64,000 nucleotides of DNA from Candidatus Uhrbacteria bacterium RIFCSPLOWO2_01_FULL_47_17. GTDB taxonomy: Bacteria > Patescibacteriota > Patescibacteriia > UBA9934 > GWF2-40-263. The translations under genes and the position numbers were made by a program. The stretch covers positions 340,208 to 404,207 of the forward strand of contig MGEI01000005.1 of the NCBI GenBank assembly GCA_001791305.1, read 5' to 3'. Every line of letters starts with the position of its first letter. The stretch's first letter is position 1. Of the stretch, positions 1 to 64,000 are shown piece by piece. The notes below the pieces were generated by a model. It had not been told where the DNA came from. It worked only from the letters and a program-made list of their open reading frames with translations, and made no database searches.

Positions 1-173
1 CGTTCTTCAAACAGTGTTTGCGCGAGAAGTCGCCGAACGGAGGGAAGTGGATTCCCTGTGTCTTCCAACGCTTCTTTTGTGGCGATGAGATCATTCACGT
101 TCAAGTGAAAGACAAAGGTATGGGCTGTGCCAGCACAGACATTCTGTGTAAATTCATCCATCCAGGCGTGCAT
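1..173 (-). CDS. Hypothetical protein, 5' part only (gene runs off the window start). Minus-strand ATG at about 173 is preceded by GGAGGAA.
   Basis: The reverse complement of 160-185 reads cacGGAGGAAtcATG, and an open frame continues to position 1. It conflicts with the weaker + ORF 18..227, which has no RBS. Confidence 0.3.
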   Translation of the reverse strand, partial: MHAWMDEFTQNVCAGTAHTFVFHLNVNDLIATKEALEDTGNPLPSVRRLLAQTLFEE

Positions 174-412
174 GATTCCTCCGTGTTGAGTTGTGAAAAG
201 GTGCGTTTTTTGTTGGGAAAATACTGATTTCCGAACCGGAAAACTTACGTGTTTTCCGTAGTTTTGTCAAGTCTTTTCGCTGTTCGATCACTTTTTGACA
301 TCCAAGAGATTTGTTCGTATCATTGAGGTATTCGTTTTCCGCTTCTGGCATGCATCCATGCTTGCATAGGTCGACAGCTAAAGCAGAGACGAACATTCAA
401 GAACTGTAACAA

Positions 413-784
413 ATGAAAGAACTTGCTATGGCAGAAAAAGAATTCGACCAGACGTTTGTTGAATACGTTATTCGCGCGATTGTAAACAATCCAGATGACG
501 TGAAAACGGAACGTATTGTAGACGAACGTGGAGTACTCATTACGCTTCATATCAATCAAGCAGACATGGGATACGTCATCGGTCGCCAAGGTCAAACCGC
601 TCGCGCTGTACGAACCCTTCTTAAAATCGTCGGAGCAAAGGCAAACGCTCGCGTGAACCTGAAAATCTACGAACCAGAAGGATCTCGCCAACAACACATG
701 TCATCCCGCCAAGAGGCGATGGGTGGAAGCGTTGGAACAGACACACATGAGGACACATCAAGCGTGGACGACCTCGGAATCTAG
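413..784 (+). CDS. KH-domain RNA-binding protein (UPF0109/KhpA-like). It sits in the typical position upstream of trmD.
   Basis: A 123-aa ORF with a KH-like core (VIGRQGQTARAVRTLLK) and conserved synteny with rimM/trmD operons. Confidence 0.65.
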   Translation: MKELAMAEKEFDQTFVEYVIRAIVNNPDDVKTERIVDERGVLITLHINQADMGYVIGRQGQTARAVRTLLKIVGAKANARVNLKIYEPEGSRQQHMSSRQEAMGGSVGTDTHEDTSSVDDLGI

Positions 785-789
785 AATAA

Positions 790-826
790 AAATCAAAAAT
801 CAGCTACGATAATCGCAGCTGATTTT
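790..826 (+). terminator. Rho-independent terminator hairpin between the KH gene and trmD
   Basis: aaaaatcagctacgataatcgcagctgatttttatt is an imperfect inverted repeat followed by a T-run. Confidence 0.4.
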
Positions 827-830
827 TATT

Positions 831-1493
831 ATGAAAAAATTGCAATTCGACATTCTCACGATTTTTCCGGATATGATCGATTCTTACGCGAAAGAATCGA
901 TTCTTGGTCGTGCGCAAAAAGCGAAGTTGATCGATGTGCGTGCGCATGATCTTCGCGCATTCACAACCGACAAACATCACAAAGTTGATGACACACCGTA
1001 CGGCGGGGGGCCGGGAATGATCATGAAGGTCGAGCCGTTCGATCTCGCGCTCAAGAAAATAAAAAAAGGAAAAAAGGCGCGTGTGATTTTTACAGCCGCA
1101 AACGGAAAAACATTTTCGCAAGCGGATGCGCGACGACTCGCAAAATATGATCAAGTGATTTTTCTCTGTGGACGCTATGAGGGAATCGATCAACGTGTCG
1201 AGGATAATCTTGTCGACGAAACATTCTCGATTGGAAATTATGTTCTCACCGGTGGGGAACTGCCCGCGCTCGTAATGACAGACGCGATCGCAAGAAACAT
1301 TCCGGGTGTGCTCGGCGCAGAAGCATCGCTCGACAAAGAGTCACACACGGAAGAGGGCTATCTCGAGTACCCACAATATACAAAGCCGGAGAAATATAAA
1401 AAGTGGAGCGTGCCGGAAATTTTATTGTCGGGGGATCATAAGAAGATCGAAACATGGCGCGAGGAACAAAGCAAAAAAAAGAAGCGAGAGTGA
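831..1493 (+). CDS. trmD: tRNA (guanine37-N1)-methyltransferase TrmD
   Basis: N-terminus MKKLQFDILTIFPDM, a YGGGPGM-like motif and the SPOUT knot region (LCGRYEGIDQR); 220 aa. Confidence 0.9.
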   Translation: MKKLQFDILTIFPDMIDSYAKESILGRAQKAKLIDVRAHDLRAFTTDKHHKVDDTPYGGGPGMIMKVEPFDLALKKIKKGKKARVIFTAANGKTFSQADARRLAKYDQVIFLCGRYEGIDQRVEDNLVDETFSIGNYVLTGGELPALVMTDAIARNIPGVLGAEASLDKESHTEEGYLEYPQYTKPEKYKKWSVPEILLSGDHKKIETWREEQSKKKKRE

Positions 1494-1506
1494 TCTCGCT
1501 TTTACG

Positions 1507-1902
1507 TTACGGAGAATTTTCCGGATGATCCGGGTCGTAGGTACTCGGCGGTTGGCGCAGTTCGTGCGCGCGCGCGTCGTGGAGCATTTCTGCGGTGACC
1601 TTGCTTGAAGGCACTTCTGGTTTTGTGTCCGGTGTTTGGGTGGAAACGAGTTCCAGTTGTTTCACCTGACGAACCGTTTTCGCTTTCGCCTGACTGCGTC
1701 GCGTCATCTCATTCATGATGGCTCGGTACATGCGCGAGCGTTCCGCGTCTTTGTAGCCGTGATTGTCGAGCGCACGAAAAACCGCAAGGGGGAGTCTGTC
1801 GAATTTTGGTTTGAGAAGCAAAGCTTCATCCGTCAATTTTTTGAGGGTTTGCATTTCTGCCTCACGTCGTGCTCCTTCAGGGTTTCCGCGTTCGAGTACC
1901 AT
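1507..1902 (-). CDS. Hypothetical protein (131 aa), last gene of the minus-strand ABC/AAA operon
   Basis: An ORF with no recognisable motif, co-directional with and downstream of the AAA+ ATPase. Confidence 0.35.
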   Translation of the reverse strand: MVLERGNPEGARREAEMQTLKKLTDEALLLKPKFDRLPLAVFRALDNHGYKDAERSRMYRAIMNEMTRRSQAKAKTVRQVKQLELVSTQTPDTKPEVPSSKVTAEMLHDARAHELRQPPSTYDPDHPENSP

Positions 1903-2005
1903 ACGTAGGGAAGGATAGCATGGGAAAGGCTTGAGAGGCTAGAGAGGCTTGAGTGGCCGAAAAGAAAGATAAAAAAATCGAGAACGGGTGTTCTCGATGA
2001 GGGGG

Positions 2006-3856
2006 CTAGTAGCCTGTGACTCCTTGAGCTGTGAGATCGCGGAGTTCTTGTGCCCATTTCTTGCGATCGCTATCTGCGTTTTCCGGATCCGGAAGCAGCG
2101 AGCGACGCGTGGTGTTCATGTAGGCCTGAAGGGTCTGAAAGCGACGCGTGGTTGCAATGTCTGCAGGGAGCTGATCATGAATCACCGCGAGTGCATCCTG
2201 AAGCGTTGCATCTTTCTTGCGAATGATGAGCGCTTCGAGTTCTGAGCCAAGCAATTGGAATGCTCCAGCCGAATAGCCTTTCAAAGCATCTTGCACCTGT
2301 TTCCATTCTTCCCCTTCCCGATTTGGGATGAGGTGTTTGATGGGGCGAAGCGTGAGCTCGATGAAATCATCGTAATCTTCTGCGATCGGATCATCCATCG
2401 GAATCACAATACTGAGACGCCCGGGCCTGCGCATGTCGGGCGAGAGCATGTGAAAGCGTGCGGTCATGAGGAGCCACACCACTTTTCCGCGCAAGCGCGG
2501 ATCCGCCATCCATCCCTGAATCGTGCCTGTCAGACGGCGTTCGGATTCGTGGGCGTTTGGTCCGACGCCACCGAAAACCGTATCCGCTTCATCAACGAGA
2601 ACCATCACTTTCGCAAGCGACTTCAGGACGCGATACAACTTTTCGATGATCACGTCTGTTTGTCCGAACCATTGCGAGCGGATATTTTTGAGGACAAGAA
2701 CCGGCATGCCGACTTGTGCCGCAAGCCCTTCAAAGACGAAAGACTTTCCGCCACCGATAGGTCCTGCAACACCCATGCCCGTTACCGCATCTTTGCCAGT
2801 TGATTGGATGCGACAGATGAGCTCATCCACAAACAATGCTTTGATCTTTCGACAACCGACCACATCCGCAAGCGAATGCATGGGTTGTTTGAACTCGACA
2901 ACGTCTTCACCAAGCTGGGACTTGATGTAGATTTCCACCCGCTTGATCACATCTTTCAACGTGACGGGGGACTTGTCATGAATCGCGCCTTTCAAGAGCT
3001 GACCGAGTGCCTGCAAGTTGAGGCCGGCCGTGTACGTCGCGAGTGTCTCTTTCGTGCTCCAAAGCGGCAACATACCGCTCACCTTCGCCGCTTCAAACCA
3101 CTCAATGAAATGCATGCGCGCGGTTTCATCCGGCGCCGGAACTTCCACTTTCATGACTTGCGGGAGTGATGTGAGACGACTGTTCATGAGGCCGATCGAT
3201 TCCGTGAGCAATACGACGGCATTGCGACCATGCGTGAAACTCGGATCTGAGAACCAATCCTGACAGATGGACAAACGCAGTCGATCGATTTCGGACAGAC
3301 GCGAGATTTCCGCTTCGGGAAGAAGCATGTCCGCCCATTCGATGATGATGATCAGCCGACTTGGCTTGACCACGTTGTTGTCATCCGTATCTTTGAACGT
3401 GATCGGAATTTGGCAGAAGGACCGCAGCAGCTGAAGTGCATAGGCGGGCCGTTCCAAACTCGTTTTCATCGAAAGATCGAAAGAGGTACCTGGCTCATCG
3501 AGCTTTTTGCGATCTGTATCCGTTGCCGTGAGTTGCATGAGGGAAAGCATACTTGCATCCATCCCCATTTTTGCCGCAGCCCAAGCATCGCGTACACGTT
3601 TTTTGTCTCCCTCGTTTACGAATCGAATTTGACGATTGGGTTCGTACACGATCGGAATGATGTCCGGACGGTCCCCCCACTTTTTCGTGAGATATTCCGT
3701 GAGGCTGATGTACTTACCATTTTTCCCTTCCGTCTTTTCAGGGAGAAAAAACAGGTCATGCACATTGCCGGAGAGTACAACAGAGCTCGATTGCCCTGAG
3801 TTCAAAATGCGATTGATCTGTGAACGGAACGGATGGTCGAATGTCTGATCGATCAT
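2006..3856 (-). CDS. AAA+ family ATPase with a large N-terminal domain (616 aa), translationally coupled to the ABC ATPase gene
   Basis: Walker A GPIGGGKS, Walker B VLVDEAD, and a sensor/arginine-finger region MTARFHMLSPDMRRPGRL. Its start overlaps the stop of the upstream ABC ATPase by 4 nt. Confidence 0.7.
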   Translation of the reverse strand: MIDQTFDHPFRSQINRILNSGQSSSVVLSGNVHDLFFLPEKTEGKNGKYISLTEYLTKKWGDRPDIIPIVYEPNRQIRFVNEGDKKRVRDAWAAAKMGMDASMLSLMQLTATDTDRKKLDEPGTSFDLSMKTSLERPAYALQLLRSFCQIPITFKDTDDNNVVKPSRLIIIIEWADMLLPEAEISRLSEIDRLRLSICQDWFSDPSFTHGRNAVVLLTESIGLMNSRLTSLPQVMKVEVPAPDETARMHFIEWFEAAKVSGMLPLWSTKETLATYTAGLNLQALGQLLKGAIHDKSPVTLKDVIKRVEIYIKSQLGEDVVEFKQPMHSLADVVGCRKIKALFVDELICRIQSTGKDAVTGMGVAGPIGGGKSFVFEGLAAQVGMPVLVLKNIRSQWFGQTDVIIEKLYRVLKSLAKVMVLVDEADTVFGGVGPNAHESERRLTGTIQGWMADPRLRGKVVWLLMTARFHMLSPDMRRPGRLSIVIPMDDPIAEDYDDFIELTLRPIKHLIPNREGEEWKQVQDALKGYSAGAFQLLGSELEALIIRKKDATLQDALAVIHDQLPADIATTRRFQTLQAYMNTTRRSLLPDPENADSDRKKWAQELRDLTAQGVTGY

Positions 3857-4776
3857 TGCGAGACTCCTTGTTGTTGCCAGTATTGGCAGTAGGTTTTGGG
3901 ATCAAGCACACTATCTTTCGTCCCCTCCTTTTCTTCCTTCGAAGGAAACACGACCGCTCGCAATTCATCCGCTTGCAGCATGATGCTGCCTGCGGAATCT
4001 TTGTCTGCATGTGCGAATACGGGACACGCTTTGTCGTACACCGTTGTTGCGCCGGGGAAGGATGTGTGTCCTTGTTCTCTCCAATTCCAGTACTTCGAAA
4101 GTCCGATCACACGATCTCCGATACTCACCGCTTCTTCAAGCGAGTGGGTGATCATGAGAACGGTGACCTTCGAGCGAAGATCACGCAGAATTTGTCGAGC
4201 ATCCCCGCGCGTTTCTTCATCGAGTGCACCAAACGGTTCGTCGAGAAGAAGAATTTGCGGTTCCATGATGAGTGCTCGCGCAATCGCAACGCGCTGCTGC
4301 ATGCCACCCGAAAGTTGGGAGGGATAGCGATGAAGGGCGTCACCGAGGCCGAGCCTCACGAGGAGTGCTTCTGCTTTCTCAAGATGTTCCTGGCGTTTGT
4401 GTGACCAAGAACCACTTACTCTTCCAACGGCACGTCCCGGAATGGTTGTTTCATTCACCATCGGTCCGAAGGCGACGTTTTGAATGGCAGTGAGATGCGT
4501 AAACAAGGAATATTTTTGATACACCATGCCACGATCACGACCATGTCCATCCACTTCGCGTTCCGCTCCAGAAGTGGAGATGAGCACACGTCCCGCTGAG
4601 GGAGGAAGGGAACCGACAATGATGTTGAGGAGGGTGGACTTTCCGCATCCGCTTGAACCAACAATGCCGACGATTTGACCATGCTCGATTTCGATGTCGA
4701 GCGGGGCGAGAACTTTGGTAGGTCCAAAGTGTCGCGACATCGCTTCACATCTGAGAATGATGTCTCGTTTGCTCAT
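3853..4776 (-). CDS. ABC transporter ATP-binding protein (nitrate/sulfonate/bicarbonate family, TauB/SsuB-like)
   Basis: Walker A GSSGCGKST, signature LSGGMQQRVAIARAL, Walker B LLLDEPFGALD. Confidence 0.85.
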   Translation of the reverse strand: MSKRDIILRCEAMSRHFGPTKVLAPLDIEIEHGQIVGIVGSSGCGKSTLLNIIVGSLPPSAGRVLISTSGAEREVDGHGRDRGMVYQKYSLFTHLTAIQNVAFGPMVNETTIPGRAVGRVSGSWSHKRQEHLEKAEALLVRLGLGDALHRYPSQLSGGMQQRVAIARALIMEPQILLLDEPFGALDEETRGDARQILRDLRSKVTVLMITHSLEEAVSIGDRVIGLSKYWNWREQGHTSFPGATTVYDKACPVFAHADKDSAGSIMLQADELRAVVFPSKEEKEGTKDSVLDPKTYCQYWQQQGVSQ

Positions 4777-5705
4777 GAGGCGGTCTCCTTTTTGCGTTCG
4801 TGACGCATGAGAGTTTGGATGTTGTTTTTCATCCGCGCCAAAAATCGATCCACGAAATCCGGCGGCGTCTCGTTTTCATGCCATGGGCATGAGACGCGTT
4901 GGATCTTTCGAAACGCGTATGAAATGAAGAGGCCGATGAGGCCAAGCGCCATCACATACGGAAAGGTCATGAATGCTCGTGGCGAACGATTGAGCTGCAT
5001 GAACCGGTGACCGATGCCATCGGAACCAACGATCCACTCCGTACCCATGAGAAACACGATGGCAGGAGAGATGGATTGGCGAACCGCTTCGATGATCTGC
5101 GGAATGATTTGTGGAAACACTACATACCACGTGACTTCCTGCTCAGACGCGCCGAGCGTTTTTGCCGTGAACACGTGTTCATCGGAAACGGATTTGGAAG
5201 CGAGGTAGACGTTTTTCGTGATCCCGACACAAATGCCAAACGCCATCACCCCCCAAAAGAGGGGATTCGACGTATGGAAAAGCGCGAGGAAGAAAATCAT
5301 CATGCCGTTTGCGGGAATGTGTTCCACAATCTCCATGATCGGCAAACACATTCTGCGCAGAAAATCGTAGAGACCCATATAGATCCCGACTGTGACGCAC
5401 AGCAGACTCGTTCCGCCGACGGCAATCAAGAGACGCGGTCCGGACACAAGAAAATCTTTCCAAAAAATGTAATCCCCTGATTGCGGATCAAGAAAGACGA
5501 GGAGTTTCAATCCCTCATAAAGACGATCGAACTTTGGCACGAGAGGAAATCTCGGCATGGGGGGAATGGTGTCTGTCTCGGCATAGGCGAGCGCTGTGTA
5601 GGCAAGAATCAGAAGCGCGATGCCGAGCACCGAGAAAAACATTCCAAGTTTTGGAGTCAAAGGCTTTCGTTGTGTAAAGATCAGCTTCAGTGTTTTTTGA
5701 AACAC
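4773..5705 (-). CDS. ABC transporter permease (TauC/SsuC-like, binding-protein-dependent inner membrane component)
   Basis: Multi-pass membrane protein with an EAA-like loop, overlapping the ATPase gene. The GTG start is preceded by GGAGGTGATAC. Confidence 0.8.
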   Translation of the reverse strand: MFQKTLKLIFTQRKPLTPKLGMFFSVLGIALLILAYTALAYAETDTIPPMPRFPLVPKFDRLYEGLKLLVFLDPQSGDYIFWKDFLVSGPRLLIAVGGTSLLCVTVGIYMGLYDFLRRMCLPIMEIVEHIPANGMMIFFLALFHTSNPLFWGVMAFGICVGITKNVYLASKSVSDEHVFTAKTLGASEQEVTWYVVFPQIIPQIIEAVRQSISPAIVFLMGTEWIVGSDGIGHRFMQLNRSPRAFMTFPYVMALGLIGLFISYAFRKIQRVSCPWHENETPPDFVDRFLARMKNNIQTLMRHERKKETAS

Positions 5706-5820
5706 GTATCACCTCCATTGCAGATTTTCAGTTCATCAGTCTTTCTGATGCGCTGAAAAAAAGAGCCAAGAGAGCGAGTCTCTTGGCAGAATGTCCGAAT
5801 CGTTCGCTCGCAAGAGGCGA

Positions 5821-7047
5821 TTACGGATTGGCACCCACGGTCGGGTTCGTGACGTAGCTCGCGTCGAAACGCAGGACGGCCGAAGGCGCTTCCGCCTTGG
5901 TGCCGAACGCCGTCACGACAGGACCGGAAATGGTCTTCGTAACCGACTTCGCGAACTCGGTCGTGAGCGGAATGGTCTTCTTGAAGTCCTCGGAGCCAAA
6001 CACGGCTTGCGCCTGGTCGGGCTTGATCGCGAGGGTCAGCGTCAGCGCGAGCTTGATCGTGTCGGCCGGCGTGTCCGAGAAGTTCTTCGACACAGCCGCG
6101 AGGGTCGCGGCCTGCGTCGTCGTGTTCTCCGCGCGGTTCACCATGGTGGTGTACGCTTCGGCGAGAGCCTTCACGGCTTCCTTGCCACCGGCGCGGTCGA
6201 GGGCGGACTGGCCGACCACGAACATGTCGGTGATTTCGTACTTGCCGAGCTTCGACGAGTTGAACAGGTCGTTGACATCCGGACGCGCCGCTGCAACCTT
6301 CAGGGTCTCCGGGCTCCAACCACCGAACGCGCGCATTTCGGGATTCGAATTCGCTGCGAACTGGTTGCTGCCGTCGACCGGATTCAGGTTCTGGAACGGG
6401 TAGTCCTTCACGTCGGTCTTGTTGATCGCGCAGCCACGCCAGTGCAGGTACCGCGTGACCGACATTTCGTCACCGAACACGGGCACACCCTTCAGCTGGG
6501 CCCAGTTCTTGATGTCGGGGTTGGTCTGGATCTTGTCCGCACCTTCCGAGACACTCGTCGCGAACGCGGCAACGGACGAATCCTTCACCGTGTCGAAACG
6601 CGCCTGAGCAACGGACAAGGCATCCGTATTCGTGATCACGACCGAGTCCACGATGCCACCCTGGTATTGCTCCATGGTCTTGCCGTAGTCCGCCTTGACG
6701 AGGACGATGTCCACGCCGTACTTGCGCTCAAGCTCACCGTGCTTGCCTTCGGCGGCATCGATGAGACCGACATCCTTTGCGGTGACGAGCAGCGACCACG
6801 TCGTGTACTCGCTCCACGCGAGGGTGAACTTCGGCAGATTCGCCGGAGCGGCTTCGGGCGCGGGGTTTGCGACCGCGGTCGGCGCGGGATTCGCGGCGGC
6901 GGCGGGCGGGGTCTCGGCCACGGGGGCCTTTTCGGCGACGACGGGTTCGTCCTTCACGGGCGTCTGCGGAGCCTCGCTCTTGCCGCACGCGGTGATCGCG
7001 AGGGCCGAGGCGAGGGCCATGATGTACTGAATGTTGCGCTTCAACAT
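5821..7047 (-). CDS. ABC transporter substrate-binding lipoprotein (NMT1/TauA/SsuA-like periplasmic binding fold)
   Basis: Signal peptide with lipobox (ALAITAC) at M58 of the listed ORF, RBS GGAG, an Ala/Pro-rich linker, then an SBP-like domain. It lies in a high-GC segment. Confidence 0.65.
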   Translation of the reverse strand: MLKRNIQYIMALASALAITACGKSEAPQTPVKDEPVVAEKAPVAETPPAAAANPAPTAVANPAPEAAPANLPKFTLAWSEYTTWSLLVTAKDVGLIDAAEGKHGELERKYGVDIVLVKADYGKTMEQYQGGIVDSVVITNTDALSVAQARFDTVKDSSVAAFATSVSEGADKIQTNPDIKNWAQLKGVPVFGDEMSVTRYLHWRGCAINKTDVKDYPFQNLNPVDGSNQFAANSNPEMRAFGGWSPETLKVAAARPDVNDLFNSSKLGKYEITDMFVVGQSALDRAGGKEAVKALAEAYTTMVNRAENTTTQAATLAAVSKNFSDTPADTIKLALTLTLAIKPDQAQAVFGSEDFKKTIPLTTEFAKSVTKTISGPVVTAFGTKAEAPSAVLRFDASYVTNPTVGANP

Positions 7048-7238
7048 GTTGAGGAACTCCTGTACCTCGATGTGCTCGAGGTGTCTGTGTGTTGAAAGAT
7101 CACGGCCCGATCTTTGTAGGCTCCGTGTGTCGGCTTGTCCGACGCACGGATGGGAACAGTTCTTTCCCACGAATGTCGATTCAATCGGCACTCGTGTAAA
7201 AGGGTGATTGAGAATCAATCACCAGAGGGTTCAAAGAA

Positions 7239-8081
7239 CTAGTTGAGCACACCGGTTTCGGTCGTAGCAACGGGCTTGTCGACCGTTGCCTTGGCTGCGT
7301 CTTCTGCACGCCTGGCACCGAAGAGCATACCTTCGAGCTCGTTGTCTGAGGTGTGACTTTCCGCGAGGGCGATGAGTTCTGCTTCACGCATGTCGGCATT
7401 GGTGCCGGCGATTTCCGCGACAACTTCCGACTTTGCGACGAGCTGATTGACCGCGCCTTCGATGTTGGCTTGGAGTTCGCCTGTCTTGTCGGACTGCAGA
7501 CCAGCGATGATCGACTGAGCGCGAATGGCGCTCTGGGCCGCTGCAGCCTTTGCCGCAAGCGTACCGCGCTTTTCAACCGTCTCCTTCAGATCGCGTTGCA
7601 TCCCTTCCAGGCTGAACATGAGCTTCTTCTTTTCTGCTTCTCCACGCGTGATTTCTGCCTGCAGTTCATTGCAACGCTTTTGCCGACTCTCCAGAATGCC
7701 GCCAGCATCGCTGTAGGCCTTCATCAGGCGAGTGTATTCGATGTCGGCGGTGATTTCCGCTTCGGTCTTGCCGGCGGCGAGTTGCTTTTGACCGTACTGC
7801 ATGTACTCGATTTTCGCACCAGCGCGAAGTTTCGTCGCACGCTCCAGTTTGACATCTGCCTCAGCCTTGCTCGTCTCGCTCGTGGTCAGATTGGCTTTGA
7901 CGGTGGAGATTGCGTTGATCATTTCATCGACGCCCTTTTGCTTCGACTTGATGACTTCATCCATACCGGCCCGAACAACGTTCGGATCCGTGTACATCTT
8001 GTTGGTCGCGTTTTGAATCGCGCCAGCCGCCTGGTAATCTTTGACGCCGAGCCAACGCATGAGAGCTGAAAACCACTTCAT
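7239..8081 (-). CDS. Coiled-coil protein, PspA/IM30-like (uncertain family assignment)
   Basis: N-terminal amphipathic helix MKWFSALMRWLG followed by about 250 aa of coiled-coil with PspA-like periodicity. The start was chosen at M14 because it has RBS GGAGAAAG. Confidence 0.4.
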   Translation of the reverse strand: MKWFSALMRWLGVKDYQAAGAIQNATNKMYTDPNVVRAGMDEVIKSKQKGVDEMINAISTVKANLTTSETSKAEADVKLERATKLRAGAKIEYMQYGQKQLAAGKTEAEITADIEYTRLMKAYSDAGGILESRQKRCNELQAEITRGEAEKKKLMFSLEGMQRDLKETVEKRGTLAAKAAAAQSAIRAQSIIAGLQSDKTGELQANIEGAVNQLVAKSEVVAEIAGTNADMREAELIALAESHTSDNELEGMLFGARRAEDAAKATVDKPVATTETGVLN

Positions 8082-8156
8082 GATGTCTTTCTCCGTGTCC
8101 CGGTTGTTGATTTGGGACATTCTGGGTTTGATCGCGTTTTTTAAGCCCGCAATCGT

Positions 8157-8972
8157 TTAGCTTTGACTCAGTTTGGCATACCTTGCCAACTGAGCCTCTT
8201 CCTCTTTATCACTCGCACCACTCAGAAGCTGTTGGCGGAAATCTTCTGCGCTTTTGGCTGTCGTGAGCAGTGCTTCCATTTCCTTGATGTTATCTCGGAC
8301 ATTCGACTGATCAACGGTTGCACCGATCAATCGTTTGATGCTGAGCTTGTTCACCATCGCAAGATATTTTCCAAGCTCTTCGATGGCGTTTTGAACATCA
8401 TCAAGCTCGCTTTCGGCGGTCTGAAGAAGTTCTGCCTTGCCTTCGCCACGAATACTTTTCGCTGTTTGTCGCAGTTTGAAGGATCGCTCGAGTTTTGCAA
8501 TGCATGCATTAAACGTGCTGTCGACGCGTTCGAGCATTCCAACGGAAAGTGATTCAGGAACGTTTTCCACCCATGTGCGATCAGATCTGAATGCGTCTGC
8601 GATGCTGCGCAGATCGTAAAGCAGATTTTCGTCACGTCTTTCCTCATCAGATGCAAGCAATCGATGGAAGTCATCGAGCTCTTGATTTCGCTTGTCCGCA
8701 ATCGCGTTGCGTTCTGCTTCGAATTTCGCTCGTGCTTTTGCGACTTCCGTTTCGATGAGCTTGTCTCGCCTTACGAGGATCCCGTAAAAAAATCCACCAA
8801 TACTTCCAATCAGGCAGGCCACTCCGCCAAAGACCGGAAGTTTCCAGTCGTCAGCAAGGAGCAATCCATACCCGAAGGGAACGGCGGCTCCGACAAGTGG
8901 ACCAAGAACACTCCAGTGACCGAACACTTGGGCACGGACACTTTTCTGAATGGCTTTTTTGTCGAAAGGCAT
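8157..8972 (-). CDS. Membrane-anchored coiled-coil hypothetical protein
   Basis: Two N-terminal transmembrane helices, then a long charged coiled-coil; 271 aa. Confidence 0.45.
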   Translation of the reverse strand: MPFDKKAIQKSVRAQVFGHWSVLGPLVGAAVPFGYGLLLADDWKLPVFGGVACLIGSIGGFFYGILVRRDKLIETEVAKARAKFEAERNAIADKRNQELDDFHRLLASDEERRDENLLYDLRSIADAFRSDRTWVENVPESLSVGMLERVDSTFNACIAKLERSFKLRQTAKSIRGEGKAELLQTAESELDDVQNAIEELGKYLAMVNKLSIKRLIGATVDQSNVRDNIKEMEALLTTAKSAEDFRQQLLSGASDKEEEAQLARYAKLSQS

Positions 8973-8982
8973 CCGAGCCCCC

Positions 8983-10527
8983 TTAGTAGGGACGTTGGGA
9001 GAGTTGGAACGTCACGCTTTGTGCGCTCCCGCTCTGGGTTTGTGAAGGTTCTGCGGTCGCTCGCACACGTGTGGGAGCGACACCGATCGAAACGAGTTCA
9101 TCGACCACGCTTTTTGCGCGCGCTTTTGCGAGCGCAAGATTTGCGGCCGGATCACCGTCGCCACGTGCGTGACCAATCACCGTGAGGTAATACGTTGGCC
9201 AAGCCTTGAGGCGTTCCGCAACGTCTTTCACGTCGCGCGTTCCTTGAATCTCGAGTGTGGCTCTGCCGCGCCCGAAACTGATTGTGTGTGCATCCATGTC
9301 GCCAACGGTCATGAGCGTTTTCCACTCGGCGTCCGTAAGCGCAGGGAGTGCCGCGACACCGCGCACCACTTCGTCCTGACCTTCGCCTGGATGAAAGTTT
9401 GCGGTTTGCATCGCGAGCAGAATCTTGTTGTCAAACAGTGCAGACTCTTTTCCATCCGTCGGATTGGTTTTGAGTTTGCCAGTCTTCACCAAGAATGCCG
9501 AGATCGATGCGATCATTTCGCGCATGGTCGGAAGGCCGTGGAGATCTGCGGCAGTCAGGAGTCCCATCTGCGCGTAGTTTTCCATGGTGTTCTTCCACTG
9601 AATGCCGTTCGCGATTTTCTTCGCCTGCTCTTCGGTGAGCGTGTCGCCGTTCAACTTTGCATCATCCATCACAAGCTTCGCCATTCCACCCGGTGCATTC
9701 TGATACGAGTGCAGCGCGCGGAAGTAGGCTTCCTCCACCGAACGCACCACCTTGGGTTGCTCGATGAGGAACTTGCGATTCACGACGAGAACGTCGACGA
9801 TTGTCCCAGACACCTTGGAGGTGTCATAGACCAGAATGACGTCGGGCAACGCAAGTGCTTTTGACAGTGCAGGTTCCCAAAGGAAATACACGGCCGGATC
9901 ACTTTTGTTTGCCTTCTTCAATCGATCAAGAACATCGTCTGCATCTTTCGCGGCCACGAGCCAGTCTTCTGAGGCAAGCGCGGGCAGCATGTTGGCGATT
10001 AAATGACGGGCAAGTGTTTCACTCGGCGAGTCCGCGGTGGCAACAATCTTCGCATCACGTCGGTTCAGCGCGGACACATTCGGAACGGCTTGCTTGTAGG
10101 CAACACCGCCGTCTGCGCCGTGTGATTCGTCGATGATGAGGGTGATTGCCCCCGGGAAAATGTCGAAGTCCGCGCCAGCCGCGATGTTCGTGTCGATCGT
10201 GAAGACCGCTATGTCGAGCTCGCCTTTCGCGAGCGCTTTCATGCGATCCGGATAATTCGCTTTGTCATCGATCGTACGCACGCCAATTTCACTTCGACCA
10301 AGTTGGTCTCGGAAATTCGGCGAACGGATGACCGCGTAGCCCGCGAACGAATCGAGGCCAATGCGGACATTGGTCTTGAATTTCGTCTCGGAACTCGTTT
10401 GGGTCACGAGGTCAGCTTGGAGCTTCGGAAGGATCAACACCTTGATGGCGAAGAAAATTACGAAGATGATTCCGATCGCCACAAAGGCGGTGATGATAAG
10501 ACGAATGGCTCTCGTGGTTGGGTCCAT
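8983..10527 (-). CDS. OmpA/MotB-family membrane protein with a periplasmic-binding-like domain
   Basis: Start at M140 of the listed ORF with RBS AGGAGG. N-terminal transmembrane helix. The C-terminal OmpA_C-like peptidoglycan-binding motif is YYLTVIGHARGDGD...AKARAKSVVDELV. Confidence 0.6.
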   Translation of the reverse strand: MDPTTRAIRLIITAFVAIGIIFVIFFAIKVLILPKLQADLVTQTSSETKFKTNVRIGLDSFAGYAVIRSPNFRDQLGRSEIGVRTIDDKANYPDRMKALAKGELDIAVFTIDTNIAAGADFDIFPGAITLIIDESHGADGGVAYKQAVPNVSALNRRDAKIVATADSPSETLARHLIANMLPALASEDWLVAAKDADDVLDRLKKANKSDPAVYFLWEPALSKALALPDVILVYDTSKVSGTIVDVLVVNRKFLIEQPKVVRSVEEAYFRALHSYQNAPGGMAKLVMDDAKLNGDTLTEEQAKKIANGIQWKNTMENYAQMGLLTAADLHGLPTMREMIASISAFLVKTGKLKTNPTDGKESALFDNKILLAMQTANFHPGEGQDEVVRGVAALPALTDAEWKTLMTVGDMDAHTISFGRGRATLEIQGTRDVKDVAERLKAWPTYYLTVIGHARGDGDPAANLALAKARAKSVVDELVSIGVAPTRVRATAEPSQTQSGSAQSVTFQLSQRPY

Positions 10528-10636
10528 TACTGTTTCCTCCTTGTTGAAATAGGTCAGTTCGACTTTCGAACTTAGGTCACGTCCGACATTCGGATATGAA
10601 CTAAGAGAAAAGGTCGTTTTTTTTAAGGTGAAACGA

Positions 10637-11632
10637 CTAGGTTCGTACGCGCACTCGCTGTGAGGATCGACGCGTGATGAGAAGAGCGATGAGGCACAGG
10701 GTGAGAAGACTTGTCGGAACAGGATTGACTCCCGTTTCCGACGCACTGCATCCCTTTTGCCGACCTTGATTTGCTTCCGGTGCGGGTTGCTGATCCGGTG
10801 GCTGATTGCTCTTTGCATTCGGATCGGCATTCTGCACGGTTGCGGGTGGTGGCGGTTCCGGCTTCTGTTCGCCGATGGGCCAGTTCGCAAGGTCCATGTT
10901 GGTGACCTCGCCAAGCCAAGCTTTCGCCACATCATCCGGCACACCCTTCAGCAGATCGTAATCCGCTTGGGCCGCATCGGCATTTGTAGTTTCTACTTGG
11001 ACAGCGGTCGCGAGCGCCTTGTTGAGAGCGATCTCATCATTCGCGCCCCAGTACTTTTGTGCCGTTTGGGAAAGCATGTGCTTGCCCGGCATTCCAATTC
11101 CGATGACATTGAGTTCGATGCGACGATTTGGACTCACAACTTCTTGTGCATACGTTTGCATCTTGGCTTTTTCATCGTCCGGTGTCGCTTCACCATCGGT
11201 GACGACGAGGAGTTTGTAATTGCCACGGTTGAACTGACGCTTTCGAACTTCGAGAAGTGCGTCCGCAGCCATCTTGATGGACGTCCCAAGCGGAGTTCCA
11301 CCATTTGGCTGGATCGCATCGATCGATGCTTTGATTGAATCCTTGTTCATCGGACCAATGGGCGTGAGCCAATCGATCGTCATCTTTCCCCAGTTGTCAC
11401 TCACGAACAGCAGAATGCCGACGTGGGTGCTTTGTGGGATTTGATCGATCACCTTCTTGAGCGCGGTCTTTGCGACCGTGATCTTGCTATCGTTACTTCC
11501 GTCGGAAATGGACTCCTTCATGGAGCCAGATCCATCGAACACGATCACGAGGTTGTCATGCGTCACCTCCTCCGCAAACGCGAGGGAGGGAATGATCAGA
11601 GCTGCAAGCACGAGTGCGAGAATCGTTTTCAT
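10637..11632 (-). CDS. Secreted von Willebrand factor A (vWA) domain protein with a C-terminal membrane-anchor / sorting-signal-like tail
   Basis: Signal peptide (MKTILALVLAALIIPSLAFA), MIDAS motif VFDGSGSM, LVVTDGEAT, a Pro/Gln-rich linker, then a C-terminal hydrophobic helix followed by RRSSQRVRVRT. Confidence 0.7.
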   Translation of the reverse strand: MKTILALVLAALIIPSLAFAEEVTHDNLVIVFDGSGSMKESISDGSNDSKITVAKTALKKVIDQIPQSTHVGILLFVSDNWGKMTIDWLTPIGPMNKDSIKASIDAIQPNGGTPLGTSIKMAADALLEVRKRQFNRGNYKLLVVTDGEATPDDEKAKMQTYAQEVVSPNRRIELNVIGIGMPGKHMLSQTAQKYWGANDEIALNKALATAVQVETTNADAAQADYDLLKGVPDDVAKAWLGEVTNMDLANWPIGEQKPEPPPPATVQNADPNAKSNQPPDQQPAPEANQGRQKGCSASETGVNPVPTSLLTLCLIALLITRRSSQRVRVRT

Positions 11633-11645
11633 GTGGCACCTCCTC

Positions 11646-13610
11646 TTACAGTTCGTAGTCGGAAGCGGTGGCAGCCTCGGCCGAAACTCGGACGATGCTG
11701 AACTCCACACGACGATTCTTTGCGGCTTCATCCGGACTCCGAGGCTTCACGATGAACGGGTCGCTTGCGCCCGCACCGACGACGGTGATCTGGCTCTCAT
11801 CGAGCTTCGCACCCTTCTTCGCCGCGTATGCAATCAGCGACTGCCGTACCTGATTTGCGCGATCGCGCGAGAGCGCGGTCGCAGCCTCCGCAACGCGCGA
11901 AGGACTTGCCGCACGACGCGACGGATCCGGATCGTCCCGCGTATCGTCGATACCGGGCTGATGCACGAGCGCGAGCACTTGCTTCGCGTTTGCGAGATCG
12001 AGCGGCTTGCCGTCGATCGAGTAGCTGAAGTTGCCGGGCGTTCCGGCTTGCTTCACAAGGCCTGTCGCCATGCCCTTCTTCAGGATCATAGAAACGAGCA
12101 GCGTCGTGTCCGTGTGACCACGGATGACGATCGGTGCGCGCGTATACTTGGCCGCAAGCTTGATGACGTCATCGAACTGCGCGCCGTACTGACCTTCGTT
12201 GAACTCCACTTGGTTTTCCAAGAAGTAGGCGACAAACGAGAGCATGGTGTTTTCCCCAATCGCGCCCGTCTGATTCAACTTCTCGATGTCTGCCTGAACG
12301 GCTTCTGCGTTGAAACGCGCGGTGCGCTTCACGTTGCCGGAGGCAAAACCGTTGAACACACTGTGTGCCCAGTCGATCTTCGCACTTGGAACATCGACGC
12401 GCACGGTTGTGACACCGAGGGCTGCGGCGAGGTCGTTCGTGAGATCGGAGAAGTACTTGTGACCGGTCGGGTTTGCGGGGTCATCCCACTCCACGTTTCC
12501 GGCAATGCCGACAAAGGATGCGTCGAGCAGAAGACCGAACGTATCGGTTTCCGACGGACATCCACCCTTCCAAACGTCATTCACTCCCATCGCAAACGCG
12601 AGGAGGGCACGCATTTCTTCCGAGCCCTTGTTTTCGTAGTCGTGGCGAAGCGCCGTGACCTGTTCGACCGACTTCGTGTACGCGGCCGCGAATTTCGTGA
12701 CCGTGTCGCGATTGGTCGTGTTGAACTTGTGACTGACAAAGTAGACATCCGGAATCGACTTGCGCCGATCCGCCGTGGACACGAGTACGTGAGCGCCCTT
12801 CACAGAGCCTTCCGCACCCGAGCCCTTGCTCGTGAGACCGCCCGTGAGCGCTGCCATGTCCGGAGACACCGCAAACGCACAGTCCACTTTCGCGTTGTCG
12901 CGAAGATGATTCGGTGGGTCGTCTTTCTTCGGGTCATTGCTGATGCCGTTTGCCCAAACGATGGTCACGTCCGACATCTTCAAGTTCACGTCCCGAAGGA
13001 TGTCGAACAAGAAGCTTTCGTGCGGACCTGCCTTCTGGATCGACACTGTTGCGCCTTTCAATTGCTTGATGTCCGTGATCTTGTCGCGGCAAACCAAGTG
13101 ATCGCCCGCCGACAGCGTGAGCACGAATGCCTTTTCCGGACACAGATCTGCATTCGGGGTGGGGCACAGCTCCGCGAGGTAGCGGTTGATGGTTGGAAAG
13201 GTCATGCGCAGGAACGGTGTTTCGCCGCTCTTGTACTTTGCAATCTGTGCGGCCGTGTCGTCTGCCGGAAACAGCTTGAAGTTCAAACCGTACTCGGCAA
13301 AGATGGTGCCGACATGCGTCTGCAATCCGCCAAGACCCCAGAAAAGAGGAATCTCAGCACCCCAGAAGATGTACCCGAGGTTGATCGGTTCTCCTGGAAG
13401 GACGTCGCCGCCAGGCAGCTTTGCCTGGACGGGAGCGGCAGCAGCGGGTTCCACTTGCGCGGGTGTTGCTTCCTGTCGCTGTCCTTGCGCGGGCGCGCCT
13501 TGCGCCGCTTGGTTGCCGTTCTGTGCCGGCTCTTCTTTCTTTTCACATCCGCCAATCACACTCGCGAGCGCGAGGGTCATGGCAAACAGAATCATGCGAG
13601 AATTTCGCAT
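11646..13610 (-). CDS. Lipoprotein with an SBP-like domain fused to a C-terminal OmpA-like peptidoglycan-binding domain
   Basis: Lipobox VIGGC (start at M23 with RBS AAGGAG), an Ala/Gln-rich linker, and the C-terminal motif PIVIRGHTD...AASPSRVAEAATALSRDRANQVRQSL typical of OmpA_C. Confidence 0.6.
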   Translation of the reverse strand: MRNSRMILFAMTLALASVIGGCEKKEEPAQNGNQAAQGAPAQGQRQEATPAQVEPAAAAPVQAKLPGGDVLPGEPINLGYIFWGAEIPLFWGLGGLQTHVGTIFAEYGLNFKLFPADDTAAQIAKYKSGETPFLRMTFPTINRYLAELCPTPNADLCPEKAFVLTLSAGDHLVCRDKITDIKQLKGATVSIQKAGPHESFLFDILRDVNLKMSDVTIVWANGISNDPKKDDPPNHLRDNAKVDCAFAVSPDMAALTGGLTSKGSGAEGSVKGAHVLVSTADRRKSIPDVYFVSHKFNTTNRDTVTKFAAAYTKSVEQVTALRHDYENKGSEEMRALLAFAMGVNDVWKGGCPSETDTFGLLLDASFVGIAGNVEWDDPANPTGHKYFSDLTNDLAAALGVTTVRVDVPSAKIDWAHSVFNGFASGNVKRTARFNAEAVQADIEKLNQTGAIGENTMLSFVAYFLENQVEFNEGQYGAQFDDVIKLAAKYTRAPIVIRGHTDTTLLVSMILKKGMATGLVKQAGTPGNFSYSIDGKPLDLANAKQVLALVHQPGIDDTRDDPDPSRRAASPSRVAEAATALSRDRANQVRQSLIAYAAKKGAKLDESQITVVGAGASDPFIVKPRSPDEAAKNRRVEFSIVRVSAEAATASDYEL

Positions 13611-13881
13611 CTTCCTTCTCCTTATCCTGCCGTTGAATAGGAAACGAATCGTGACAGGCCGACCCATTTTTGTCATTCGACAACTGACTCCGGAATTTTT
13701 CCGAAGTCAAGAACTTACCCGAAAATCCAAAAAATGTCAAGCGCTTTTTGCAGAATTCGCGTTGCGGCTTTGTCTAATCAAACTCGATGGGAAAATGGCT
13801 TTGTTTTGTGTTTGCTCTATGGAAATGTCAGAGAAAGCTGACAAAAAAACACCACGATATTTTGTCGTGGTGTTTTTAGGA

Positions 13882-14355
13882 TTATTCTGCGGGTGTTTCT
13901 GTTGGCGCTGGAGCTTCTGCTGGTTTTTCTGCCTCAGCCTTTGCGGCCTCAGCTTCTGCCTTTGCAGCTTCAGCAGCGGCTTTCTTTGCTTCTTCTTCCG
14001 CAAGTTTAGCAGCTTCTGCCTTTGCTTTCGCTGCGTCTTCTTTGGCCTTTTTATCAGCTAAATCCTTCTCCAAGTCCGCTTTTTTGCGGTCACTAATGTG
14101 AGATTTTGCGATTTTCTTTCCTTCTACGAATTTATGGTCGAGAAAGAGGTTCCAAACGGTCGGGGAGCATTGTGCGCCTTTTTCCAGCCAATGTTTGACC
14201 TGATCTGCAGCCACAACCAATGCTTTGGTTCGTGGGTTGTAGTGACCAAGGATTTCAATGGATTTTGCCCATGGATCGCGTGTTTTTGGTTGAACAATCA
14301 CACGAAAAAGAGGCGCTTTTTTCTTTCCAACGCGGGAAAGGCGAATAGTGAGCAT
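13882..14355 (-). CDS. rpsP: 30S ribosomal protein S16 with a long Lys/Ala/Glu-rich C-terminal extension
   Basis: N-terminus MLTIRLSRVGKKKAPLFRVIV; 157 aa, of which about 75 aa form a low-complexity KAEAA tail. Confidence 0.9.
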   Translation of the reverse strand: MLTIRLSRVGKKKAPLFRVIVQPKTRDPWAKSIEILGHYNPRTKALVVAADQVKHWLEKGAQCSPTVWNLFLDHKFVEGKKIAKSHISDRKKADLEKDLADKKAKEDAAKAKAEAAKLAEEEAKKAAAEAAKAEAEAAKAEAEKPAEAPAPTETPAE

Positions 14356-14470
14356 AGGGGAGGGGAAAGTGAAAGAGTGAAAAAGTGGAAGAGTGATGGA
14401 AGGGGCTTTGCTTTATATAAAAAGACAAATACCTTCACTTTTTGACTCTTTGACTTTTTGACTTTGTTTT
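14356..14470. repeat. GTGA-rich palindromic repeat element (copy 1 of 4), upstream of rpsP
   Basis: Arms gtgaaagagtgaaaaagtggaagagtgatggaagg and ccttcactttttgactctttgacttttt flank an AT-rich core. The same family occurs at 34595, 46310 and 55755. Confidence 0.55.
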
Positions 14471-14619
14471 AAATTCTTCAAAACGGCTAGATACACCATT
14501 TCTTCGAGGTCTCAGGTCATTTTTGAGCGTGATGACGTTGTCGGAAGAATAAGGGAACGAGAGTGAAAAGTCAAGGATTCAAATAGTGCCCATTTTAGGC
14601 TATTTTTTAGCTAAAACCC

Positions 14620-14655
14620 TTGACAAAAAGTCCAAAATGTGATATATTAAGGACG
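14620..14655 (+). promoter_or_regulatory. Sigma70-like promoter (TTGACA, 17 nt, TATATT) followed by a roughly 150-nt leader with a terminator-like hairpin
   Basis: ttgacaaaaagtccaaaatgtgatatatt, with a downstream hairpin aaccaatgatt...aatcattggttttttt at about 14775-14815. Confidence 0.35.
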
Positions 14656-15178
14656 TAAAAATCTTTACAATTATGGGGAGAGAGCTGCGCTATCCAGTCC
14701 CATTTTGATAGCAAATTCAAGGTATTGCCCGAGTCACATCGTGGCCGTATTTTTGAGAACCAATGATTGGGTATTTCTCTCGTTTGAAATAAGTAATCAT
14801 TGGTTTTTTTGTTCATCACCATTCGGGAGGCAGCGTGCACAAGCTCATTCTGGATCTGAAGAAGTTCTGGTTCCTGTGGAACAAGGTCCAGCCGGATTGC
14901 CGGTCGACCCTCCTCGAGGAGTTCCTGTTCAACCCTCGTCGATTCGAAATGCGGTTCCAAGCGGAACTCAACTTCCAACTCGAATACAGCCGTCGTTGGC
15001 GGTAAGGAGAGCGACATGACGTTCAAGCAAACGCTGTTCGTGAACGTCGGTCTCGCGGTTCTCATGATGGGTGCGCTCGCGTATGCGGCCATCAATCCGT
15101 GCCGGGAGCCGTCGACGTCGAGGAAGTAACCCCACAAAAACAACGCTCGGCGAATTCGCGGAGCAAGAGGAAAAGGAA

Positions 15179-15418
15179 ATGTCTCAACGGAAAGATGAGC
15201 AGCGTGCGTATGTAGAACGGAAAGCGTTCGCAGAAACCTTGACACGGCAATTTGCCGGTAAAAAGGTACTGAAGATTCGTTTCGATGATATGCAGCAATG
15301 CACGATTGTATTCGATGACGGATCAACGCTGAAGATCGCAAGCAGCCTGTCTTCGTATGACGGTCACCACGAACTGGAAGTCCAAGACCAAAATATCCGT
15401 TACGATTATTGGGAATAG
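15179..15418 (+). CDS. Small hypothetical protein (80 aa), last of three small ORFs in a high-GC stretch
   Basis: RBS aaaaggaa before the ATG; internal start of listed ORF 15071..15418. Two shorter upstream ORFs (about 14836-15006 with a GTG start, and 15016-15129) also have Shine-Dalgarno sequences. Confidence 0.35.
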   Translation: MSQRKDEQRAYVERKAFAETLTRQFAGKKVLKIRFDDMQQCTIVFDDGSTLKIASSLSSYDGHHELEVQDQNIRYDYWE

Positions 15419-15619
15419 GTCAACATCCTCTCACTTAGCCTCGCGCGAATGAGAGACCTGCTCTTTGAAACATTTTCGATCTGCCCGCAGCTGCTTCACA
15501 GCTGCGGGACTCGACTCTGAACATCACTTTGCGTCTCTCGCGAATGTGGTGGTCGGACTGAGTCTGGTTAGTGAGTTTTTTCAACAACATGATCGGCATG
15601 TCCGGTCGGAGGTTCTTTC

Positions 15620-16786
15620 ATGAAGTACAGCATCCTGTTCCTGGTGTCCTTGTTCCTTCTCGGTGCGTGCGGGACGTTCGAAGAATCGAATGCTCCGGCG
15701 CCTGCGACCGAAGAGGATTTGGAAATGGCCGAGTTTCTCGACTGCTCGGAAGTCGGTGACTGTGACGATTCGTTTCCGGACATCAACATCACGATCGAAC
15801 TCGATTGCGAGTCGGTCGATTCGAAGAAAAAAGGCGACATCTGCGTGTCGGTCTGCAACGAGTGCCAGAGCGGCTCCGACTGCATCGACACGGATGCCGA
15901 CTGGTATCCGGACACGTGCGTGACGCCCGTCGAAGCTCCGCCTGCGCGTGAACCGCCGCCGGTTTTGGTGGCTTGCGGTGGGACATTTTTTCCGCTCGGT
16001 GAACTGTGCAGTGGTGCATCCGGTGTGTGTCAGGAAAACGGCACACGCGAATGTTTCGAAGGCAAGCTCATCTGCTCGACGGATCCAAAGGGAAGCGCAT
16101 CGCTCGCGACCAATGAAGTCTGCGACGGTAAGGACAACGATTGCGACGGAGAGACGGATGAAGGTACGTCGCTCGTTTGGTACTTTCCGGACGTGGACGG
16201 TGATGGCTACGGCACAAGCGGCAATGCGCTTCTGAAGCCGGTCGAAGTCTGCACGAATGGATTGATTCCATCCGGCTACGTCTACAAAAGCGGTGACTGC
16301 GATGACAGCTACGATACAATCTACCCTGGCAAGAATTGTCCGTTTCCTGACAGTAACAGTGCATCCAAGTTGATCGTGATCCTCAAGTCATCGAAGAAGA
16401 CAAATATGGTTGGGTACGAAGATGACCCTACAACGTTCTACTTCAAGATTGCAAAGACTCTCGAGGAAGTCGCCGGCAAGTGGAGCAGTGATTATTTTCA
16501 GTTCGATACAGAAAGCGGATTCGCCGAGCTTGCTTTGAACGCGACGGATAAGTATGTCCGGTTCAACACGATCGACGCACCTGGGTGGTGGTCGACGTGC
16601 GGTGGGGCGTTCAACGCATTCAACGCAATTGATGGGGGATTCGCGCTCAATCCTAAGCTCAAGGTTTATCAGCTCAAGAACGGAGCATGGATCAACATGA
16701 CGAGCAAGGTGGAGATGTACGAGCAACCCAACGACGCAAGCAAGACCGACAGCGGTGACCTGTGCTCGGCTCTGCTCAAGCTTTAG
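15620..16786 (+). CDS. Cys-rich lipoprotein with MopE-like putative metal-binding repeats (DGxDNDCDGxxDE), paralogue 1
   Basis: Signal peptide plus lipobox LLGAC, repeated CDGKDNDCDGETDEG motifs, and a C-terminal domain homologous to that of the 16926 gene. Confidence 0.6.
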   Translation: MKYSILFLVSLFLLGACGTFEESNAPAPATEEDLEMAEFLDCSEVGDCDDSFPDINITIELDCESVDSKKKGDICVSVCNECQSGSDCIDTDADWYPDTCVTPVEAPPAREPPPVLVACGGTFFPLGELCSGASGVCQENGTRECFEGKLICSTDPKGSASLATNEVCDGKDNDCDGETDEGTSLVWYFPDVDGDGYGTSGNALLKPVEVCTNGLIPSGYVYKSGDCDDSYDTIYPGKNCPFPDSNSASKLIVILKSSKKTNMVGYEDDPTTFYFKIAKTLEEVAGKWSSDYFQFDTESGFAELALNATDKYVRFNTIDAPGWWSTCGGAFNAFNAIDGGFALNPKLKVYQLKNGAWINMTSKVEMYEQPNDASKTDSGDLCSALLKL

Positions 16787-16799
16787 TTCCTTTCAACTC

Positions 16800-16881
16800 G
16801 TTCGACCAACTTCGGAAATTCCGAAGCTGGTCGAACCTTTTTCAGAGACATCAATCAAAGTGATTGAGTGATCTGAGAAAG
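16800..16881 (+). repeat. Conserved intergenic leader unit, copy 1 (variant): palindrome, CTTTTTCAGAGA box, second hairpin
   Basis: gttcgaccaacttcggaaattccgaagctggtcgaac followed by ctttttcagaga, catcaatcaaagtgattgagtgatctgagaaag. Confidence 0.5.
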
Positions 16882-16894
16882 TTTCTGGGTTCCT

Positions 16895-16923
16895 GTTATA
16901 GGCGGGGTCCCTTGACCCCGCGG
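16895..16923. repeat. GC-rich hairpin element gttataggcggggtcccttgaccccgc (copy 1 of 3), in the 5'UTR of the lipoprotein gene
   Basis: Near-identical copies at 24106 (upstream of smc) and 22607 (inside smc). Confidence 0.5.
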
Positions 16924-16925
16924 AG

Positions 16926-18275
16926 GTGTTTTCCATGAAGTACGGAATTTCGTTTCTGGTGTCCTTGTTCCTGCTCGCGGCGTGCGAGACGACCAATGTG
17001 TACCCGACCGAGGTGGTCGAGGTACCGAAGGCGGAAACCGCGGTGAGTTGCAGTGCGGTCGATCCGACTCAGATCGAGATCAAACTCGACTGTGCGTCGG
17101 TCGGCGCGTTCCAGCACGGCGATTCTTGCATCAGCAACTGTACGCTCTGCAGCTCGCAAGAGATCTGCATCGATACGGACGGCGACAAGTGGAAGGACAC
17201 GTGCGTGCAAGGTGAGACGCCTCTTGAAACCCCGCCGGCTCACGAGCCGACGGCGACAACGGAAGCTCCGCCCGCTCGCGAACCGCCCGTCGAAGTTCAG
17301 TGCGGCGGTACGTTCGGCATGATCGGAACTCCGTGCAGTGGCGCGTTCGGCGCATGTGCGGAAAACGGCGTACTCGAGTGTGCTGACGGCGAATGGGAAT
17401 GTTCGACGGACGTGAAGGGAAGTGAATCTCTTGCGACTGTCGAACTGTGCGACGGCAAGGACAACGATTGCGACGGGGAGACGGATGAAGACTACACGTC
17501 TGACCTTGGCAAGCAGTGCTTCGGCCTGAATCAGTGCGGTCTTGGCCCGGGCGTCGTGGTTTGCAACAAGAAAGGAGAAATCGCGCAGTTGTCCTGCACG
17601 GTCGGAACCCCGTCGACGGCATATGCAACTCTGGATTCGCCGGAGCTCTGCGATGACATCGACAACAACTGCGACGGAAAGATCGACGAAGGCTGCGCGC
17701 TGAAAGTCGATCCATCCGAAGAAGACAATGACAAGGACAGTTACATGGCTCTGAATGACTGCGACGACAACGACGCGTTGATCCATCCCGGTCTCGACAA
17801 CTGCCCGACATTCCAAGGTCTGACCAAGGACAGTTACAAGCTGGTTCTGGTCTGGGGCGGAGCGGAAAACAGTCCGTACACCGCCAACGCGTATTTCAAG
17901 TTCGGAAAGAGTGCGGTCGAGTTGCAGTTCAGCTCGAAAGTGTTCTTCGACAACACGTGGGAAGTGAAAAGTTTCCCGCAATACAATTACACGGCGACGG
18001 ATCTGGAAAAGCAGTCGTCGCACGTCGCGTTCAACGTGTTCGGATATCCGGGTTACTGGTATCTGTGTTCGGGGAACGTCGTCGATACGATTTCATTCGC
18101 GCTCTCGAAGGAGCTTCCGAAGGTGTACCTCATCTCGGGCGGCGTCTGGAAGGAGGTGGGCAGCAAGCTTGAAGTGCTCGCAGCAAATGATCTCGAGGTC
18201 GTCAAAGGACCGATTTACGGCGGCGACTACAACAAGAGCAAGCCGGCCTACTGTGCAGCCATGCTGCAACTGTAA
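16926..18275 (+). CDS. Cys-rich lipoprotein with MopE-like metal-binding repeats, paralogue 2
   Basis: Signal peptide plus lipobox LLAAC, CDGKDNDCDGETDED and CDDIDNNCDGKIDEGC motifs, and a C-terminal domain paralogous to the 15620 gene. Confidence 0.6.
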   Translation: MFSMKYGISFLVSLFLLAACETTNVYPTEVVEVPKAETAVSCSAVDPTQIEIKLDCASVGAFQHGDSCISNCTLCSSQEICIDTDGDKWKDTCVQGETPLETPPAHEPTATTEAPPAREPPVEVQCGGTFGMIGTPCSGAFGACAENGVLECADGEWECSTDVKGSESLATVELCDGKDNDCDGETDEDYTSDLGKQCFGLNQCGLGPGVVVCNKKGEIAQLSCTVGTPSTAYATLDSPELCDDIDNNCDGKIDEGCALKVDPSEEDNDKDSYMALNDCDDNDALIHPGLDNCPTFQGLTKDSYKLVLVWGGAENSPYTANAYFKFGKSAVELQFSSKVFFDNTWEVKSFPQYNYTATDLEKQSSHVAFNVFGYPGYWYLCSGNVVDTISFALSKELPKVYLISGGVWKEVGSKLEVLAANDLEVVKGPIYGGDYNKSKPAYCAAMLQL

Positions 18276-18290
18276 GCTCCTTCATCAACT

Positions 18291-18377
18291 GTTCGACCCG
18301 CTTCCTGGAAGTTCCAGAAGTCGGTCGAACCTTTTCCAGAGATCCCGATCGAAGGTCGATCGAGGGATCTGAGAATG
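18291..18377 (+). repeat. Conserved intergenic leader unit, copy 2 (hairpin type A)
   Basis: Palindrome gttcgacccgcttcctggaagttccagaagtcggtcgaac, box cttttccagaga, hairpin tcccgatcgaaggtcgatcgaggga, then tctgagaatg. SD aaaggaggg follows. Confidence 0.6.
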
Positions 18378-18403
18378 TTTTGTTCAACAAAGGAGGGTGT
18401 CCC

Positions 18404-18850
18404 ATGGGTTCAACGGCAACGTCGGCGGTTGTGGTTCAACTGGAACATGAGATCGAGACCACAAAAGATCACCTTGACCAACTCAATGAGCGTTTGCGCG
18501 AGCAGACGACGGTCGGGTGGCTGGCGATCGTCAATTTCATGTTCGGCGGCAGGATTCAGTACGTCCGTATTTCGGATCGGGCCAACAATCCGTTCGATCA
18601 CTTCGACTCCTCGTCGAAACCTCACCGACAGCGCAGCTATGTGAAGGGCTGTTCCGACATTGATCAGGTGCGGGTGCTCTTTAGCGGTTGGAACGAACCT
18701 GAGTTTGAGATGAAGCTCGAAGACGGCCGCTCGCGGATTCCGGGATCGTTTGTTTTCCTAACCAACACGAACTTGGATGCGCTGACCCGGAAGGCTGAAG
18801 CTGTCCTTTCGAGTGAACGGCGCAACAAGAGTTCTGCGCTCGGTCAATAA
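18404..18850 (+). CDS. Small hypothetical protein (149 aa), cassette gene 1
   Basis: Start at M9 of the listed ORF, 6 nt after SD aaaggaggg. No recognisable motif. Confidence 0.45.
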   Translation: MGSTATSAVVVQLEHEIETTKDHLDQLNERLREQTTVGWLAIVNFMFGGRIQYVRISDRANNPFDHFDSSSKPHRQRSYVKGCSDIDQVRVLFSGWNEPEFEMKLEDGRSRIPGSFVFLTNTNLDALTRKAEAVLSSERRNKSSALGQ

Positions 18851-18853
18851 TCT

Positions 18854-18940
18854 GTTCGACCCGCTTCCTGGAAGTTTCAGAAGTTGGTCGAACCTTTTCC
18901 AGAGATCCCGATCGAAGGTCGATCGAGGGATCTGCGAAAG
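18854..18940 (+). repeat. Conserved intergenic leader unit, copy 3 (hairpin type A)
   Basis: Nearly identical to copy 2 (gttcgacccgcttcctggaagtttcagaagttggtcgaac, cttttccagaga, tcccgatcgaaggtcgatcgaggga, tctgcgaaag). Confidence 0.6.
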
Positions 18941-18982
18941 GTAATAGTGCCCGCGCAGGAATGCGTCGGCTTGGAGAGGAAG

Positions 18983-19339
18983 ATGATGACCATGCAAGAC
19001 AAAGCGGCGATGGCTGCGTTCGAGACGATTGTCGCGCGCGGGCTTGTGGGGCGTGAGGAACTGAAGCGGTGGATCGTCGATACGCACCTGGATTGGCGCA
19101 AGACTCACTTCAAGATCTTGTTTCGGAACGCCAACAACTCGCGGCGCATCGAGTGCGAAGTGCTCAACCGGCTCGAACCGCTTTCGGATGGTGGTGTGAA
19201 GATGTCGGTCGAGATCACGATGATCACGGCCGGCGCAAGCTCGCAGGTTCCGGAAAGTCCGTGGACCGATGTGCTCTTCGACGCGGACAGGCCGCGCACG
19301 GTTCGAATGAGCAGCATGCTTCGTAAGCGTGCGGCGTAA
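18983..19339 (+). CDS. Small hypothetical protein (about 118 aa), cassette gene 2
   Basis: Start at the MMTMQDK methionines, preceded by ggagaggaag. Weak similarity to cassette gene 1 (RNANN/DRANN region). Confidence 0.4.
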   Translation: MMTMQDKAAMAAFETIVARGLVGREELKRWIVDTHLDWRKTHFKILFRNANNSRRIECEVLNRLEPLSDGGVKMSVEITMITAGASSQVPESPWTDVLFDADRPRTVRMSSMLRKRAA

Positions 19340-19559
19340 AACAAGGAGTTCCGTGGAGACTGTCATCAAATGGTTTCCCGCTGCGTGTTTCTTCTTGCTT
19401 GTGCTCGTGATGCTCTTCATCACGGCGCATGTGGGAATGTGGATGTGGCCTGGCATGATCAAAACGTGGCATGGTGTCGCGTATGTGGTCACGCATCCGG
19501 CGGAAGTTGTGGTGGGCTTGCTCATCGCATTCTGTCTGCTCGCAAACGCACTCAAGTAG
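19329..19559 (+). CDS. Small membrane protein with two transmembrane helices (about 70 aa), cassette gene 3
   Basis: Two hydrophobic helices. A possible GTG start after aaggag sits at about 19353. Low confidence because an alternative overlapping frame exists (19370..19564). Confidence 0.3.
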   Translation: MRRKTRSSVETVIKWFPAACFFLLVLVMLFITAHVGMWMWPGMIKTWHGVAYVVTHPAEVVVGLLIAFCLLANALK

Positions 19560-19577
19560 TTTGAATACAGGAGGAAC

Positions 19578-19787
19578 ATGCAGATTCAGTTTCGACTGAT
19601 CAACGGACACATCGTTCGCGCGTCCTTCGAAAACAAACCTGAACTCGCCGGATTCGGCGATACGGAGGGGCAAGCGATTGCGGCACTTCTGAAAAAGGAA
19701 AAGGCTCGCAACCTTGAGCTCCAAGCGCTTTACTTCTTGTTACGCAGTTTGCTCGGTTCACATCAGGACGGGTTCCTGGTGAACTGA
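19578..19787 (+). CDS. Small hypothetical protein (69 aa), cassette gene 4
   Basis: Strong SD acaggagg 5 nt before the ATG. Confidence 0.45.
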   Translation: MQIQFRLINGHIVRASFENKPELAGFGDTEGQAIAALLKKEKARNLELQALYFLLRSLLGSHQDGFLVN

Positions 19788-19809
19788 GATTCGTTCTTTT
19801 CACAACTTT

Positions 19810-19880
19810 CCACGTCGTCTCGAAACGACGTGGCTTTTCCAGAGACTCGCATCGACAGGCGATGCGGTGATCTGCGAAAG
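19810..19880 (+). repeat. Conserved intergenic leader unit, copy 4 (hairpin type B)
   Basis: ccacgtcgtctcgaaacgacgtgg, cttttccagaga, ctcgcatcgacaggcgatgcggtg, atctgcgaaag. Confidence 0.6.
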
Positions 19881-19939
19881 TGTTCTGGTGTCTGCACATT
19901 CAATTGCCCACACTAAAACGTGTCGGCTTGGAGATAGGC

Positions 19940-20227
19940 ATGTTGTTTTTCTTTTTGTTCGATCTGGTGTGTCTCTACATCACGGGCAATACGACCATCG
20001 ATCTTTGGGCTGCCAAACTGGTTGTCGTGTTTGGTGGAACCAACCAGGTGGTGAGCATCAACTTCTTGTTCGGTTCGGTGAACATCACAGAGGAAAATTT
20101 GACGCTGTGGATGTGGATCTCAACCGCAATTACCGCTTGGATCCTTTGGGATTTGTTCAAACAGGCGCGTCACTTTTGGCGATGGTTGATGAAACAATCA
20201 CGCGACGAAGCTCAAGTAAAATCGTAG
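19940..20227 (+). CDS. Small membrane protein (about 95 aa), cassette gene 5
   Basis: Start MLFFFLFDLV after ggagatagg; multiple transmembrane segments. Confidence 0.45.
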   Translation: MLFFFLFDLVCLYITGNTTIDLWAAKLVVVFGGTNQVVSINFLFGSVNITEENLTLWMWISTAITAWILWDLFKQARHFWRWLMKQSRDEAQVKS

Positions 20228-20237
20228 ACCTCAACTT

Positions 20238-20323
20238 GTTCGACCTGCTTCGGAAATTCCGGAGCCGGTCGAACCTTTTCCAGAGACTCGCATCGAACAG
20301 GTTGATGTGGTGATCTGCGAACG
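20238..20323 (+). repeat. Conserved intergenic leader unit, copy 5 (hairpin type B variant)
   Basis: gttcgacctgcttcggaaattccggagccggtcgaac, cttttccagaga, ctcgcatcgaacaggttgatgtggtg, atctgcgaacg, then SD taaggagg. Confidence 0.6.
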
Positions 20324-20345
20324 TTTCTCGTAAGGAGGTTTATAC

Positions 20346-20708
20346 ATGGGAATGACCTTCTGGTTTTTCTTCAGCCTGACCGCCCTTTCGGGTCTTTCGT
20401 TGTTTGTCGACGAATGGCAAAACAATGATCGACTTCGGGCGTTTTTCATCAAAGAGTGGAAGGCGTTTGTTTATTCCTCGTTCTTTCACAAATGTGCGTT
20501 TGCCCTAACAGTGGCTCTCGCCATTGATCACTACAACGAAGTGTTGCCCGTGATCTCGCTCACAAGTTACGTTTGGTCCAGCTGGTTCGTTTCTCGGATC
20601 TTGAATCCAGAACTTGGCGATGACGCAACACAAGACATGTACTCGTCATACACACCCTCACTTCCAGATCCGCTTTCAAACAACCCCCATCCTCATCATT
20701 GGAGTTGA
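20346..20708 (+). CDS. Small membrane protein (120 aa), cassette gene 6
   Basis: SD taaggagg 7 nt upstream; 3-4 transmembrane helices. Confidence 0.5.
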   Translation: MGMTFWFFFSLTALSGLSLFVDEWQNNDRLRAFFIKEWKAFVYSSFFHKCAFALTVALAIDHYNEVLPVISLTSYVWSSWFVSRILNPELGDDATQDMYSSYTPSLPDPLSNNPHPHHWS

Positions 20709-20736
20709 TGCGGTTGCGTAGCGGTTCACATTCCCT

Positions 20737-20800
20737 GGCGATGTCTCATCGCCCTTTTCCAGAGACTCGCATCGATAGGCGATGCGGAGATCTGCGGAAG
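20737..20800 (+). repeat. Conserved intergenic leader unit, copy 6 (hairpin type B)
   Basis: ggcgatgtctcatcgcc, cttttccagaga, ctcgcatcgataggcgatgcggag, atctgcggaag, then SD acaggagg. Confidence 0.6.
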
Positions 20801-20816
20801 AAACAGGAGGTAGGAT

Positions 20817-21137
20817 ATGCCCGTTCCAAACGTTTGGGATCTCATTCGGTACATCATGTGCGGACTCTTGATGGGTCTTTTCATAGTCGGCTGCAAAAGG
20901 CCTGTGGAAGAGTCTGCGGGAAAACCTGCGTACATTGCGCAGACGACTTGCTTCAAGCCTCTCAACTTCAAGGAGACCGGGAACCGCGATAATTCGCAAT
21001 GGTGCGAATACATCATTGTGGATCATCCTGAGATTCCGCCCATTTGCTGGGCAGTGGAATATCCCGATTCAACTTCCTCAACCCGGTTCGACATCTCGTG
21101 TGCCGTATTCGAAAAGGTGCAGAAGTTGAGCAAGTAA
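20817..21137 (+). CDS. Small putative lipoprotein (106 aa), cassette gene 7
   Basis: SD aggagg; signal peptide with lipobox LFIVGC; Cys-containing mature part. Confidence 0.5.
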   Translation: MPVPNVWDLIRYIMCGLLMGLFIVGCKRPVEESAGKPAYIAQTTCFKPLNFKETGNRDNSQWCEYIIVDHPEIPPICWAVEYPDSTSSTRFDISCAVFEKVQKLSK

Positions 21138-21160
21138 CGTTCACCAACTGGAGGTCTGAC

Positions 21161-21658
21161 ATGTATTGGTTTCTTCTCGGCTATCTCGTTCTCACGTTCT
21201 TCCTGAACCACATCTGTGCGCAAGTGCATCACGCTCGAGCGTGTGAGCATCCGGTTCGGAAGTCGAACATCGTGCTCGATGTCGTGACGTTCATTGCCGT
21301 TCTGTTACGTCTGCCGTTCTACGCGCTCGGCGTCGTGCTCTACAACGCTTGTTGCCTGGGTACGGTTGTCGCAGCGATGACGGACGTGATTCCAGAACAC
21401 GCAACCACGCTCTGGATCTACGTACTCGCCGATAACCTCGGCTACGCGTCTTATGCGATGCGCGAGTTCCTCGTGCTTCAATTCACGTTTCTCTCCCAGT
21501 ACGCAAAGAGCGACTGGTCGTTCACCTATTACGACTACCGCCTCGGCAACGGCAAACTGTTCAGCTTCTACGCGCAGCCGCAACACGGCCATCGCGAGCA
21601 CTACGTCGTAGGTTCGCTTTATGGGCGAATCAAAGAGGAAGAGCAGAGGCATGAATAA
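21161..21658 (+). CDS. Membrane protein (about 165 aa), cassette gene 8
   Basis: Start MYWFLLGYLV after ctggagg (M40 of the listed ORF); 4-5 transmembrane helices. Confidence 0.5.
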   Translation: MYWFLLGYLVLTFFLNHICAQVHHARACEHPVRKSNIVLDVVTFIAVLLRLPFYALGVVLYNACCLGTVVAAMTDVIPEHATTLWIYVLADNLGYASYAMREFLVLQFTFLSQYAKSDWSFTYYDYRLGNGKLFSFYAQPQHGHREHYVVGSLYGRIKEEEQRHE

Positions 21659-21667
21659 TTTTTCTTA

Positions 21668-21697
21668 CCAGACGTAAAATGTCTGGTCTTTTTTTTG
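21668..21697 (+). terminator. Rho-independent terminator closing the small-gene array
   Basis: accagacgtaaaatgtctggt followed by a T-run of 8 or more. Confidence 0.55.
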
Positions 21698-21811
21698 TGG
21701 TAACGCGCTCTGAACCTCCCCCAGCCCCTCCTTGGCAGGAGGGGTGAACGAGCTCTGTAACGTTTCGGAAAACGTTTACCTCCCCTGCCAAGGGGAGGCC
21801 GGGAGGGGTTC

Positions 21812-24103
21812 TTACCGTCTCGCCGTTCCGCCACTCGCCATCTCTTCGAGCTTCACGCTCAACAAATTACTGATGCCGTCATCTCCCATTGTCACGCCGT
21901 ACAAGATGTCCGCCTTTTCCATGGTTGCACGGTTGTGAGTCACAACAATGAACTGTGAGTTCTTCGACAAGTCATCGAGGATAGATGCAAATCGAAGCGT
22001 GTTTGATTCGTCGAGCGCCGCGTCAACCTCGTCGAGCACCACGAACGGCGCTGGATTCACGGCCATGATCGCGGAGAGAAGAGCGATCGAGGTAAGTGCG
22101 CGTTCTCCACCAGAGAGCAAGTTCAACGATTTTAATTTTTTTCCAGGTGGCGTTGCTTGAATATCAATTCCGACGACGCCGTCGTCGTACGCAGCGATGC
22201 GTTCGCGGATCGCATCCGTTTTATCACGCTCCGCTTCGCCCGTGTCTTCGAAGACGCGTTCCGGTGTGACTTCCGTCTCCTCATCGGCTTTCAAATCTTC
22301 TTTCGATAATTTGATGAGCGAACAGGATCCACCGTTGAACAGAATTTTGAAATATTTTTCGAACTCTTTGTTGATCAGAGCAAAGACTTTTTTGGATTGC
22401 GTAGCAATATCTTCGTCGAGTTCGATGACAATCTTCTCTGTCGCGTTGATCGCACTTCGTAAATCTTTTAACTGCTCATCGAGGAACTCGAAACGTTTCT
22501 TCGTATCTTCAAACTCGACCACAATCTCCGGATCGATTCCGCCGATGAGTTCGATTTTGTATCGCAAGCGCTGAATTTCAGGGTAGAGCACATCGGTATC
22601 TATCTTGTTATGGGTGGGGTCCCCAGACCCCGCCAGTGTCTGCCTGTTTGTCCTGGCTTTCACAGCAAAATTCCCCATCGCTTCATCCATTTCACGATTC
22701 AAATTTTTTTGTCGTTCATCAATGCGCGCTGCTTCGATTTGGATCGAGTTGCGTTGATTTTCGAGCAAGTGAATTTGCGTTTGCTTCTCGCGCAACTCGC
22801 GTTGCATATCGATGAGCTCGGTGCGCACTTCTTTTTCTTTTTGTGCGTACGCATCGATCTCGCGCTCTTGCTCGACGAGTTCTGCTTTGATGCGTTGTTC
22901 CTCAATCGCGAGCGAAGCTTTTTTCTCGAGGAGCGCAGGATCTGGTTTGATGTCTTCCGGATTTGGTTTGCGCAAACGTTTGTTGAGTCCGACGACTTTG
23001 TCGAGCACGCCGTCGATTGCGGTGTGAAGTGCGTCGATATCTTTCAGTGATTTTAAATTCTTAAGAAGGACATCCAGTCCGTCGATTTCCTCGACAATCT
23101 TCAACAAGGGAAGTGGCGCCCAGTTTGATTGCGCGCGCACCTTTGTCAGTTCGATTTCTTTTTCAACCTGAAACTGCGCCTGACGACACGCGTCACGCTC
23201 ACGTTGTTTCTCGCGGTACACTTTTTGCAAAGCTGCGAGTCCTGCATCTTCTCCCGTCTCCGAATTCTCAACCGCTTTCGTTCGAGTCTCGATCACCTCG
23301 AGTTCGGAGCGCTTCTCGAGAATGCGCGCATCGATTTCTGTGAACTGTGATTTGATGCCTGCGAGTTCGTCGATCAATTTCCACCAAAGTGTTCCGTAGT
23401 ACGACGTTTCCATTCCGCGCAACTCTCTTTCGACCTCCTCACGTTCCGAGAGTCTCGAAACTTGTCGCTTGAGCGAACGGAGGCGCGGTTCAATTTCCTG
23501 TACGAGCATTTCTACGTCCGTTAAATTTTCGAGTGTGCGCTTCAATTTCAAAATCGCTTCATGGCGTTTGAGCTGAAGCGGCTTTACTCCCGTCGCATCG
23601 TCGAAGAAACTTTTGCGTTCTTCGGGAGTCGACACGAGAATGTGATCGATCATCCCTTGGCCGATCACAGAGTAGGAACGTTGACCAACGTTTGCTTGTG
23701 CGAGGAGGAGTTGAATGTCCGCGAGGCGGGCACTTCCGTCGTTTAAAAGATATTCCGAGTTTCCGTCACGATAGAGGCGTCGGGTGATGGTGACCTCCGA
23801 ATAATCGATTGGCATCATCTTGTCCGAGTTGTCGAGTGTGATCGAAACTTCCGCGAAGCCACTTCGACCTCGACCTTCCGAGCCAGAAAAAATCACATCC
23901 TCGGATTTTTTTCCGCGAAGAAGTTTCATGCTTTGCTCACCCAAGACCCAGCGAATGGCGTCCGCAAGGTTGGATTTCCCCGAACCGTTTGGACCAACGA
24001 TCGATGTTAAAGGATAGCGATCCGCGGCTGGAGGAAGAAAGGATAGCGAGGTTTTTTTTGCAAAGGTTTTGAATCCTTGGACGGAGAGTTTCGACAGGTA
24101 CAT
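21812..24103 (-). CDS. smc: Chromosome segregation protein SMC, short form (763 aa) with no obvious hinge domain
   Basis: N-terminus MYLSKLSVQGFKTFAKK...GPNGSGKSNLADAIRWVLGEQS (Walker A); C-terminus LSGGERALTSIALLSA...VLDEVDAALD (signature plus Walker B). Confidence 0.8.
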   Translation of the reverse strand: MYLSKLSVQGFKTFAKKTSLSFLPPAADRYPLTSIVGPNGSGKSNLADAIRWVLGEQSMKLLRGKKSEDVIFSGSEGRGRSGFAEVSITLDNSDKMMPIDYSEVTITRRLYRDGNSEYLLNDGSARLADIQLLLAQANVGQRSYSVIGQGMIDHILVSTPEERKSFFDDATGVKPLQLKRHEAILKLKRTLENLTDVEMLVQEIEPRLRSLKRQVSRLSEREEVERELRGMETSYYGTLWWKLIDELAGIKSQFTEIDARILEKRSELEVIETRTKAVENSETGEDAGLAALQKVYREKQRERDACRQAQFQVEKEIELTKVRAQSNWAPLPLLKIVEEIDGLDVLLKNLKSLKDIDALHTAIDGVLDKVVGLNKRLRKPNPEDIKPDPALLEKKASLAIEEQRIKAELVEQEREIDAYAQKEKEVRTELIDMQRELREKQTQIHLLENQRNSIQIEAARIDERQKNLNREMDEAMGNFAVKARTNRQTLAGSGDPTHNKIDTDVLYPEIQRLRYKIELIGGIDPEIVVEFEDTKKRFEFLDEQLKDLRSAINATEKIVIELDEDIATQSKKVFALINKEFEKYFKILFNGGSCSLIKLSKEDLKADEETEVTPERVFEDTGEAERDKTDAIRERIAAYDDGVVGIDIQATPPGKKLKSLNLLSGGERALTSIALLSAIMAVNPAPFVVLDEVDAALDESNTLRFASILDDLSKNSQFIVVTHNRATMEKADILYGVTMGDDGISNLLSVKLEEMASGGTARR
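22607..22636. repeat. GC-rich hairpin element (copy 2 of 3), in-frame inside the smc coding sequence
   Basis: gttatgggtggggtccccagaccccgccag encodes LAGSGDPTHNKI within SMC. Related copies lie in the 5'UTRs at 16895 and 24106. Confidence 0.45.
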
Positions 24104-24105
24104 AC

Positions 24106-24135
24106 GTTATAGGCGGGGTCCCCTGACCTCGCGCG
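24106..24135. repeat. GC-rich hairpin element (copy 3 of 3), immediately upstream of the smc start
   Basis: gttataggcggggtcccctgacctcgcgcg. Confidence 0.5.
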
Positions 24136-24196
24136 AATTGGAGATATTAGTCGGAAATAATTATAGCATGGTTGACCAGCGGCTCAGGATTGGATA

Positions 24197-25228
24197 GTGT
24201 ATGGAATTCCTATGGAGTTATTGACCCACAAACGTATTCACGATCTTCTTCTCTCCGCGCAGAACCCTGTGCTTGTTTCGGACGTTCGTCTCGACGGCGA
24301 TTCTCTTGGTTCTGTGATGGCGATGTATCATTTTTTGCGTGAGCATGGGAAGTCTTCGAGAGTCTATGTGGCAGAAGCGGTGCCAGAACAATATCGATTT
24401 TTACCAGACGTTCATGTCTGTTCAACAAATGCAACGATCTTCGATGATTCGACGATAGACCTTGTGGTGGTGTTTGATTGTTCGGAAGCGGCTTTCGTCG
24501 AGAGTCTTGTTGAACGTATTGATGGAAACCCGACGGTCATCAACATGGATCACCACAAAACGAATCCTCGCTATGGACACGTGAATCAAGTTTTGGTCGA
24601 CGCACCCGCGACGGCCGAGGTTGTGTTTCGATTTCTCGAAGCGAATCATGTGGTGATCACGAAGCACGTTTCGACCTGTCTTCTTGCAGGTTTGTGTTTC
24701 GACACAAACATGTTTTCAAACTCCGCAACGAACGAGCGGGCTCTCGACACAGCCTCGCACTTGATTCTGCACGGCGCCCGCGTGCAAGATGTTATCCGCA
24801 CCATGTTTCAAAATCGTTCTGTCGGCGCGCTCAAAGTCTGGGGCGCCGCACTCGAGCGTTTAACCGACCACCCCGAGATTCGCGTCATGACAACCGTGCT
24901 TACGCGCAAAGACATCGAGACGCATCAAGTGACCGACGATGAAATTGACGGCCTCTCGAACTTTTTGAATCTTGTTGCGGATACAGATACCTTGTTTGTG
25001 CTGCGAGAAACCAAAGAAGGCGGAGTGAAAGTTTCTGGACGCTCACGCACGCAAGATGTCTCGAAGATCGCAAGCGCACACGGCGGGGGAGGGCATGCAA
25101 AAGCGGCGGGCTTCACCCTCGTAAACGCGTGCATCGTCGAAAAGGATACTGTGTGGTGTGTCTCGAGAAACAACGAAACACATCCGATCGCGCATGCATT
25201 ACGATTTGAAGAATTCTTTCGGGTATAA
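24197..25228 (+). CDS. nrnA: DHH/DHHA1-family phosphoesterase (NrnA-like oligoribonuclease / pAp phosphatase)
   Basis: DHH-region motifs ([14 protein letters not shown]) and the DHHA1 motif [11 protein letters not shown]. Confidence 0.7.
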
Positions 25229-25286
25229 CCTTTCAAACATTTCCGACCTTTCCGACTTTTCAAACCAATGTTACTATCCACCTACT

Positions 25287-25904
25287 ATGAATCACAAAAT
25301 CACTTCCAAATTCCAGACCATCGAGGACAACTACCTCATTCCAACGGTTATTGAAAAAAACAGCATGGGGGAGCGTGCGTATGATATTTATTCGCGTTTG
25401 CTCAAGGATCGCATTATTTTTCTTGGAACCGAGATTGATGACACAGTTGCAAACTTGGTTATTGCACAGCTTTTGTTTCTTGAGAGCCAAGACAAGACCA
25501 AAGAGATCAAACTTTACATTAACTCTCCAGGTGGATCCGTTACGTCAGGGCTCGCGATTTATGATGCGATGCAGTACGTGAAACCAGATGTCTCGACCAT
25601 CTGCGTTGGAATGGCGGCGTCCATGGCGGCCGTACTTCTCGCATCCGGTGCAAAGGGAAAGCGCTTTTGTCTACCAAACTCAGAAGTCATGATTCATCAA
25701 GTTTTGGGTGGAGTTTCTGGGCAAGCAACGGACATTAAAATCCACGCGGAACGCATCATGAAGACTAAAGATCAGTTGAATACGATTCTTTCCAAGCACA
25801 CCGGAAAAAAGAAATCTCAAGTCGAACAAGACACCGAACGGGACTATTTTCTTGATCCATCCGAGGCGCTCGCTTACGGATTAGTCGATAAGGTGATAAA
25901 ATAA
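25287..25904 (+). CDS. clpP: ATP-dependent Clp protease proteolytic subunit ClpP
   Basis: [29 protein letters not shown], catalytic Ser in the GMAASMAA context, His in MIHQ. Start taken at MNHKIT. Confidence 0.9.
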
Positions 25905-25914
25905 AGAGGTCAAA

Positions 25915-25945
25915 AAACGAGCCGGAGATTGGCTCGTTTTTAAAT
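25915..25945 (+). terminator. Rho-independent terminator after clpP
   Basis: aaaaacgagccggagattggctcgttttt. Confidence 0.55.
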
Positions 25946-26360
25946 CAGTTTCAGAGAAAGGAAACAAGTTTTTTGGGTTTTTCTTTTGATTTGGCTCGAT
26001 TCTGCATTTCTGTGTCAGCATCTGGCTTACAAAATAGAGTACACTAATGCTTGACAGGAGGTGCCCACACTGATAAACTCCTCTCTTCCGCTATGGAAGC
26101 ACTGATTTCCCTGTAACTGACTCGTTTCATTATGGTGGTACCTTATCGCGACTGACCTGCAGGCACGACAAGCATGGGATTTCAAAAAATGGTTACATCA
26201 GGTCGCAAGACTCGATCTATCCATTTGTGAAATTTCTTGCCTGCAGCTTAGTCACGAGAAGTTTTCTGAAAAAGATCGTTCGCATCATGCGCGCGATTTT
26301 TTTGTTCCTGAATTGATCTTACTCGTCTTGAAATTTCATGCAAGAAATTCTGTGGATAGG

Positions 26361-28211
26361 TTAAGGGGTTGGTGTTTCTGGATTCGTGATTGCTATTAGA
26401 GGATCTATTCCAACTAAACAAATTTTTGGAAGCGGGCGATAGTGTGAAGCAAAGATTTTGTCGATCTTTGTTCCGTCCGGATTTTCTATTGTATAGGTAA
26501 AAGATGCATCTGCCCCCTTGTGTGCTTCCTGACATTTTTCTTCTCCTGGTTTTAAGTTTGTTGAAGTTTGCACGATTTTTTCTCCGTAAGGAATCCATCG
26601 TGTGACAACAGGGGGTGTATAAGAACCTTTTCTTCCGTCAGATGTACCCCAGAATGTGAATTTTAATTCTTGTTTTGCGATGATATTTTCTGCCTGGAAG
26701 AGAATGTACTGTTCTGTGTTGTTTGTGAATTTAAAGTCTGGTGCCGGGTTGAAGATGGTGGCATCTGTTCCTGGGTTGTTGTTTGCAGGGTCGTTGTAGT
26801 AGGAAACAACGAGCGAGTGGTTTTGTCGTGTGACAATCGGGAGCCCGGAATGCATGGCGGCTCGAAAGGTAGTGGTTCCAATCTGACAAAGCCCCCCGCC
26901 AATATCCGGTTCAATTTTTGTTCCTTTGATTACGAGTTCTGGAAAATATCCATTTGCAAGCGTGAAAGGCTTGAGGGAATCAAGAAGGGAAAATGTTTCT
27001 CCTGGAGCAATCAATAATCCATTTAAGAGATTGACACCATTTTGAATATTTAGTTTTCGGTTCTTTGGGCTGTTTTTATAATTGGATATTCCGTACCCAA
27101 GAATTTCTGTGATGCCAATATTGTTAACATCCGCGGTTTTTACACTTGGTTTTTCTATGATGGTTGCGATTTCAATGGGGTTTGTGGATCCTTGGGTGAT
27201 TTGTGCAAGGGTGTCTTGAAAAAGTTTGTCTTGATCAATGATGTGTCCATCTTTGCTTTCCGCAAATTTTTCTGCGCGACTTCCTTTGATTTCAAATCGG
27301 GCATTTTGTGCAGGGACGTTTACGTCTTTCATGATGGGCTCAAGGAATTTGTTGAATGCAACCTTGTCCATGCTCACTGTTCCTTCTGGTGTTGGAATCA
27401 ATAAGGTCGCAAGAACGTGGGCGCTTAATTTCCATGAGTCCACCGTTCCGTCTTCCTGTTTATAGACAAGGCGATAGGGAGCTGCCATTAAAATAGCGCG
27501 TACGATGGGAACTTCTTGTCGCGCGACTTCTTCGGACACGAGCGGTTTACGCTCGGTGCGAATGAGATCAACGGGATCCGTACTGAGTGTTTCAAATGCT
27601 TTTGAGAGGGATTTTGCAAAGATTTCCTCATCCATCTGATCACCAGAGACTCCAGGTTTTACATCAATATCCCAATCCGTTCCTGCGGGTTTGATGAGAA
27701 AGGATGTTTCGGAAGCAAGGTGTTCTTCTGAGGCAAAAAGCGCATGCAGAGATTGATTCAATTCCCGTGTTTGAATCGTAAAACGCATGGCAGTACGGAA
27801 TGGACGGATGAGTGCGTACAAAATTTTACTCGTGTTGATAATAGGGTTTGCATCATGACGAACAAATTCGGTTGTCTTAAGTGTTTGGTCTAAATCGAAA
27901 TTCACGTACTCGATAAGATCAGAACCAATCAAGGTTGAAAGAGGAAGATTTTTTGTTTCGCCATTAAAGCGTATATTGACGCCGTGAGTGAGCAACTCAT
28001 CTGTGCGTTTTTGCAAAATTTCTCTGGCTTGTTCAGGAGTTTTGCGTCCAATATCAAGCGCGCCAATAAAAACATTCGGAGCAATCACTCCGTTATATTT
28101 TTCCGCATACGTCCATGCTCCCCAGCCGAGTCCGGTAAGGATAAGAACACTCGCCGCAACTCCACCCGCGACGTATTTCAAGAAGTGTCTTTGTTTTTGT
28201 TCCTCGTTCAT
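26361..28211 (-). CDS. VanW-family protein with an N-terminal transmembrane helix and a peptidoglycan-binding-like region
   Basis: Conserved VanW core (GETFSLLDSL...GGGLCQIGTTTFRAAMHSGLPIVTRQNHS). Confidence 0.7.
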   Translation of the reverse strand: MNEEQKQRHFLKYVAGGVAASVLILTGLGWGAWTYAEKYNGVIAPNVFIGALDIGRKTPEQAREILQKRTDELLTHGVNIRFNGETKNLPLSTLIGSDLIEYVNFDLDQTLKTTEFVRHDANPIINTSKILYALIRPFRTAMRFTIQTRELNQSLHALFASEEHLASETSFLIKPAGTDWDIDVKPGVSGDQMDEEIFAKSLSKAFETLSTDPVDLIRTERKPLVSEEVARQEVPIVRAILMAAPYRLVYKQEDGTVDSWKLSAHVLATLLIPTPEGTVSMDKVAFNKFLEPIMKDVNVPAQNARFEIKGSRAEKFAESKDGHIIDQDKLFQDTLAQITQGSTNPIEIATIIEKPSVKTADVNNIGITEILGYGISNYKNSPKNRKLNIQNGVNLLNGLLIAPGETFSLLDSLKPFTLANGYFPELVIKGTKIEPDIGGGLCQIGTTTFRAAMHSGLPIVTRQNHSLVVSYYNDPANNNPGTDATIFNPAPDFKFTNNTEQYILFQAENIIAKQELKFTFWGTSDGRKGSYTPPVVTRWIPYGEKIVQTSTNLKPGEEKCQEAHKGADASFTYTIENPDGTKIDKIFASHYRPLPKICLVGIDPLIAITNPETPTP

Positions 28212-28213
28212 AG

Positions 28214-28612
28214 TTATAAATCATCCAAATCTAAAATGCTTATTGGTTTATCTTGTTCTATTTTTTTGAGGCGGATGAGGAGGACGCCTTTTTTCAGAAC
28301 GGCGTCGACGGAATTTGGATCCACGTGACTCGGGAGAATGATGGAGCGCGAAAACGCACCCCAGTGACATTCTTGCACGTGTGTTTTTCCGCGTGCGAAT
28401 TCCGAAATTTCATGTGCACGCGTCCCGCGGATGGTGAGTGTATCTTCGTGAAGCGTAATGTCAAGATCTTCTGCGTTTACGCCTGCAATTGCGGATCGCA
28501 CAACAATTTCGCGCGCAGTTTCCATCACATCAACCGAAAGCTGGCCTTCATTTTGGGCAAACCAAGAAGCATCGGTGAAATCATTTTGGATGTGCTCACG
28601 AAGCGGTGACAT
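28214..28612 (-). CDS. Hsp20/alpha-crystallin family small heat-shock protein
   Basis: ACD core (VDVMETAREIVVRSAIAGVNAEDLDITLHEDTLTIRG, then GAFSRSIILP...AVLKKGVLLIRL). Confidence 0.8.
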   Translation of the reverse strand: MSPLREHIQNDFTDASWFAQNEGQLSVDVMETAREIVVRSAIAGVNAEDLDITLHEDTLTIRGTRAHEISEFARGKTHVQECHWGAFSRSIILPSHVDPNSVDAVLKKGVLLIRLKKIEQDKPISILDLDDL

Positions 28613-28625
28613 AGATAACTCTATT

Positions 28626-29417
28626 TTACCCGTTTTTTTTCTCTTGCGCCAGCGTTTCCATCTTTCCCGAAACCGACCAAAGCAGTTCGAAGATTTGTTC
28701 GATCATCTCGCGAATGGTTTTGCTTGTGATCATCACGTGCGAGCCTTCGGATTTAGTCGAGAAAATGGCGACCGTGTCGTCCCAGAAGAGGATTGAGGCT
28801 TGGAATGAGAGGTCGGCGGGAAGAAATCGAGCTTCACGTAATTCTCGAGCATGCGTTGCGGAGCTGTACTGTTTAATTTCCTGTGATCGCACACGCAAAC
28901 TTTTCAATTTAATTCCTTTTTGTACACGTCGCTTCGAATAATGGAATTTTTCTCCAATAACATCTTGAAATTCTTTTGCCGAGACAATCTCATAAACGAT
29001 TTTCGATTTTGCGTTCAAGGATTCATTGAGAATATCCGTCACACGTTCGCGCTCGAAAATCTTAATGCGAGCCTGTTCGAGCGTTTCTGTTTTGAGTGAT
29101 GCAAGGAGGGGTAAAATTCCCGCAACAGATTTGGCCTGTTCGGTCAGAAGCGTTTTGAAGACGTCTGGGTGGTGTGCTTGAAACACGCTGCGTGATTTAT
29201 TTTTTGTGACATCAACTACGCCTTTCTTTACGAGGCGCTGCATTGTGGACTGGATTGTAGTGACAGGCAGGGAGAGTTTTCGAGAAAGGGGAGTGAGTGT
29301 CGTGGAACCCATCTCGAGGAGCGCAAGGTAAACATACTCATCTTTTGGATTGAATCCAAAGCTGGTAAGAACCTCGGTGATTTCTTGTTTTTGTTTGGAA
29401 GTGAATGTGTTTGGCAT
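28626..29417 (-). CDS. TrmB-family transcriptional regulator
   Basis: N-terminal wHTH (YVYLALLEMGSTTLTPLSRKLSLPVTTIQSTMQRLVKKGVV) and a TrmB-like C-terminal region. Confidence 0.55.
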   Translation of the reverse strand: MPNTFTSKQKQEITEVLTSFGFNPKDEYVYLALLEMGSTTLTPLSRKLSLPVTTIQSTMQRLVKKGVVDVTKNKSRSVFQAHHPDVFKTLLTEQAKSVAGILPLLASLKTETLEQARIKIFERERVTDILNESLNAKSKIVYEIVSAKEFQDVIGEKFHYSKRRVQKGIKLKSLRVRSQEIKQYSSATHARELREARFLPADLSFQASILFWDDTVAIFSTKSEGSHVMITSKTIREMIEQIFELLWSVSGKMETLAQEKKNG

Positions 29418-29611
29418 ATGAAAATACTAATTACGAAAAAAATCGTAACAAATTTTTGCATCTTCGTCAACCAATTTAGCAAAATTTTGTTGAATACAAA
29501 ATAAAACTGCGAATTTTTATCGCGTAAAGCGTTCACCTCGATTATTCTGTCGTTGTGAGTGATCGAACGCGGTCGCCCACACGGAATTGTTCCTTACAAC
29601 AGAGGTGAATC

Positions 29612-29872
29612 ATGAAAGTTTTGCGAAAGGGCCGGCCGCAAAGCGGTTGGGCTTCGGAGTTCGAGTGTACGGGCAAGGGCAATGGTGGCGGCGGGTGCCG
29701 TGCGAAGCTGCTTGTTGAGTTCTCGGATCTCTACAAGACATATCATGAGTCTTATGACGGCAGTCGTGAAACATACGTGACATTTCAATGTCCCGAATGC
29801 CATATTCAAACGGATATTGATTACCGTGGACCGGGTTACAGCCTGATTCCAGATCGTCGGAGGGTGTCGTGA
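29612..29872 (+). CDS. Zinc-ribbon microprotein, paralogue 1 (86 aa)
   Basis: Starts MKVLRKG; Cys pairs C..C(RAKLLVEFSDL) and CPEC. SD agaggtg. Confidence 0.5.
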   Translation: MKVLRKGRPQSGWASEFECTGKGNGGGGCRAKLLVEFSDLYKTYHESYDGSRETYVTFQCPECHIQTDIDYRGPGYSLIPDRRRVS

Positions 29873-30117
29873 AGTTGCTCAAGAAAGGCTCCAAGTTATG
29901 GAAGTCTGAATGTGTTTGTAAGGGGTGTGGCTCAAGACTCCTGGTCGAGTTTTCCGATCTGAAGCGTTTGACGTATGTCGGTGAGGATGAAGATTTTGTG
30001 AGTTGTTCCCAAACGTTTACCGAAATCTTTTTCATCTGTTCTGAATGTTCGCACAGGAATCTCATCAAGGTTGATCTGAATCCTTCGGACATTCCGCGCG
30101 TAAAAGGATCTTTATGA
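29869..30117 (+). CDS. Zinc-ribbon microprotein, paralogue 2 (82 aa)
   Basis: MKLLKKG, CVCKGCGSRLLVEFSDL, CSEC. The GTG start overlaps the TGA of paralogue 1 (GTGA). Confidence 0.5.
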   Translation: MKLLKKGSKLWKSECVCKGCGSRLLVEFSDLKRLTYVGEDEDFVSCSQTFTEIFFICSECSHRNLIKVDLNPSDIPRVKGSL

Positions 30118-30551
30118 TTCTCACCGTCGACATTCTGGTCACGATCGCACAAAAAGACGTTCTTCTCATTCGCCGTGCAAAGCACCCATTCGAAGACAGA
30201 CTTGTGATGCCGGGCGGACACGTTGAAGACGGAGAAGAACTCTGTGAGGCGGCGGCGCGGGAGCTTGAAGAAGAAACACGACTGACCGTTTCTTCGAAAG
30301 ACCTCTCGCCGCTCCTCGTCCTTAATGCGATCGATCGCGATCCTCGTCCTGGCCGTCGCGTTTCCTATGTGTTCTGGATCGACCTTGTTGATCGGACATT
30401 GGTTGAGACGTGTCGCGCCGAGAGTGATGCGAGAGAGATTGTGATTCGATCAATCGATTCGCTTGTCGAGTCGGAGATCGGGTTCGATCACTGGCTCGCG
30501 CTCGAAAAAATGAAAGAGGAGATTGCGCATGAAAGTGCTCGAGTATCCTGA
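30114..30551 (+). CDS. NUDIX hydrolase
   Basis: Nudix box GGHVEDGEELCEAAARELEEETRL. The ATG overlaps the stop of the preceding gene (ATGA). Confidence 0.8.
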   Translation: MILTVDILVTIAQKDVLLIRRAKHPFEDRLVMPGGHVEDGEELCEAAARELEEETRLTVSSKDLSPLLVLNAIDRDPRPGRRVSYVFWIDLVDRTLVETCRAESDAREIVIRSIDSLVESEIGFDHWLALEKMKEEIAHESARVS

Positions 30552-30780
30552 CATGACTTGGACAGAAGAAGTGGTATGCAAAAAATGCACTTCGCGGCTT
30601 CTCGTAGAGATACCAGACATTCTGCGTGAGAAATACCAACCTTTTCGATTCTACGCGAACTGTCCTGTCTGTCATGAATCCGTCTTCGCCGTGAAACCAC
30701 TTCCTTGGTACGTCGAGGCACACGCGCGAGGAAATCATGTTGGTTGGCCACCAGGAAAACACCCAAAACCACGAAACTAA
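30529..30780 (+). CDS. Zinc-ribbon microprotein, paralogue 3 (about 83 aa)
   Basis: MKVLEYP, CKKCTSRLLVEIPDIL, CPVC. SD gaggag; overlaps the 3' end of the Nudix gene. Confidence 0.5.
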   Translation: MKVLEYPDMTWTEEVVCKKCTSRLLVEIPDILREKYQPFRFYANCPVCHESVFAVKPLPWYVEAHARGNHVGWPPGKHPKPRN

Positions 30781-30815
30781 ACCCGAGAGGTTCACTCTCG
30801 GGTTCTTTTTTTTGA
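30781..30815 (+). terminator. Rho-independent terminator after the ZnR/Nudix operon
   Basis: aaacccgagaggttcactctcgggttctttttttt. Confidence 0.55.
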
Positions 30816-30859
30816 CGGCTCATGCGCTTCATGATACAGTCGCACGTACGGAGGTTCCT

Positions 30860-31579
30860 ATGAACGCACCTTTGACGAGCGAAACGTTTCGAACAATTCT
30901 TCGAACGTTCAGTGAAGACTGTTCGTTCATGAGTCTCTCGCACATGTGGCGAAAAAAACCAGAGTTTGCCGAATTGCTTGCATGGGCTCAGAAAAATAAA
31001 CCATCGAGTCTTACGATCTTGTTTGAAGAAATCGAAGCCTGTGGATGGCAAGCACTCGATTTGATTCATGCTTTGCTTGGTGAAAAGCATGAAGTCTTGT
31101 CGGAAACGTTTAGCATGCAGAATAATTACGATCAGAAAGTTTTGCGTTTATATCGTTTCGCCATGCGACAAGGATACAACACACCAAAGATTTTTACCGC
31201 GTATAGTATTCTTCATCAGAAGTTGAAGGTTGAACGTGAAATGGAACGAGTGATTGCGGATTTGGATTATCGTCGAGCAAATCGCACGTGGAAAAATTTG
31301 GATTGGATTCGTGTGCGTAAAAAATTCATGCGCATCGCCAAAAAATACCCCGCTCGATTTTTTGACTGCGCGTTGAATCACCACTTGCTTTTGAGAGGAT
31401 TCCGTTCAGTAGAACCGGATGCGGAATTGGTTCAACTTCTTTCTGATGTGATGGCGACGATCATTCCTGCGCCACCGAAACTTGCGCGGGCAAAAACCCC
31501 CGCAGAAATCTACTACGCGTGGTTTCGACGAAACAGTCATGACGACGAAGGAAATTACACCGGCTTCACCAAGAACTGA
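30860..31579 (+). CDS. Hypothetical protein (about 240 aa)
   Basis: Start MNAPLTSETF (M42 of the listed ORF). No recognisable motif. Confidence 0.45.
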   Translation: MNAPLTSETFRTILRTFSEDCSFMSLSHMWRKKPEFAELLAWAQKNKPSSLTILFEEIEACGWQALDLIHALLGEKHEVLSETFSMQNNYDQKVLRLYRFAMRQGYNTPKIFTAYSILHQKLKVEREMERVIADLDYRRANRTWKNLDWIRVRKKFMRIAKKYPARFFDCALNHHLLLRGFRSVEPDAELVQLLSDVMATIIPAPPKLARAKTPAEIYYAWFRRNSHDDEGNYTGFTKN

Positions 31580-31629
31580 ACACATCAGTTCTTTTTTCAT
31601 TTCAAAACCTCGAGATTACCCCGAGGTTT

Positions 31630-32031
31630 TTAAATGGCGAATTTGAGGAATTTTTTGTCTGACGCGCGAATTCCTGCAATGATGTCGTGCTTCAGGTCTA
31701 AGAATTTGGCGTCCAGTCGATCTGTAAAATGTATAAACTGATCTTTGGTCGCCATTTCACAGCGAATGTCGTGGATGGTTTGATCAAATTCTGTTTTTGT
31801 AACCGCGGTTTCAACCATGAATTCAAATCGTTCTTGTATTTCACTGAATTGTTCATTTGTTTCTGATCGAAAATCATTGAATTCAGAACGAAAATCAGTC
31901 ATTTCTGATTTGATACCAGTGATCTCCGACTTCATTCCGGTCATTTCAGTTTTCATGGATTGCAAAACATCCAAAATTTGGACATTAGTTTGTTCGAGTC
32001 GATCAAGTTTTGTATTGAGGATGTTGTCCAT
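31630..32031 (-). CDS. Coiled-coil hypothetical protein (133 aa) with repeated MTGMKSEITGIKSEMTDFRSE heptad-like segments
   Basis: ORF with internal tandem sequence repeats. Confidence 0.45.
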   Translation of the reverse strand: MDNILNTKLDRLEQTNVQILDVLQSMKTEMTGMKSEITGIKSEMTDFRSEFNDFRSETNEQFSEIQERFEFMVETAVTKTEFDQTIHDIRCEMATKDQFIHFTDRLDAKFLDLKHDIIAGIRASDKKFLKFAI

Positions 32032-32130
32032 AAATTTTATGTCGAAATGTTTTTCTTCACCTCTTCATTTCAACAAAAAAATTTGCGTTTGTCAATGCCT
32101 GCCTGCCGGCAGGCAGGGATATCTTGTGGA

Positions 32131-32823
32131 TTATTTTATCGAATATCGTCTCAGCCATTCGTACATGGGACCGATCGTAAATCCGACGACACCGGCCCAT
32201 AAAATTTCTTCAAGCGGGATGCCACCAAGGATAAACTTTGAGAGGGTTTCCCATTCCCAATAGTTTGTAGCGATGTTTGGGAACAATCGAATAAAAAATA
32301 ATTGTTCGACGATGAAAATAAGGGCAGCGGTCATGAGTCCAGAAAGCAGCGCATCAACAAGAAGATCGTTTCGACTTGCAATGATGTACACGCCTATCAT
32401 TGCACCTCCAAAGAGGATGGCTTGAATCGGAGCGATTGAAAATAAAACGATTGCTCCAAGTGACAGACAGATCCAAGCGCCGAGCGCAAGAATCAGATGC
32501 GCCATCCAATGGGCGACCGGATTTTTTAAGCGCAGACGATCGCCTTTAAATGTGTGAACATGCTTTCCGAGAAGCACATGATAAATAATGGACGCGATTC
32601 CAAAAAGGGAAAAACTAAACAACAAATCTTCAATGCCAAACGTGAGCGGCTGATCGGGAACAATCGCACGATAACTTGAACCTGCAATGAGCAAAAGGGC
32701 AGGGGCGAGCACGAGTCCAACGATACTCATGATCGTTTGTTCTTTGCGTGTTTCTTTTGAGACGAATAAAAATAGGAGCCAGACAAGAAACAAAATAAGA
32801 GAAGAAAAAAAGAATGGGGTCAT
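32131..32823 (-). CDS. Polytopic membrane protein (230 aa), function unknown
   Basis: About 7 hydrophobic helices. Confidence 0.5.
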   Translation of the reverse strand: MTPFFFSSLILFLVWLLFLFVSKETRKEQTIMSIVGLVLAPALLLIAGSSYRAIVPDQPLTFGIEDLLFSFSLFGIASIIYHVLLGKHVHTFKGDRLRLKNPVAHWMAHLILALGAWICLSLGAIVLFSIAPIQAILFGGAMIGVYIIASRNDLLVDALLSGLMTAALIFIVEQLFFIRLFPNIATNYWEWETLSKFILGGIPLEEILWAGVVGFTIGPMYEWLRRYSIK

Positions 32824-32935
32824 AGATGATTATAGTATAGAGGAGATGGCGACTTTTTCCAATGTGTTTTTTAACAAAAAAACAGGACAAGAGCAAAATC
32901 TGCTTCTTCGTTGAATTACGAAGTGAGAGGGAGTC

Positions 32936-33913
32936 ATGCCGCTTGTTATGCATGTGAATCCAGAAGCATTTCCGATCACATGGGATCAGTTTTGCGAGAG
33001 CACTCCGCCATACTCCATCGCTCTTGATGGATATGTGAGCGACGTCTCTTTGTTTGATGCCTCTGCACCTCGCGCAAACTTCGATCATCACAGTTTGAAC
33101 AAGAATGATTCAACGAAACGGGATTTTCCCGGAAAACGAATCGATCGGCTCATCACGCGCGCGACGTGCGGACAGCTGCTCATCGCGATTCGGACAGGAT
33201 TGCTTCAATGTTTTCGCGATGAAAGCGGAGTGCGTGCGGAATTGTATGTGCTTGATGGAGATCAAGATGTTTGTACCTCTTGGCACCTTGTGAAACATTC
33301 TGAGCAAATCGAACGGGAATACAATCCTCGTCTCAATCGACTTGTGTCGCTTGAGGACACGCTCGATTGTTTCGGTGGTGCCTATCCACTCCCGATCGAT
33401 CTTCCGGATCTGCAAGAGCTCGCATGGGTTTTTGAACCGTATACGAATTTTCGATTGTCTGGAGGGGTTGATCGAAAGAATGGAAATGAATTTGTTTCCA
33501 TGATTCAAGAAACCGAACAGCGCATTTGTTTGTACGTGAAGGAAGAAGGATCTTCGATTCCGCTTCAGACCAAGTACGACATTATTTCCAGTGGAATTGG
33601 TTGGTACATGGTGCATGAAGAAGGAGCTCAGGCCCGTACGGCGATGGTGGCAGACGGTATTCGGGCGTTCATTTCTGTGCGAGAGCGTGGAGATGGACGT
33701 TATACATATACGGTTGCACGCACCGCTCCATTTGTTCGATTCTCTGTTCCTACCATCCTGGACGCGCTCAATGCGGCCGAAGGGTGCACGCTCGATCGTT
33801 GGGGTGGATCCGACACGATCGGTGGAAGCCCGCACGTTGCGGGGAGCAAGCTGAATCCGGAAGAAGTCAAAGACATCGTCGATCACGTCCTTTCGCTTTG
33901 CAGATATCCTTAG
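32936..33913 (+). CDS. Hypothetical protein (325 aa), possibly a distant DHH-like phosphoesterase
   Basis: An FDHHS motif near the N-terminus and a Gly-rich C-terminal motif DTIGGSPHVAGS. Weak evidence. Confidence 0.4.
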   Translation: MPLVMHVNPEAFPITWDQFCESTPPYSIALDGYVSDVSLFDASAPRANFDHHSLNKNDSTKRDFPGKRIDRLITRATCGQLLIAIRTGLLQCFRDESGVRAELYVLDGDQDVCTSWHLVKHSEQIEREYNPRLNRLVSLEDTLDCFGGAYPLPIDLPDLQELAWVFEPYTNFRLSGGVDRKNGNEFVSMIQETEQRICLYVKEEGSSIPLQTKYDIISSGIGWYMVHEEGAQARTAMVADGIRAFISVRERGDGRYTYTVARTAPFVRFSVPTILDALNAAEGCTLDRWGGSDTIGGSPHVAGSKLNPEEVKDIVDHVLSLCRYP

Positions 33914-33967
33914 ACCCGAACCTCGGGTCTTTTTTCTTTTTCGGTTTTCTGCTTTACTACCTTTACT

Positions 33968-34582
33968 ATGTTCACCGGAATCATCAAAGGCAAATTTCCC
34001 GTTGTTTCGATTGCGGATCGCGAAGGATTGCGATCGTTTATTGTTCAATTATCGCCTGAGCTTGTCGAAGGCCTTTCGACAGGCGCATCTGTTGCGATCG
34101 ACGGCGTTTGTTTTACGGTGACGCAGATCGATGGCACACGCGTCTCGTTCGATGCGATGGAAGAGACGTTGCGAAAAACGACGATCGGTTCGCTCAAAGA
34201 AAACGATCACGTAAACATCGAACGCTCGGCGCGCATAGGAGATGAAATTGGTGGACATGTGATGTCGGGGCATGTCTCGACCATGGCGGAGATTGTTGCG
34301 GTGAACGAAACAGAAAATAATAAAGCGGTGACGTTCAAGGTGTCACCCGAGTGGATGCGATTTATTTTCTCGAAAGGATTTATTTCTCTCGACGGTGCAT
34401 CACTCACGGTTGTCGATGCAGACAAGATAAACGGAACATTTCAAGTCTGGTTTATTCCCGAGACATTACGAATCACAAAATTTGGAGAGAAGGGAATTGG
34501 AGATCGTGTAAATCTCGAAATCGATCCACAGACGCAAGTCATCGTCGAGACCGTTGAGAATTACTTGAGACAACAGCGATAA
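33968..34582 (+). CDS. ribE: Riboflavin synthase alpha subunit
   Basis: MFTGIIKG...; duplicated lumazine-binding half-domains. Confidence 0.85.
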   Translation: MFTGIIKGKFPVVSIADREGLRSFIVQLSPELVEGLSTGASVAIDGVCFTVTQIDGTRVSFDAMEETLRKTTIGSLKENDHVNIERSARIGDEIGGHVMSGHVSTMAEIVAVNETENNKAVTFKVSPEWMRFIFSKGFISLDGASLTVVDADKINGTFQVWFIPETLRITKFGEKGIGDRVNLEIDPQTQVIVETVENYLRQQR

Positions 34583-34594
34583 AAATAAAAAAAG

Positions 34595-34640
34595 ATCCCC
34601 CTTCACTCACTCTTCCACTCCATCACTCTTTCACTTTTCC
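34595..34640. repeat. GTGA-rich palindromic element, single-arm copy (copy 2 of 4), just upstream of ribH
   Basis: cccttcactcactcttccactccatcactctttcacttttccc matches the right arm of the element at 46310 and 55755. Confidence 0.45.
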
Positions 34641-34643
34641 CTT

Positions 34644-35045
34644 ATGTCCCACCGCATCGCTCTCGTCCTCGGATCATTTCACAAAAAAGAAGCAGACGAC
34701 ATGTTGGTCGTGGCTCATGAAACAGCGCTCGAGAATCATCTCGAAATTGTCGAGATCGTTTGGGTTCCAGGTTCCATGGAAGCGCCGCTCGCACTCAAGC
34801 GCTTGCTGATGCGCGACGACATCGACGCAGCTGTCGCGCTCGGCATTATCGAGCGCGGAGAAACCAAGCACGGGCTCGTGATGGGAGAAGTTGTGTATGA
34901 CGCAATCATTCGCCTTCAACTCGAGTTCATGAAACCAATCGGCTTCGGAATTCTCGGACCGGAAATTTTGCCGGAGCAGATCGAGAAGCGTGTAAAACCG
35001 TACGCACGCGCTGCGGTTGAGGCGGCGGCGAAAATGCTTGCATAA
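34644..35045 (+). CDS. ribH: 6,7-dimethyl-8-ribityllumazine synthase
   Basis: IALVLGSFHKKEADDML...VPGSMEAPL; 133 aa. Confidence 0.8.
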   Translation: MSHRIALVLGSFHKKEADDMLVVAHETALENHLEIVEIVWVPGSMEAPLALKRLLMRDDIDAAVALGIIERGETKHGLVMGEVVYDAIIRLQLEFMKPIGFGILGPEILPEQIEKRVKPYARAAVEAAAKMLA

Positions 35046-35153
35046 CTATTGACAAAATCACAAAAAGCCGATACGCTCGCGGAAGTTCTTTTTCGCGGGT
35101 GTTTTGTTTTCGATGGTCGAAAATGAATTACGCGCATTGTGTGTGAGGCGAAC

Positions 35154-36260
35154 ATGTCTTCTTCATATCCGAGACTCATGAGCGTTGATGGTCTGTCGAT
35201 TGGTGTCAATCTTCCGTACAGGCAGATGCATGGCGGACGGGGACTTGCCGCGTTTGCACCGCACATGGTTCACAACGTGGCAGACTTCAAGGAGTCGCCG
35301 CAAGGGTGGCCGCGCGCAGTCGGAGAAAAAGAAGCTTCGTACTTTACGGGCGTGATGGATGACCGCGAGATGTGGTTTGACTTCAAAGCCATGAATCAGC
35401 ATCCGCATTTCGTTGCGATCGCCGTGATTGTGCAGCGCGTGAATGCGGTGAGCGGTCGCAAGGCGGAGCATGTCTACCTTGAACAGTACAAGACCACGTG
35501 TCCGAATCACGACATCGCGTTTGAGTCGGAACGCTACTGCCCGGAATGCAAATTCAAGTGGCCGGCTCAGAACTACGTGACGAATGTGGTTGGAGGTGGT
35601 GAGTTCTGGCTCGACGGTTGGCGCAGCCAGGATGGCGAGATTCGTCAGTTCGTGTTTGCGGATGTCGAGGCTGGTCTCGGTGTCGCACAGCAACTGATCG
35701 GCGAGGAACGCACGGCAGACATTCGATTCGCAGTCTTCCTTTCGAAGAACCCGAAGCCGGTTTCGCCGCGTATGGATGTGTTGCGTCGAGGGATCGGGAG
35801 TCCGATCGTCACCGCACATCAGCAGCACTATGGCACTCTTGGCGGACACGATCTCGAATCGTTTGGTTCACAAACGAAGGGTGGTTTCGAAGTTCACACC
35901 ATGCTTTACAACAGTCCCGCTGTTGCCATGGGAACGCGTTCCATGGATCCCGCATCGGTGACCCTTGGTGGTGGTGAGGAGAGGGGGATCCCGTTTTGCG
36001 ACGATCTCGCAGAATCGGTCGGTACCATGCGTCGCATTGGCGCTCCGGTGAAGCAAGAGGTTTCGTTCGGTCGCGCGGTGGATCAGAAGATTCACGCGGA
36101 TCCGAACGACATCGACTTCTGGCAGTCGGAACCTGCCGCGGTCATCATGCTCACGCCCGCACCTGCGGATTGGGTGGCAACGGTCACGCGCAACGGCGCT
36201 ACCGTTGATCGCACGAAAGGCGGCATGGGTCCGCTTGCGGGAATCAAAGGCGTTGGCTAA
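35154..36260 (+). CDS. Hypothetical protein with a CxxH...CxxC motif (about 368 aa), island gene 1
   Basis: SD gagg before the MSSSYPRL start; TTCPNHD...YCPECKF. High GC. Confidence 0.5.
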   Translation: MSSSYPRLMSVDGLSIGVNLPYRQMHGGRGLAAFAPHMVHNVADFKESPQGWPRAVGEKEASYFTGVMDDREMWFDFKAMNQHPHFVAIAVIVQRVNAVSGRKAEHVYLEQYKTTCPNHDIAFESERYCPECKFKWPAQNYVTNVVGGGEFWLDGWRSQDGEIRQFVFADVEAGLGVAQQLIGEERTADIRFAVFLSKNPKPVSPRMDVLRRGIGSPIVTAHQQHYGTLGGHDLESFGSQTKGGFEVHTMLYNSPAVAMGTRSMDPASVTLGGGEERGIPFCDDLAESVGTMRRIGAPVKQEVSFGRAVDQKIHADPNDIDFWQSEPAAVIMLTPAPADWVATVTRNGATVDRTKGGMGPLAGIKGVG

Positions 36261-36302
36261 GACACGACTTCTTGAAAGCTGAAAGGCTTTCTTTTTTTGT
36301 TC

Positions 36303-36345
36303 TTGACAATTCTGTAGTATGTGTACATACTACACTATGTGACAG
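36303..36345 (+). promoter_or_regulatory. Strong sigma70-type promoter, copy A of a duplicated about 45-bp promoter module
   Basis: ttgacaattctgtagtatgtgtacatactacactatgtgacag, near-identical to 37825-37870. Confidence 0.45.
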
Positions 36346-36513
36346 GTGTTGCCTGGAAAATAGACAAGAAACCCTTGACGAATTCCAAATACGCGGCTAG
36401 TCTGCTGTATTGGTGAGCGGCTTTTAGGAGATTCACTCGAGTCTCTTGAAAGCCGTTCGTCAACAAACGCTGTGTTTGCCTCGTCGTTCGGTGTTTCAGC
36501 TAGGAGAAGTTCC

Positions 36514-37773
36514 ATGGCAAAGCCCAAGGCGCCCGTCGCCCCCGAAGTCGCTGTTTCCGGCGAAATCCCCGCTCCCGCAAGTGCGAAGTGGACCGACAAG
36601 GTCAAGGCGTTCGCCGAGACCTGCGAACTCGAAGCAGCGGATGTCGAAGCGAAGTTCGTCGGTCTCGTCGGAAAAGCGTCCGACAAGGCCGCGGATCGTC
36701 TCGGTAACGAGAAGTTGTCGCCCTACGAAGATCTGAGCGCGCTGTTCCCCGATGTCCCGAAGGCTGTGCTGCGTGAAGCAGTGAACGGTCTGCGTGACAT
36801 CCAGGTGACGGCGGCTCCGGTTGCAACCCATGAGGGTGCCAGTGATGGTGCGGAAGAAGCTCCGTTCGTTTCTCTGCTCCCCACGGTTCCTGACGATACC
36901 AATCTGCTCGCCTCCCTCGGAACGTTCCAGGGTGCGCAGATCGATCCGATCGACGTGATTGCGGCCATGCGCGTGAAGCTCATGCAGCAGTTGTCTCTTT
37001 CGGACATCGAGTCGCGTATCGCCGACGCCATCGAAGAGCGTGCGGTCAACGCGGGCGAACAGTGCCCGCCGATCTGGGATGAAATCGAGATGCAACGCAA
37101 GCGGTTTGCGCATGCGGAAGTCCTGAAGGCGCTCGGCAAGCCGGGCGATCTCATCTCGGCAGCTCGCAAGAAAGAATTGCTCGCTCGCGTGAGCGACATC
37201 TTCGAACGTGTGCATGACTACAAGCTCGTGCTCGACGCCTACCGTGAAGAGTACGATCGTCGTACCAACAATCCTGCGCACATGATGACAGCGATCACGC
37301 AAGCGCTCGGTCGTGCGAGCTCGGGTCGTGGTCGGCGTTTGAGCGAAGCTCCGAGCCCCAACAACGTGGTGGCGGCAACGGAAGCACTCATCCAGTCTTT
37401 CAACGCGATGTTTGCTGGTAATGGCCGCGCGGTTGCGCGTGGCATGGCTGCAGACGCGATCGCGACGAAGGCCATCCTCGATCGTACGGATTTGCCCGCC
37501 GCGCTCGGTGCGGCGAGTCGAGTTCAGATGATCAAGGATCTCAAGCTCGGTGTCGAATCGGATCTCATCAATGCCGAGAAGGACATCCAGCAGTTCATTT
37601 TGGGCGCGATGCAGCTCCTGCAGGTTCCGACGAACCAGTTGCCGGACTACATCGTTGACCTGAGCGAACTCGGCTGCGTCATCCCGTGGCCTCGCCTCGG
37701 TGTTCGCGGTACGGTTCCCGGCAACGGCGCCGCTCGTCCGCTTCCCGGCGCTGGCAATCGCTCTTTCGGCTAG
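36514..37773 (+). CDS. Hypothetical acidic Ala-rich protein (about 419 aa), island gene 2
   Basis: SD gctaggag before MAKPKAP. Confidence 0.5.
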   Translation: MAKPKAPVAPEVAVSGEIPAPASAKWTDKVKAFAETCELEAADVEAKFVGLVGKASDKAADRLGNEKLSPYEDLSALFPDVPKAVLREAVNGLRDIQVTAAPVATHEGASDGAEEAPFVSLLPTVPDDTNLLASLGTFQGAQIDPIDVIAAMRVKLMQQLSLSDIESRIADAIEERAVNAGEQCPPIWDEIEMQRKRFAHAEVLKALGKPGDLISAARKKELLARVSDIFERVHDYKLVLDAYREEYDRRTNNPAHMMTAITQALGRASSGRGRRLSEAPSPNNVVAATEALIQSFNAMFAGNGRAVARGMAADAIATKAILDRTDLPAALGAASRVQMIKDLKLGVESDLINAEKDIQQFILGAMQLLQVPTNQLPDYIVDLSELGCVIPWPRLGVRGTVPGNGAARPLPGAGNRSFG

Positions 37774-37824
37774 TCCGAACTTTCCGTCTCAGAACGTCCC
37801 AAAAAGACGTTCTTTTTTATTACT

Positions 37825-37870
37825 TGACAGTTTGTAAGTATGTGTATAATCTACACTATGTAAGACAGAT
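37825..37870 (+). promoter_or_regulatory. Strong sigma70-type promoter, copy B (TTGACA, 17 nt, TGTGTATAAT)
   Basis: ttgacagtttgtaagtatgtgtataatctacactatgtaagacag. Confidence 0.5.
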
Positions 37871-37951
37871 CGCTCAGGAATCATTGACTCCTGACGCATT
37901 TTGTCTTACTGTTCGCCCTCGTTCTTTCAAAACGAGAAGGAGATCCTGAAC

Positions 37952-39571
37952 ATGCAAACGTTGCCGGATATTCGTACGCTTCCACTTCCGTCCAAGTTCA
38001 CCACGGCGCTTCTCAAACTCGCGATTCGCACGCTTGAAATGGCCGAATCGAACGAGACGGGGAATCTCCTCGTCGCTGCTCGACTCTGCACTGCGACGGT
38101 TGGATCACGTACAACCTTTGGTCAGCTCTCGATTCCGTCCATCTCGGACTGGAACAATGCGATCATGATTGAAGGGATTGCGGCTCCTAGTGTTCGCATT
38201 CACGAACTTGTGGATCTTTTGAAGATGATCGATCCGACAACGCCTGTGTGCGATGCATGCGGCGAATTCGCGATCAATCAGATCGGCGGAAAGTTCATGT
38301 CGCTCGCACCGAGCGAAGTCTGTCCGTTCTGTCTCACGGGACATGTGCACATCGTGCCGATGATTCTGCGCACCGTGAACTGGGTAACCGGTGAACTGGT
38401 CGCGCCGAACATTGAGTACGATTCGCGCTCGCATGTCGGTGTCGGCATTCCACTGACCGACGAAGCGATCATGGATTGGGCGAAAGAGATTCATCCATCA
38501 CTCACGAAATCTCTTGAGAAGTACGGCGTGTCGATTCACGGATTTCTTGCATATGCTTTTTTGTATGCGCATGCATTTTCTTCGATCGAAGAAGCACCCG
38601 AGTTCCTCGCGCACGCGCCGTTTCATAGCACAGTGAATGCAACAGACCTTGCTGTAAAAGCAGCTTGGTTCATGGATGATCGCGAGATCACGAATCTTCC
38701 GCACAAGAAGTTTCTCTCCGACGGTCGTCGTCGCGATGAGTTTCAACCTGTCGTGATTGGCGGTCGATTGTATTTGATTGATCGACACATCGGCACGGGT
38801 GATAAGAGCGATGTGTTTCTTGCACGCACCGATGATGAAACGCCCGAGCGTCTCGTGCTCAAGCGTTTGCGTGAAACGGCCGACGGCGATTTGCACGATC
38901 ATGAAATTGACGTGCTGAATCGATTGGCGAAAAGTGTTGTGCGCGGTTCCGTGCACTTCAGTCAGTTCGTTCCGCAAATCGCGTTTTCGCAGAACAGCAA
39001 AACGGAAAAGCCGGTGATCGCCTTTCGTGAACGTGGAACATTCCATTTCACGGTTGCGGACGTTATGCGTGAATATCCAGAAGGAGCGGATTTCAAAACC
39101 GCGGTCTGGATTTGGAAGCGCATGCTCATGATTCTTGATTGGGTGCACGCGAACCGTTTGGTTCACGGCGCAATCCTTCCGGATCATATCTTGCTCGACG
39201 TGCCGAATCACAACGCACGACTCTTGGATTGGGGATACGCCGAATTGTTTGGTGGATCTCTTAAAGCCTTCAGTGAATCAAATCGTGCATTCTATCCCGC
39301 AGAAGTTTTGGGTGGTTCGCCACTTGATCCACGTCTGGACATTGCGATGATGACACGATGTGTCATCGCCCTTCTTGGCGGAGATCCCGTCCGGAAAATC
39401 CTTCCTTCTTCTGTGCCGGATGCGTTCCGTGTGTGGATGTTGGAAGAAGCAGGATACGACTCGTTGCGGACGGTCTGCGACAATGCGTATGCACTGCACG
39501 AGCGTGTGAGTGCGACGGCCAAACAAGTGTATGGTCCGCCGTCATTTCACGCGCTTTCCATGCCGCGCTAA
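37952..39571 (+). CDS. Protein-kinase-like fold protein with an N-terminal zinc ribbon (about 539 aa), atypical catalytic loop, island gene 3
   Basis: Zinc ribbon CDACGEF...CPFC. Kinase-like elements are LVLKRL (beta3 Lys), HEIDVLNRL (alphaC Glu), VHGAILPDHILLD in place of HRDLKPENILL, and LLDWGYAE in place of DFG. SD gaaggag. Confidence 0.55.
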   Translation: MQTLPDIRTLPLPSKFTTALLKLAIRTLEMAESNETGNLLVAARLCTATVGSRTTFGQLSIPSISDWNNAIMIEGIAAPSVRIHELVDLLKMIDPTTPVCDACGEFAINQIGGKFMSLAPSEVCPFCLTGHVHIVPMILRTVNWVTGELVAPNIEYDSRSHVGVGIPLTDEAIMDWAKEIHPSLTKSLEKYGVSIHGFLAYAFLYAHAFSSIEEAPEFLAHAPFHSTVNATDLAVKAAWFMDDREITNLPHKKFLSDGRRRDEFQPVVIGGRLYLIDRHIGTGDKSDVFLARTDDETPERLVLKRLRETADGDLHDHEIDVLNRLAKSVVRGSVHFSQFVPQIAFSQNSKTEKPVIAFRERGTFHFTVADVMREYPEGADFKTAVWIWKRMLMILDWVHANRLVHGAILPDHILLDVPNHNARLLDWGYAELFGGSLKAFSESNRAFYPAEVLGGSPLDPRLDIAMMTRCVIALLGGDPVRKILPSSVPDAFRVWMLEEAGYDSLRTVCDNAYALHERVSATAKQVYGPPSFHALSMPR

Positions 39572-39594
39572 CAGCGGCGATTCAGGAGTTCCCC

Positions 39595-40557
39595 ATGGGG
39601 TACGGTCGTAGTGATCACGACGCGCATGTGGCGCGTTCGGCAGTTCGGGCATCTCTTCCGCGTGAAGAGGTGTTCAAGCAACGTGTCCTCAATCCGGAAA
39701 TGGATCCGCGCGGACTCACGGTTCGCGAAAGTCGCGACAGTGCGGAACATCCGAACTCGCTCGGCGTCATGTTCTGGATCGATGAGACGGGTTCCATGTG
39801 CGAAATTCCGGAAAACCTCGCGAAGCACACACTCCCGCATTTCGTTGGCGACCTCATGAAGGTCGAGCCGGATGCGCAAGTGTTCTTCGGAGCGATCGGC
39901 GACGCAACGACGGGTGAAGCGTCTCCGCTTCAAGTGGGCCAGTTCGAAAGTTCGGACGAACTCATGGACAAGTGGCTGACCGCGGTTCACCTCGTCCGTG
40001 GCGGTGGTGGCAACGCGGGTGAGAGTTACGATCTCGCCATGTACGTCGCCGCGCGCCATACGGCCATGGACTGCTTCGAGAAGCGTGGTCGCAAGGGCTA
40101 CTTCTTCTTGTGCGGTGACGAACCGCATCTCGGCAGCGTGAAGAAGCGCGAGATCAAGCAGTTGATCGGCACGGACATCCCGAAGGATATCCCGATTGTG
40201 GAGATTGTTCGGGAACTGAAGCGCACGTTCCATCCGTTCTTCTTGATTCCGGATCCGGATCGGGCGCACCGTGTGGAGCGCATCTGGCGCGAGTTGTTTG
40301 GCGACAACGTCATCACGCTCGCGGTGCCGGAAGATACTGGTGTCGTCTCCGCGATTCTCATCGGTCTCACCGAAGGGCATCTTGCGGACATGCAGTCGGT
40401 GAAGGCCAAGCTTGAAAGCGACTTCGGCCGCAAAGGTCAGGAACGCGATCGCGTCTTGCGCGCAGTCGAAGCCTATGCGGTTTCGATCGGTCGTGCGGGA
40501 CAAGGCGAACGTCCGTCGAGCACAAACTCGCGTCCGTACGGCAACTCGCGTCCGTAA
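39595..40557 (+). CDS. Cytoplasmic vWA-domain protein (TerY-like), island gene 4
   Basis: MIDAS motif WIDETGSM, RGGGGNAGESYDLA and FLCGDEPH. SD aggag. Confidence 0.6.
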   Translation: MGYGRSDHDAHVARSAVRASLPREEVFKQRVLNPEMDPRGLTVRESRDSAEHPNSLGVMFWIDETGSMCEIPENLAKHTLPHFVGDLMKVEPDAQVFFGAIGDATTGEASPLQVGQFESSDELMDKWLTAVHLVRGGGGNAGESYDLAMYVAARHTAMDCFEKRGRKGYFFLCGDEPHLGSVKKREIKQLIGTDIPKDIPIVEIVRELKRTFHPFFLIPDPDRAHRVERIWRELFGDNVITLAVPEDTGVVSAILIGLTEGHLADMQSVKAKLESDFGRKGQERDRVLRAVEAYAVSIGRAGQGERPSSTNSRPYGNSRP

Positions 40558-40649
40558 GTTCTTTCCATCTTGAGGTTCAACGCGAACCTCTTTTTTTACA
40601 AGCAATGATCAACAGGATGATTGCTGGTAGAAAAACAAACGGAGGTTTC

Positions 40650-42035
40650 ATGAATCAACATGCTCACATTGTCATCGACCTTGGATTCGGTGATTGTGGA
40701 AAAGGCACGATCGTTGATGCACTCGTGCGTAAACACAAAGCCCATTCCGTGTTTCGTTTCAATGGTGGTGCGCAAGCCGCACACAATGTTGTGACGTCGG
40801 ACGGAAGGCATCACACATTTCAACAGTTTGGTTCTGGAACATTTGTTCCGGGCGTACGAACGATTCTTTCTGAATTCATGCTCGTACAGCCATGGATCTT
40901 GTCTTCAGAAGAAGCACTGCTTCAGCAAGTTGGTGTGACTGATGCGTTTGATCGACTGTTCATTCATGAGCGCGCACTCATTACGACTCCTTTTCATCGT
41001 GCGGCAAACCAAATGCGCGAACGCGCTCGAGGGGACGGTCGCCACGGGAGTTGTGGAATAGGCGTTGGTGAAACAGCGAAGGATGCGACGGAGTGCGGAG
41101 AAGAGTTGATTCTTCGTATGGGCGACCTTTGCGATCGCGAAACGTTTGTGACGAAAATGCATCGTGTACGCAAGTACAAGCATAATCAAATGCGTTTGTT
41201 CATTGCGGCGCAACGTCGTGATCCAGATGCGGAAGCAAATATTCTTGCATTCGAGGATCCGGATGAAGTGATGTACTGGGTTGATCAACTCTACACATCG
41301 ATCGAACGATTTCATATTGTTGACGACGCGTTTGTTGCATCGATCTTGGAAGAAGATGGTCACGTTGTTTTCGAAGGCGCACAAGGCGTGCTCATCGACG
41401 AATGGCGCGGATTCCATCCGTACACCACATGGTCCACATGCACATTCAAAAACGCGCTCGAACTGCTCGAGCGCGCAAATTATGCAGGTGAAGTTCATCG
41501 GATCGGGGTTGTACGTGCGTACGCAACGCGGCATGGCGCGGGACCGTTTCCAACGGAAGATGCAGGACTCACGGAACGCATTCCAGACACGCACAACCAA
41601 ATGGAAACATGGCAACGCGAATTTCGCGTTGGCCACTTCGATTGTGTCTCCACGCGTTACGCGATCAATGCCTGTGGCGGCATCGACTCGCTTGCGATCA
41701 CGTGTCTCGATCGCTTGCGCGATGAACATGTATGGAATGTCTGCACGCATTACGAGCTCGCGGCGGAAGATCAAGATTCCGCGTTGTTCGACCAAGACGA
41801 TGTTTCGGAACATCTCGTGACGGACATAAGACTCGGAACCTTTCAAGATCTCGCACATCAAGAGCGACTCACGAACGCACTTCTTCGCGCAAAGCCTGTG
41901 TTGCGCATTACGGCATCATCCGGCACGTTCAGCGAAAGTGTCGAAGATCACGTCCATCGAATCTCGCGCGAACTCGACGTTCCGGTCTCGATCCTCTCAT
42001 TTGGTCCCACGGCCGAAGACAAGAAATTTCTCTGA
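40650..42035 (+). CDS. Adenylosuccinate synthetase family paralogue (PurA/PurZ-like) with substituted catalytic motifs, island gene 5
   Basis: Shows collinear similarity to PurA (VIDLGFGDCGKGTIVD, FEGAQGVLIDEWRGFHPYTTWS, VRAYATRHGAGPFPTE, LAITCLDRL). GDEGKGK becomes GDCGKGT, GGHNAGHT becomes GGAQAAHN, GTTGRGIGP becomes GSCGIGVGE, and TTGRRRR becomes TWQREFR. Confidence 0.65.
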   Translation: MNQHAHIVIDLGFGDCGKGTIVDALVRKHKAHSVFRFNGGAQAAHNVVTSDGRHHTFQQFGSGTFVPGVRTILSEFMLVQPWILSSEEALLQQVGVTDAFDRLFIHERALITTPFHRAANQMRERARGDGRHGSCGIGVGETAKDATECGEELILRMGDLCDRETFVTKMHRVRKYKHNQMRLFIAAQRRDPDAEANILAFEDPDEVMYWVDQLYTSIERFHIVDDAFVASILEEDGHVVFEGAQGVLIDEWRGFHPYTTWSTCTFKNALELLERANYAGEVHRIGVVRAYATRHGAGPFPTEDAGLTERIPDTHNQMETWQREFRVGHFDCVSTRYAINACGGIDSLAITCLDRLRDEHVWNVCTHYELAAEDQDSALFDQDDVSEHLVTDIRLGTFQDLAHQERLTNALLRAKPVLRITASSGTFSESVEDHVHRISRELDVPVSILSFGPTAEDKKFL

Positions 42036-42159
42036 TGCGATTCACTTCGCATCTTTTTTGTTTCCTAACCTTGACATAAGCGAGTTCATTTGATAGGCTT
42101 TCGCTCGTTGTGTACAGATGGTCTGCACGCAATTTGTTCCTCAAACACAAAGGAAAGCC

Positions 42160-43080
42160 ATGTCGAAGAAGATCGGTGCAGAACTCGCGGCGGCCATTTT
42201 GGCCATGTTCAAGGATCCCTCCAAGCTCGCGGTTGAGCTCAAGGTTCACATCTTTCCGTGTCCGCACGGCGATGAAAAATCCCATTCGCATTTCAAGGTG
42301 ACGTCCCCGTTCGTTGGGGAAAACGCGCCCAGTCCGAAGCTCGAAAGTGATCTGATGATCCAAGCGTCCATGCAGCCTTTCACGCCCGTCAACGGCAATT
42401 ACATCTTCCGTCAGAGTCTGCTCGAGGGCACCAAGTGCACGAATGCGGAAGGGGCGGATGAGGCAACGGTCGAGTTCTTGCTCCAAAACGGCGTGACCAA
42501 GGCCCTGTTCGATCTGAGTTGTTTCCTGAACGAAGCGCTCGCCGAGTGGCCGACCGAAGTTGTGACTGAGCACGCGCTCGCACGTGCGTATTCGGAAAAC
42601 CTGCGCCGCAAGGTCTGGCATGGCAGTGATACGAATCCGATCGATGTCGAGGTGATCGGTGCGGTGGAAGATGCCCATCAGGCAACTCTCATCAAGCTCA
42701 ACTCCGTACTCTCCGGCCTGTTCGGTCGCCCTCCGCGGCCGCCACAGAATGACAAGATCGTTCTCGTTGCGTTCAGTGACAACAATCCGTGTGCACCCGT
42801 GGTCCGCAAGGTCTATGCTGCGTACGCAACCGAGATCCTGAACACGAAGATCGAACCCGAGATCGCTCCCAAGATCGTGGAGCGCGTGCAGCTCGCTCTC
42901 GACACGCTCGCAACGCGCCTCGCAAAGCAGCAGGCTCCGAAGACGGAAGCAATCACCAACGCTCCGACAGCAACGTCCGGCGCGGTCGAGGGTGACTCGA
43001 CCAAGAACAACAGTTCGTCGATCGGCGAAACCTCGGAAGACACCGAAGGCCACAGTTCCTCGATCGGCGCCACGGCGTAG
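42160..43080 (+). CDS. Hypothetical protein with a low-complexity Ser-rich C-terminus (about 306 aa), island gene 6
   Basis: SD aaaggaaag before the MSKKIGAE start. An upstream TTGACA...TAGGCT promoter-like site lies at about 42061-42095. Confidence 0.5.
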   Translation: MSKKIGAELAAAILAMFKDPSKLAVELKVHIFPCPHGDEKSHSHFKVTSPFVGENAPSPKLESDLMIQASMQPFTPVNGNYIFRQSLLEGTKCTNAEGADEATVEFLLQNGVTKALFDLSCFLNEALAEWPTEVVTEHALARAYSENLRRKVWHGSDTNPIDVEVIGAVEDAHQATLIKLNSVLSGLFGRPPRPPQNDKIVLVAFSDNNPCAPVVRKVYAAYATEILNTKIEPEIAPKIVERVQLALDTLATRLAKQQAPKTEAITNAPTATSGAVEGDSTKNNSSSIGETSEDTEGHSSSIGATA

Positions 43081-43254
43081 GTCGATCCAGTCTCACACTC
43101 TCCCTCGCGAGAGTGTTTTTTTATTTTGTTCGACAAAATAATCCCTCGAAGCCTTCTGCTTACTGGAGGATATTATCGAAGATGACGGCGAAGTGGGATG
43201 TGTTATGTAAAGATTTCGTCGTATACAAAATAAAAAGAGGATCAAGATTGATCC

Positions 43255-43809
43255 TCAAGCCGCGATCGCTTCCGGAATGAGACCGATCGCCATGCGTCCG
43301 GCCTGATGTTGCGCGAGTGTGTCCTGCATAGCCTTCTCTCCGGCCATGATGGAAAACGCGTGTTCGTGGAATTCCTCTTGGGGAAGAATGCGGCCGAAGA
43401 CGGCGCGCACGTCTGCGGGGGCGGACGTGTCTGCGACGATCGCGCGAATGCGCTCGAGGCGCATGTGCTCCGCGTGCGCCGCAACCGCCGCGCCCGTCTC
43501 GAACGACTCGATGCCACCGAGCGTCTTGTCCCAGTAGCGTTCTTCTTTGGCGAGAACTTCCGGCGTGATGCCTCGCGCGGTCAGCAGTTCGCCAACCCAC
43601 GCAGCGTGCGTGCGCTCTTGGTCTGCAATCGTGAGCAGTACGCGCTCTGCACGGCTGTCTTGCTGCACATACCGTTTTGCGAATGCTTCGATCCGCTCAG
43701 CTGCGGTGACTTCGCCATGATACTGCTTCATGAGCCAGTCCGTGAACCGCGCCTCGTCGATCTTGATTGCGTTCCACCACGCACTCGAACTTCGTTCAAG
43801 GTTACGCAT
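43255..43809 (-). CDS. Ferritin-like diiron-carboxylate protein (about 184 aa)
   Basis: Start MRNLERS after AAGGAG. Repeated ExxH motifs (QERTHAAW, AHAEHMRLE, EEFHEHAF). Confidence 0.5.
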   Translation of the reverse strand: MRNLERSSSAWWNAIKIDEARFTDWLMKQYHGEVTAAERIEAFAKRYVQQDSRAERVLLTIADQERTHAAWVGELLTARGITPEVLAKEERYWDKTLGGIESFETGAAVAAHAEHMRLERIRAIVADTSAPADVRAVFGRILPQEEFHEHAFSIMAGEKAMQDTLAQHQAGRMAIGLIPEAIAA

Positions 43810-43964
43810 GACACACTCCTTGGGTTGTGATTCTCTCTCTCCCTGGTGACAGACTAACGCGCAGAGCGGAATGTGTGAATACGTGTTTATAATCGTTATT
43901 GACAACGCCTGCTTTTCTTCTAAAATAAGCGTATCGTGTTTTTCAAATTCATTTTAAAACCTTT

Positions 43965-44732
43965 ATGAAAAATCCCGAATCATTTTTGCAAAGTCTCGGA
44001 CTCACCCAGACAGAATCCACGGTGTATCTCGCAGGACTTTCACACAACGGAACAAACGCGCAGGCGCTCGCAAAACAAACGGGCATCAAACGCCCGACCG
44101 TTTATTATGCGCTTGAGACGCTTATGCAAAAAGGATTGGTAACAAAAAAGGGCGTGGGGAATCGCCGTGTGTATTCCATGACGTCGCCCGAGAATCTGAA
44201 GACATTTGTGGATGCGCAGATTTCGGAAATGCAAACCAAAAAACAATCCCTCGACGGATTTGTCGAAACACTTTTGAAACAACAGGGTGTGGTCACGCCA
44301 ACATCGAGTGTCTCGCACTATGAGGGGATCGAAGGCGTGAAGCTTGTTGTCGAAGAAGCGCTGTACTGCAAGTCGCGTCACTGGGATATTCTCGCACCAA
44401 AGAAAAATTTCTTTTCCGAGTTTGATGCCGAATACGCAAAGTACTACCTCGATGCACGCAAGCGTCGACGTATCACATCACGTTCGCTTTGGGAGAAAGT
44501 AGGAGGGAAGTCGTCTGTGTCTCGTGAAGTGATCGCCGAGCGCCAGCCAAGATACTTGCCAGAGGTGATGTCTGGTCGATTTCAGTCTGTGATGATTCTG
44601 TTTGACGATAGGGTTCTGTTTATCTCGTCGTACAAGTCATTGTCCGCGATTCTCATCCAGTCCGACGAAATGCATCAGTTTCTCCTCGCGATGTTCGATG
44701 GTTTGTGGGCGGGGGCGGAGAAGATTGGATAA
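43965..44732 (+). CDS. TrmB-family transcriptional regulator
   Basis: wHTH TVYLAGLSHNGTNAQALAKQTGIKRPTVYYALETLMQKGLV; paralogous to the 28626 gene. Confidence 0.55.
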   Translation: MKNPESFLQSLGLTQTESTVYLAGLSHNGTNAQALAKQTGIKRPTVYYALETLMQKGLVTKKGVGNRRVYSMTSPENLKTFVDAQISEMQTKKQSLDGFVETLLKQQGVVTPTSSVSHYEGIEGVKLVVEEALYCKSRHWDILAPKKNFFSEFDAEYAKYYLDARKRRRITSRSLWEKVGGKSSVSREVIAERQPRYLPEVMSGRFQSVMILFDDRVLFISSYKSLSAILIQSDEMHQFLLAMFDGLWAGAEKIG

Positions 44733-44833
44733 ACCTTTGATTTTTCTTAAAAGATCGATCTTGACGTTTCGAAGGAAATTGCTTATTATACCGCCACTGA
44801 AACAGGCGCTTATTCGCCCATTTCTGCGGCTAC

Positions 44834-44908
44834 GGCCCCATCGTCTAATGGTTAGGACATCAGGTTTTCATCCTGGTAACAGGGGTTCAATTCCCCTTGG
44901 GGTCACCA
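44834..44908 (+). tRNA. tRNA-Glu (anticodon UUC), CCA encoded
   Basis: Cloverleaf: acceptor GGCCCCA/TGGGGTC, D arm GTCT-AATGGTTA-GGAC, anticodon stem-loop TCAGG-TTTTCAT-CCTGG, T arm AGGGG-TTCAATT-CCCCT, and 3' ACCA. Confidence 0.85.
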
Positions 44909-45036
44909 CAAAACTTCCAAAAACAAAAAGAATTTTGCACAAACAAAAATACGTATCCGAGTGACTTTTTCGCTACCGGTCACAGAAGATGCGTATTTTT
45001 GTTTGGTTTTGAGCGTCATGTTAAACTATCCCCACT

Positions 45037-45939
45037 ATGAAACACCAAACACACGTCTCGTTTATTGGGGCAGGGGAGATCGGTTCGGCTTTGGTGACAC
45101 TTGTTTCACGATCCGACGCACATATTGAACAGTGGGATGTTGACGCATCGAAAGTCCCGAAGCAAAAGCCTCTTGAGGACGTCGTGTCCTCAGCCGACAT
45201 CCTTTTTTTCTGCGTGCCGTCTTGGATTTTGCGGGTCGCGGTAAAACCAATCATTCCACACCTCAAAAAGAAAACGATTTGCGTGTTTGTTTCAAAGGGA
45301 ATCGAAGCAAAGACGAAATTGTGCATCGACGGCCTCGCAAAAGACATTTTGCCAAAAGGTCAGCCGATTGTGTTACTATCTGGACCCATGCTTGCAGAGG
45401 AGCTGATCGACGGACATGGAGGCGCGGCGTGTGTGGGAACAAAATCGCTTGCCGATTTTAAGCGCATCGACGCAATTTTTTCTGAACAAGATTTGCACCT
45501 GACATTTGCATCAGACGTAAAGAGTGTTGCGATCGCCGGCGTGCTCAAAAACGTGTACGCGATTGCGTTTGGAATCGCGGCCGGTCTTGAGTGGGGCGAT
45601 AACCGAAAAGGTTGGCTCATTGCGCAATCGGTTCAAGAAATGATTACGATCATGGTCGCGCTGAAGGCTGACCCATCATACGCGCTGAGCCTTGCCGGAC
45701 TCGGAGATTTTATGGCGACCGGAATGAGCAAACACTCATCGAATCATTCCGTTGGTCGCGCGCTTGCAACGTCATCAACCTGTGACATAAAAAGCGAAGG
45801 GTGCGAAACGCTTCCATCGCTCGTAAAAATGCTCGGGGCAAAAACGGTGAAGACGCTGCCAATCATTCAGGCGCTTCGAGCCGTTCTCGAAAATCACGCA
45901 AACACAAAAGATACGTTTGAAGAATTATTTCACTGTTAA
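45037..45939 (+). CDS. gpsA: NAD(P)H-dependent glycerol-3-phosphate dehydrogenase
   Basis: IGAGEIGSAL Rossmann motif, VSKGIE, LSGPMLAEEL, KNVYAIAFGIAAG, LAGLGDFMATG. Confidence 0.75.
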   Translation: MKHQTHVSFIGAGEIGSALVTLVSRSDAHIEQWDVDASKVPKQKPLEDVVSSADILFFCVPSWILRVAVKPIIPHLKKKTICVFVSKGIEAKTKLCIDGLAKDILPKGQPIVLLSGPMLAEELIDGHGGAACVGTKSLADFKRIDAIFSEQDLHLTFASDVKSVAIAGVLKNVYAIAFGIAAGLEWGDNRKGWLIAQSVQEMITIMVALKADPSYALSLAGLGDFMATGMSKHSSNHSVGRALATSSTCDIKSEGCETLPSLVKMLGAKTVKTLPIIQALRAVLENHANTKDTFEELFHC

Positions 45940-45941
45940 GT

Positions 45942-47069
45942 ATGCGCATTTTAGGAATCGAATCAAGCTGTGACGAAACCGCGATGGCGCTTGTTTCGGA
46001 AAACGAAGGCGGCATTGTGATTGAAAAAAGTTTGGTCGCATCACAAATCGATCTTCACAAAATTTACGGTGGCGTTGTGCCAGAAGTTGCGGCGCGTGAA
46101 CACGTGAGTGCTATTTTTCCAATGCTCCTCGAGATGGGTATTTCACGCGATGGTCATGAGATCGACGCTATTGCCGTGACGGCGGGCCCCGGACTTGTTG
46201 CTGCGCTCCGCATCGGCGTCGAACTCGCAAAAACACTTGCATGGATGTGGAACAAGCCGCTTGTTGCGGCGAATCACCTTGAGGGGCACGTGTATTCGGT
46301 GTGGGGGCAGGGGAGCAAGAGTGAAAGAGTGATGGAGTGTAAGAGTGAAGGTAAGGGGAAATTCTTTGATTTTATTAACAAACAAAAAAAGGTTTTTCTT
46401 CCATCACTCAACCACTCCATCACTCAACCACTCTGTCTCCCTCCCCAATTTCCCGCCCTGTGTCTCCTCGTCTCCGGTGGTCATACGGAACTTTTTCTCA
46501 TGCGTGATCATGGACAATACGAACTCATTGGTATGACGCGTGATGATGCGGCGGGGGAAGCGTTTGATAAAGTTGCGAAGCTTCTTGGACTTGGATATCC
46601 AGGCGGACCCGCTATCTCGAAGATCGCGCTCGAAGGGAACCCAAACGCGATTGCGTTTCCGCGTCCAATGATTGAAAGCGGAGATTCTGATTTTAGTTTT
46701 TCAGGATTAAAGACGGCTGTGCGAGTGTATCTCGAAGCGCATCCGGAAGCATCCGTCGCAGATGTTGCCGCGTCATTCCAACAAGCTGTCGTCGAGATTC
46801 TTACGATCAAAACGCTTGCGGCCGTCAATCAATTTTCACCTAAATCTGTTATTTTATCCGGTGGCGTCTCTGCAAATCGCGCGCTGCGAGATTTACTCTC
46901 GAGCGAACTCACGAAACAATTTCCGGATGTGACGTTTCATGCTCCAGATCTTTCACTCTCTGGCGATAACGCCGCAATGATCGCGATTGCAGGACTCTTC
47001 CGCGCAAAGCAAAAAGATTTTACAGACCCGCTTTCACTCGAAGCCCAGCCGAATCTTCGGCTGGTATAG
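45942..47069 (+). CDS. tsaD: tRNA N6-adenosine threonylcarbamoyltransferase TsaD (Kae1/Qri7 family) carrying an in-frame insertion of about 42 aa
   Basis: MRILGIESSCDETA, HLEGH, LLVSGGHTEL, GEAFDKVAKLLGLGYPGGP. The insertion sits between GHVYSVW and FPALCLLVSGGHT. Confidence 0.85.
   Translation: MRILGIESSCDETAMALVSENEGGIVIEKSLVASQIDLHKIYGGVVPEVAAREHVSAIFPMLLEMGISRDGHEIDAIAVTAGPGLVAALRIGVELAKTLAWMWNKPLVAANHLEGHVYSVWGQGSKSERVMECKSEGKGKFFDFINKQKKVFLPSLNHSITQPLCLPPQFPALCLLVSGGHTELFLMRDHGQYELIGMTRDDAAGEAFDKVAKLLGLGYPGGPAISKIALEGNPNAIAFPRPMIESGDSDFSFSGLKTAVRVYLEAHPEASVADVAASFQQAVVEILTIKTLAAVNQFSPKSVILSGGVSANRALRDLLSSELTKQFPDVTFHAPDLSLSGDNAAMIAIAGLFRAKQKDFTDPLSLEAQPNLRLV
46310..46445. repeat. GTGA-rich palindromic element (copy 3 of 4) inserted in-frame in tsaD
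   Basis: Left arm gagcaagagtgaaagagtgatggagtgtaagagtgaagg, AT-rich centre, right arm ccatcactcaaccactccatcactcaaccactctg. It is translated as GQGSKSERVMECKSEGKGKFFDFINKQKKVFLPSLNHSITQPLCLPPQ. Confidence 0.55.
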
Positions 47070-47094
47070 GTCCTATTGGTCCTATACGACTTAT

Positions 47095-47520
47095 ATGATT
47101 TCAAATTCCCTTGAACAAACAAAAAAACTTGCCCATGACTTTGCCGCCACACTTCGTGGTGGCGATGTTGTGTTCCTTGAAGGCGACCTTGGAGCGGGGA
47201 AGACGAGTTTTGTGCAGGGCGTTCTTGAAGCGCTCGGTTATACAGAACCCGTTCGTTCCCCCACATTTTCGATTTTGAACACCTATCCAATTGCGAATCA
47301 TCCAACAATGGCTCGTGTGATCCACTTAGATTTTTATCGCTTCGAAACACCAAAAGAAGTTCAATCGCTTGGACTCGAAGAAATGATGCAAGACACAAAA
47401 AATATTTTTTTGATCGAGTGGCCCGAAAAAGGAATTGAAAGCGCGTCGCCGATTCGGTATACTAAACGTATTCAGTTTCGCACGATGGATGAACAGACGC
47501 GAGACATAACCATTTCCTGA
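47095..47520 (+). CDS. tsaE: tRNA threonylcarbamoyladenosine biosynthesis protein TsaE
   Basis: P-loop LEGDLGAGKTSFVQG, then PTFSILNTY. Confidence 0.75.
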   Translation: MISNSLEQTKKLAHDFAATLRGGDVVFLEGDLGAGKTSFVQGVLEALGYTEPVRSPTFSILNTYPIANHPTMARVIHLDFYRFETPKEVQSLGLEEMMQDTKNIFLIEWPEKGIESASPIRYTKRIQFRTMDEQTRDITIS

Positions 47521-47521
47521 T

Positions 47522-48631
47522 ATGACATTTGCAGAAGTTGGAGGCTATCGAGCGGGTGGTGCGCCCCCTCGAGCGACCGTGTCAAAGTTTGACGTCATCT
47601 ACCCCGCAAGTGGAGATTCCGAGGCTGCTGCGTTGTATTTGCGCGAGGTGTATCGCGGACTTGATGGTCAGCCAAAGATCGATGAATTTACAAGAGTCCC
47701 GCTCTCAAAGCGTGAGGCAGATAAAAAGTTGGAGCGCGAGCTTGGAAAGGAATATCGTGGATCCGGAACAGAAGAAGGGGTTGTGCTCGAGCAATTTTTG
47801 ATTCAGGAAGTGGATCGCAATGACTGGCTCGGAGGTGCGGCGTTTCGTACAACCAGGTTTGATGATTTGAAGGGGATTGATACGGTCCTCGAATGGGATG
47901 AAGCGGGTCGATTCGGTCGATATCCTCGATTGCTTGTTGATTACACAACTTCACAACTTCCAGAACGCGTAGCGGAGAAAAAAGAAAAACTGGTGAGGGG
48001 AGGAGATGTTATTTATTATCGTTCGCCGTTTGAAACGGATGAAGCAGGAGAAGAAAAACAGCTGTCTTTGTATGGCATGCCGGTTGTGATTTTAGGGATT
48101 GATAAGTCGTTCATGCCGCGCATTGCCGGAATGGCAAAACAAAATGAAAAACCTCGCACGATGCGTGATGGCATGCTGAGTAAAAACATTAGCCCTATCA
48201 CGTATAAGGATCATCCGTTGCAGGTTTTATTGCTCGAACAAGCGCTCGCGCAAGTGGATGTACAAGTGCGTGCGGCTGCAGCGCGATTGTTGAACTTGGA
48301 GAAAACCATCGGAGATCGAGGTGCGGCAGATACGCTGGATGCCCTGCGATTCAAAATTGGAAGTGGCCGCATCACGCCCGAGGAAATGATTAAAATGCTG
48401 AAAGGAATTGAACCTGCCTTGCGTGTGTATCAAGAAAAAAATAAAGGGAACACGGCTGTTATAAGTAATGTCCTTGCGATTCCGAAATGGGAAAATCTTG
48501 CGGCGGTGTATCAGTTGCTTTCAGAAAAAATGGCGGAAGTTCAAGCAAATAAAAATGCCGACCAATTGATGGCGGCACGAGCTTGGAAGACGGCATCCAC
48601 AACCCATAAACTTCTTATGAAGGCTGCGTAG
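47522..48631 (+). CDS. Hypothetical protein (369 aa)
   Basis: ORF starting 2 nt after the tsaE stop. No recognisable motif. Confidence 0.5.
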   Translation: MTFAEVGGYRAGGAPPRATVSKFDVIYPASGDSEAAALYLREVYRGLDGQPKIDEFTRVPLSKREADKKLERELGKEYRGSGTEEGVVLEQFLIQEVDRNDWLGGAAFRTTRFDDLKGIDTVLEWDEAGRFGRYPRLLVDYTTSQLPERVAEKKEKLVRGGDVIYYRSPFETDEAGEEKQLSLYGMPVVILGIDKSFMPRIAGMAKQNEKPRTMRDGMLSKNISPITYKDHPLQVLLLEQALAQVDVQVRAAAARLLNLEKTIGDRGAADTLDALRFKIGSGRITPEEMIKMLKGIEPALRVYQEKNKGNTAVISNVLAIPKWENLAAVYQLLSEKMAEVQANKNADQLMAARAWKTASTTHKLLMKAA

Positions 48632-48842
48632 ATGATTTGATTGTATCTCCAAAGTACTGATCGAACAGTTCTCCAAGCGAGGGGATTTCTGTTGCGCCAT
48701 TTCGAACGAGTTCTGTCTGCCGTTCGAGAAGCGCACGTTGAACTTCCATCGCATCGATCACATTTGGATCGGTTCCCTCAAGACGTATACGCAAGTTTGG
48801 AGGGAGCCGTTTGATGAGAAGCAGGTATTGCTTCCGAGTCAT
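48615..48842 (-). CDS. Small hypothetical protein (75 aa)
   Basis: Minus-strand ORF with GGAGGAA upstream; overlaps the 3' end of the 47522 gene. Confidence 0.3.
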   Translation of the reverse strand: MTRKQYLLLIKRLPPNLRIRLEGTDPNVIDAMEVQRALLERQTELVRNGATEIPSLGELFDQYFGDTIKSSTQPS

Positions 48843-48960
48843 GGTTCCTCCATCCTCACGTGTTGCGAGGGAGGACAGAATCTACCATGTCGGTTGCGGT
48901 GCGTCAAGAAATTTATCGAGAAACAAGAAAAAAACAAGGCTTTTAAGCCTTGTTTTTCGA

Positions 48961-50700
48961 TTATGCACTTTCTCCCGCAACACGGAGAATCTCGTCGACG
49001 GTTGTAAGGCCGTCGAGAACTTTGAGAATTCCATCTTGTTGCATGGTGGTCATGCCTTGTTTTTTGGCGAGTTCGCGAACTTGATATTCCGAAATTTGTT
49101 CAGACATGCTTGCTTTGATTTCGTCACTCATCGTGAGGATTTCGTAAATTCCGAGTCGCCCTTTGTAACCAGATTTGTTGCACGCATCGCATCCTTTTCC
49201 TTTAAAAAATTTCCATTCAGTTTCTGCTGCAACAACCTCGCCGGATTCAGGAGGAATTGTGCTCGCAACTTTTTTTACAAATTCAAGTTGCTCAGGAGTG
49301 AGTTGAACTTGTTCTTTACAGTTCGTACAAATTTTTCGGGTAAGGCGCTGTCCAATGATCGCGTTTAAGGCTGGGGCGAGGAGGAAGGGTTTGACACCCA
49401 TCGAGATAAAGCGGGGGATCGCTCCTGCAGCGTCATTCGTGTGGAGTGTCGAGAGAAGCAAGTGTCCCGTAAGCGCGGCGTTGATCGCGACATCAGCGGT
49501 CTCGAGATCGCGGATTTCCCCGACCATCACAACGTCTGGATCTTGGCGCAAGATGGATCGAAGTCCTCCGGCGAACGTATAATTCTTTGCGTGATCAATT
49601 TGGGACTGGTTGATTCCTTCGAGCTTGTACTCGACTGGATCTTCGAGCGTAATGATTTTCACGCCTGGTGTATTCAGTTTACGAAGAATGGCGTACAGCG
49701 TCGTTGTTTTTCCGGAACCGGTTGGTCCCGTTGTCATGACCATACCGTGAGGCTTTTCGATCTCTTTGAGCAATCGTTTTTCTGCGAGTGGGCGATATCC
49801 GAGCTGTGAAAACTCCACGTTAATGGCACTCGGTTTCAAAATACGCATAACGACAGACTCTCCGTACGCTGTTGGGATCGTTGAGACACGCACGTCCGTG
49901 TCGCCTGATTTCAGAAAAATTGTGAAGCGTCCGTCTTGTGGGCGATCGATGACGTTAATCTTCAATCCAGAAATAAGTTTGATGCGCGCAATGATTTTTT
50001 TCCAAAGGTCGGCGTCCAGTGATGCGACCTCTTGGAGAATGCCGTCGATACGCAAGCGGATAATAATTTTCTTTTCCTCTGCTTCAACGTGAATGTCAGA
50101 TGTTCCAAATTGGAGAGCGGCTGCGATAACAATGGTGATGATGTCTGTAATGGACGCCGCGCCGATTACGCCCTGAACGTCGCCGTAGGATTTCATTTTG
50201 GATTGGAAGATTTGGAGTTCTTCATCGGTGATTTTTACTCCTTTGATAATGGCTTTAATGATGGGGAGCGTGTCATACGCCTTAATGGCAATACGCAAGC
50301 TTTCTTCTGAAATTTGATACACCCCTCCGTTTGCTTTTGTGCGCTCACCAATTTGGTACACCAATTCTTTTACGGCCGGACTTTTTGGATCAACCGCTGC
50401 GAGCCGCACTTCTGTTCCGGTGTACAAAAAACAGATCGCTTTCAGCGTTTCAGCTTGTTCTTTTGGAACCTGTCGCAAGGCATCTGGTGAGATGGGAAAT
50501 CCTTTTATGTTCACATACGGAATTCCTGCTTTTTTGGCAAGCTCTGCGGTTTCCGCTTCTTTTTCTTTGAGGCGAACATCATGCATTTTATCGGTGAGGG
50601 CATTGATGGCAGAAGGGGATCCCGCGGGAGCAGCCGCACTTTTTGCCCCTACATGTTGCAACAGGTCTTCGATGCTTTGGGTATCGTTCGACATAAACAA
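48961..50700 (-). CDS. pilB: Type II/IV secretion system ATPase (PilB/GspE family)
   Basis: Walker A GPTGSGKTTT, Asp/His boxes, and a C-terminal tetracysteine CTNCK...CDACNKSGY. Confidence 0.85.
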   Translation of the reverse strand: MFMSNDTQSIEDLLQHVGAKSAAAPAGSPSAINALTDKMHDVRLKEKEAETAELAKKAGIPYVNIKGFPISPDALRQVPKEQAETLKAICFLYTGTEVRLAAVDPKSPAVKELVYQIGERTKANGGVYQISEESLRIAIKAYDTLPIIKAIIKGVKITDEELQIFQSKMKSYGDVQGVIGAASITDIITIVIAAALQFGTSDIHVEAEEKKIIIRLRIDGILQEVASLDADLWKKIIARIKLISGLKINVIDRPQDGRFTIFLKSGDTDVRVSTIPTAYGESVVMRILKPSAINVEFSQLGYRPLAEKRLLKEIEKPHGMVMTTGPTGSGKTTTLYAILRKLNTPGVKIITLEDPVEYKLEGINQSQIDHAKNYTFAGGLRSILRQDPDVVMVGEIRDLETADVAINAALTGHLLLSTLHTNDAAGAIPRFISMGVKPFLLAPALNAIIGQRLTRKICTNCKEQVQLTPEQLEFVKKVASTIPPESGEVVAAETEWKFFKGKGCDACNKSGYKGRLGIYEILTMSDEIKASMSEQISEYQVRELAKKQGMTTMQQDGILKVLDGLTTVDEILRVAGESA

Positions 50701-50752
50701 AAAACTGAAGATAATTCTTCTTCAGTTTACTTGTTTTTTTGGATCGCCGCAA

Positions 50753-51742
50753 TTAGGCGCGTTTGAACATTCGGAGGATTTTTGCGATGGGGAGTTTTGA
50801 GTGTGAACGGTGTTCTGTACGCTTATAAAAAAGGTACCATGCGCTGTATTGGAAGGTCACCATCGCCCCACCAAAGGCAAAGACAATCAGAAGCGCAAAT
50901 ATTCCGTAAAGGACGTTTGTGAGGACAAAAATGACAAAGGATCCCGTGAGAAGGGAGGCTGTATAAAGAAGGCCGTAAGGAATACTGAGGGCGATGACGA
51001 GTCCGAGTAAGACAAAACAAGCAAGACTCATGAGACAAAAAAGGATGAAGGCGTATTCAAGTGTTGCGAGCCAGTGAGTTTTGAAAATAGTCCAAGCGGT
51101 TGTAATCGCTTCCGAAACCGTTGATTCCGTTTCAATGACGTGAATGACAGACAAGATGGAAAGAATGCTTACGATCAATACCGCTGGGAAAAAGACAAGG
51201 GTTTGAACAAAGGCGATGGTAAAACTGTAAGAGGAGTGTTGGACGTAGTACCAAAGCATCGGAAGGGTTGTGAGAGAAACAAGGATTGCACCAAGGATTT
51301 TTGTAAGGGCATCAATGGTGAAGATGCGAAAAAGGTGGTCGTGCGCACGCTTGCGAACAATGTTTGGGTGTTCATGCGTTGGGGCTTTGATGCCATGAAT
51401 GAGCGCGGTTTGCGAGAGGACAGCAAGAAATAACAAGCCGATAAAGATAAGGGTCATGCAAATAATCATGGCACCGAGTCTGAAGGAGCCGAATGCTTGC
51501 ATTTGGCCTATGTATTTTCCCATGAGTGCGTACCCAGAAAAGGACGTATCAAGTAACTGATGCATGAACGAACCCCCGCGTTGAACGCGGCGCATGCTGG
51601 TTGTTGCAATGTCCATGACACCTCCCGTTGAGATAAATGCCGCGAAGATACCAAAAATCCACAGCGTTTTACGTTGCCAGGTGAGGCGAAAGGCCTCACG
51701 CAAAAGCGTACGATAAATCGCTGTGGAATTTTTGATGTTCAT
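50753..51742 (-). CDS. Polytopic membrane protein (329 aa), function unknown
   Basis: About 8 transmembrane helices. Confidence 0.5.
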   Translation of the reverse strand: MNIKNSTAIYRTLLREAFRLTWQRKTLWIFGIFAAFISTGGVMDIATTSMRRVQRGGSFMHQLLDTSFSGYALMGKYIGQMQAFGSFRLGAMIICMTLIFIGLLFLAVLSQTALIHGIKAPTHEHPNIVRKRAHDHLFRIFTIDALTKILGAILVSLTTLPMLWYYVQHSSYSFTIAFVQTLVFFPAVLIVSILSILSVIHVIETESTVSEAITTAWTIFKTHWLATLEYAFILFCLMSLACFVLLGLVIALSIPYGLLYTASLLTGSFVIFVLTNVLYGIFALLIVFAFGGAMVTFQYSAWYLFYKRTEHRSHSKLPIAKILRMFKRA

Positions 51743-51754
51743 ATCTCCGATAAG

Positions 51755-53602
51755 TTATGCGGTGTACGTATTAGGTTGTACCGCATTGCTGCCTGCAAAG
51801 AGTGCATCGAATTCTTCTTTTTCAAGAACTTCTTTTTCAAGAAGCGCTTTTGCAATCTTATCCAGGTGCATTTTTTCTTTTCGGATTATACCACGAGTTG
51901 TTTCAAGGGCGCCATTGACGAGCTTTTCAACTTCAAGGTCAATGAGCTCTGCGGTTTTTTCAGAATAGTTACGTTGTTCATGGATGTCTCGTCCAAGAAA
52001 GACCATTTCTTGATGCTCTCCAAACACACGAGGTCCAAGCGTTTCGCTCATTCCGTAACGTGTGACGAGTTCACGCGCAAGACGTGTGCACTTTCGAAGG
52101 TCATCGGACGCTCCGGTTGTTACATCTCCAAATGTTTCTTTTTCCGCAACGAATCCTCCAAGCATAACTGCGAGGTCTGCAAGGAATTCTCCGCGCTTGT
52201 GAAGACGCTTGTCTTCACCGGGAACTTTCATGGTGTAACCACCAGCGCTCCCGCGAGGAATAATGGAAACTTTGTGAACAGGGTCTGAATTTGGAAGGAT
52301 ATGCGCAATGATCGCGTGTCCCGCTTCATGATACGCCGTCACCTTCTTTTCTTCTTTGCTCATGACAGAACTTCGGCGCTCAGGTCCAAGCATGACTTTT
52401 TCAATCGAATCAAGAACGTCTTCTTGAGTAATTTTTGTATCATTGCGACGAGCCGCGCGAATGGCAGCTTCGTTTAAAAGATTCATGAGATCCGCTCCGG
52501 CCATTCCGGCTGTGCGTTCTGCCACGCGACGCAAATTGATTTCGGGGACGAGCGGTTTGTTTTTTGCATAGATCGTGAGAATGGCCTCACGTTCGTTGAT
52601 GTCTGGAAGATCAAGGATTACGCGGCGGTCGAATCGACCTGGGCGCAAAAGCGCTGGGTCGAGAACATCCGGACGGTTTGTGGCCGCAATGACGATGACG
52701 CCAAGGTTTGCTTCAAATCCATCCATCTCAACCAAGATTTGGTTGAGTGTCTGTTCACGTTCGTCATGAGATCCGCCCATTCCGGAACCGCGTTGGCGAC
52801 CAACGGCGTCAATTTCATCAATGAAGATGATACATGGTGCGGATTTTTTTGCGCGGGCAAAGAGGTCGCGCACACGTGATGCTCCGACCCCCACAAACAT
52901 TTCTACAAACTCCGATCCGCTCATGTGGAAGAAGGGAACACCGGCTTCTCCTGCAACCGCACGCGCAAGCAAGGTTTTTCCGGTTCCAGGACGTCCCATG
53001 AGGAGAACTCCTTTTGGAATTTTTGCGCCAAGATCGGAAAACTTTTTTGGATTCTTTAAGAATTCAACCACTTCCTGTAATTCTTCCTTAGACTCTTTTG
53101 CCCCTGCAACGTCTGCAAAGGTGACTTTTAGTTTTTGTTCTTTGTTGAATTCTTTGGCGTTTGAATTACCAAATTGCATCGCTTTGCTGTTTGCCCCTTG
53201 CATTTGGCGAAGCATGAACCAAAACACAAGCATGAGAAGAAGGAGCGGAAGTAACGACGGCAGAATCACGCCAAGAATATACGAGCGCGTTGAACGATCT
53301 TTGACCGTGATGTTTGCGCCACGTAATTGTTCTGCGGTCACACCATAATCGATAAAGACTTCCGGAAGCGACACGCTTGATTCTTTGCGTGTGGTTTGTT
53401 TGGTCCCATCTTTAAGGGTGATCGCAATATCTGTTCCTTCAATATCTATTGCTTGCACGCTTCCATTTTGGATTTCTTCAACCACTTTCGCGATGTTCAC
53501 GTCAATCGGTTTCTCTTTTTTGAAGGTGTAGTTTGAGAAGATGATCGCAATAACCAAAACGGTTAAAATGGCGACAATCACGTTTTTTGAAAGTGGTTTC
53601 AT
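51755..53602 (-). CDS. ftsH: ATP-dependent zinc metalloprotease FtsH
   Basis: AAA motifs GRPGTGKT and IIFIDEIDA, second region of homology, and HEAGHAI zinc motif. Confidence 0.9.
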
Positions 53603-53605
53603 AGA

Positions 53606-54715
53606 TTATTCAACTGCTTGTTCTACAGTTGCTGGTTCACTTTTGGTTTTAAGTGAAAGGCCAAGGCGGTGTTCTTTTGGTTCAATGGAAACAATCTTAA
53701 AGCTCATGACGTCTCCTGGTTTTGCAATTTGGGTTACGTCTGTTACAGGCTTGTCAGACAATTCAGAGACGTGGGCAAGACCATGGATTTCTGCATCCAA
53801 TTCCACAAACAATCCAAATGGATTTACTTTGAGCACGGTTCCTTCAACCATTTCTCCAATTCTGTATTTTTCCGCAACGCCTGCCCATGGGTCTTGAATG
53901 AGTTTCTTCATGGACAAGAAGATCTTGCTTCCTTCAATGCCAATAATTTCGGCTTTGACGGTTTGGCCGATCTTAAGTAAATCGCGTGGATGATCAATTC
54001 GTTGCCATGCGATCTCGGAAATGTGCACAAGACCCTCGAGTGAATCAAATTTTACGAACGCTCCGAAGTCGGCAACCGCCGTTACTTCTCCTTCAATCAC
54101 ATCACCAACACCAAACTTTGAGATGACATTCTTTTGTGTGTCTTCCCAAACTGTTTTTTCGGAAACAATCATTTTTTCTTCGCCTTCTGATACGTCAATG
54201 ACACGTACGTTCATTTTTGAACCAACGTAAGAGCGAAGTTTCTCGAGAATTTTATTTTTGTCTCCACCGCTTACGCGTGGGTAGTGTTCTGGAGAGAGTT
54301 GAGAAACAGGCAAGAATCCTGTGATGTTCTGAACCGCCACAATAAGACCACCTTTGTTTGCTTCCAAAATTTTGACGTCGAATGTTTCGCCTGTGGTGAA
54401 CAAACGGCGCAATTCTTCCCAAGCTTTCTTTTGACCCGCAAAGCGGAACGAAAGTTCCATTTCTCCGTTTTCGTTTTCAAGTTCAATCACGGTTGCTTCA
54501 ACGTCGCTTCCGGCCTTCATGTCTCCTACTTCTGTGCCGCCCGTGAAAAGCTCACGGCCACGCACAACTCCTGTGGCGATTCCGTTCAAGTCGATACGGA
54601 TTTCACGGCGTCCGGATCCAACGATTTTTCCGGTTACAACGTCGCCCACCTTTGGGATATTTAAATATTGTCCTTCCTCCATCAGTTTCTGAAATTCTGT
54701 TTGTGTGTCTTTCAT
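53606..54715 (-). CDS. rpsA: 30S ribosomal protein S1 (four S1 domains)
   Basis: Repeated S1/OB domains (GDVVTGKIVG..., GQTVKAEIIGIE..., GDVIEGEVTAV..., GDVMSFKIVSIE...). Confidence 0.7.
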   Translation of the reverse strand: MKDTQTEFQKLMEEGQYLNIPKVGDVVTGKIVGSGRREIRIDLNGIATGVVRGRELFTGGTEVGDMKAGSDVEATVIELENENGEMELSFRFAGQKKAWEELRRLFTTGETFDVKILEANKGGLIVAVQNITGFLPVSQLSPEHYPRVSGGDKNKILEKLRSYVGSKMNVRVIDVSEGEEKMIVSEKTVWEDTQKNVISKFGVGDVIEGEVTAVADFGAFVKFDSLEGLVHISEIAWQRIDHPRDLLKIGQTVKAEIIGIEGSKIFLSMKKLIQDPWAGVAEKYRIGEMVEGTVLKVNPFGLFVELDAEIHGLAHVSELSDKPVTDVTQIAKPGDVMSFKIVSIEPKEHRLGLSLKTKSEPATVEQAVE

Positions 54716-54865
54716 ACAAAAATATTCCGCCAGACGGTTCGCTCGAAAAAGCTCGAGAACGGTCCAACGGGGCTAGGATTAATAAGTGGTGAAAGCTTAA
54801 TAGATCTGGGGATTTTTGGCAAGGGCGATGATCGTACATAGAAAAAACTCGACCTTGTGGTCGAG

Positions 54866-55405
54866 CTAGAGAACAATCTTCATGATGAAAGCGAACACGG
54901 CGGTGTTCAGAATGAGAAGACCGATGGTTGAGTTGAGGGTGATTAAGGTGTTTTGTGCGCGCCATCCTGTGTTTTCCGGCGTTGGATCGTATGGGCCTGT
55001 AGCGAGGGTGATGATTGCCGCTACGGCAAGGCAAGACCATCCATCCCAGGAAATAGGTTCGAAGACGAGTGCGCCTTCTAAGTTTTCAAGGAAGCTATAG
55101 AGGAATATCGCCGAAAACATGAAGATAAGTCCGAGAAGAAAGACAAGCTCTGTAAAAAACACGCAAAAAATACAGCTCATGAATCGAACGTCTGTGCGCA
55201 CGAATCCAAGCGAGGCGAGTGTGGCGACGAATGCAGTGAGTTGGCCCGCATAGACGGCCGCTGCCGGTACGTTTTTTGACCCAAGCAGGATCAAGGCGAA
55301 GAGCGCGAACCCGAGAATGGACATGCCACAGCGAAAGGTCAGGTACCTCGTGATGGGCGAAAGATTCTTGTGCCAGTTGAGCACATTCGAAAGTGCATCG
55401 ACCAT
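54866..55405 (-). CDS. Membrane protein (179 aa), function unknown
   Basis: Five hydrophobic helices. Confidence 0.4.
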   Translation of the reverse strand: MVDALSNVLNWHKNLSPITRYLTFRCGMSILGFALFALILLGSKNVPAAAVYAGQLTAFVATLASLGFVRTDVRFMSCIFCVFFTELVFLLGLIFMFSAIFLYSFLENLEGALVFEPISWDGWSCLAVAAIITLATGPYDPTPENTGWRAQNTLITLNSTIGLLILNTAVFAFIMKIVL

Positions 55406-55419
55406 TCGTTCCTCCTCAA

Positions 55420-55644
55420 CTACCGCGCGGGCAGTCGTTCCTGAAGGGTTTGATTCAATCGGTTGATCGCTTCTGTTTGCGCTTGAACCGCAGCGGACAG
55501 TTTTTGTGTTTCGCCAAGTTTTTGGTTCATTTCCGTTCTCGTGTCATCGATCTTGCGTTCGAGGGAGTCGTTGGATGTATTGCACATCATCGAACAAAAT
55601 AGAAAGAAAACCATGAACCAAATGAGATCAATATCTTGCTTCAT
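55420..55644 (-). CDS. Small single-pass membrane protein (74 aa) with a coiled-coil tail
   Basis: Start MKQDIDLIWFMVFF preceded by AAAAGGAGGAAC. Confidence 0.35.
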   Translation of the reverse strand: MKQDIDLIWFMVFFLFCSMMCNTSNDSLERKIDDTRTEMNQKLGETQKLSAAVQAQTEAINRLNQTLQERLPAR

Positions 55645-55754
55645 CGAAGTTCCTCCTTTTTTCCGTCGGCCTGTTTTGTTGGTCGACACATGAGAATAGG
55701 CAGATTTCCACGAATTGTCAATATGACGGGGGTCTTGTACCATGAGGGGAGAAA

Positions 55755-55885
55755 ATTGGATTAATCTTAAGAAGTGAATGAGTGACTGAGTGAAAGAGTG
55801 TTGGACGGTGCGATTTATTTATTTCAAATAAATAAAAAGTTGTCTCTTTTCCTTCACTTTACCACTCCATCACTCAACCACTTTG
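55755..55885. repeat. GTGA-rich palindromic element (copy 4 of 4), upstream of the 55898 gene
   Basis: Left arm gaagtgaatgagtgactgagtgaaagagtg, central AT palindrome gatttatttatttcaaataaataaa, right arm ccttcactttaccactccatcactcaaccactttg. Confidence 0.55.
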
Positions 55886-55897
55886 CCGCCCTCTCCT

Positions 55898-56578
55898 ATG
55901 TCCCATCCACAAAAAGCTCTTCTTGATGAGTTTCAGTACGCCATTCATCATTTCGTCCCAACGCTTCCAGATGAAATCAAAGTTGAGGCACAGAAGGTGC
56001 ACGATGATTTGCTCGCCGACAAAACTGTTGACGAGGCGATTATTCGTCGTACGTTTCATGATGTTGGGGTGAAAGAGTATCCGTATCGCCATGCATATGA
56101 CGAACTCATCCATACAAAGGAAGAAGGGAAGATGAATCAGTTAGTTCTCGAACATGTGGATGATGCGGTTCGCAAAGTGATCGAACCACATTTGAATGCT
56201 GGAGTGCACCTCGACGAACTTGTGCGCAGCGATTTGCTTACGGAATCTCTGACGCCAGAACAAATCTATCAAGTGGTTGATGGAATTGCGGTTGCAAAGT
56301 CGAAATTGGGTGAAGCAATCAAGTCGCATGTAAGTGCAGATACGGCTGCGTATGATGCTTTGCTTCAAAAATGGAATGATCACGTCAAAATGATTGAAGG
56401 CAAACTCGCAGAACTTCTTGAACTTGCAAAACAAGGCGATGAAGGACAAGCGTCTGAAATTAAAGGCAAAGTGCAAATGTACAAAGAAGGATTTTTGGTC
56501 ACAGAACCAGATCCAGATGTAAAAGAAATCGACGAAGAAATTGCCTACTGGAAAGAAGCGTTTGCCGAGGAAGCTTAG
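55898..56578 (+). CDS. Hypothetical acidic helical protein (about 226 aa)
   Basis: ORF starting MSHPQKALLDEFQY. Confidence 0.45.
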   Translation: MSHPQKALLDEFQYAIHHFVPTLPDEIKVEAQKVHDDLLADKTVDEAIIRRTFHDVGVKEYPYRHAYDELIHTKEEGKMNQLVLEHVDDAVRKVIEPHLNAGVHLDELVRSDLLTESLTPEQIYQVVDGIAVAKSKLGEAIKSHVSADTAAYDALLQKWNDHVKMIEGKLAELLELAKQGDEGQASEIKGKVQMYKEGFLVTEPDPDVKEIDEEIAYWKEAFAEEA

Positions 56579-56604
56579 GATGAATGTGCTATAATCTCCC
56601 ACGT

Positions 56605-57255
56605 ATGCAAATTATCTGGAACGGACTTTCGTGTTTTGAGATCATTACGAATACTTCAGAAGGGGAGGTCACACTTGTTGTGGATCCTTATGATAATGCA
56701 ACTGGACTGCGTTTTCCTCGTACGCTTGAGGCGAACGTTGTTTTGGTTTCGCATGATGAAGAGGACGCAAATAATCTCGCGGCCATTGCAGGAACACCAC
56801 AAGTCATTGATATGCCTGGCGAGTTTGAGGTGCGACAAGTGTTCATGTATGGCGTGGATGCTCCGCTTAAGCGCGAAGTAAAAGGGGTGCATGTGGCAAA
56901 CAATTTGTTTCGCATTGAGTGCGAGGGAATGCATATTGCGCATTTGGGATCCCTCGACCGCGCGCTTTCTGATAAAGAACTCCAAGAACTTGAGAACATC
57001 GACATCTTAATGGTACCTGTTGGAGGTGGACGCGTGCTTACACCAAAACTTGCCGCAGAAGTCATTGCACAAATTGAACCACGCGTTGTTATTCCAATGA
57101 CATATGAGCTTCCGAACCTGAAAGAATCTCTGCAGCCATTAAGTGCGTTTATGAAAGAAATGGCCGGTGCAAAGAAAGAAGAAATGAACAAGTATAAAGT
57201 GGCACGCAAAGATTTGCCGGAAGAAGATTTGTTGATCGTTACCCTCTCGAAGTAA
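56605..57255 (+). CDS. MBL-fold metallo-hydrolase family protein with a degenerate metal-binding motif
   Basis: MQIIWNGLSCFEI...TLVVDPY...VVLVSHDEEDANN parallels the MBL HxHxDH region but reads SHDEED. Confidence 0.55.
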   Translation: MQIIWNGLSCFEIITNTSEGEVTLVVDPYDNATGLRFPRTLEANVVLVSHDEEDANNLAAIAGTPQVIDMPGEFEVRQVFMYGVDAPLKREVKGVHVANNLFRIECEGMHIAHLGSLDRALSDKELQELENIDILMVPVGGGRVLTPKLAAEVIAQIEPRVVIPMTYELPNLKESLQPLSAFMKEMAGAKKEEMNKYKVARKDLPEEDLLIVTLSK

Positions 57256-57265
57256 ACCTTCGACT

Positions 57266-57619
57266 ATGCCACGTACCAAACCTCGTTCTCTTCGACCCAT
57301 GACGAAAGAGCAGAAGCTTTGGCTCGTGCTCACCATCCTTTTGTTTGTGGTGTTTATGGCGGTCGGTTGGTATTTCACGGTTGCGCAAGCACTAAAGCGA
57401 TCCATTCAGGATTCCAAGCAGACAATCTCTCTTGAACTTGGCGAGACGAAACAACAAGTGATTGGAGATGAAGATGTTGGAAAGAAAACACAAGAAACAA
57501 TTGATAAAATGAAGGACTTTTTTGGAAACATCAAACAGTATTTAGAAAATAAACAACAAGCCGAACAAGCGATTTTAGAAAATGTGAAAGAGGAATTGAA
57601 ACAATCTTCCACGCAATGA
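57266..57619 (+). CDS. Small membrane-anchored coiled-coil protein (117 aa)
   Basis: N-terminal transmembrane helix [20 protein letters not shown]. Confidence 0.45.
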
Positions 57620-57620
57620 T

Positions 57621-60125
57621 ATGGCACAAAAAAAACAACATTCTGAACCGGAAGAACCCGTTCAAGATATCACGACAAATGGGATTGGACGCATTGAGCG
57701 CCGAAACATTGCCGATGAAATGCAAACCGCATATCTCGACTACGCCATGTCCGTCATTGTTGGTCGTGCGCTTCCGGATATTCGCGATGGACTGAAACCA
57801 GTTCACCGCCGCATTTTGTATTCCATGTGGCAGACGGGACTCCGATCAAGTGCAAAGTTCAAAAAGTGTGCGTCTGTGGTTGGAGATGTACTCGGAAAGT
57901 ATCACCCACACGGAGATTCCGCTGTGTATGACTCGCTCGTGCGTATGGCGCAAGATTTTTCGATGCGCTATCCACTGATCCGCGGACAAGGGAACTTTGG
58001 ATCTCTCGATGGCGACCCGGCTGCGGCGTATCGATATACAGAAGCAAAGCTTGAAACCATTTCGGAAGAATTGCTTGTTGATATCGAGAAGGAGACGGTC
58101 GACTTCATTCCAAACTTTGATGGCACACACAAAGAACCAAAAGTGTTGCCTGCAAAACTTCCAAACTTGCTCATCAACGGAACAGTTGGAATCGCGGTTG
58201 GAATGGCGTCGAATATCCCTCCGCACAACCTCGGAGAAGTTTGTGATGCGGTACTCGCATTGATTCGCGACAAGGATACATCGATCGAGGATCTGTCAGA
58301 GATCGTTAAGGGTCCAGATTTTCCAACGGGTGGAATTGCGTACAGTAATGCGGACATCAAAACCGCCCTCGCAACCGGTCGTGGGGGGGTGGTCGTTCGA
58401 GGCAAAACGGATATTGTGGAAGATAAGAAAGGCAATTTCGCCATTATCATCACAGAAATTCCGTACCAAGTGAACAAAGCAAACTTGCTTATTCGCATTG
58501 CACAGAATGTTCGCGATAAGAAGATCGAAGGGATTAAAGATTTGCGCGACGAATCAACATCCGCCGGTGTTCGTGTTGTTGTTGAGTTAAAAAAAGATGC
58601 GTATCCAAAGAAAGTGTTGAATCGTTTGTATCAAACAACACAACTTCAGGAATCCACACACTACAACATGCTCGCACTTGTGGAGGGTGGAATTTTGCCG
58701 CGCGTACTCAACCTCAAGATGATTCTTGAGGAGTATCTCAAACATCGCCAAGAAGTGGTGAAGCGCCGCACACAGTTTGAACTTACGCGCGCGCTTGATC
58801 GTGCACATATCCTCGAAGGATTGCGCATTGCGCTCGCGCAGATCGACAAGATTATTGCGTGTATCAAGAAATCAAAAGACAAAGAAGAAGCGCGATTGAA
58901 CTTGATCAAACAATTTAAACTTTCCGAGAGACAAGCGGTCGCGATTCTCGACATGCGTTTGCAACAGCTTGCGAACCTAGAGACGTTGCGCATCGAACAA
59001 GAATATGCGGAAAAGATGGCGCTCATCAAAGAGCTTGAGTCTATTCTTGCAAGCGCAAAAAAGATGATGATGGTGATTGCGGAAGAAGTGGAAGGATTGA
59101 AACTCAAGTACGCGTCCCCTCGAAGAACTCAAATCATCAAGTCGGGAATTAAAGAATTCTCGATCGAAGACGTCGTTCCAGACACGGAAACGGTCGTAAT
59201 GATCACAAAAGCCGGATACATCAAGCGCATCGACCCAGACACATTCCGCACACAAAAGCGTGGAGGGAAGGGGGTCGTCGGCATGGCGTCCAAAGATGAG
59301 GATGAGGTCGAGCAAGTATTCTCGACAACCACACACAAAGATCTTCTGTTCTTCACGAGTAGAGGTCGTGTGTTCCAACTTAAAGCTTACGATGTTCCAG
59401 AGGCGTCGCGCATTGCGAAAGGCCAAGCGCTCGTAAACTTCCTCCAACTCGCGCCAGGTGAATCGGTATCCGCGTCGTTGTCGATGGACGAGCTCGCGGA
59501 CTCGAAATATCTTCTCATGGTGACAAACAAGGGAACGATCAAGAAAACAGATTTGTCCGAGTATGATTCCGTTCGCAAGTCGGGGTTGATCTCGATCAAA
59601 CTCCGAGACGGCGACAACCTCCAATGGGTTCGTCCAACGTCCGGAAAAGATCAGATCATGCTCGTGACATCCGGTGGACAAGCGGTTCGCTTCGAAGAAA
59701 AAGGCGTGCGCCCAATGGGTCGTGTCGCCTCTGGTGTTCGAGGAATCAAGCTCAAGGGTGATGATTCTGTGGTTGGAATGGGAATCATTCCAGGCTCCTC
59801 ATCGAAGAAACCGGGAGAGAAAGAGATTTTGGTTGTGATGGAAAACGGATACGGAAAACGCTCGGACCTTATCGAGTATAAGGTCCAAGGACGTGGCGGA
59901 TCCGGAATTAAAACCGCAAATATCAGCAAAAAGACAGGAAAAATCGTCGCGGCGCATATCGTCGATACGAAAGACGAGCGTGATATGTTCATTATTTCCG
60001 GCGCGGGTCAGGTGATCCGATCTGAACTGAAGTCCGTCTCTGTCCTCGGTCGCGCAACCCAAGGAGTTCGCATTATGCGATTCAAGAAGCCAGATGACAC
60101 GGTCGCGAGTGCTGCCCTCATTTAG
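57621..60125 (+). CDS. gyrA: DNA gyrase subunit A
   Basis: [26 protein letters not shown], active-site Tyr region [10 protein letters not shown], and C-terminal beta-pinwheel repeats; 834 aa. Confidence 0.95.
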
Positions 60126-60163
60126 CCAAAAAGACTGTGGTTTTTGCCACAGTCTTTTGATTT
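60123..60163 (+). repeat. 41-bp direct repeat, left copy (includes the gyrA stop and a perfect terminator hairpin)
   Basis: tagccaaaaagactgtggtttttgccacagtcttttgattt, identical to 63349-63389. Confidence 0.8.
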
Positions 60164-60177
60164 TTCTAACAAATCAT

Positions 60178-60206
60178 TGACATTTTTGGGATTTTATGTT
60201 ATTATC
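60178..60206 (+). promoter_or_regulatory. Sigma70-like promoter for the DGR target gene (TTGACA, 17 nt, TATTAT)
   Basis: ttgacatttttgggattttatgttattat. Confidence 0.4.
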
Positions 60207-60333
60207 TTCCGTCATTTGAATTTCGCACAAGGTGATTTTCGGTGACATGCAGTGTCTACTTTTTGTTCGCTCCGAGCCTCGCGACGGAATTTCCGTCACA
60301 ACCGCTTGATCGGAACAAAATGCGGAGGAAGAT

Positions 60334-60993
60334 ATGGCAAAGCAGTCTTGGAGAATCAAGCTCGAGCAATGGCTCGCGGCAAATGGTGATGAAGGCATGT
60401 CCGGAGTAGTGGATCATCTTGCGATTTTGACTCGCGCGACGAGTCTTGTTCGTAAGCCCGGATTCAAAAAAGCTCTGGAGAAATTTTTGGACGAATGGGC
60501 CGGTCTTCCCGAACAAAAGGCCGATCCGATCCTCCGTCGCCTCTTTGAAGACGAAACGATCACCATCGCTCCGTGCGACGGTTCCCGGTACGTCGCCAAA
60601 GAAAAAGGCGTGTTCAAAGCGTACATCGAAGGTCTCTTCGCAAGTTGGGGTCTCGACAAGCCTGGACAGTCCACGGTTGCCGCGAATGTCTCCGTCTACG
60701 AGATGATCCGGGACGCGACCTTCGCTCAGATGTTCGGCTCTCTCGGGCCAGATCTCGACAAACTGTGTCTCTCACAGCATCAGATCGTCGAGTTCTGCGA
60801 AACGCATTCGGCACGTCTTCGGCAAGAAGGCTACGCCACATTCTTTCTTTTTAAGGAAGGCGATCAGTTCTACGTTGCGGGCGTGCGTGTCCACGCGGGC
60901 GGCCTGAGCGTGTACGTCCGCCGTCTCGAGCGCGACGATGTCTGGTATGGCGAGTTTCGTCATCGTCTCGTAGTCCCGCAACTGACCGTTTGA
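60334..60993 (+). CDS. DGR variable (target) protein with the C-terminal VR; no signal peptide
   Basis: The C-terminal 38 codons are matched by the TR with adenine-specific differences. Residues at the variable positions are G, R, H, G, S, Y, R, R, D, Y, F. Confidence 0.8.
   Translation: MAKQSWRIKLEQWLAANGDEGMSGVVDHLAILTRATSLVRKPGFKKALEKFLDEWAGLPEQKADPILRRLFEDETITIAPCDGSRYVAKEKGVFKAYIEGLFASWGLDKPGQSTVAANVSVYEMIRDATFAQMFGSLGPDLDKLCLSQHQIVEFCETHSARLRQEGYATFFLFKEGDQFYVAGVRVHAGGLSVYVRRLERDDVWYGEFRHRLVVPQLTV
60865..60978 (+). repeat. DGR variable repeat (VR), 114 nt
   Basis: Aligned with the TR at 61294-61407 there are 16 mismatches, and every one falls at a TR adenine. Confidence 0.85.
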
Positions 60994-61057
60994 AACTTAT
61001 TCGGATGACACTTTGTTTCTTTGTCCCTTTGACTCTTTTGAGTCCGGGGGATTTTTT

Positions 61058-61066
61058 TGTATAATG
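61058..61066 (+). promoter_or_regulatory. Extended -10 promoter element (TGTATAAT) positioned to transcribe the TR-containing RNA
   Basis: tgtataatg lies 25 nt downstream of the target-gene terminator hairpin gactcttttgagtc and about 230 nt upstream of the TR. Confidence 0.35.
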
Positions 61067-61293
61067 CATTTGCAATCGTGCGATATCTTGTGGCCAAGGC
61101 TACAAGGTCACGATTGTTTGGAATCGTTGTTGAGAATTTTGTTGGCTACGGCTTGCAAAAGAGTGATAATGATTCTGACAAACAAAAACTTTTCAGTTGG
61201 TGCGGTGCGCTTGTGGACTTCTTCGTCCCAAATAAAATTCAGCCGAATTTCTCGTGCACGATAAATCGGCAGTGATCTGGATGGCCCATCGTA

Positions 61294-61407
61294 CAATTCT
61301 ACGTTGCGAACGTGAATGTCAACGCGGACGGCCTGAACGTGAACGTCAACCGTCTCGAGAACGACAATGTCTGGAATGGCGAGTATCGTCATCGTCTCGT
61401 AGTCCCG
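61294..61407 (+). repeat. DGR template repeat (TR), 114 nt, in the same orientation as the VR
   Basis: The adenine-rich template consists of AAC/AAT codons at the variable positions. Confidence 0.85.
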
Positions 61408-61419
61408 AAAATGAAATGT

Positions 61420-61446
61420 TCTCCTCCCTATTGTTTGGGAGGAGTT
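61420..61446. terminator. Bidirectional terminator hairpin between the TR and the convergent avd gene
   Basis: ctcctccctattgtttgggaggag, followed by ttttcttttc on the + strand. The avd stop codon lies in its loop. Confidence 0.45.
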
Positions 61447-61769
61447 TTCTTTTCAATATCTTTTTTCCATCCGCCAAGCATTCTTCCAATTTCATCTAAA
61501 TCAACGGAAAGCGCAGTATATTTATCATTCGGCAGGCATTTGTTTTCCCACGCAATTTGTAAAAAGAATTTCACTCCGTCCAGTTTTGAAATACAGATGG
61601 TGAGTCGATTCATTTTTTGCTCACCGGAAAGATATTGCGAAACAAAAATTTGCTCAAGCATTTCGAGAAAGTATCCCTCAATCTTTCCACCAAGATTATG
61701 ACGCGATGTTTTTGGAAAATCTGTAAGCAATTTAAACCAATTTGTATAGGCACTCCTCGTTTTTGTCAT
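61428..61769 (-). CDS. avd: Avd-like accessory variability determinant (four-helix-bundle / 23S rRNA-IVS protein family), encoded on the strand opposite to the TR and RT
   Basis: FPKTSRHNLGGKIEGYFLEMLEQ and LDEIGRMLGGW match the Avd/IVS four-helix-bundle family consensus; 113 aa. Confidence 0.7.
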   Translation of the reverse strand: MTKTRSAYTNWFKLLTDFPKTSRHNLGGKIEGYFLEMLEQIFVSQYLSGEQKMNRLTICISKLDGVKFFLQIAWENKCLPNDKYTALSVDLDEIGRMLGGWKKDIEKKTPPKQ

Positions 61770-61824
61770 GACCGAAGGAGTTCGGGGGGGGGGTGAGAAT
61801 ATTAGACATATTCATTGAGCGTTT

Positions 61825-62829
61825 ATGAAAAAATTTAACCGCCGTTACGATGATATTATAACACTCGATAATTTACTTCGTGCATGGGAACAGTTTTTAT
61901 CGGGGAAGAAAAATCGTACGGATGTTGTGGAATTTCAAAATCATCTCATGGATAATATTTGTGATCTACAGCGATCACTCGAAGATAAAACGTATGTGCA
62001 TGGTGCATATCACGCATTTAATATTTCCGATCCAAAACCAAGGAGTATTCATAAGGCAACCGTCCGCGATCGGTTGCTTCACCATCTGATACATTCAGAG
62101 TTGTATGAATACTTCGATCAGAAATTTATTTACGATTCTTATTCGTGCCGAATGGAGAAGGGGACGCATAAGGCTATGAATCGATTCAGAGACTTTGGCA
62201 GAATTGTTTCAAAAAATAATACACGCACCTGTTGGGTATTGAAATGCGATATTCGAAAGTTCTTTGCAAATATCGATCACACAATCTTGAAAGATATTTT
62301 GGCAAAGCATATTGAGGATCGTGATGTGTTGAATCTTCTCGGTAACATCATCGATAGTTTTTCGACGCTCGGAAGAAAAGAGGTTGGTCTCCCGCTTGGA
62401 AATCTCACTTCGCAACTTCTCGTAAACATCTACATGAACGAGTTTGATCAGTTTATGAAGCGAACGGTCAAAGCGGAATATTACATTCGGTATGCAGATG
62501 ATTTTGTGATTTTGCATGAGGATGAGGAATATCTAAAACAGCTCATTCCAAAGATTTCAAATTTCCTCCAGGATCAGCTGGGACTTTGTTTGCACCCGGA
62601 TAAGTTGTTTCTGAAGACGCTTGTGTCCGGCGTTGATTTTCTAGGATGGGTACACTTTCCGCATCATCGGACGTTACGTACGGCCACAAAACGACGGATG
62701 TTCATACGGATTCAGGATCACTCGACACAAGAAACAATTCAATCGTATTTGGGGCTTATGAGACATGGGAATACCCATCAGCTTCAAAAGAATCCTTTAT
62801 TTCTTGACGTAAAGATCAAAGATCGATAA
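61825..62829 (+). CDS. DGR reverse transcriptase
   Basis: RT motifs include the DGR-diagnostic motif 4 (LPLGNLTSQLLVNIYM) and the YADDF catalytic box. Confidence 0.9.
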   Translation: MKKFNRRYDDIITLDNLLRAWEQFLSGKKNRTDVVEFQNHLMDNICDLQRSLEDKTYVHGAYHAFNISDPKPRSIHKATVRDRLLHHLIHSELYEYFDQKFIYDSYSCRMEKGTHKAMNRFRDFGRIVSKNNTRTCWVLKCDIRKFFANIDHTILKDILAKHIEDRDVLNLLGNIIDSFSTLGRKEVGLPLGNLTSQLLVNIYMNEFDQFMKRTVKAEYYIRYADDFVILHEDEEYLKQLIPKISNFLQDQLGLCLHPDKLFLKTLVSGVDFLGWVHFPHHRTLRTATKRRMFIRIQDHSTQETIQSYLGLMRHGNTHQLQKNPLFLDVKIKDR

Positions 62830-62862
62830 AGTAGAAAAGTAAGAATGTAAGAAATAACTCCT

Positions 62863-63105
62863 ATGATCAATATTGTAAAAACGACGAGCAAAGGACAAGT
62901 CACATTGCCCATGCACTGGCGTAAAAAATTTCACACAAATCGCTATACAATGAAAGAGGTTAATGACACGCTTGTTATTTCTCCACTTGAGGTTGAGTCG
63001 CTCGAAGAAGAGAATTGGACAACAATTTTTGATGCGAAACGTGACAATGAAGGGAAGGGAATCCCGATCGATCAGCTTATTGATACATTGAAGCGCACAC
63101 TCTAG
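62863..63105 (+). CDS. AbrB/MazE/SpoVT-type antitoxin
   Basis: Swapped-hairpin motif TTSKGQVTLPMHWRKKF; 80 aa. Confidence 0.55.
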   Translation: MINIVKTTSKGQVTLPMHWRKKFHTNRYTMKEVNDTLVISPLEVESLEEENWTTIFDAKRDNEGKGIPIDQLIDTLKRTL

Positions 63106-63111
63106 CTTTCT

Positions 63112-63351
63112 ATGGATAAAATCGAAAAGCTTTTACGTAAAGCAAAGAAAGCAGATCGTGAGCGGTTATTGGCAGTATTGGAGGCTGTTCGAGAGGGGAA
63201 ACTCGAGGGATTGCACGTAAAACGACTGACAAATTCCGCTTTTTATCGGGTTCGTGTTGGAGATTTCAGGATTATTTTCTCAATCGATCACGCAAATAAA
63301 CGTATTTTGATCGAATCTGTCTCATCTCGAGACGAGAATACATACAAATAG
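63112..63351 (+). CDS. RelE/ParE-family toxin
   Basis: AFYRVRVGDFRIIFSIDHANKRILIESVSSRDE is a typical RelE/ParE C-terminal core; 79 aa; 6 nt after the antitoxin. Confidence 0.6.
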   Translation: MDKIEKLLRKAKKADRERLLAVLEAVREGKLEGLHVKRLTNSAFYRVRVGDFRIIFSIDHANKRILIESVSSRDENTYK

Positions 63352-63389
63352 CCAAAAAGACTGTGGTTTTTGCCACAGTCTTTTGATTT
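63349..63389 (+). repeat. 41-bp direct repeat, right copy (includes the toxin stop and terminator hairpin)
   Basis: tagccaaaaagactgtggtttttgccacagtcttttgattt. Confidence 0.8.
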
Positions 63390-63446
63390 CTTGACGCGAG
63401 GGCTGAAAAATGATAGTATTTGTGTATTAAATTCTGTTTATTTCCT

Positions 63447-63668
63447 ATGCCAGTACCAGCCCGTAAGAAATCCAATCCGTCCGGCAAACGCCGACGTTCC
63501 CATGACCATCTTACAAAGAAAGTCATTCCAGCCTGCCCACAGTGTGCCGCTCCTATAAAACCACATAACGCCTGCCTCACATGCGGTTTTTATGCTGGTC
63601 GTCAAGTTATTACGGTTGGAAAAGCCATTGCGAAAGCGGTAAAAAAAGTAGCAAAAAAGAAAGCTTAA
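63447..63668 (+). CDS. rpmF: 50S ribosomal protein L32
   Basis: MPVPARKKSNPSGKRRRSHDHL plus a CxxC...CxxC zinc ribbon. A TTGACG/TGATAGTAT promoter lies upstream. Confidence 0.85.
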   Translation: MPVPARKKSNPSGKRRRSHDHLTKKVIPACPQCAAPIKPHNACLTCGFYAGRQVITVGKAIAKAVKKVAKKKA

Positions 63669-63743
63669 TGCTTTCTTTTTTTTAAACGACCCCACCCAAC
63701 CTCCCCTTCATAAAGGGGAGGGGCTATAAATTCCGTTCTTTTT

Positions 63744-64000
63744 TATGTCGAACCGTCACCTTTCACGAACCATCGCTATGCAATCCCTGTATCAATGGGA
63801 TTTTCTTGGAATGGAGGATGAAAAAATTGAAGAGATCATTGCGTTTAATCGCCAAGAGTTTGCGCCGAAGTTTGATGATCAGAAATTCGTGGAGGATTTA
63901 GTCCATGGCGTCATGGAGAAACGTGATGTCATTGATGAATTCATCACACGCTTCGCCCCAGACTGGCCACTCGAGTCGCTCACACTCATCGATCGAAATA
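63744..64000 (+). CDS. nusB: Transcription antitermination factor NusB, 5' part (truncated by the window end)
   Basis: MSNRHLSRTIAMQSLYQWDF... matches the NusB N-terminal helix pattern. Confidence 0.65.

Follow-up and report, generated by a model that had tools for sequence, protein, structure and literature searches.

A window of 64,000 nucleotides of a contig from Candidatus Uhrbacteria bacterium RIFCSPLOWO2_01_FULL_47_17 was analyzed. It contains, on the forward strand, the genes for a pseudokinase-like protein, a protein with a von Willebrand factor A (vWA) domain, and a protein similar to adenylosuccinate synthetase (PurA) (Table 1). The gene for the PurA-like protein is preceded by a GGAGG ribosome-binding site located 6 nt 5' of its ATG. 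The protein matches the Pfam family PF00709 (Adenylsucc_synt) with an E-value of 3.5e-71 and 240.6 bits (cutoff, 27), from residue 7 to residue 456 and over profile positions 1-413 of 416, and matches E. coli PurA structures at E 2e-33; with these E-values, chance similarity is excluded. The end-to-end similarity to PurA noted in the first-pass annotation is thus borne out, and by these matches, the gene is a real, intact member of the adenylosuccinate synthetase family.

Table 1. Genes, motifs, and terminator-like sites of the three-gene locus (positions in the window)
Feature	Position (nt)	Strand	Length or residues	Remarks
Pseudokinase-like gene	37952..39571	+	539 aa	Pfam Pkinase E 1.1e-7; AF2 model
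Zinc ribbon CxxC...CPFC	38249-38332	+		Pseudokinase, lineage-specific N-terminal domain
Eukaryote-like protein kinase fold	about 38735-39571	+		Pseudokinase, C-terminal
HGA (HGAILPDH), from HRD	39164-39187	+		Pseudokinase
DWG, from DFG	39227-39235	+		Pseudokinase
vWA-domain partner gene	39595..40557	+	320 aa	AF2 model; Foldseek
N-terminal tail MGYGxxD..AH	39595-39627	+		vWA protein
RESRDSxxHP	39724-39753	+		vWA protein
MIDAS motif DETGS	39781-39795	+		vWA protein
Terminator-like hairpin and T-run	40572..40590	+		Between vWA and PurA-like genes; consensus scan
PurA-like gene	40650..42035	+	461 aa	Pfam, NCBIfam, alignment
P-loop GDCGKGT	40689-40709	+	residues 14-20	In translation; aligns to PurA GDEGKGK
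GGAQAAHN	40764-40787	+	residues 39-46	In translation; aligns to PurA GGHNAGHT
GSCGIGVGE	41046-41072	+	residues 133-141	In translation; aligns to PurA GTTGRGIGP
FEGAQGVLID	41370-41399	+	residues 241-250	In translation
TRHGAGPFPTE	41526-41558	+		Contains GAGPFPTE, residues 296-303
TWQREFR	41607-41627	+	residues 320-326	In translation; aligns to PurA TTGRRRR
TCLD	41700-41711	+		PurA-like gene
SFGPT	41997-42011	+		PurA-like gene
Terminator-like hairpin and T-run	42034..42053	+		Directly 3' of PurA-like stop; probable module end

The first-pass annotation had quoted a series of motif strings from this protein and described four of them as altered forms of motifs that are characteristic of PurA. All the strings are present in the translation at the positions given there, and when the alignment to PurA was checked, the altered ones fell opposite the corresponding PurA motifs as claimed. 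These correspondences come from a pairwise alignment to E. coli PurA and from a 268-sequence MAFFT alignment, in which conservation was counted over 267 relatives. In all, there are 2891 clusters of related sequences at 50% identity (E<=1e-30); relatives are encoded in at least 561 GTDB species genomes, and the clade includes proteins of Myxococcus, Actinomadura, Embleya, and Oscillochloris as well as those of M. smegmatis phages.

Residue roles in the clade were carried over by alignment from E. coli PurA, the numbering of which is used here. From mutational and crystallographic work on that enzyme, we take Asp13 to be the catalytic base, His41 the acid, Gln224 a residue that binds the base, and Asp333 the one that binds guanine; Asn38, Thr129, Thr239, and Arg143 of the partner subunit presumably contact the 5'-phosphate of IMP, and Thr300, Thr301, Arg303, Arg305, and Arg131 contact aspartate or hadacidin. 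The clade retains a core of G12, D13, G15, K16, G17, H41, Q224, T239, D333, S414, G416, and P417. Among the 267 sequences, D13 is kept in 265, K16 in 266, H41 in 266, Q224 in 265, T239 in 260, and D333 in 266; the window protein has Asp13, Lys16, His41, and Gln224, each found in 265-266 of the clade members. The remaining elements of guanine specificity are kept in 255 (S414), 267 (G416), and 226 (P417) sequences, and K331 of the (N/T)KxD motif gives way to Cys, His, or Asn; the retention of D333 and of SxGP fits the use of GTP. With canonical PurA (EC 6.3.4.4; E. coli structures 1ADE, 1GIM, and 1CG0), the clade shares the fold over the full length, the Gly, Asp, and Lys of the P-loop, the catalytic His41, Gln224, Thr239, and the guanine-specific Asp333, and the first half-reaction, that is, GTP-dependent phosphorylation of O6 of a 6-oxopurine, is probably identical.

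In contrast to canonical PurA, the part of the active site that accommodates aspartate is rebuilt. T301 is replaced by Trp in 259 of the 267 sequences, G302 by Gln in 263, and R305 by Phe in 244; position 131 is occupied by M, V, L, or I, all hydrophobic, instead of Arg, and neither R303 (Gly in 133 and Arg in 75 of 267) nor the variable R304 is conserved. In the window protein, the positions of Thr300, Thr301, Arg303, Arg304, Arg305, and Arg131 are occupied by T, W, R, E, F, and I, respectively. Some carboxylate binding may persist because R303 is present in the window protein and in those 75 members, and R306 is invariant. Of the contacts to the 5'-phosphate of IMP, the clade keeps Thr239 only: N38 is changed to Gln in 265 sequences and T129 to Cys in 253, and no Arg is conserved at position 143; at the dimer interface, D231 is Trp in 181 of 267. 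The clade has also gained three invariant residues, H126, E135 (P135E in 256), and H273 (V273H in 266). As judged from this alignment, the clade keeps the core for GTP binding and phosphoryl transfer together with the residues for activation of a purine at its 6-oxo group, and the aspartate pocket is replaced. Because the rewired motifs are conserved across these relatives in a manner specific to the clade, they point to a repurposed ligase, one of the options named in the first-pass annotation, rather than to a decayed gene.

The PurA-like gene is the last one of a conserved pseudokinase-vWA-PurA-like module that is present in bacteria of about ten phyla. Of the loci in species genomes, 59 have 2.6 kb or more of sequence on each side; 56 of these contain the vWA gene, 54 contain both the vWA and the kinase-like genes, and in 50, the order is kinase-vWA-PurA-like on one strand. 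The vWA gene is present in all 66 IMG/VR loci with flanks of the same length and both partners in 52 of these, although many of these 'viral' contigs are 100-437 kb long with a high GC content, so that perhaps not all of them are viruses. The genes that flank the module differ from locus to locus, and clustering of 1087 flanking ORFs across 165 loci revealed no conserved extra neighbor except for the regulator NrtR, the gene for which adjoins 25 of 82 bacterial loci (upstream) and 4 of 80 IMG/VR loci. Neither the conserved partners nor the occurrence of the module in phages figured in the first-pass annotation.

The vWA protein has no Pfam match above the cutoff; its family members match DUF444, VWA, VWA_2, and VWA_CoxE weakly (best E 0.009), and a family profile compared with the sequences of solved structures yielded nothing below E 0.28. 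The assignment comes from the AF2 model (pLDDT 88.3, pTM 0.88), for which the best Foldseek matches, at probability 1.0 and with E-values no stronger than 2.5e-7, are vWA domains, including vWF-A1 and those of the integrin beta I-like type, and NCBI labels the homologs 'VWA domain-containing protein'. In addition to the motifs in Table 1, the protein contains a GGGGN loop and a GDE motif. The N-terminus is exactly MG, followed by [YGF]-G-x-Y-[DS]-x-[ED]-A-H, in 113 of 120 homologs, and the phage versions start with MGSGAW or MGGATW. The low pLDDT of this N-terminal tail in the model suggests that it is flexible.

The start assigned to the pseudokinase-like gene agrees with the database protein P0388 (100% identity), and the AF2 model of the protein is most similar to CK1 and Aurora kinases. 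Of 123 distinct homologs, 114 retain the beta3 Lys and 121 the alphaC Glu; the H, G, and A of the HGA motif are found in 121, 111, and 109, respectively, the catalytic Asp in one, and His in place of Asn in 111; the Asp of DFG is kept in 87 and lost in 36. We considered a SelO-like kinase (HGAxxPDH versus HGVxNTDN in SelO) and dropped this idea, since the homologs do not conserve residue 7 of the motif.

The surroundings of the module in the window consist of Patescibacteria housekeeping genes, namely, those for riboflavin synthase, TsaD/TsaE, GpsA, FtsH, a type II secretion ATPase, ClpP, SMC, and GyrA. Rubrerythrin and TrmB are further neighbors named by annotation or Pfam. The first-pass annotation had placed the gene in a putative conflict island; this setting was rejected once approximately 30 ORFs of the window, along with the parent contig, had been annotated with Pfam. 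Membership in a defence system was rejected as well: PADLOC found no match for the PurA-like or the vWA protein, and for the kinase-like protein, only generic kinase matches (PD-T4-6, MkoA, PglW, and mad6; best E 5e-7). With regard to regulation, there are 15 terminator-like sites in the region versus 10.8 +/- 3.5 in shuffled sequences, a slight excess that is weak evidence; because one such hairpin lies between the vWA and PurA-like genes, co-transcription of the two is uncertain here. At the Rfam gathering thresholds, only tRNAs, and no riboswitch or RNA leader, were detected, both in the window and across nine loci that represent several phyla.

The module is also found in cultured lytic phages, where it belongs to the core gene set of approximately 200 Mycobacterium cluster C phages (Bixzunavirus). 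In Mycobacterium phage Sebata, gp260 is a kinase with the HGA motif (LVHGAITPDN), gp261 is a vWA protein starting with MGSGAW, and gp263 is a PurA-like protein that is 38.9% identical to the window protein over 100% of the query and contains all the clade motifs. PHROGs 1211, 2971, and 3043 match the three module proteins, with phrog_1211 matching the PurA-like protein (E 2e-80) and phrog_3043 and phrog_2971 matching the two window partners; Rhizobium and Vibrio phages encode the vWA and PurA-like pair. The protein of cluster C1 (Bixzunavirus) phages annotated as 'PurA-like adenylosuccinate synthetase' (Bxz1 gp250, Sebata gp263; phrog_1211) belongs to the same clade as the window protein and shares the motifs GDAGKGT, GGSQAGHN, GGSCGKGIGE, WQGKFR, and THLD. 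The phage operon resembles the window operon in containing a kinase with HGA and a vWA protein starting with MG, and differs from it in that an additional gene of 88 aa separates the vWA gene from that of the enzyme; where the window kinase has the zinc-ribbon domain, the N-terminus of the phage kinase is short and bears a weak J-domain-like HPD motif. A literature search found annotation-level mentions of the Bixzunavirus gene (PMC2771037, PMC9476963), with no functional study of this gene, of the clade, or of the three-gene triad.

To our knowledge, all characterized members of the adenylosuccinate synthetase family, namely, PurA, PurZ, and the antibiotic-pathway paralogs, use L-aspartate. 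The PurA paralogs of nucleoside-antibiotic pathways, such as those for toyocamycin, tubercidin, and formycin, have a purine-like nucleotide different from IMP as their substrate but, as far as is known, still use aspartate and a PurB-type lyase and are encoded within biosynthetic gene clusters; in both these respects, they appear to be unlike the present clade. The clade appears to keep the purine-activating chemistry and to have lost the aspartate pocket, which implies a purine reaction or product as yet undescribed, and such a reaction is probably what the enzyme catalyzes. The explanation that we favor, and that we give a slightly better than even chance of being correct as a whole, is that of a GTP-dependent 6-oxopurine ligase from a non-PurA, non-PurZ subfamily whose nucleophile is not aspartate and which acts together with the two partners. 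GTP would serve to phosphorylate a hypoxanthine-type nucleotide at O6, and the 5' group of this nucleotide may be bulkier than, or different from, that of IMP. The nucleophile would then displace the phosphate from the C6-activated nucleotide. Candidate nucleophiles are ammonia, resulting in direct amination of the IMP-to-AMP type, or a neutral or cationic amine; CTP synthase provides an analogy, with O-phosphorylation followed by an attack of NH3. The vWA protein and the pseudokinase may bind the enzyme as regulators or bring the acceptor.

An ordinary but divergent purA, with a role in purine salvage as the source of adenylosuccinate in a reduced Patescibacteria genome, would account for the complete fold, the retained catalytic residues D13, H41, and Q224, the R303 of the window sequence, and the label 'adenylosuccinate synthase' that automated pipelines attach to the homologs. 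Nevertheless, this reading is highly unlikely given that all the purA equivalog models of NCBIfam score the protein at less than half of their cutoffs (NF002223, 190.9 versus 402; TIGR00184, 173.3 versus 395.55; NF010355, 129.8 versus 445; NF010357, 111.9 versus 700; NF003295, 89 versus 368), in agreement with the first-pass view of a paralog rather than a true purA. Furthermore, the replacements of T301, R304, R305, and R131 and the changes at N38, T129, and R143 are clade-wide, the linkage is obligately with vWA and pseudokinase genes and not with purine genes, and the clade extends to Myxococcus, Actinomadura, Embleya, Oscillochloris, and M. smegmatis phages; in the bacteria among these and in M. 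smegmatis, a normal purA is presumably not absent. The first-pass annotation had also compared the protein with PurZ of Z-genome phages (PurZ/PurZ0, EC 6.3.4.25), which is reported to condense aspartate with dGMP. The likeness is loose and consists in membership in the PurA family, changed specificity, and occurrence in phages, the homologs of which are named '2-aminooxy adenylosuccinate synthetase' in RefSeq and PHROG. That this is a PurZ-type enzyme making Z (2-aminoadenine) nucleotides from dGMP is extremely unlikely and, in our reading of the sequence tests, already contradicted: the protein scores 51.2 bits against the PurZ model NF038379 with its cutoff of 300, and the clade keeps Asp13 and has lost the aspartate-binding residues of PurA, whereas PurZ is reported to use aspartate and has Ser at the Asp13 position in 100% of the phage enzymes (PMC12884076; bioRxiv 2025.10.22.683976), where, with F12 and T262, it makes room for the 2-amino group (bioRxiv 2025.10.22.683976). 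The gene neighborhoods differ, too. The clade resides mainly on bacterial chromosomes, its conserved neighbors are the vWA and pseudokinase genes, and DatZ, MazZ, and DpoZ are not among the annotated or Pfam-named neighbors, with several nearby window ORFs having no family match. By these scores and residues, the PurA-like proteins form a large, uncharacterized subfamily that is neither PurA nor PurZ.

Two further readings assign a role to the partners. The PurA-like protein might be a regulatory nucleotide switch that binds GTP and an inosine-type nucleotide and hydrolyzes GTP with water, without ligation, contributing the NTPase or sensor part to a TerY-P-like signaling or defence cassette with the vWA protein and the pseudokinase. 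W301 and F305 would fill the Asp pocket, a nucleotide-sensing GTPase with a water nucleophile would also be in keeping with the conserved catalytic residues, P-loop NTPases are common partners of vWA proteins, MoxR systems being an example, and the variable flanking genes are those expected of a mobile cassette. The partners are of a signaling type; TerY-P triads are built around a vWA-kinase pair, and some of these triads work as stand-alone antiphage systems (PMC11090510). The TerY-P triad (TerY-like vWA, PP2C, and Ser/Thr kinase-zinc ribbon) shares with the module a MIDAS-containing vWA, a kinase of eukaryote-like fold, in many cases with a fused zinc ribbon, and the form of a mobile three-gene cassette with variable flanks. 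However, the module has the PurA-like enzyme in the third place and no PP2C, which is neither encoded in the window operon nor recurrent across the 165 loci; the window kinase lacks the catalytic Asp and has its zinc ribbon at the N-terminus, and PADLOC assigns no TerY-P family to it and nothing to the vWA or PurA-like proteins. Moreover, D13, H41, and Q224, conserved in >99% of the 267 sequences, serve purine O6 chemistry and not plain GTP hydrolysis, and a place in the core gene set of the lytic Bixzunavirus phages is unusual for a defence system, so that we consider the switch unlikely. A decidedly unlikely reading makes the vWA protein itself the acceptor: after removal of Met, the free alpha-amine of its N-terminal Gly would be the nucleophile, forming an N6 link to purine C6, and the pocket of the pseudokinase would read the adduct. 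In a specific version, which is very unlikely, C6 of GTP-activated IMP would be joined to this amine, and the resulting N6-linked protein-AMP conjugate would be bound by the nucleotide pocket of the dead kinase, as a post-translational switch of bacteria and large phages. The vWA N-terminus that is invariant from residue 1, including the phage forms, its possible flexibility in the model, and the pairing of the vWA and PurA-like genes, the tightest one in the module, are consistent with such a ligase. So are the Lys-Glu nucleotide-binding pair retained by the pseudokinase and the loss of the carboxylate-binding Arg with the gain of W301, F305, W231, and W240, which would suit a peptide without a side-chain carboxylate and with Tyr residues nearby. 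The argument is circumstantial, however, and the tail could just as well dock into the pseudokinase; APC-corrected mutual information between the vWA tail and the PurA-like active-site positions over 146 pairs mainly reflected the divergence of the bacterial from the phage lineages, with no active-site signal. We know of no precedent for purine-C6 ligation chemistry on a protein.

In bacterial genomes, these genes carry the label 'adenylosuccinate synthase', and RefSeq phage records and PHROGs use the name '2-aminooxy adenylosuccinate synthetase'; this systematic mis-annotation can mislead metabolic reconstructions of Patescibacteria and surveys of phage Z-genomes. The near-obligate pairing with the vWA protein and the pseudokinase defines a three-gene module that is unreported in the literature searched and that spans ultra-small Patescibacteria, developmentally complex bacteria, and approximately 200 mycobacteriophages. 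Because the mycobacteriophage carriers can be grown and genetically modified, the function of the module is directly open to experiment. Conceivable outcomes include direct amination of inosine nucleotides or a new N6-substituted adenylate; were the vWA protein itself the acceptor, the module would represent a new kind of post-translational switch common to bacteria and large phages.

The protein encoded by the PurA-like gene is related to adenylosuccinate synthetase across nearly the entire Pfam Adenylsucc_synt profile (positions 1-413 of 416, E = 3.5e-71) and matches the structures of E. coli PurA with E = 2e-33. The start codon at 40650 is favored over the in-frame ATG at 40605 because a GGAGG ribosome-binding site lies 6 bases 5' of the former. 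The first-pass annotation described this gene as a PurA paralogue with rewired nucleotide-binding motifs, and the observation holds: all the motif strings quoted are found in the translation, and in a residue-by-residue alignment, they lie opposite GDEGKGK, GGHNAGHT, GTTGRGIGP and TTGRRRR of PurA. The interpretation is borne out in part: the protein departs from PurA as proposed, but neither the suggested resemblance to PurZ of Z-genome phages nor the placement in a conflict island is supported.

As a PurA, the protein is rejected by all five NCBIfam purA equivalog models, each scoring below half of its cutoff (at best, 190.9 bits against 402). The NCBIfam PurZ model yields 51.2 bits against a cutoff of 300. 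What defines PurZ is a Ser in place of the catalytic Asp13, present in 100% of phage PurZ (PMC12884076); the window protein retains the Asp. The enzyme belongs to the PF00709 superfamily and to the phage 'PurA-like' clade; by the defining features tested, it is neither a PurA nor a PurZ. The bacterial homologues are automatically named 'adenylosuccinate synthase'; the genes of Bixzunavirus and Rhizobium phages carry the product name '2-aminooxy adenylosuccinate synthetase' in RefSeq (for example, NC_041993.1 gp263 and NC_070966.1 gp019) and in phrog_1211. The latter name appears to be an over-extended PurZ-type label because gp263 of phage Sebata and the Vibrio phage gene both retain Asp13.

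Relatives of this protein form 2891 clusters (50% identity, E<=1e-30) and are present in at least 561 GTDB species genomes, the best 80 of which include Patescibacteria (Uhrbacteria, Saccharibacteria, Paceibacterota), Myxococcota, Chloroflexota, Actinomycetota, Gammaproteobacteria, Planctomycetota and Acidobacteriota. Conservation was counted across 267 sequences aligned with E. coli PurA, in E. coli numbering, with residue roles taken from the mutational and crystallographic literature on the E. coli enzyme. The phosphotransfer and base-activation core is kept (G12 in 266, D13 in 265, K16 in 266, H41 in 266, Q224 in 265, T239 in 260 and D333 in 266 of the 267). The aspartate pocket is swapped for a different conserved set, with T301W in 259, G302Q in 263 and R305F in 244 sequences; position 303 is occupied by Gly in 133 and Arg in 75, and R131 is replaced by Met, Val, Leu or Ile. 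The contacts with the IMP 5'-phosphate and the dimer are altered as well (N38Q in 265, T129C in 253, D231W in 181), and there is no conserved Arg at position 143, where the Arg of PurA crosses the homodimer to bind the substrate phosphate. Three new residues are nearly invariant: H126 (258), E135 (256) and H273 (266). Judging by this alignment, the altered motifs have not decayed but form a conserved signature; the catalytic core is untouched and the new residue set is under purifying selection, which indicates that the enzyme is active and that its second substrate has changed. The nucleotide substrate probably differs at its 5' end, too.

The PurA-like gene is tightly linked to two others, encoding a kinase-like and a vWA protein. 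Among the loci with at least 2.6 kb on both sides of the PurA-like gene, vWA is present in 56 of 59 from species genomes and in all 66 from IMG/VR; both partners are found in 54 and 52, respectively, and the order kinase-vWA-PurA-like on one strand in 50 and 45. The IMG/VR contigs carrying the triad are mostly 100-437 kb long, with GC of 0.28-0.71; some may be jumbo phages and others misclassified cellular contigs. When 1087 flanking ORFs were clustered, the sole other recurrent neighbor was an NrtR-family regulator (NUDIX and NrtR winged helix), which immediately precedes the triad at 25 of the 82 bacterial loci and at 4 of the 80 from IMG/VR and is co-directional in Actinomycetota and divergent in Saccharibacteria. 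An actinomycete example retains the REx2EE Nudix box, and the association hints at control of the triad by ADP-ribose or a related nucleotide.

The kinase-like protein (Pfam Pkinase), which shares 100% identity with one from Candidatus Uhrbacteria RIFCSPHIGHO2_02_FULL_47_44, combines a lineage-specific N-terminal zinc-ribbon domain with a C-terminal eukaryote-like kinase fold (best Foldseek matches CK1 and Aurora). Across 123 distinct sequences, the beta3 Lys (114) and alphaC Glu (121) are kept, H-R-D reads H-G-A (121, 111 and 109, respectively), with the catalytic Asp in a single sequence, His takes the place of the metal-binding Asn in 111, and 36 no longer have the DFG Asp. This residue pattern marks the protein as either a conserved pseudokinase or an atypical enzyme, for which nucleotide binding is probably still possible. 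The vWA protein has no Pfam match; its AF2 model is a vWA domain (pLDDT 88) with the MIDAS motif DETGS. Its N-terminus is invariant from residue 1 (MG-[YGF]-G-x-Y-[DS]-x-[ED]-A-H in 113 of 120 homologues), is common to the phage versions and sits on a low-confidence, presumably flexible tail. DUF444 (YeaH/YhbH family) is weakly matched by 6 of the 32 vWA homologues in one alignment (A2; best E = 0.009). In PrkA-YeaH-YcgB/SpoVR operons, another atypical kinase has the YeaH/YhbH family as its vWA-like partner, and the triad may be distantly akin to these modules. Among described operons, the TerY-P triad comes closest, combining vWA and PP2C with a Ser/Thr kinase that is fused to a zinc ribbon (PMC11090510); unlike it, the window triad has the PurA-like enzyme in place of the phosphatase, and its kinase lacks the catalytic Asp.

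The PurA-like gene is present in 240 phage records (tblastn, INPHARED), of which 202 are Mycobacterium phages, with the best matches in Bixzunavirus (cluster C1); PHROGs 1211, 2971 and 3043 match the three proteins of the window triad. In Sebata, the genes run gp260 ('Ser/Thr kinase', LVHGAITPDN), gp261 (vWA, MGSGAW...), gp262 (88 aa) and gp263, the last being 38.9% identical to the window protein over its full length and carrying the clade motifs GGSCGKGIGE, WQGKFR and THLD. The Sebata pseudokinase contains an HPD motif in its N-terminal stretch …SLASAVHPDRVP… and may be a J-domain fusion; its DnaJ-domain match (E = 0.025) is below the cutoff. The vWA and PurA-like pair also occurs in Rhizobium phages (RHph_TM30 and relatives) and Vibrio phages (phiKT1024, Va1 and others), where nucleotide and NAD-related genes lie nearby: those for a phosphoribosyltransferase-like protein and a cytidyltransferase in one of the two groups, and those for NADAR, NrdDG and a TROVE protein in the second. 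Shorter PurA-like variants of phiKT1024 and RHph_TM30 adjoin the vWA gene, with no kinase-like gene detected at either locus. The phiKT1024 variant has intermediate motifs, with Asn38 and Thr129 kept (GGANAGHT, HGSTG) and the RRRR aspartate motif already lost. These traits suggest that loss of the aspartate site and pairing with vWA are the oldest.

The wider window is an ordinary Patescibacteria chromosome, with genes for SMC, DHH phosphoesterase, ClpP, VanW, TrmB, riboflavin synthase, rubrerythrin, GpsA, TsaD/TsaE, a type II secretion ATPase, FtsH and GyrA, and PADLOC found no match for the PurA-like and vWA proteins, so the notion of a conflict island finds no footing here. The two genes directly 5' of the triad have no Pfam, NCBIfam or PADLOC match, and by tblastn they are confined to a small number of close relatives within Uhrbacteria (2 and 6 of 86 loci). 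The hairpins are weak evidence because the region is just slightly enriched for terminator-like sites. Gene calls clash 3' of the PurA-like gene (41929-43080): the ENA call took the minus strand, a related Uhrbacteria contig has a 296-aa plus-strand gene there, and neither ORF has a Pfam match. MopE-like putative metal-binding motifs (Pfam PF11617) occur in two proteins whose genes are neighbors of each other. GC is 0.52-0.57 at 34-44 kb, including the triad, 0.43-0.47 at 24-34 kb and 0.41-0.49 at 44-64 kb; this unevenness is not clear evidence of recent transfer because 6-20 kb also reaches 0.53-0.60.

Features of the window and, where an L number is given, of the compared loci
Feature	Coordinates	Strand	Remark
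MopE-like motif protein	15620-16786	+	E 9e-4
MopE-like motif protein	16926-18275	+	E 3.7e-9
Gene 5' of triad	35139-36260	+	373 aa
Gene 5' of triad	36472-37773	+	433 aa
Terminator-like hairpin	37791-37813		before kinase-like gene
Kinase-like gene	37952-39571	+	539 aa
vWA gene	39595-40557	+	320 aa
Terminator-like hairpin	40572-40590		between vWA and PurA-like genes
PurA-like gene	40650-42035	+	461 aa
Terminator-like hairpin	42034-42053		directly after PurA-like stop
ORF	41929-43053	-	374 aa
ORF	42118-43080	+	320 aa
Terminator-like hairpin	43095-43116	+	after ORF 42118-43080
tRNA	44834-44905	+	
NrtR, L038, L054, L062, L068-L070, L072, L079, L080 and others	about 4000-4950		
NrtR, L014, L081	3824-4530	-	
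Pseudokinase, Sebata (L167)	2607-3680		
PurA-like variant, phiKT1024 (L168)	6140-7276		378 aa
PurA-like variant, RHph_TM30 (L169)	5998-7248		416 aa

The fold of the enzyme is intact. With D333 and SxGP kept, the enzyme would still use GTP, and with D13, H41 and Q224 kept, it would phosphorylate the O6 of a hypoxanthine-type nucleotide; the activated carbon would then pass to a nucleophile other than aspartate. The preferred candidate is ammonia, giving a one-step amination of the IMP-to-AMP type, because Trp and Phe fill the former aspartate pocket and the chemistry would be analogous to that of CTP synthase. A neutral or cationic small amine ranks next, for which E135 and the aromatics W231, W240, W301 and F305 would be suitable, followed by the N-terminal glycine of the vWA partner. 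The loss of Arg143 and the D231W change together suggest a changed quaternary arrangement, and the active site may be completed by a partner protein. Around the former ribose-phosphate site, H126, C129, E135 and H273 could form a putative metal site.

For Bxz1-type phages, a 'PurA-like' gene is mentioned at the annotation level (PMC2771037; PMC9476963), and a recent phylogeny covering 767 members of the PurA family, 481 from viruses, describes groups of 251 PurA and 151 PurZ sequences (PMC12884076); our literature searches found no functional study of the clade or the triad. As a lead only, three observations favor a role in the handling of purine or NAD-related nucleotides over one in classical defense: the module forms a core gene set in lytic phages, occurs in host-dependent Patescibacteria, and recurs near NrtR, NADAR and NAD-salvage-type genes. 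The PurA-like family is large, and its chemistry is probably new for the PurA fold; the whole module is carried by mycobacteriophages that are amenable to growth and genetic modification.

Follow-up and report, generated by a model that had tools for sequence, protein, structure and literature searches.

A hairpin repeat of tandem 8-nt units in the tsaD gene of an Uhrbacteria genome: a probable translated and tolerated analogue of the Rickettsia palindromic elements

The tsaD locus

The window, by which we mean the whole 64-kb stretch of DNA analysed here, belongs to an Uhrbacteria genome, a lineage of ultra-small CPR bacteria. It contains an intact copy of the essential gene tsaD, which encodes the tRNA t6A37 threonylcarbamoyltransferase in a single open reading frame of 375 aa (Table 1). 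The product matches the Pfam TsaD family (PF00814; E = 2.4e-81) in two separate stretches, and TsaD chains of the PDB with E about 1e-79. In the alignment with solved structures, residues 1-121 correspond to residues 1-120 of the chain and residues 169-374 to residues 126-327. The ~47 residues in between (122-168) face only ~5 residues in the solved structures.

An earlier sequence-only reading proposed that a palindromic element adding about 42 residues is inserted in frame at this position. Our results agree with that proposal: the structure and Pfam alignments both break at 121/169, and compared with the nearest orthologues that have an empty site (334 aa), the protein has a net gain of 41 residues (123 nt). 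The insert occupies a variable loop between the helix with the HxxxH motif (…NHLEGHVYSVW) and the next strand (FPALCLLVSGGHTE), where it replaces the 7-residue loop SQTPTPA of the empty allele. As was also proposed, there are no stop codons in the tsaD frame across the insert; this is the only frame that is open through the copy. The encoded peptides include SERVMECK and VFLPSLNHSITQPLCLPPQFPALCLLVSGGHTELFLMR. An assembly artefact can be ruled out, because the segment is identical in six independent assemblies that were obtained from different samples with different assemblers.

Table 1. Coordinates of the tsaD insert, the other copies of the repeat in the window and their neighbouring genes.
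Feature	Position	Strand	Description
rpsP	13882..14355	-	Pfam Ribosomal_S16; neighbour of copy 1
Copy 1	14356..14470	.	Full hairpin, degenerate second arm (GACTnnnn type)
Copy 2	34583..34643	+	Single arm (AT-rich tract and pyrimidine arm); fills the ribE-ribH spacer from stop codon to ribH ATG (34644)
ribH	34644..35045		Pfam DMRL_synthase (ribE: Pfam Lum_binding)
tsaD	45942..47069	+	tRNA t6A37 threonylcarbamoyltransferase; intact 375-aa ORF, host of the insert
Inserted segment (copy 3)	46305..46445	+	GQGSKSERVMECKSEGKGKFFDFINKQKKVFLPSLNHSITQPLCLPPQ; in frame, codons 122-168; gap in PDB and Pfam alignments
Left half	46308..46351	+	G-rich foot GGGCAGGGGAG, then purine arm of four 8-nt units GAGTGAAA GAGTGATG GAGTGTAA GAGTGAAG
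Central loop	46352..46400	+	AT-rich with short internal stem (fold); aligns with AT-rich centres of copies 2 and 4 (family D1)
Right half	46401..46445	+	Pyrimidine arm of four 8-nt units CACTCAAC CACTCCAT CACTCAAC CACTCTGT, then C-rich foot CTCCCTCCCC
Copy 4	55744..55897	.	Full hairpin between divergent genes; arms 55772-55800 and 55855-55883

Structure of the insert

The insert contains an inverted repeat with arms of 41 nt each (46311-46351 and 46401-46441), which are 78% complementary and 49 nt apart. Its RNA has a minimum free energy of -72.7 kcal/mol, compared to -42.5 +/- 3.9 kcal/mol for shuffled sequences (z = -7.7), and 0 of 200 shuffles folded as well. The arms had been described as GTGA-rich and palindromic. 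The palindrome stands, and the description of the arms can be refined: they are tandem arrays of 8-nt units (RAGTGnnn and its complement), with a TRF period of 8 and 3.5-4.2 copies per arm. For the tsaD copy, TRF found period 8 with 4.1 copies in the left arm (46317-46349), and periods 8 and 16 in the right arm (46400-46433). The third left-arm unit, which falls in the tsaD frame, has TGT in place of the TGA of the unit consensus.

Across the copies, the element consists of a G-rich foot, 3-5 tandem units RAGTGnnn, a variable loop, complementary units and a C-rich foot. Its size is about 115-135 nt, and its feet are GGGGAGGGG/CCCCTCCCC.

Some other identities of the tsaD segment were considered. 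No terminator-like site overlaps positions 46305-46445, where the right arm is followed by CCCCAATTTCCCGCC, and no consensus promoter was found within the copy; neither a terminator nor a promoter reading was retained. Searches of Rfam with the insert returned only sub-threshold matches to generic hairpins (miRNA precursors; 16-37 bits versus gathering thresholds of 64-200), and the whole window gave one tRNA and nothing else at the gathering threshold. An intron was ruled out by the open frame and the lack of an Rfam match. An intein was considered and rejected as well.

Dispersed copies in the window and in other genomes

The window contains four copies of the family, in line with the sequence-only reading, including the contexts that it gave for the copies outside tsaD: upstream of rpsP, upstream of ribH and upstream of a hypothetical gene, which starts at 55898 and encodes a 226-aa protein without a Pfam match. 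The motif AGAGTGAWGGAGTG occurs 14 times at <=2 mismatches, versus 0.68 expected. The four-unit pattern RAGTGNNNRAGTGNNNRAGTGNNNRAGTG has six matches, all exact, versus 0.00 expected; these arms start at 14367, 34608(-), 46319, 46405(-), 55772 and 55855(-). Copies grouped as family D1 are 62-78% identical over 78 nt. Read in the frame equivalent to that of tsaD, copy 4 contains three stops.

In a scan of a genome collection, RAGTGNNNRAGTGNNNRAGTGNNNRAGTG was too general a pattern, with at least 120 matches that included unrelated tandem repeats of many phyla. The useful ones among the matches listed were two Uhrbacteria (L020 and L079), L093 and L126; the window's own genome was not among them. 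A metagenome scan with CACTCCATCACTCWWYCACT mostly listed one-sided tandem arrays, and we used the matches with an inverted partner, of which there were at least 11; the species of the window was not sampled among those listed. Among the matches listed, full-length relatives with the same termini were found in other metagenomic contigs, and the same 20-nt arm core with its inverted partner was found in organisms of 50 to 67% GC, including a planctomycete.

The unit sequences vary between genomes (GAGTGATG, GAGTTATG, GGTGTTGA, GAGTCGTT, CACGCCCT), and within each genome the variant peculiar to it is found again at several places, for instance at four loci in L011 and in two spacers in L012. Hairpins also occupy orthologous spacers. 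In L012, a full hairpin built of another 8-mer type lies between ribE and ribH, the tsaD-tsaE spacer holds hairpins in both L011 and L012, and in L007 the spacer orthologous to that of copy 4 contains another periodic hairpin, again followed by the MSHPQK start.

Three further copies lie within protein-coding genes. In the GGPP synthase (GGPPS) gene of a Phycisphaerae planctomycete (L192), an in-frame, stop-free copy encodes residues 298-334, which face 8 residues in PDB 7mxz; the closest relative of this protein, P0122, has an empty site. The pheT gene of L020 likewise has an intragenic copy that is in frame and free of stops. Both were found by the DNA pattern, and their hosts were checked against solved structures. 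A further in-frame, stop-free copy, in a CCA-enzyme-like ORF of L020, was seen only by reading the ORF. Judged by these DNA matches, the family has spread to another phylum.

An alternative explanation might be origin in place: slippage of an 8-nt unit, followed by fold-back or template-switch copying, would have generated each palindrome where it now stands, and the similar sequences would be independent products. Tandem arms are a slippage-prone substrate, and the unit sequences do differ between genomes. Moreover, two alleles scored as empty retain short periodic traces (ACACCTACACCT in the tsaD gene of L007, and GAGCGGTG-GAGCGATC in the GGPPS gene of L244), and no target-site duplication was found at the tsaD junction (empty L007 versus the filled window, where the element replaces the whole variable loop) or at the GGPPS junction (L244 versus L192). 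However, unrelated loci within one genome share the feet and the loop in addition to the unit, as seen in the identity within D1 and in the conserved termini, and independent origin of the same arm core and inverted partner across such a range of GC contents, planctomycete included, is implausible. We therefore consider origin in place very unlikely, and prefer to regard the copies as members of one dispersed family. Besides the lack of a target-site duplication at either junction, neither a pair of terminal inverted repeats with a transposase nor a RAYT-type gene was apparent within the window, so that the family is only putatively mobile.

The tsaD site in relatives

Alignment of TsaD orthologues shows that the nearest relatives (P0004-P0007, 89-90% identical) lack the segment altogether and have the empty site W-SQTPTPA-FPA. 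The site is also empty in P0011-P0014 and in the DNA of L007. At the same codon, some relatives have versions that have diverged yet remain self-complementary, and other relatives carry unrelated palindromes there. In the tree, alleles with unrelated palindromes and the empty-site clade stand as sisters to the allele of the window. We infer that the empty sites in sister lineages are either excisions or sites that were never filled.

Comparison of five tsaD alleles revealed double compensatory changes in 16 of the 41 stem pairs; at the level of these aligned alleles, the hairpin is shown to have been retained through compensatory change. When the window is compared with L008, the insert shows a DNA identity of 0.82 and its flanks show 0.81-0.84. 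This equal divergence fits a long vertical residence of the element better than a recent insertion. Protein identity, by contrast, is only 0.60 in the insert versus 0.88-0.92 in the flanks. The carriers keep the palindrome and not a conserved protein segment, and the inserted peptide is nearly unconstrained, diverging much faster than the flanking protein. The two findings that would have overturned the sequence-only reading, a conserved protein segment without the palindrome in relatives or a lack of further copies, were looked for and not made.

A local phmmer control with concatenated element translations recovered P0001 (E = 2e-22) and P0003 (E = 8e-7). The 47-aa insert found no other host in a HMMER search, in one frame, of 1.84 billion representative proteins (50%-identity representatives, whose clusters may hide variants with the insert); its sole match, P0121, is an unrelated repetitive protein.

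Hairpins at gene starts

Intergenic copies often reach up to a start codon. The foot of copy 1 adjoins the start codon of rpsP (CCCCTCCCCT-ATG on the minus strand; ATG at 14355..14353), and copy 4 has C-rich feet that adjoin a plus-strand start codon (ATG 55898) on one side and a minus-strand start codon (ATG 55743) on the other. The ATG of a long ORF follows 6-17 nt after the pyrimidine arm and C-rich foot in at least 11 copies, which come from several genomes, and the genes downstream of these copies are without a Shine-Dalgarno motif. Two apparent regularities proved uninformative. All copies have a common orientation relative to transcription, which is trivial, because a palindrome shows a purine arm and then a pyrimidine arm whichever strand is read; in this respect, information comes from single-arm copies alone. 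Similarly, T at position -1 in 9 of 11 element-adjacent starts is not meaningful, as T at -1 is common across the genes of the window.

Possibly, selection maintains the hairpin as a cis-acting structure in RNA or DNA, so that it would be more than selfish DNA. Intergenic copies would then set translation initiation, coupling, or mRNA processing and stability of the flanking genes, while the tsaD copy would be a by-product or an internal site (a ribosome pause or an RNase III site) whose peptide is still translated. This would be consistent with pairing that has been kept through the 16 double changes in five alleles, and with diverged hairpins that persist at orthologous spacers, namely in L012 as in the window for ribE-ribH, in L011 as in L012 for tsaD-tsaE, and in L007 for the copy-4 site. 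It would also agree with spacers that are filled from stop to start, with the distances of the start-adjacent copies to genes without Shine-Dalgarno motifs, and with the likeness, in our own reading of the sequence, of the unit GGAGTGAT to the extended Shine-Dalgarno sequence GGAGGTGAT. Yet, genome-specific variants can mimic covariation through concerted evolution or re-insertion, and where spacers are tiny any surviving element adjoins genes. A clear Shine-Dalgarno motif is absent from about two thirds of the genes in the window anyway. Furthermore, the closest relatives do without the tsaD copy, which contains no consensus promoter or terminator and matches no Rfam family. On balance, we regard selection for a cis-acting structure as unlikely.

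A bolder version would see the 8-nt-periodic hairpins as a cross-phylum class of functional intercistronic modules, which control initiation, coupling or processing of the downstream cistron and are copied or converted by a dedicated hairpin-specific mechanism. Copies in permissive loops would then regularly supply new protein segments in CPR bacteria and planctomycetes. We consider this speculative and rather improbable. In this version the control would be exerted by the two arms, set exactly between one stop codon and the following start: the units of the purine arm resemble the extended Shine-Dalgarno sequence, and the pyrimidine arm resembles the 3' end of the 16S rRNA.

Fate of the insert in the gene product

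The sequence-only reading left two outcomes side by side: the protein tolerates the loop, or the element is removed at the RNA level. Removal might proceed by excision from the mRNA (intron-like, or through RNase III cleavage and ligation) or by translational bypass, and the 41 residues would then be missing from mature TsaD. Bacterial 23S rRNA loses hairpin intervening sequences by excision, bypass elements occur in T4 gene 60 and in some yeast mitochondria, and the near-duplex of about 40 bp in the tsaD copy, with its very low folding energy, would be a natural substrate for RNase III. However, removal would lift the need for an open frame, whereas all intragenic copies examined are in frame and free of stops. 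In every homologous tsaD allele, moreover, the in-frame unit GAGTGAnn has lost its TGA (to TGT in the window, to TGG in L008 and to GTTA in L009 and L010); these alleles came from a protein database, which favours intact ORFs, a bias that is absent only from the L192 and L020 cases. The insert also resembles neither group I nor group II introns, matches no Rfam family, and has neither the take-off/landing codon pair nor the in-frame stop that is typical of bypassing. We know of no mRNA ligation pathway of the needed kind in bacteria.

Because of the replaced TGA, the in-frame and stop-free condition of the intragenic copies and the absence of an intron or RNA family match, the sequence evidence favours translation through the element. 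Removal from the RNA or bypass, the other outcome of the sequence-only reading, seems highly improbable.

In the AlphaFold model, TsaD residues 124-164 have a pLDDT <50 while the core has values of 85-95, and the core superposes on the TsaD of E. coli and Salmonella at TM 0.88-0.92. In the model, the insert is thus a disordered stretch and the TsaD core is intact; most likely, a surface loop is lengthened by about 41 floppy residues. From the frame and the stop statistics, we infer that the insert is translated, and it is presumably harmless to TsaD.

A probably tolerated copy of a dispersed repeat

We consider it probable that the tsaD segment is a translated and tolerated palindromic repeat similar to those of Rickettsia, belonging to an undescribed family of a known kind. 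The segment would be a copy of a short, non-coding, hairpin-forming dispersed repeat that mostly sits in the very short intergenic spacers of a compact genome, with some copies in the few places of essential proteins where extra residues would do no harm. The tsaD copy would be transcribed and translated with its gene, yielding a disordered excursion ~41 residues longer than the native loop, which the enzyme presumably tolerates. The sole constraints on the peptide would be an open frame and self-complementary DNA or RNA. Copies may have spread or been homogenised at the DNA level, through transposition or through gene conversion between copies. Beyond the sequence-only reading, the analysis adds the 8-nt periodicity, the finding that several palindrome families have repeatedly used the TsaD loop, the variants specific to each genome and the occurrence in another phylum.

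To our knowledge, in-frame palindromic repeats in essential genes are textbook matter only for Rickettsia. The cases in a CPR tsaD gene and a planctomycete enzyme suggest that they are more widespread among bacterial genomes than so far appreciated. For the annotation of metagenome-assembled genomes, this implies that low-complexity segments such as 'SERVMEW…SLHHSIT' in conserved proteins represent repeat DNA instead of new domains. Insert sites would mark loops that tolerate large insertions; in TsaD, three loops hold several palindrome families. The family may also offer a convenient system in which to study the spread of hairpin repeats that have no transposase and the reason for the lasting 8-nt period of their arms, while the copies placed against the starts of genes without Shine-Dalgarno motifs provide a lead on translation initiation in CPR bacteria.

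Comparison with known repeat systems

The hairpin elements of organelles, such as the GC clusters of yeast mitochondria and the repetitive hairpin-forming elements of sponges (PMC2800124), resemble the tsaD family as short hairpin-forming repeats that invade very compact genomes. They differ in being organellar and in their sequence and architecture. We know of no link between them and bacteria.

REP and BIME sequences, which have RAYT (IS200/IS605-like) transposases, share with the tsaD family the position of hairpin repeats in intercistronic spacers of operons and the occurrence of genome-specific variants. REPs affect the mRNA stability and translation of neighbouring cistrons. They are, however, only 20-40 nt long and extragenic by definition, whereas the element described here measures ~115-135 nt, is bounded by G-rich and C-rich feet and also lies within ORFs. 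REPs carry GTAG or CGTC tags according to PMC3733652; our element is not a tagged, extragenic, imperfect palindrome of 20-40 nt.

Hairpin-forming MITEs (Correia/NEMIS, ERIC, BOX, RUP, QMITE1 and the MITEs of Anabaena) are of similar size, form long hairpins in transcripts and lie near gene starts. The terminal inverted repeats of MITEs match a parent insertion sequence, and their insertion makes target-site duplications. In contrast, the tsaD and GGPPS junctions are without duplication, and the whole element is one palindrome of tandem units. Occasional intragenic, in-frame copies have been reported for MITEs too (PMC10969869).

The closest likeness suggested by the sequence-only reading, that to the palindromic elements of Rickettsia, is apt (PMC10969869). 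Many genes of Rickettsia carry in-frame copies of these elements, RPE-1 to RPE-10 (Ogata et al. 2000, 2002, as presented in PMC10969869). Like these elements, the tsaD family is palindromic, falls within ~100-150 bp and forms a long hairpin (in tsaD, arms of 41 nt with a gap of 49 nt). Its copies occur in intergenic positions as well as in frame within protein genes that are unrelated and often essential; the insert would be read through as an extra peptide where the fold permits; there is no clear signature of terminal inverted repeats and target duplication; and the host genome is small and compact. The two differ in that the arms of the tsaD family are tandem 8-nt arrays with genome-specific units, and they have no evident sequence relationship, as deduced from this 8-mer architecture and not from a comparison with RPE consensus sequences. 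Furthermore, the hosts are Uhrbacteria (CPR) and a Phycisphaerae planctomycete instead of Rickettsia, the intergenic copies characteristically run to start codons, and several unrelated palindrome families occupy one and the same TsaD loop among close relatives. By its hosts and its architecture, then, the tsaD-family repeat is an analogue of the RPEs and not a member of them.

A hairpin repeat family in the window

With up to two mismatches allowed, the window has 14 matches to the arm motif of the element, against 0.68 expected; a four-unit pattern, for which 0.00 matches are expected, is matched by six arms and no more. Together with the motif matches, these six arms make up four copies. 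This agrees with the sequence-only reading, which had placed copies at rpsP, ribH (a single arm), tsaD and a fourth locus, and a purely local origin of the element is highly improbable. The arms consist of tandem 8-nt units (TRF period 8), RAGTGnnn in one arm and the complementary unit in the other, flanked by a G-rich and a C-rich foot (GGGGAGGGG / CCCCTCCCC). The element has no family match in Rfam.

Coordinates of tsaD, the element copies and other repeats (positions in the window unless a fetched locus, L, is named)
Feature	Location	Strand	Description
tsaD	45942..47069	+	uninterrupted ORF, 375 aa
Copy 1	14356-14470		full hairpin, adjoins rpsP start
Copy 2	34583-34643		one arm only, fills ribE-ribH spacer
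Copy 3	46305-46445		tsaD copy
Copy 4	55744-55897		full hairpin, between divergent genes
Two other palindrome families in the same tsaD loop	L012:10001-11101 (tsaD), L009:455-540 (upstream of ribH); L013:599-1747 (tsaD)		protein P0057
Separate repeat family (D2, D5, D7, D9)	16793-20800		each unit 47-92 nt long with two hairpins (e.g. GTTCGACCAACTTCGGAA/TTCCGAAGCTGGTCGAAC), in spacers of a run of paralogous genes (15620..16786, 16926..18275 and those after them); the 5' ends of these genes are repeated too (D6, D10)
GC-rich palindrome	21712-21811		100 nt; two 50-nt arms of CCTCCCC/GGGGAGG motifs, 74% complementary, no spacer; between convergent ORFs 21044..21658 (+) and 21812..24103 (-)
Degenerate 8-nt array	61006-61038		TGACTCTT x4; may be a decayed single arm
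Direct repeat	60865-60985 / 61294-61414		121 nt, 85% identical, 429 nt apart
Terminator-like palindrome	60129-60158 / 63355-63384		identical 30-nt copies, AAAAGACTGTGGTTTTTGCCACAGTCTTTT

Insertion at the TsaD loop

The window belongs to a Candidate Phyla Radiation (CPR) bacterium near Candidatus Uhrbacteria. According to database records, assemblies from the Rifle aquifer contain an identical TsaD protein, and so does GCA_001791565.1. The Pfam TsaD match is split into two stretches over the protein. Alignment to solved TsaD structures pairs residues 1-121 with chain residues 1-120 and residues 169-374 with 126-327, and the 47 residues encoded by copy 3 have no counterpart there. The segment is an inverted repeat with arms of 41 nt each (46311-46351 and 46401-46441) that are 78% complementary; its minimum free energy is -72.7 kcal/mol, whereas shuffled sequences give -42.5 ± 3.9 (z = -7.7). 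The intact ORF, the gap in the structure alignment and the long arms bear out the claim that a palindromic repeat lies in frame in tsaD.

This is further supported by the alignment of 30 close TsaD homologues, for seven of which the DNA was fetched. The nearest relatives (P0004-P0007, 89-90% identical) read W-SQTPTPA-FPA and have an empty site, as seen in the DNA of L007. A homologous insert occupies the same codon position in P0002, P0003 and P0009, a more diverged version is found in P0015 and P0019, and P0010 (L012) and P0008 (L013) have unrelated palindromes at this position. All filled alleles fold as long hairpins (-42 to -73 kcal/mol); relatives with the segment thus have the palindrome as well. 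When the insert columns are left out, the TsaD tree places the window allele as sister to the pair of alleles carrying unrelated palindromes and adjacent to the empty-site clade; alleles with the 8-mer hairpin fall in three separate clades. These comparisons show the segment to be an insertion at a dynamic site.

Of the unrelated families at this loop, the first (GCGTCATCC…GGAGATCC…GGATGACGC, conceptual translation …GEILRSAQDDA…) is also intergenic, upstream of ribH in L009; the second is GAGTCATTGCGAGCG…CGCAATGAC (conceptual translation …SLRAE…IASS…PRNDN…). Metagenomic 'hypothetical proteins' often contain peptides of the GEILRSAQDDA and SLRAE types, and these palindromes may be widespread repeat families translated as protein. 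Two further TsaD loops in relatives contain short GC-rich palindromes in frame, for instance CCCTCTCC…GGAGAGGG, translated PSPSxGEG. The GC-rich palindrome between convergent ORFs in the window is similar to these.

Probable translation and tolerance of the insert

The unit GAGTGAnn includes TGA, and with a period of 8 nt a TGA falls in a given frame at every third unit. In the tsaD copy, the in-frame unit has TGT in the window and TGG in L008, a relative's allele with the homologous insert; the units of two other such alleles, L009 and L010, have GTTA. As the sequence-only reading had claimed, the tsaD copy has no stop codon. The tsaD frame is the only open one in this copy. The equivalent frame of intergenic copy 4 contains three stops.

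In-frame, stop-free copies also occur in other genes. In the GGPP/FPP synthase of L192, residues 298-334 face 8 residues in PDB 7mxz; the site is empty in the closest relative (P0122, 90% identical), whereas P0123 carries a related insert. PheT of L020, another Uhrbacteria genome, has such an array in the variable B2-B3/4 linker. Both copies were ascertained by DNA pattern and are hence free of gene-calling bias. A CCA-enzyme-like ORF of L020 contains a copy with a different 8-mer, as judged from ORF reading only. Removal of the element from the tsaD message at the RNA level is very unlikely; excision or bypass would not require the open, stop-free frame of the intragenic copies, and read-through is therefore favoured.

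In L020, 8-nt arrays of another unit (AGGGCGTG / CACGCCCT) with a GC-rich palindrome lie at 4380-4560 and 2740-2900. Such an array is in frame near the N-terminus of the CCA-adding-enzyme-like ORF (…GRIKHALTPSRPHALLVGGFVRD…), and one adjoins the start codon (…CCCCCCTCCT-ATG) of a TrmB-like gene. In alignment, the GGPPS loop that holds the 8-mer in L192 contains unrelated low-complexity inserts in the Phycisphaerae proteins P0127 (SSPQASSPQASSPQASS), P0135, P0137 and P0165; one permissive loop thus gathers different repeats, as in TsaD.

Comparison of the window with L008 gives a DNA identity of 0.82 for the insert and of 0.81-0.84 for the flanking 60 codons, which makes the insert about as old as the split of the two lineages. 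At the protein level, identity is 0.60 for the insert versus 0.88-0.92 for the flanks, and hence the amino acids of the insert are hardly constrained. AlphaFold gives pLDDT <50 for residues 124-164 and models the core at 85-95; the modelled core matches E. coli and Salmonella TsaD with a TM of 0.88-0.92 (target-normalised) and an rmsd of ~2 Å. The inserted peptide is probably a passenger. On these sequence comparisons, the tsaD insert is probably a translated, tolerated in-frame copy of the hairpin repeat family, and the earlier interpretation is supported overall.

Hairpin structure and intergenic copies

Alternatively, selection might maintain the hairpins as RNA or DNA structures that act where cistrons meet, which we consider rather unlikely. 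In favour of such selection, 16 of 41 predicted pairs in the five homologous tsaD inserts have changes on both sides that keep the pairing (e.g., GAGTG/CACTC to GAGTT/AACTC). However, part of these paired changes stems from genome-specific family variants: the GGTGTTGA type occurs at four loci of L011 (tsaD, the tsaD-tsaE spacer, upstream of ftsH and one more), and the GAGTCGTT type in the ribE-ribH and tsaD-tsaE spacers of L012. Because variants recur within a genome, copies appear homogenised within genomes, whereas orthologous sites differ from one genome to another. A repeat that either propagates or undergoes gene conversion behaves in this way, and alone this is no proof of selection on structure. 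No terminator or promoter consensus was found inside the tsaD element.

Copies often take up a whole spacer between the stop codon of one gene and the start codon of the next. At least 11 copies have a pyrimidine arm whose end is 6-17 nt away from the ATG of a long downstream ORF. Among these ORFs are three of the window (rpsP, ribH and the gene at 55898), ribH and smc of L012, ftsH of L011 and genes in L143, L172, L217 and L238; in many of the copies, the C-rich foot continues straight into the ATG. The orientation of full copies relative to transcription carries no information, because the element is palindromic. This placement reflects either function or simply the lack of other free space. 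Element-adjacent genes have no Shine-Dalgarno (SD) motif, but only ~19 of 54 long ORFs in the window (about a third) have a simple one upstream.

At least one start of the window, at 32823 (minus strand), is preceded at a distance of 6 nt by a TATAAT-like box (TATACTATAATCATCT-ATG). Together with the small share of ORFs that have an SD motif, this suggests that leaderless or SD-independent initiation is common in this organism. The tsaD-tsaE spacer of the window (47063-47094) contains no more than a small hairpin, GTATAGGTCC-TATT-GGTCCTATAC (TRF 9-mer x2.4); in L011 and L012 it holds a full 8-mer hairpin from stop codon to start codon. In the closest relative, the spacer orthologous to that of copy 4 (L007:15990-16130) contains a different hairpin, whose pyrimidine arm has a period of ~10 nt (AACTTCTCCC AACTTCTCAA AACTTGTTTT AATTTCTCAA) and reaches the same MSHPQK start codon. 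This site is thus persistently occupied, though by diverged sequence.

Distribution and comparison with known repeats

Among the matches listed for the genome collection, CPR matches to the arm pattern come from Uhrbacteria, Peribacteria and Saccharibacteria; among those listed for a 20-nt arm core, full hairpins with the same termini occur in metagenome contigs of 50-67% GC. Judged from the source names of its nearest GGPPS relatives, the host of L192 is a Phycisphaerae planctomycete, and the family would then not be limited to CPR bacteria. For short low-complexity peptide queries, negatives of the word-indexed protein search are not trustworthy; it missed a protein with 48 residues identical to the query (local phmmer E = 2e-22).

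In the literature searched, neither repeats of this kind in CPR bacteria nor 8-nt-periodic hairpin repeats were described. Identity with MITEs was rejected because neither empty/filled junction pair (tsaD, GGPPS) shows a target-site duplication, and identity with REPs because the element differs from these in size, in the tag and in not being confined to extragenic sites. The closest known kind are the RPEs, which lie in frame in many Rickettsia genes and are thought to be compatible with the host folds (PMC10969869). The element differs from them in host, sequence and 8-mer architecture and is not a member of the RPE families, but it behaves like an RPE.

Follow-up and report, generated by a model that had tools for sequence, protein, structure and literature searches.

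We consider it likely that the junction between the gyrA terminator and the rpmF promoter is a hot spot, where a diversity-generating retroelement (DGR) and a toxin-antitoxin (TA) module were added separately and the terminator was duplicated each time. In the window—i.e. the whole stretch of 64,000 nucleotides analyzed here, from a groundwater Uhrbacteria (CPR) genome—accessory genes lie between gyrA and rpmF at positions 60123-63389. The order of this island is full terminator (60123-60163), DGR, decayed half terminator (62793-62809), TA module, and full terminator (63349-63389; Table 1), which argues for at least 2 duplicative insertions at the terminator/promoter junction.

Table 1. Coordinates of features at the gyrA-rpmF junction, in positions of the window.
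Feature	Position	Strand	Description
gyrA	57621..60125	+	Core; 834 aa; Pfam DNA_topoisoIV and DNA_gyraseA_C
Left full 41-mer copy	60123..60163	+	Hairpin 60129-60158; predicted native gyrA intrinsic terminator
DGR target promoter	60177..60205	+	Sigma-70-like, TTGACA-17-TATTAT; 11/12 match
Conserved target 5'UTR	60206..60333		90.6% identical to L019; kept in L026 target B
DGR target gene	60334..60993	+	219 aa; no known domain
VR	60865..60985		3' end of target gene
Hairpin and T-run	61025..61058	+	CCCTTTGACTCTTTTGAGTCCGGGGGATTTTTTTG; just 3' of VR; read directly from sequence
TR	61294..61414	+	121 nt; 85% identical to VR
avd	61428..61769	-	113 aa; Pfam bAvd, 51.8 bits (cut-off 40)
DGR RT	61825..62829	+	334 aa; Pfam RVT_1, E = 9e-24
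Decayed terminator 3' end with -35 box	62793..62809	+	TCCTTT-ATTTCTTGACG vs TCTTTTGATTTCTTGACG
TA promoter and 5'UTR	62804..62862	+	TTGACG-17-TAAAGT; 5'UTR with GTAAGAA direct repeats
Antitoxin	62863..63105	+	80 aa; putative, AbrB/MazE-type N-terminus
RelE/ParE-superfamily toxin	63112..63351	+	79 aa; Pfam ParE_toxin, 25.0 bits (cut-off 23)
Right full 41-mer copy	63349..63389	+	Hairpin 63355-63384; after toxin stop
rpmF promoter	63391..63419	+	TTGACG-17-TAGTAT; followed by short leader 63420-63446
rpmF (ribosomal protein L32)	63447..63668	+	Core; Pfam Ribosomal_L32p
nusB	starts 63745		Core; Pfam NusB

As the initial annotation reported, the 41-mer TAGCCAAAAAGACTGTGGTTTTTGCCACAGTCTTTTGATTT is found identically after gyrA and after the toxin gene on the forward strand, and exactly twice in the window. 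No third copy occurs in the 64 kb, even with 3 mismatches, and the chance expectation for a 41-mer match is 0 (100 shuffles). The surrounding sequences diverge on the left (ATT/TAG vs AAA/TAG) and on the right (GATTT/TTCTAA vs GATTT/CTTGAC), and bases 1-3 of each copy are a stop codon, that of gyrA in the left copy and that of the RelE/ParE-like toxin in the right. In each copy, a T-rich tail comes after a hairpin with a 13-bp stem (-19.6 kcal/mol, z = -5.4), and both copies score as terminator-like in prediction. The sequence of the left copy also follows gyrA in 3 relatives (L019, L030, and L032), and a fourth, L033, carries a homologous hairpin in which 3 pair changes are compensatory, in support of a structural role. 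Judged from these features, gyrA has the 41-mer as its native Rho-independent terminator, with termination predicted. The view that the repeat is not a widespread generic terminator also holds: its hairpin core is absent from viral contigs, and among 185,579 GTDB species representatives the sole Uhrbacteria match has it once.

The gene content between the 2 copies is as first listed (DGR target with VR, TR, bAvd, RT, AbrB/MazE-like antitoxin, and RelE/ParE-like toxin), and the proposed division into accessory genes inside and core genes outside is supported; rpmF/nusB synteny is kept in all relatives compared. GyrA is 100% identical to that of Candidatus Uhrbacteria bacterium RIFCSPHIGHO2_02_FULL_47_44. 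All island ORFs of at least 100 aa and all contig-called genes are assigned, and only to the DGR or the TA module; the exception, a 94-aa ORF overlapping TR, is probably spurious. No integrase or transposase was found in the island (ORFs/genes and Pfam) or within 10 kb on either side, no terminal inverted repeats lie at the island ends except the hairpins themselves, and searches for phage, plasmid, and viral similarity of the island returned none. A transposon or insertion sequence was rejected as a candidate, because transposase and terminal inverted repeats are lacking and a 41-bp duplication is much longer than typical target-site duplications.

Differences between TR and VR fall exclusively on TR adenines (18/18), with 18 of the 33 A positions changed, and 3 VR haplotypes are present among same-species contigs, their differences being confined to VR. 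These 2 sequence signatures indicate that the DGR is active. The target protein belongs to a family of 1878 cluster representatives, and its AF2 model (pLDDT 89.8) has no Foldseek match, including among C-type-lectin DGR targets in solved structures. The hairpin located 3' of VR is kept downstream of every target paralogue in relatives, and may be either a terminator or a VR-proximal DGR hairpin. Avd scores 61 bits against NCBIfam DivGenRetAVD, below the cut-off of 80, and the best NCBIfam match of the RT is a group II RT, again below cut-off. Hundreds of RT homologues are found in CPR at 65-78% identity, and they span only 94-96% of the query RT. In an alignment with L019 and L037, its last ~13 aa stand out as a non-conserved tail from junction DNA.

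In the TA module, the toxin has profile matches to the archaeal RelE (aRelE) 1wmi (E = 1.5e-5) and to RelE3 3bpq. Its homologues are 77-81 aa long and end in ...TYK, so the length is typical of the family and the TAG within the right repeat copy is a natural stop. The antitoxin lies below the cut-offs of both Pfam MazE_antitoxin (22.7 bits; cut-off 24.7) and NCBIfam AbrB (18 bits), and its assignment is supported by the toxin gene that directly follows, 6 nt downstream. The gene pair is kept in L034-L037. The same promoter/5'UTR element precedes the homologous TA genes in L034, L036, and L037, and also in L035, where the TA module is found at an unrelated locus that has no DGR. The GTAAGAA direct repeats at this promoter could be an operator.

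The boundary between the 2 modules carries a third trace of the terminator. The remnant there spans only 17 nt, with a score reached by 0/1000 shuffles. At the colinear position in L019 (5552-5583), an exact 32-nt match to the query made of the terminator and the -35 box is found, i.e. a 25-nt half terminator (GGTTTTTGCCACAGTCTTTTGATTT) followed by CTTGACG, and L037 has a degenerate half terminator at its colinear position between RT and TA. It is mainly through these 2 relatives that the homology of the 17-nt remnant becomes convincing. On this alignment evidence, 62793-62809 appears to mark the former right border of the DGR insertion, and a half copy between RT and TA indicates that the DGR and the TA module are separate insertions.

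Comparison with relatives, all of them metagenome contigs (L034, L036, and L037 being only about 1.1-1.25 kb long), reveals that cargo at this junction varies. The empty site anticipated by the initial annotation is present in 2 related Uhrbacteria contigs, where gyrA, one terminator copy, the rpmF promoter, and rpmF are contiguous; the terminator matches at 41/41 positions in L030 (GyrA 93% identical at the amino acid level) and at 41/42 in L032 (GyrA 91%). In the close relative L019, this DGR occupies the same site but no TA module follows, and RT runs into the half terminator. L019 could represent either a state that precedes the TA module or a deletion of it, since the sequence of its junction fits both. 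In L033, a kinase gene is inserted after the hairpin without duplication. Only target-like genes are found at the junction in L026, L028/L029, and L031, which have a different gyrA terminator; the insertion point in L028 falls between the stop codon and the hairpin, and the hairpin is lost in L026 and L031. Such varying cargo points to a hot spot. RT and TA are adjacent in at least one further lineage as well (L037); at this locus the DGR and the TA module are thus co-resident and co-inherited, yet separable.

No other exact match in 14 kb of synteny between genomes that are ~82% identical is as long as that over the terminator (45 and 43 nt), so the perfect identity of the full copies cannot be used to date the duplication. 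From the 41-mer to the rpmF ATG, the window is 100/101 identical to L036, whose flanks are 79-84% identical, and 95% identical to L034. All 3 share the junction of toxin, TAG, terminator, promoter, and rpmF, despite only 89% (L034) and 79% (L036) nucleotide identity between their TA genes and those of the window, which argues that the duplication is old. The full copies would then still be identical because the terminator is unusually constrained or homogenized by recombination, with no need for a recent duplication.

These observations are best accommodated by the following scenario. Ancestrally, a single terminator would have stood immediately 5' of the rpmF promoter. The lineage of the window would have received at least 2 modules, an active DGR and a RelE/ParE-AbrB-type TA operon, each with its own promoter, and each insertion would have duplicated terminator sequence. 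The left copy would end gyrA transcription, while the right copy would end transcription of RT/TA and again give rpmF its native terminator-promoter context. Because core-gene context is restored by these copies, insertions may be transcriptionally neutral for the core genes, and as such tolerated. The TA borders lie on microhomologies (TTGAC of the -35 box on the left, the TAG stop codon on the right), and the right border of the DGR is at the hairpin loop. Their most likely origin would be illegitimate recombination or template switching mediated by the hairpin or by microhomology, and later homologous recombination between lineages may have shuffled the modules.

A serial layout of this kind could also arise if the hairpin were an attachment site for a chromosomal recombinase (Xer-like or other) or for a hairpin-targeting activity acting in trans, with promoter-bearing cassettes inserted one after another and a site copy left each time, as with dif/IMEX and integrons. 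Three terminator-derived copies in series, at least 5 different cargo states at one junction, 41/41 conservation of hairpin, loop, and flanks against the 82% background, the breakpoint at the loop in L019 and L037, and the perfectly palindromic form of the hairpin, with a spacer of 4-6 nt, are all in line with this reading. We nevertheless regard it as unlikely, given that no recombinase is found in the island or within 10 kb, that insertion points vary (L028 and L033) and the hairpin is lost in 2 relatives, that the duplicated lengths are unequal (25 nt vs 41-48 nt), and that the TA module of L035 lacks such a site. Moreover, the window has no GC-skew switch suggesting a dif region, and the compensatory changes in L033 keep structure, which one would expect of a terminator and not of a sequence-specific site.

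Elements that use palindromic or hairpin sites and leave direct site repeats include IMEX at dif and the pdif modules of Acinetobacter, which often carry TA genes; integron attC cassettes and class C group II introns, which target terminators, are further examples. The locus resembles these in having cargo that includes a TA module between palindromic sites, in serial occupation of one site, and in a terminator hairpin as target. It differs in that no Xer, IntI, or intron components are found (Rfam is negative for a ribozyme), in junctions that are irregular among relatives, and, relative to pdif modules, in site copies that are direct rather than inverted. Compared by eye with dif consensus sequences, the 41-mer does not resemble them. 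A dedicated role of the gyrA terminator palindrome as a hairpin-targeted, trans-acting capture site for promoter-bearing cassettes (DGR, TA, kinase, and target paralogues) strikes us as improbable; if true, it would amount to an integron-like accretion system in Uhrbacteria (CPR) that regenerates a site copy with each cassette and has no integrase in cis.

The initial annotation saw in the island an insertion that duplicated the gyrA terminator and a DGR that travels with an addiction module. The first idea stands in outline, given the native terminator and the empty sites, but not as a single insertion event. The second corresponds to one integrative DGR-TA cassette, with the gyrA terminator as attB, the 2 copies as attL and attR, and the TA as addiction module. 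Such a cassette would fit the perfect direct repeats that border the island and the one-copy empty site, as well as the arm-spacer-arm layout of the hairpin, which is typical of tyrosine-recombinase core sites, the loop breakpoint in L019 and L037, and the recurring RT-TA adjacency in L037. We find it very improbable, however, because the DGR occurs at the same site without the TA (L019), the TA occurs elsewhere without the DGR (L035), and a third, half terminator copy splits the two. Mobility of the island is likewise not borne out: it was seen at no other locus, with toxin, L32, and RT look-ups all returning the gyrA-rpmF one, it lacks integrase, transposase, and phage, plasmid, or viral similarity, and the divergence of the TA sequence tracks that of the host.

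Lastly, the copies could be unrelated or convergent generic terminators, or their duplication an assembly artefact, given that hairpins flanked by A/T tracts are common and that the core pattern also matches 8 unrelated genomes (Clostridia and others), but this is refuted by the shuffles and by same-species assemblies: identity extends to non-stem bases (TAGCC, loop, and GATTT), each copy has an orthologous counterpart among the relatives, and both are found, identical, in all the independent contigs of the same species that span the locus (L001, L002, L004, L008, and L012; ENA megahit, Rifle scaffold, and JGI assemblies, which differ in sample and assembler), so the repeat is not an artefact.

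Separate additions at a hot spot, the reading we favor, place the locus close to genomic islets, which form at core-gene hot spots by illegitimate or microhomology-mediated recombination and spread via flanking homologous recombination. Shared features are variable content between core genes, an empty site, absence of mobility genes, microhomology junctions, and a mosaic distribution; the difference is that the borders here are unusually long, perfect terminator duplications, produced serially and more than once. The TA module is like RelBE-like type II systems (e.g. aRelE-aRelB, 1wmi) in its small adjacent genes, antitoxin first, and its own promoter, and unlike them in the antitoxin scores below curated cut-offs, an activity and a stabilizing role that are here putative, and a position directly 5' of a ribosomal-protein gene with an end in a gyrA terminator copy.

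The prototype DGR, that of BPP-1, has the order mtd-avd-TR-brt. DGRs of CPR/Patescibacteria form clade 2 of Roux et al. (2021), and their targets are reported to lack a recognizable domain (PMC8144416). The element described here matches CPR DGRs in its RT, Avd, and 121-nt TR/VR pair differing only at TR adenines, in a VR at the 3' end of a small target, and in being a cellular (nonviral) element of a CPR genome with a domainless target. It departs from them in the position of avd, on the opposite strand between TR and RT, in a predicted target fold without a Foldseek match, and in an RT whose C-terminal tail derives from a remnant of the host terminator.

For the Uhrbacteria lineage itself, the repeats would offer routes back to simpler states. 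Recombination between the middle and right copies would delete the TA module and yield a state like that of L019, and recombination between the left and right copies would remove the whole island and restore the empty site; speculatively, the TA module may counter-select such deletions. The elements at this locus are thus of known kinds, and it is their arrangement that is informative.

The two ends of the island carry the same 41-mer, TAGCCAAAAAGACTGTGGTTTTTGCCACAGTCTTTTGATTT, and its first three bases form the TAG stop of gyrA on the left and of a 79-aa RelE/ParE-like toxin on the right. Identity between the copies breaks off abruptly at either edge, and no third copy with up to 3 mismatches is present in the 64-kb window, where 0 are expected by chance. 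Each copy contains a hairpin with a 13-bp stem (-19.6 kcal/mol, z = -5.4) that is followed by a T-rich tail and scored as terminator-like, and a sigma-70-like promoter lies directly downstream: TTGACA-17-TATTAT for the target gene of the diversity-generating retroelement (DGR), and TTGACG-17-TAGTAT for rpmF. In a related Uhrbacteria contig (L033), gyrA is followed by a homologous hairpin in which three base pairs have changed in a compensatory way, and this supports a structural (i.e. terminator) role. The initial annotation had reported two identical copies after the gyrA and toxin stops, and every independent contig of the same species that covers the locus shows them unchanged. The species is present in metagenomes from Rifle and other groundwater, for example ERZ4903072, ERZ27254846 and JGI 3300025323. 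It had also asked whether the repeat is a widespread generic terminator; the sole Uhrbacteria match among GTDB species representatives has a single occurrence of the hairpin core, and the viral contigs searched have none, so it is not a dispersed generic repeat.

Features of the gyrA-rpmF junction and of the wider window, with their counterparts in related contigs (L-numbers)
Feature	Window position	Position in relatives	Detail
gyrA	57621-60125		
41-mer, left copy	60123-60163		after gyrA
Target 5'UTR	60206-60333	L019 2944-3070; L026 10425-10609	~130 nt
DGR target gene	60334-60993		219 aa
VR/TR pair			121 nt
ORF over TR	61108-61392		94 aa, minus strand
bAvd			minus strand
RT	61825-62829	L019 4563-5573	
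Terminator-end/-35 remnant	62793-62809		17 nt
Antitoxin			AbrB/MazE-like; scores below curated cut-offs
Toxin	63112-63351		RelE/ParE; above Pfam cut-off; profile match to archaeal RelE 1wmi
41-mer, right copy	63349-63389		after toxin
Short rpmF leader	63420-63446		~30 nt
Long rpmF leader hairpin		L030 9596-9746; L032 4037-4181; L028 10150-10283; L026 11372-11504; L019 5584-5716	~110 nt
Second palindrome		L030 9550-9579; L032 3979-4008	30 nt
APH-like kinase gene		L033 8504-9610	
Target-like genes		L026 9670-11269 (two); L028 9371-10003 (one); L031 8653-9798	L031: 381-aa fusion
Start-codon-proximal hairpins	46310-46440; 55770-55890; ~34580-34657		
Paralogous gene cluster	16000-21000		palindrome families D2, D4, D6, D7

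The window GyrA is 100% identical to that of Candidatus Uhrbacteria bacterium RIFCSPHIGHO2_02_FULL_47_44 (CPR/Patescibacteria). The differences between TR and VR fall at TR adenines in 18 of 18 cases, and same-species contigs carry three VR haplotypes that differ within the VR only, which indicates that the DGR is active. The target protein has no match in Pfam, NCBIfam or PDB sequence searches, and the element fits a cellular, CPR-restricted DGR clade whose targets likewise lack recognisable domains (PMC8144416). All island ORFs of at least 100 aa and all genes called in the contigs are accounted for, except for the ORF lying across the TR and the VR-TR spacer, a gene call in public contigs that is probably spurious. 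An Rfam scan of the island returned no credible match.

The target (residues ~62-219) belongs to a large family, with 1878 cluster representatives (50% identity) at E <= 1e-3. An AF2 model, built from a 34-sequence alignment, reaches a pLDDT of 89.8, and Foldseek searches of this model against PDB and BFVD found no match (best E 0.15-0.25, TM <= 0.2). A large CPR DGR-target family has here a confidently predicted fold that matches no solved structure, and it may be a divergent C-type-lectin fold or an undescribed scaffold for VR display. The 5'UTR of the target gene is ~90% conserved between lineages, with two predicted hairpins, scant covariation and no match in Rfam. The RT of the window shares only 77% aa identity with that of L019, though their GyrA proteins are 98% identical, and many RTs of other CPR lineages are equally near (65-78%). 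Its 3' half is more diverged than avd, TR and the VR-TR spacer (79% vs 86-89% nt, window vs L019), a pattern that suggests fast evolution or partial replacement.

Empty sites were located via a ladder of GyrA homologues leading to syntenic contigs of related Uhrbacteria. Scans of metagenome contigs with an empty-site-specific pattern and with the 23-nt half terminator had no hits, and they also missed the JGI contigs L007, L008 and L010, which do have the 41-mer. The arrangement predicted by the initial annotation, with gyrA, a single repeat copy and rpmF contiguous, is found in two of them. Specifically, L030 (GyrA 93% aa) has gyrA, the identical 41-mer (41/41) and then rpmF, preceded by ~190 bp that hold its promoter and leader, and L032 (GyrA 91%) is arranged in the same way with a terminator match of 41/42. 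Other relatives carry different cargo at this position. L033 (GyrA 89%) has an APH-like kinase gene; in L028 and L029, a different gyrA terminator is followed by a single target-like gene, and the native hairpin, with two arm mutations, is retained ahead of the rpmF promoter; L026 has two target-like paralogues and a mere trace of the hairpin; L031 has a fused double target gene; and L019 (GyrA 98% aa, ~85% nt) has a complete DGR without the toxin-antitoxin pair (TA). By these comparisons, the terminator/promoter junction is a hot spot with many cargo states.

The TGA stop of the L033 kinase gene overlaps the rpmF -35 box TTGACA, with no terminator duplication. The target-like genes of L026, L028 and L031 lack TR, avd and RT, and have VR-like 3' ends with a conserved hairpin downstream; these may represent orphan targets that are served in trans, or what is left after DGR loss. 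Downstream of the gyrA terminator and ahead of the rpmF promoter, L030 and L032 have a second perfect GC-rich palindrome, TCCGGCGAAGCCGGATCCGGCTTCGCCGGA, that shows a compensatory change between the two and is missing in all island-bearing lineages.

The interior of the island holds a further seam. In L019, the RT frame reads directly into a 25-nt half terminator, GGTTTTTGCCACAGTCTTTTGATTT, followed by the rpmF -35 box CTTGACG, and in L037 (RT 83% aa) the colinear stretch consists of a degenerate half terminator and GATTTCTTGACG, with the TA operon next. The window retains TCCTTT-ATTTCTTGACG at the colinear position, a score reached by 0 of 1000 shuffles, and the final ~13 residues of its RT lie outside homologue coverage, consistent with a tail that is translated from junction sequence. 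Upstream of the TA lie a promoter of its own and a 5'UTR with GTAAGAA repeats; L035 has the same element ahead of a homologous TA, whose toxin is 75% identical, at a locus unrelated to this one (ndk-TA-..., with its own terminator and no DGR). Toxin homologues have 77-81 aa and end in ...TYK, so the TAG is the natural toxin stop. Together, the junctions of L019, L035, L037 and the window give the layout T(full)-DGR-T(half)-TA-T(full), where T is the gyrA terminator, and show that DGR and TA can be separated as modules. Literature searches turned up no description of DGR-TA linkage or of such a terminator duplication.

A reading of 62790-62865 as the relic of a long rpmF leader (z ~4-7) was mostly withdrawn, because in L035 the same promoter and UTR accompany the TA at an unrelated position; it is further undercut by similar purine-rich leader hairpins that are common in the window. 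Only the 17-nt terminator-end/-35 remnant is retained from it, backed by the colinearity of L019 and L037. Several of these long low-complexity hairpins lie just 5' of start codons, where a purine-rich GAGTGA-type arm pairs with a TCACTC-type arm in a design that resembles the rpmF leader of relatives, and they may form a class of 5'UTR elements in this genome. Elsewhere, a cluster of paralogous genes with repeated 47-92-nt palindromic elements in its intergenic gaps has no relation to the present finding.

No recombinase is found within 10 kb on either side of the island, no terminal inverted repeats at the island itself, and no GC-skew switch (a sign of a terminus/dif region) in the window. 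DNA comparison with phages, plasmids and viral contigs gave no match, and similarity is limited to distant RTs (nearest viral RT 61% identical). The left border of the TA is TTGAC, common to the rpmF and TA -35 boxes, its right border is TAG, common to the gyrA and toxin stops, and the right border of the DGR is the hairpin loop. Given these microhomologies and no recombinase or mobility signs, the favoured mechanism is illegitimate recombination or template switching, mediated by hairpins or microhomology, which would duplicate whatever lies between the switch points; the mosaic distribution of modules would stem from homologous recombination between lineages.

A site-specific or hairpin-targeting activity that accretes modules at the terminator in trans would account for the series of site copies, for the extreme conservation of the hairpin site and for the breakpoint at the loop, but insertion points and duplication lengths are irregular between relatives and no recombinase was identified, and we regard it as improbable. 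The single integrative DGR+TA cassette proposed by the initial annotation is contradicted by L019 (DGR without TA), L035 (TA without DGR) and the middle half-copy. The observation of the initial annotation is confirmed, and its interpretation is partly supported. Convergent terminators or an assembly artefact are excluded by the chance expectation in the window and by the independent same-species contigs with both copies.

A TA-first order would need only a local 48-bp duplication for the full right copy, and L019 would then have arisen simply by deletion from the middle copy to the right one; a DGR-first order would make L019 the ancestral state. The order signals (leader type and rpmF/nusB identities) conflict: rpmF and nusB of L036 are nearer to those of L019 and L026, yet L036 has the TA and the short leader in common with the window, which suggests recombination.

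The junction of toxin, TAG, terminator, promoter, short leader and rpmF is common to the window, L034 and L036 despite TA divergence (89% and 79% nt identity to the window, respectively), so the right-hand copy is old. The contigs of the L034, L036 and L037 lineages come from ERZ27280326, SRR22387945 and SRR22387975. Over the 14 kb in which the window is syntenic with L030 and L032, both ~82% identical to it in gyrA, no exact match is longer than the terminator (45 and 43 nt). From the 41-mer to the rpmF ATG, 100 of 101 positions are identical between the window and L036, with flanking genes at 79-84%, and identity to L034, which is closer overall, is 95%. This near-identity indicates that the stretch is under very strong constraint, was recently exchanged by homologous recombination, or both; either way, the perfect identity of the copies is no sign of recent duplication. 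A long perfect direct repeat need not imply a recent or single event, since in this case no part of the region is more conserved than the repeat itself.

With the duplication, both gyrA and the RT/TA unit would still end in a terminator and rpmF would retain its native terminator-promoter context, so that core genes would be left undisturbed. In TA-less relatives, the rpmF 5' leader holds a GTAG-repeat hairpin with compensatory AA<->TT changes and no credible Rfam match. All TA-bearing lineages (window, L034 and L036) have the short leader without this hairpin, which could be an L32 regulatory leader lost on TA arrival. Recombination between the repeats would also allow the TA, or the island as a whole, to be lost precisely, with predicted junctions RT-...-GATTTCTTGACGCGAGGGCTG...TAGTAT and gyrA-41mer-CTTGACGCGAGGG, respectively; a circular form, if it exists, would be joined as ...ACATACAAA-41mer-TTCTAACAAATC. 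A putative role of the TA in stabilising the island or the DGR is plausible. Testable predictions are the repeat-copy deletion products, a possible stabilisation of the DGR by the TA, and insulation of rpmF by the regenerated terminator.

A CPR DGR, a RelE-type TA and an intrinsic terminator are all familiar elements, and their arrangement is the informative part; knowledge of DGRs and TA systems is unchanged, and the significance is moderate. The locus provides a clean stepwise history of accessory gain and loss in a streamlined CPR genome without mobility genes, with empty, target gene(s) only, DGR, and DGR plus TA states at one terminator/promoter junction, where terminator copies mark the seams of an islet built step by step.
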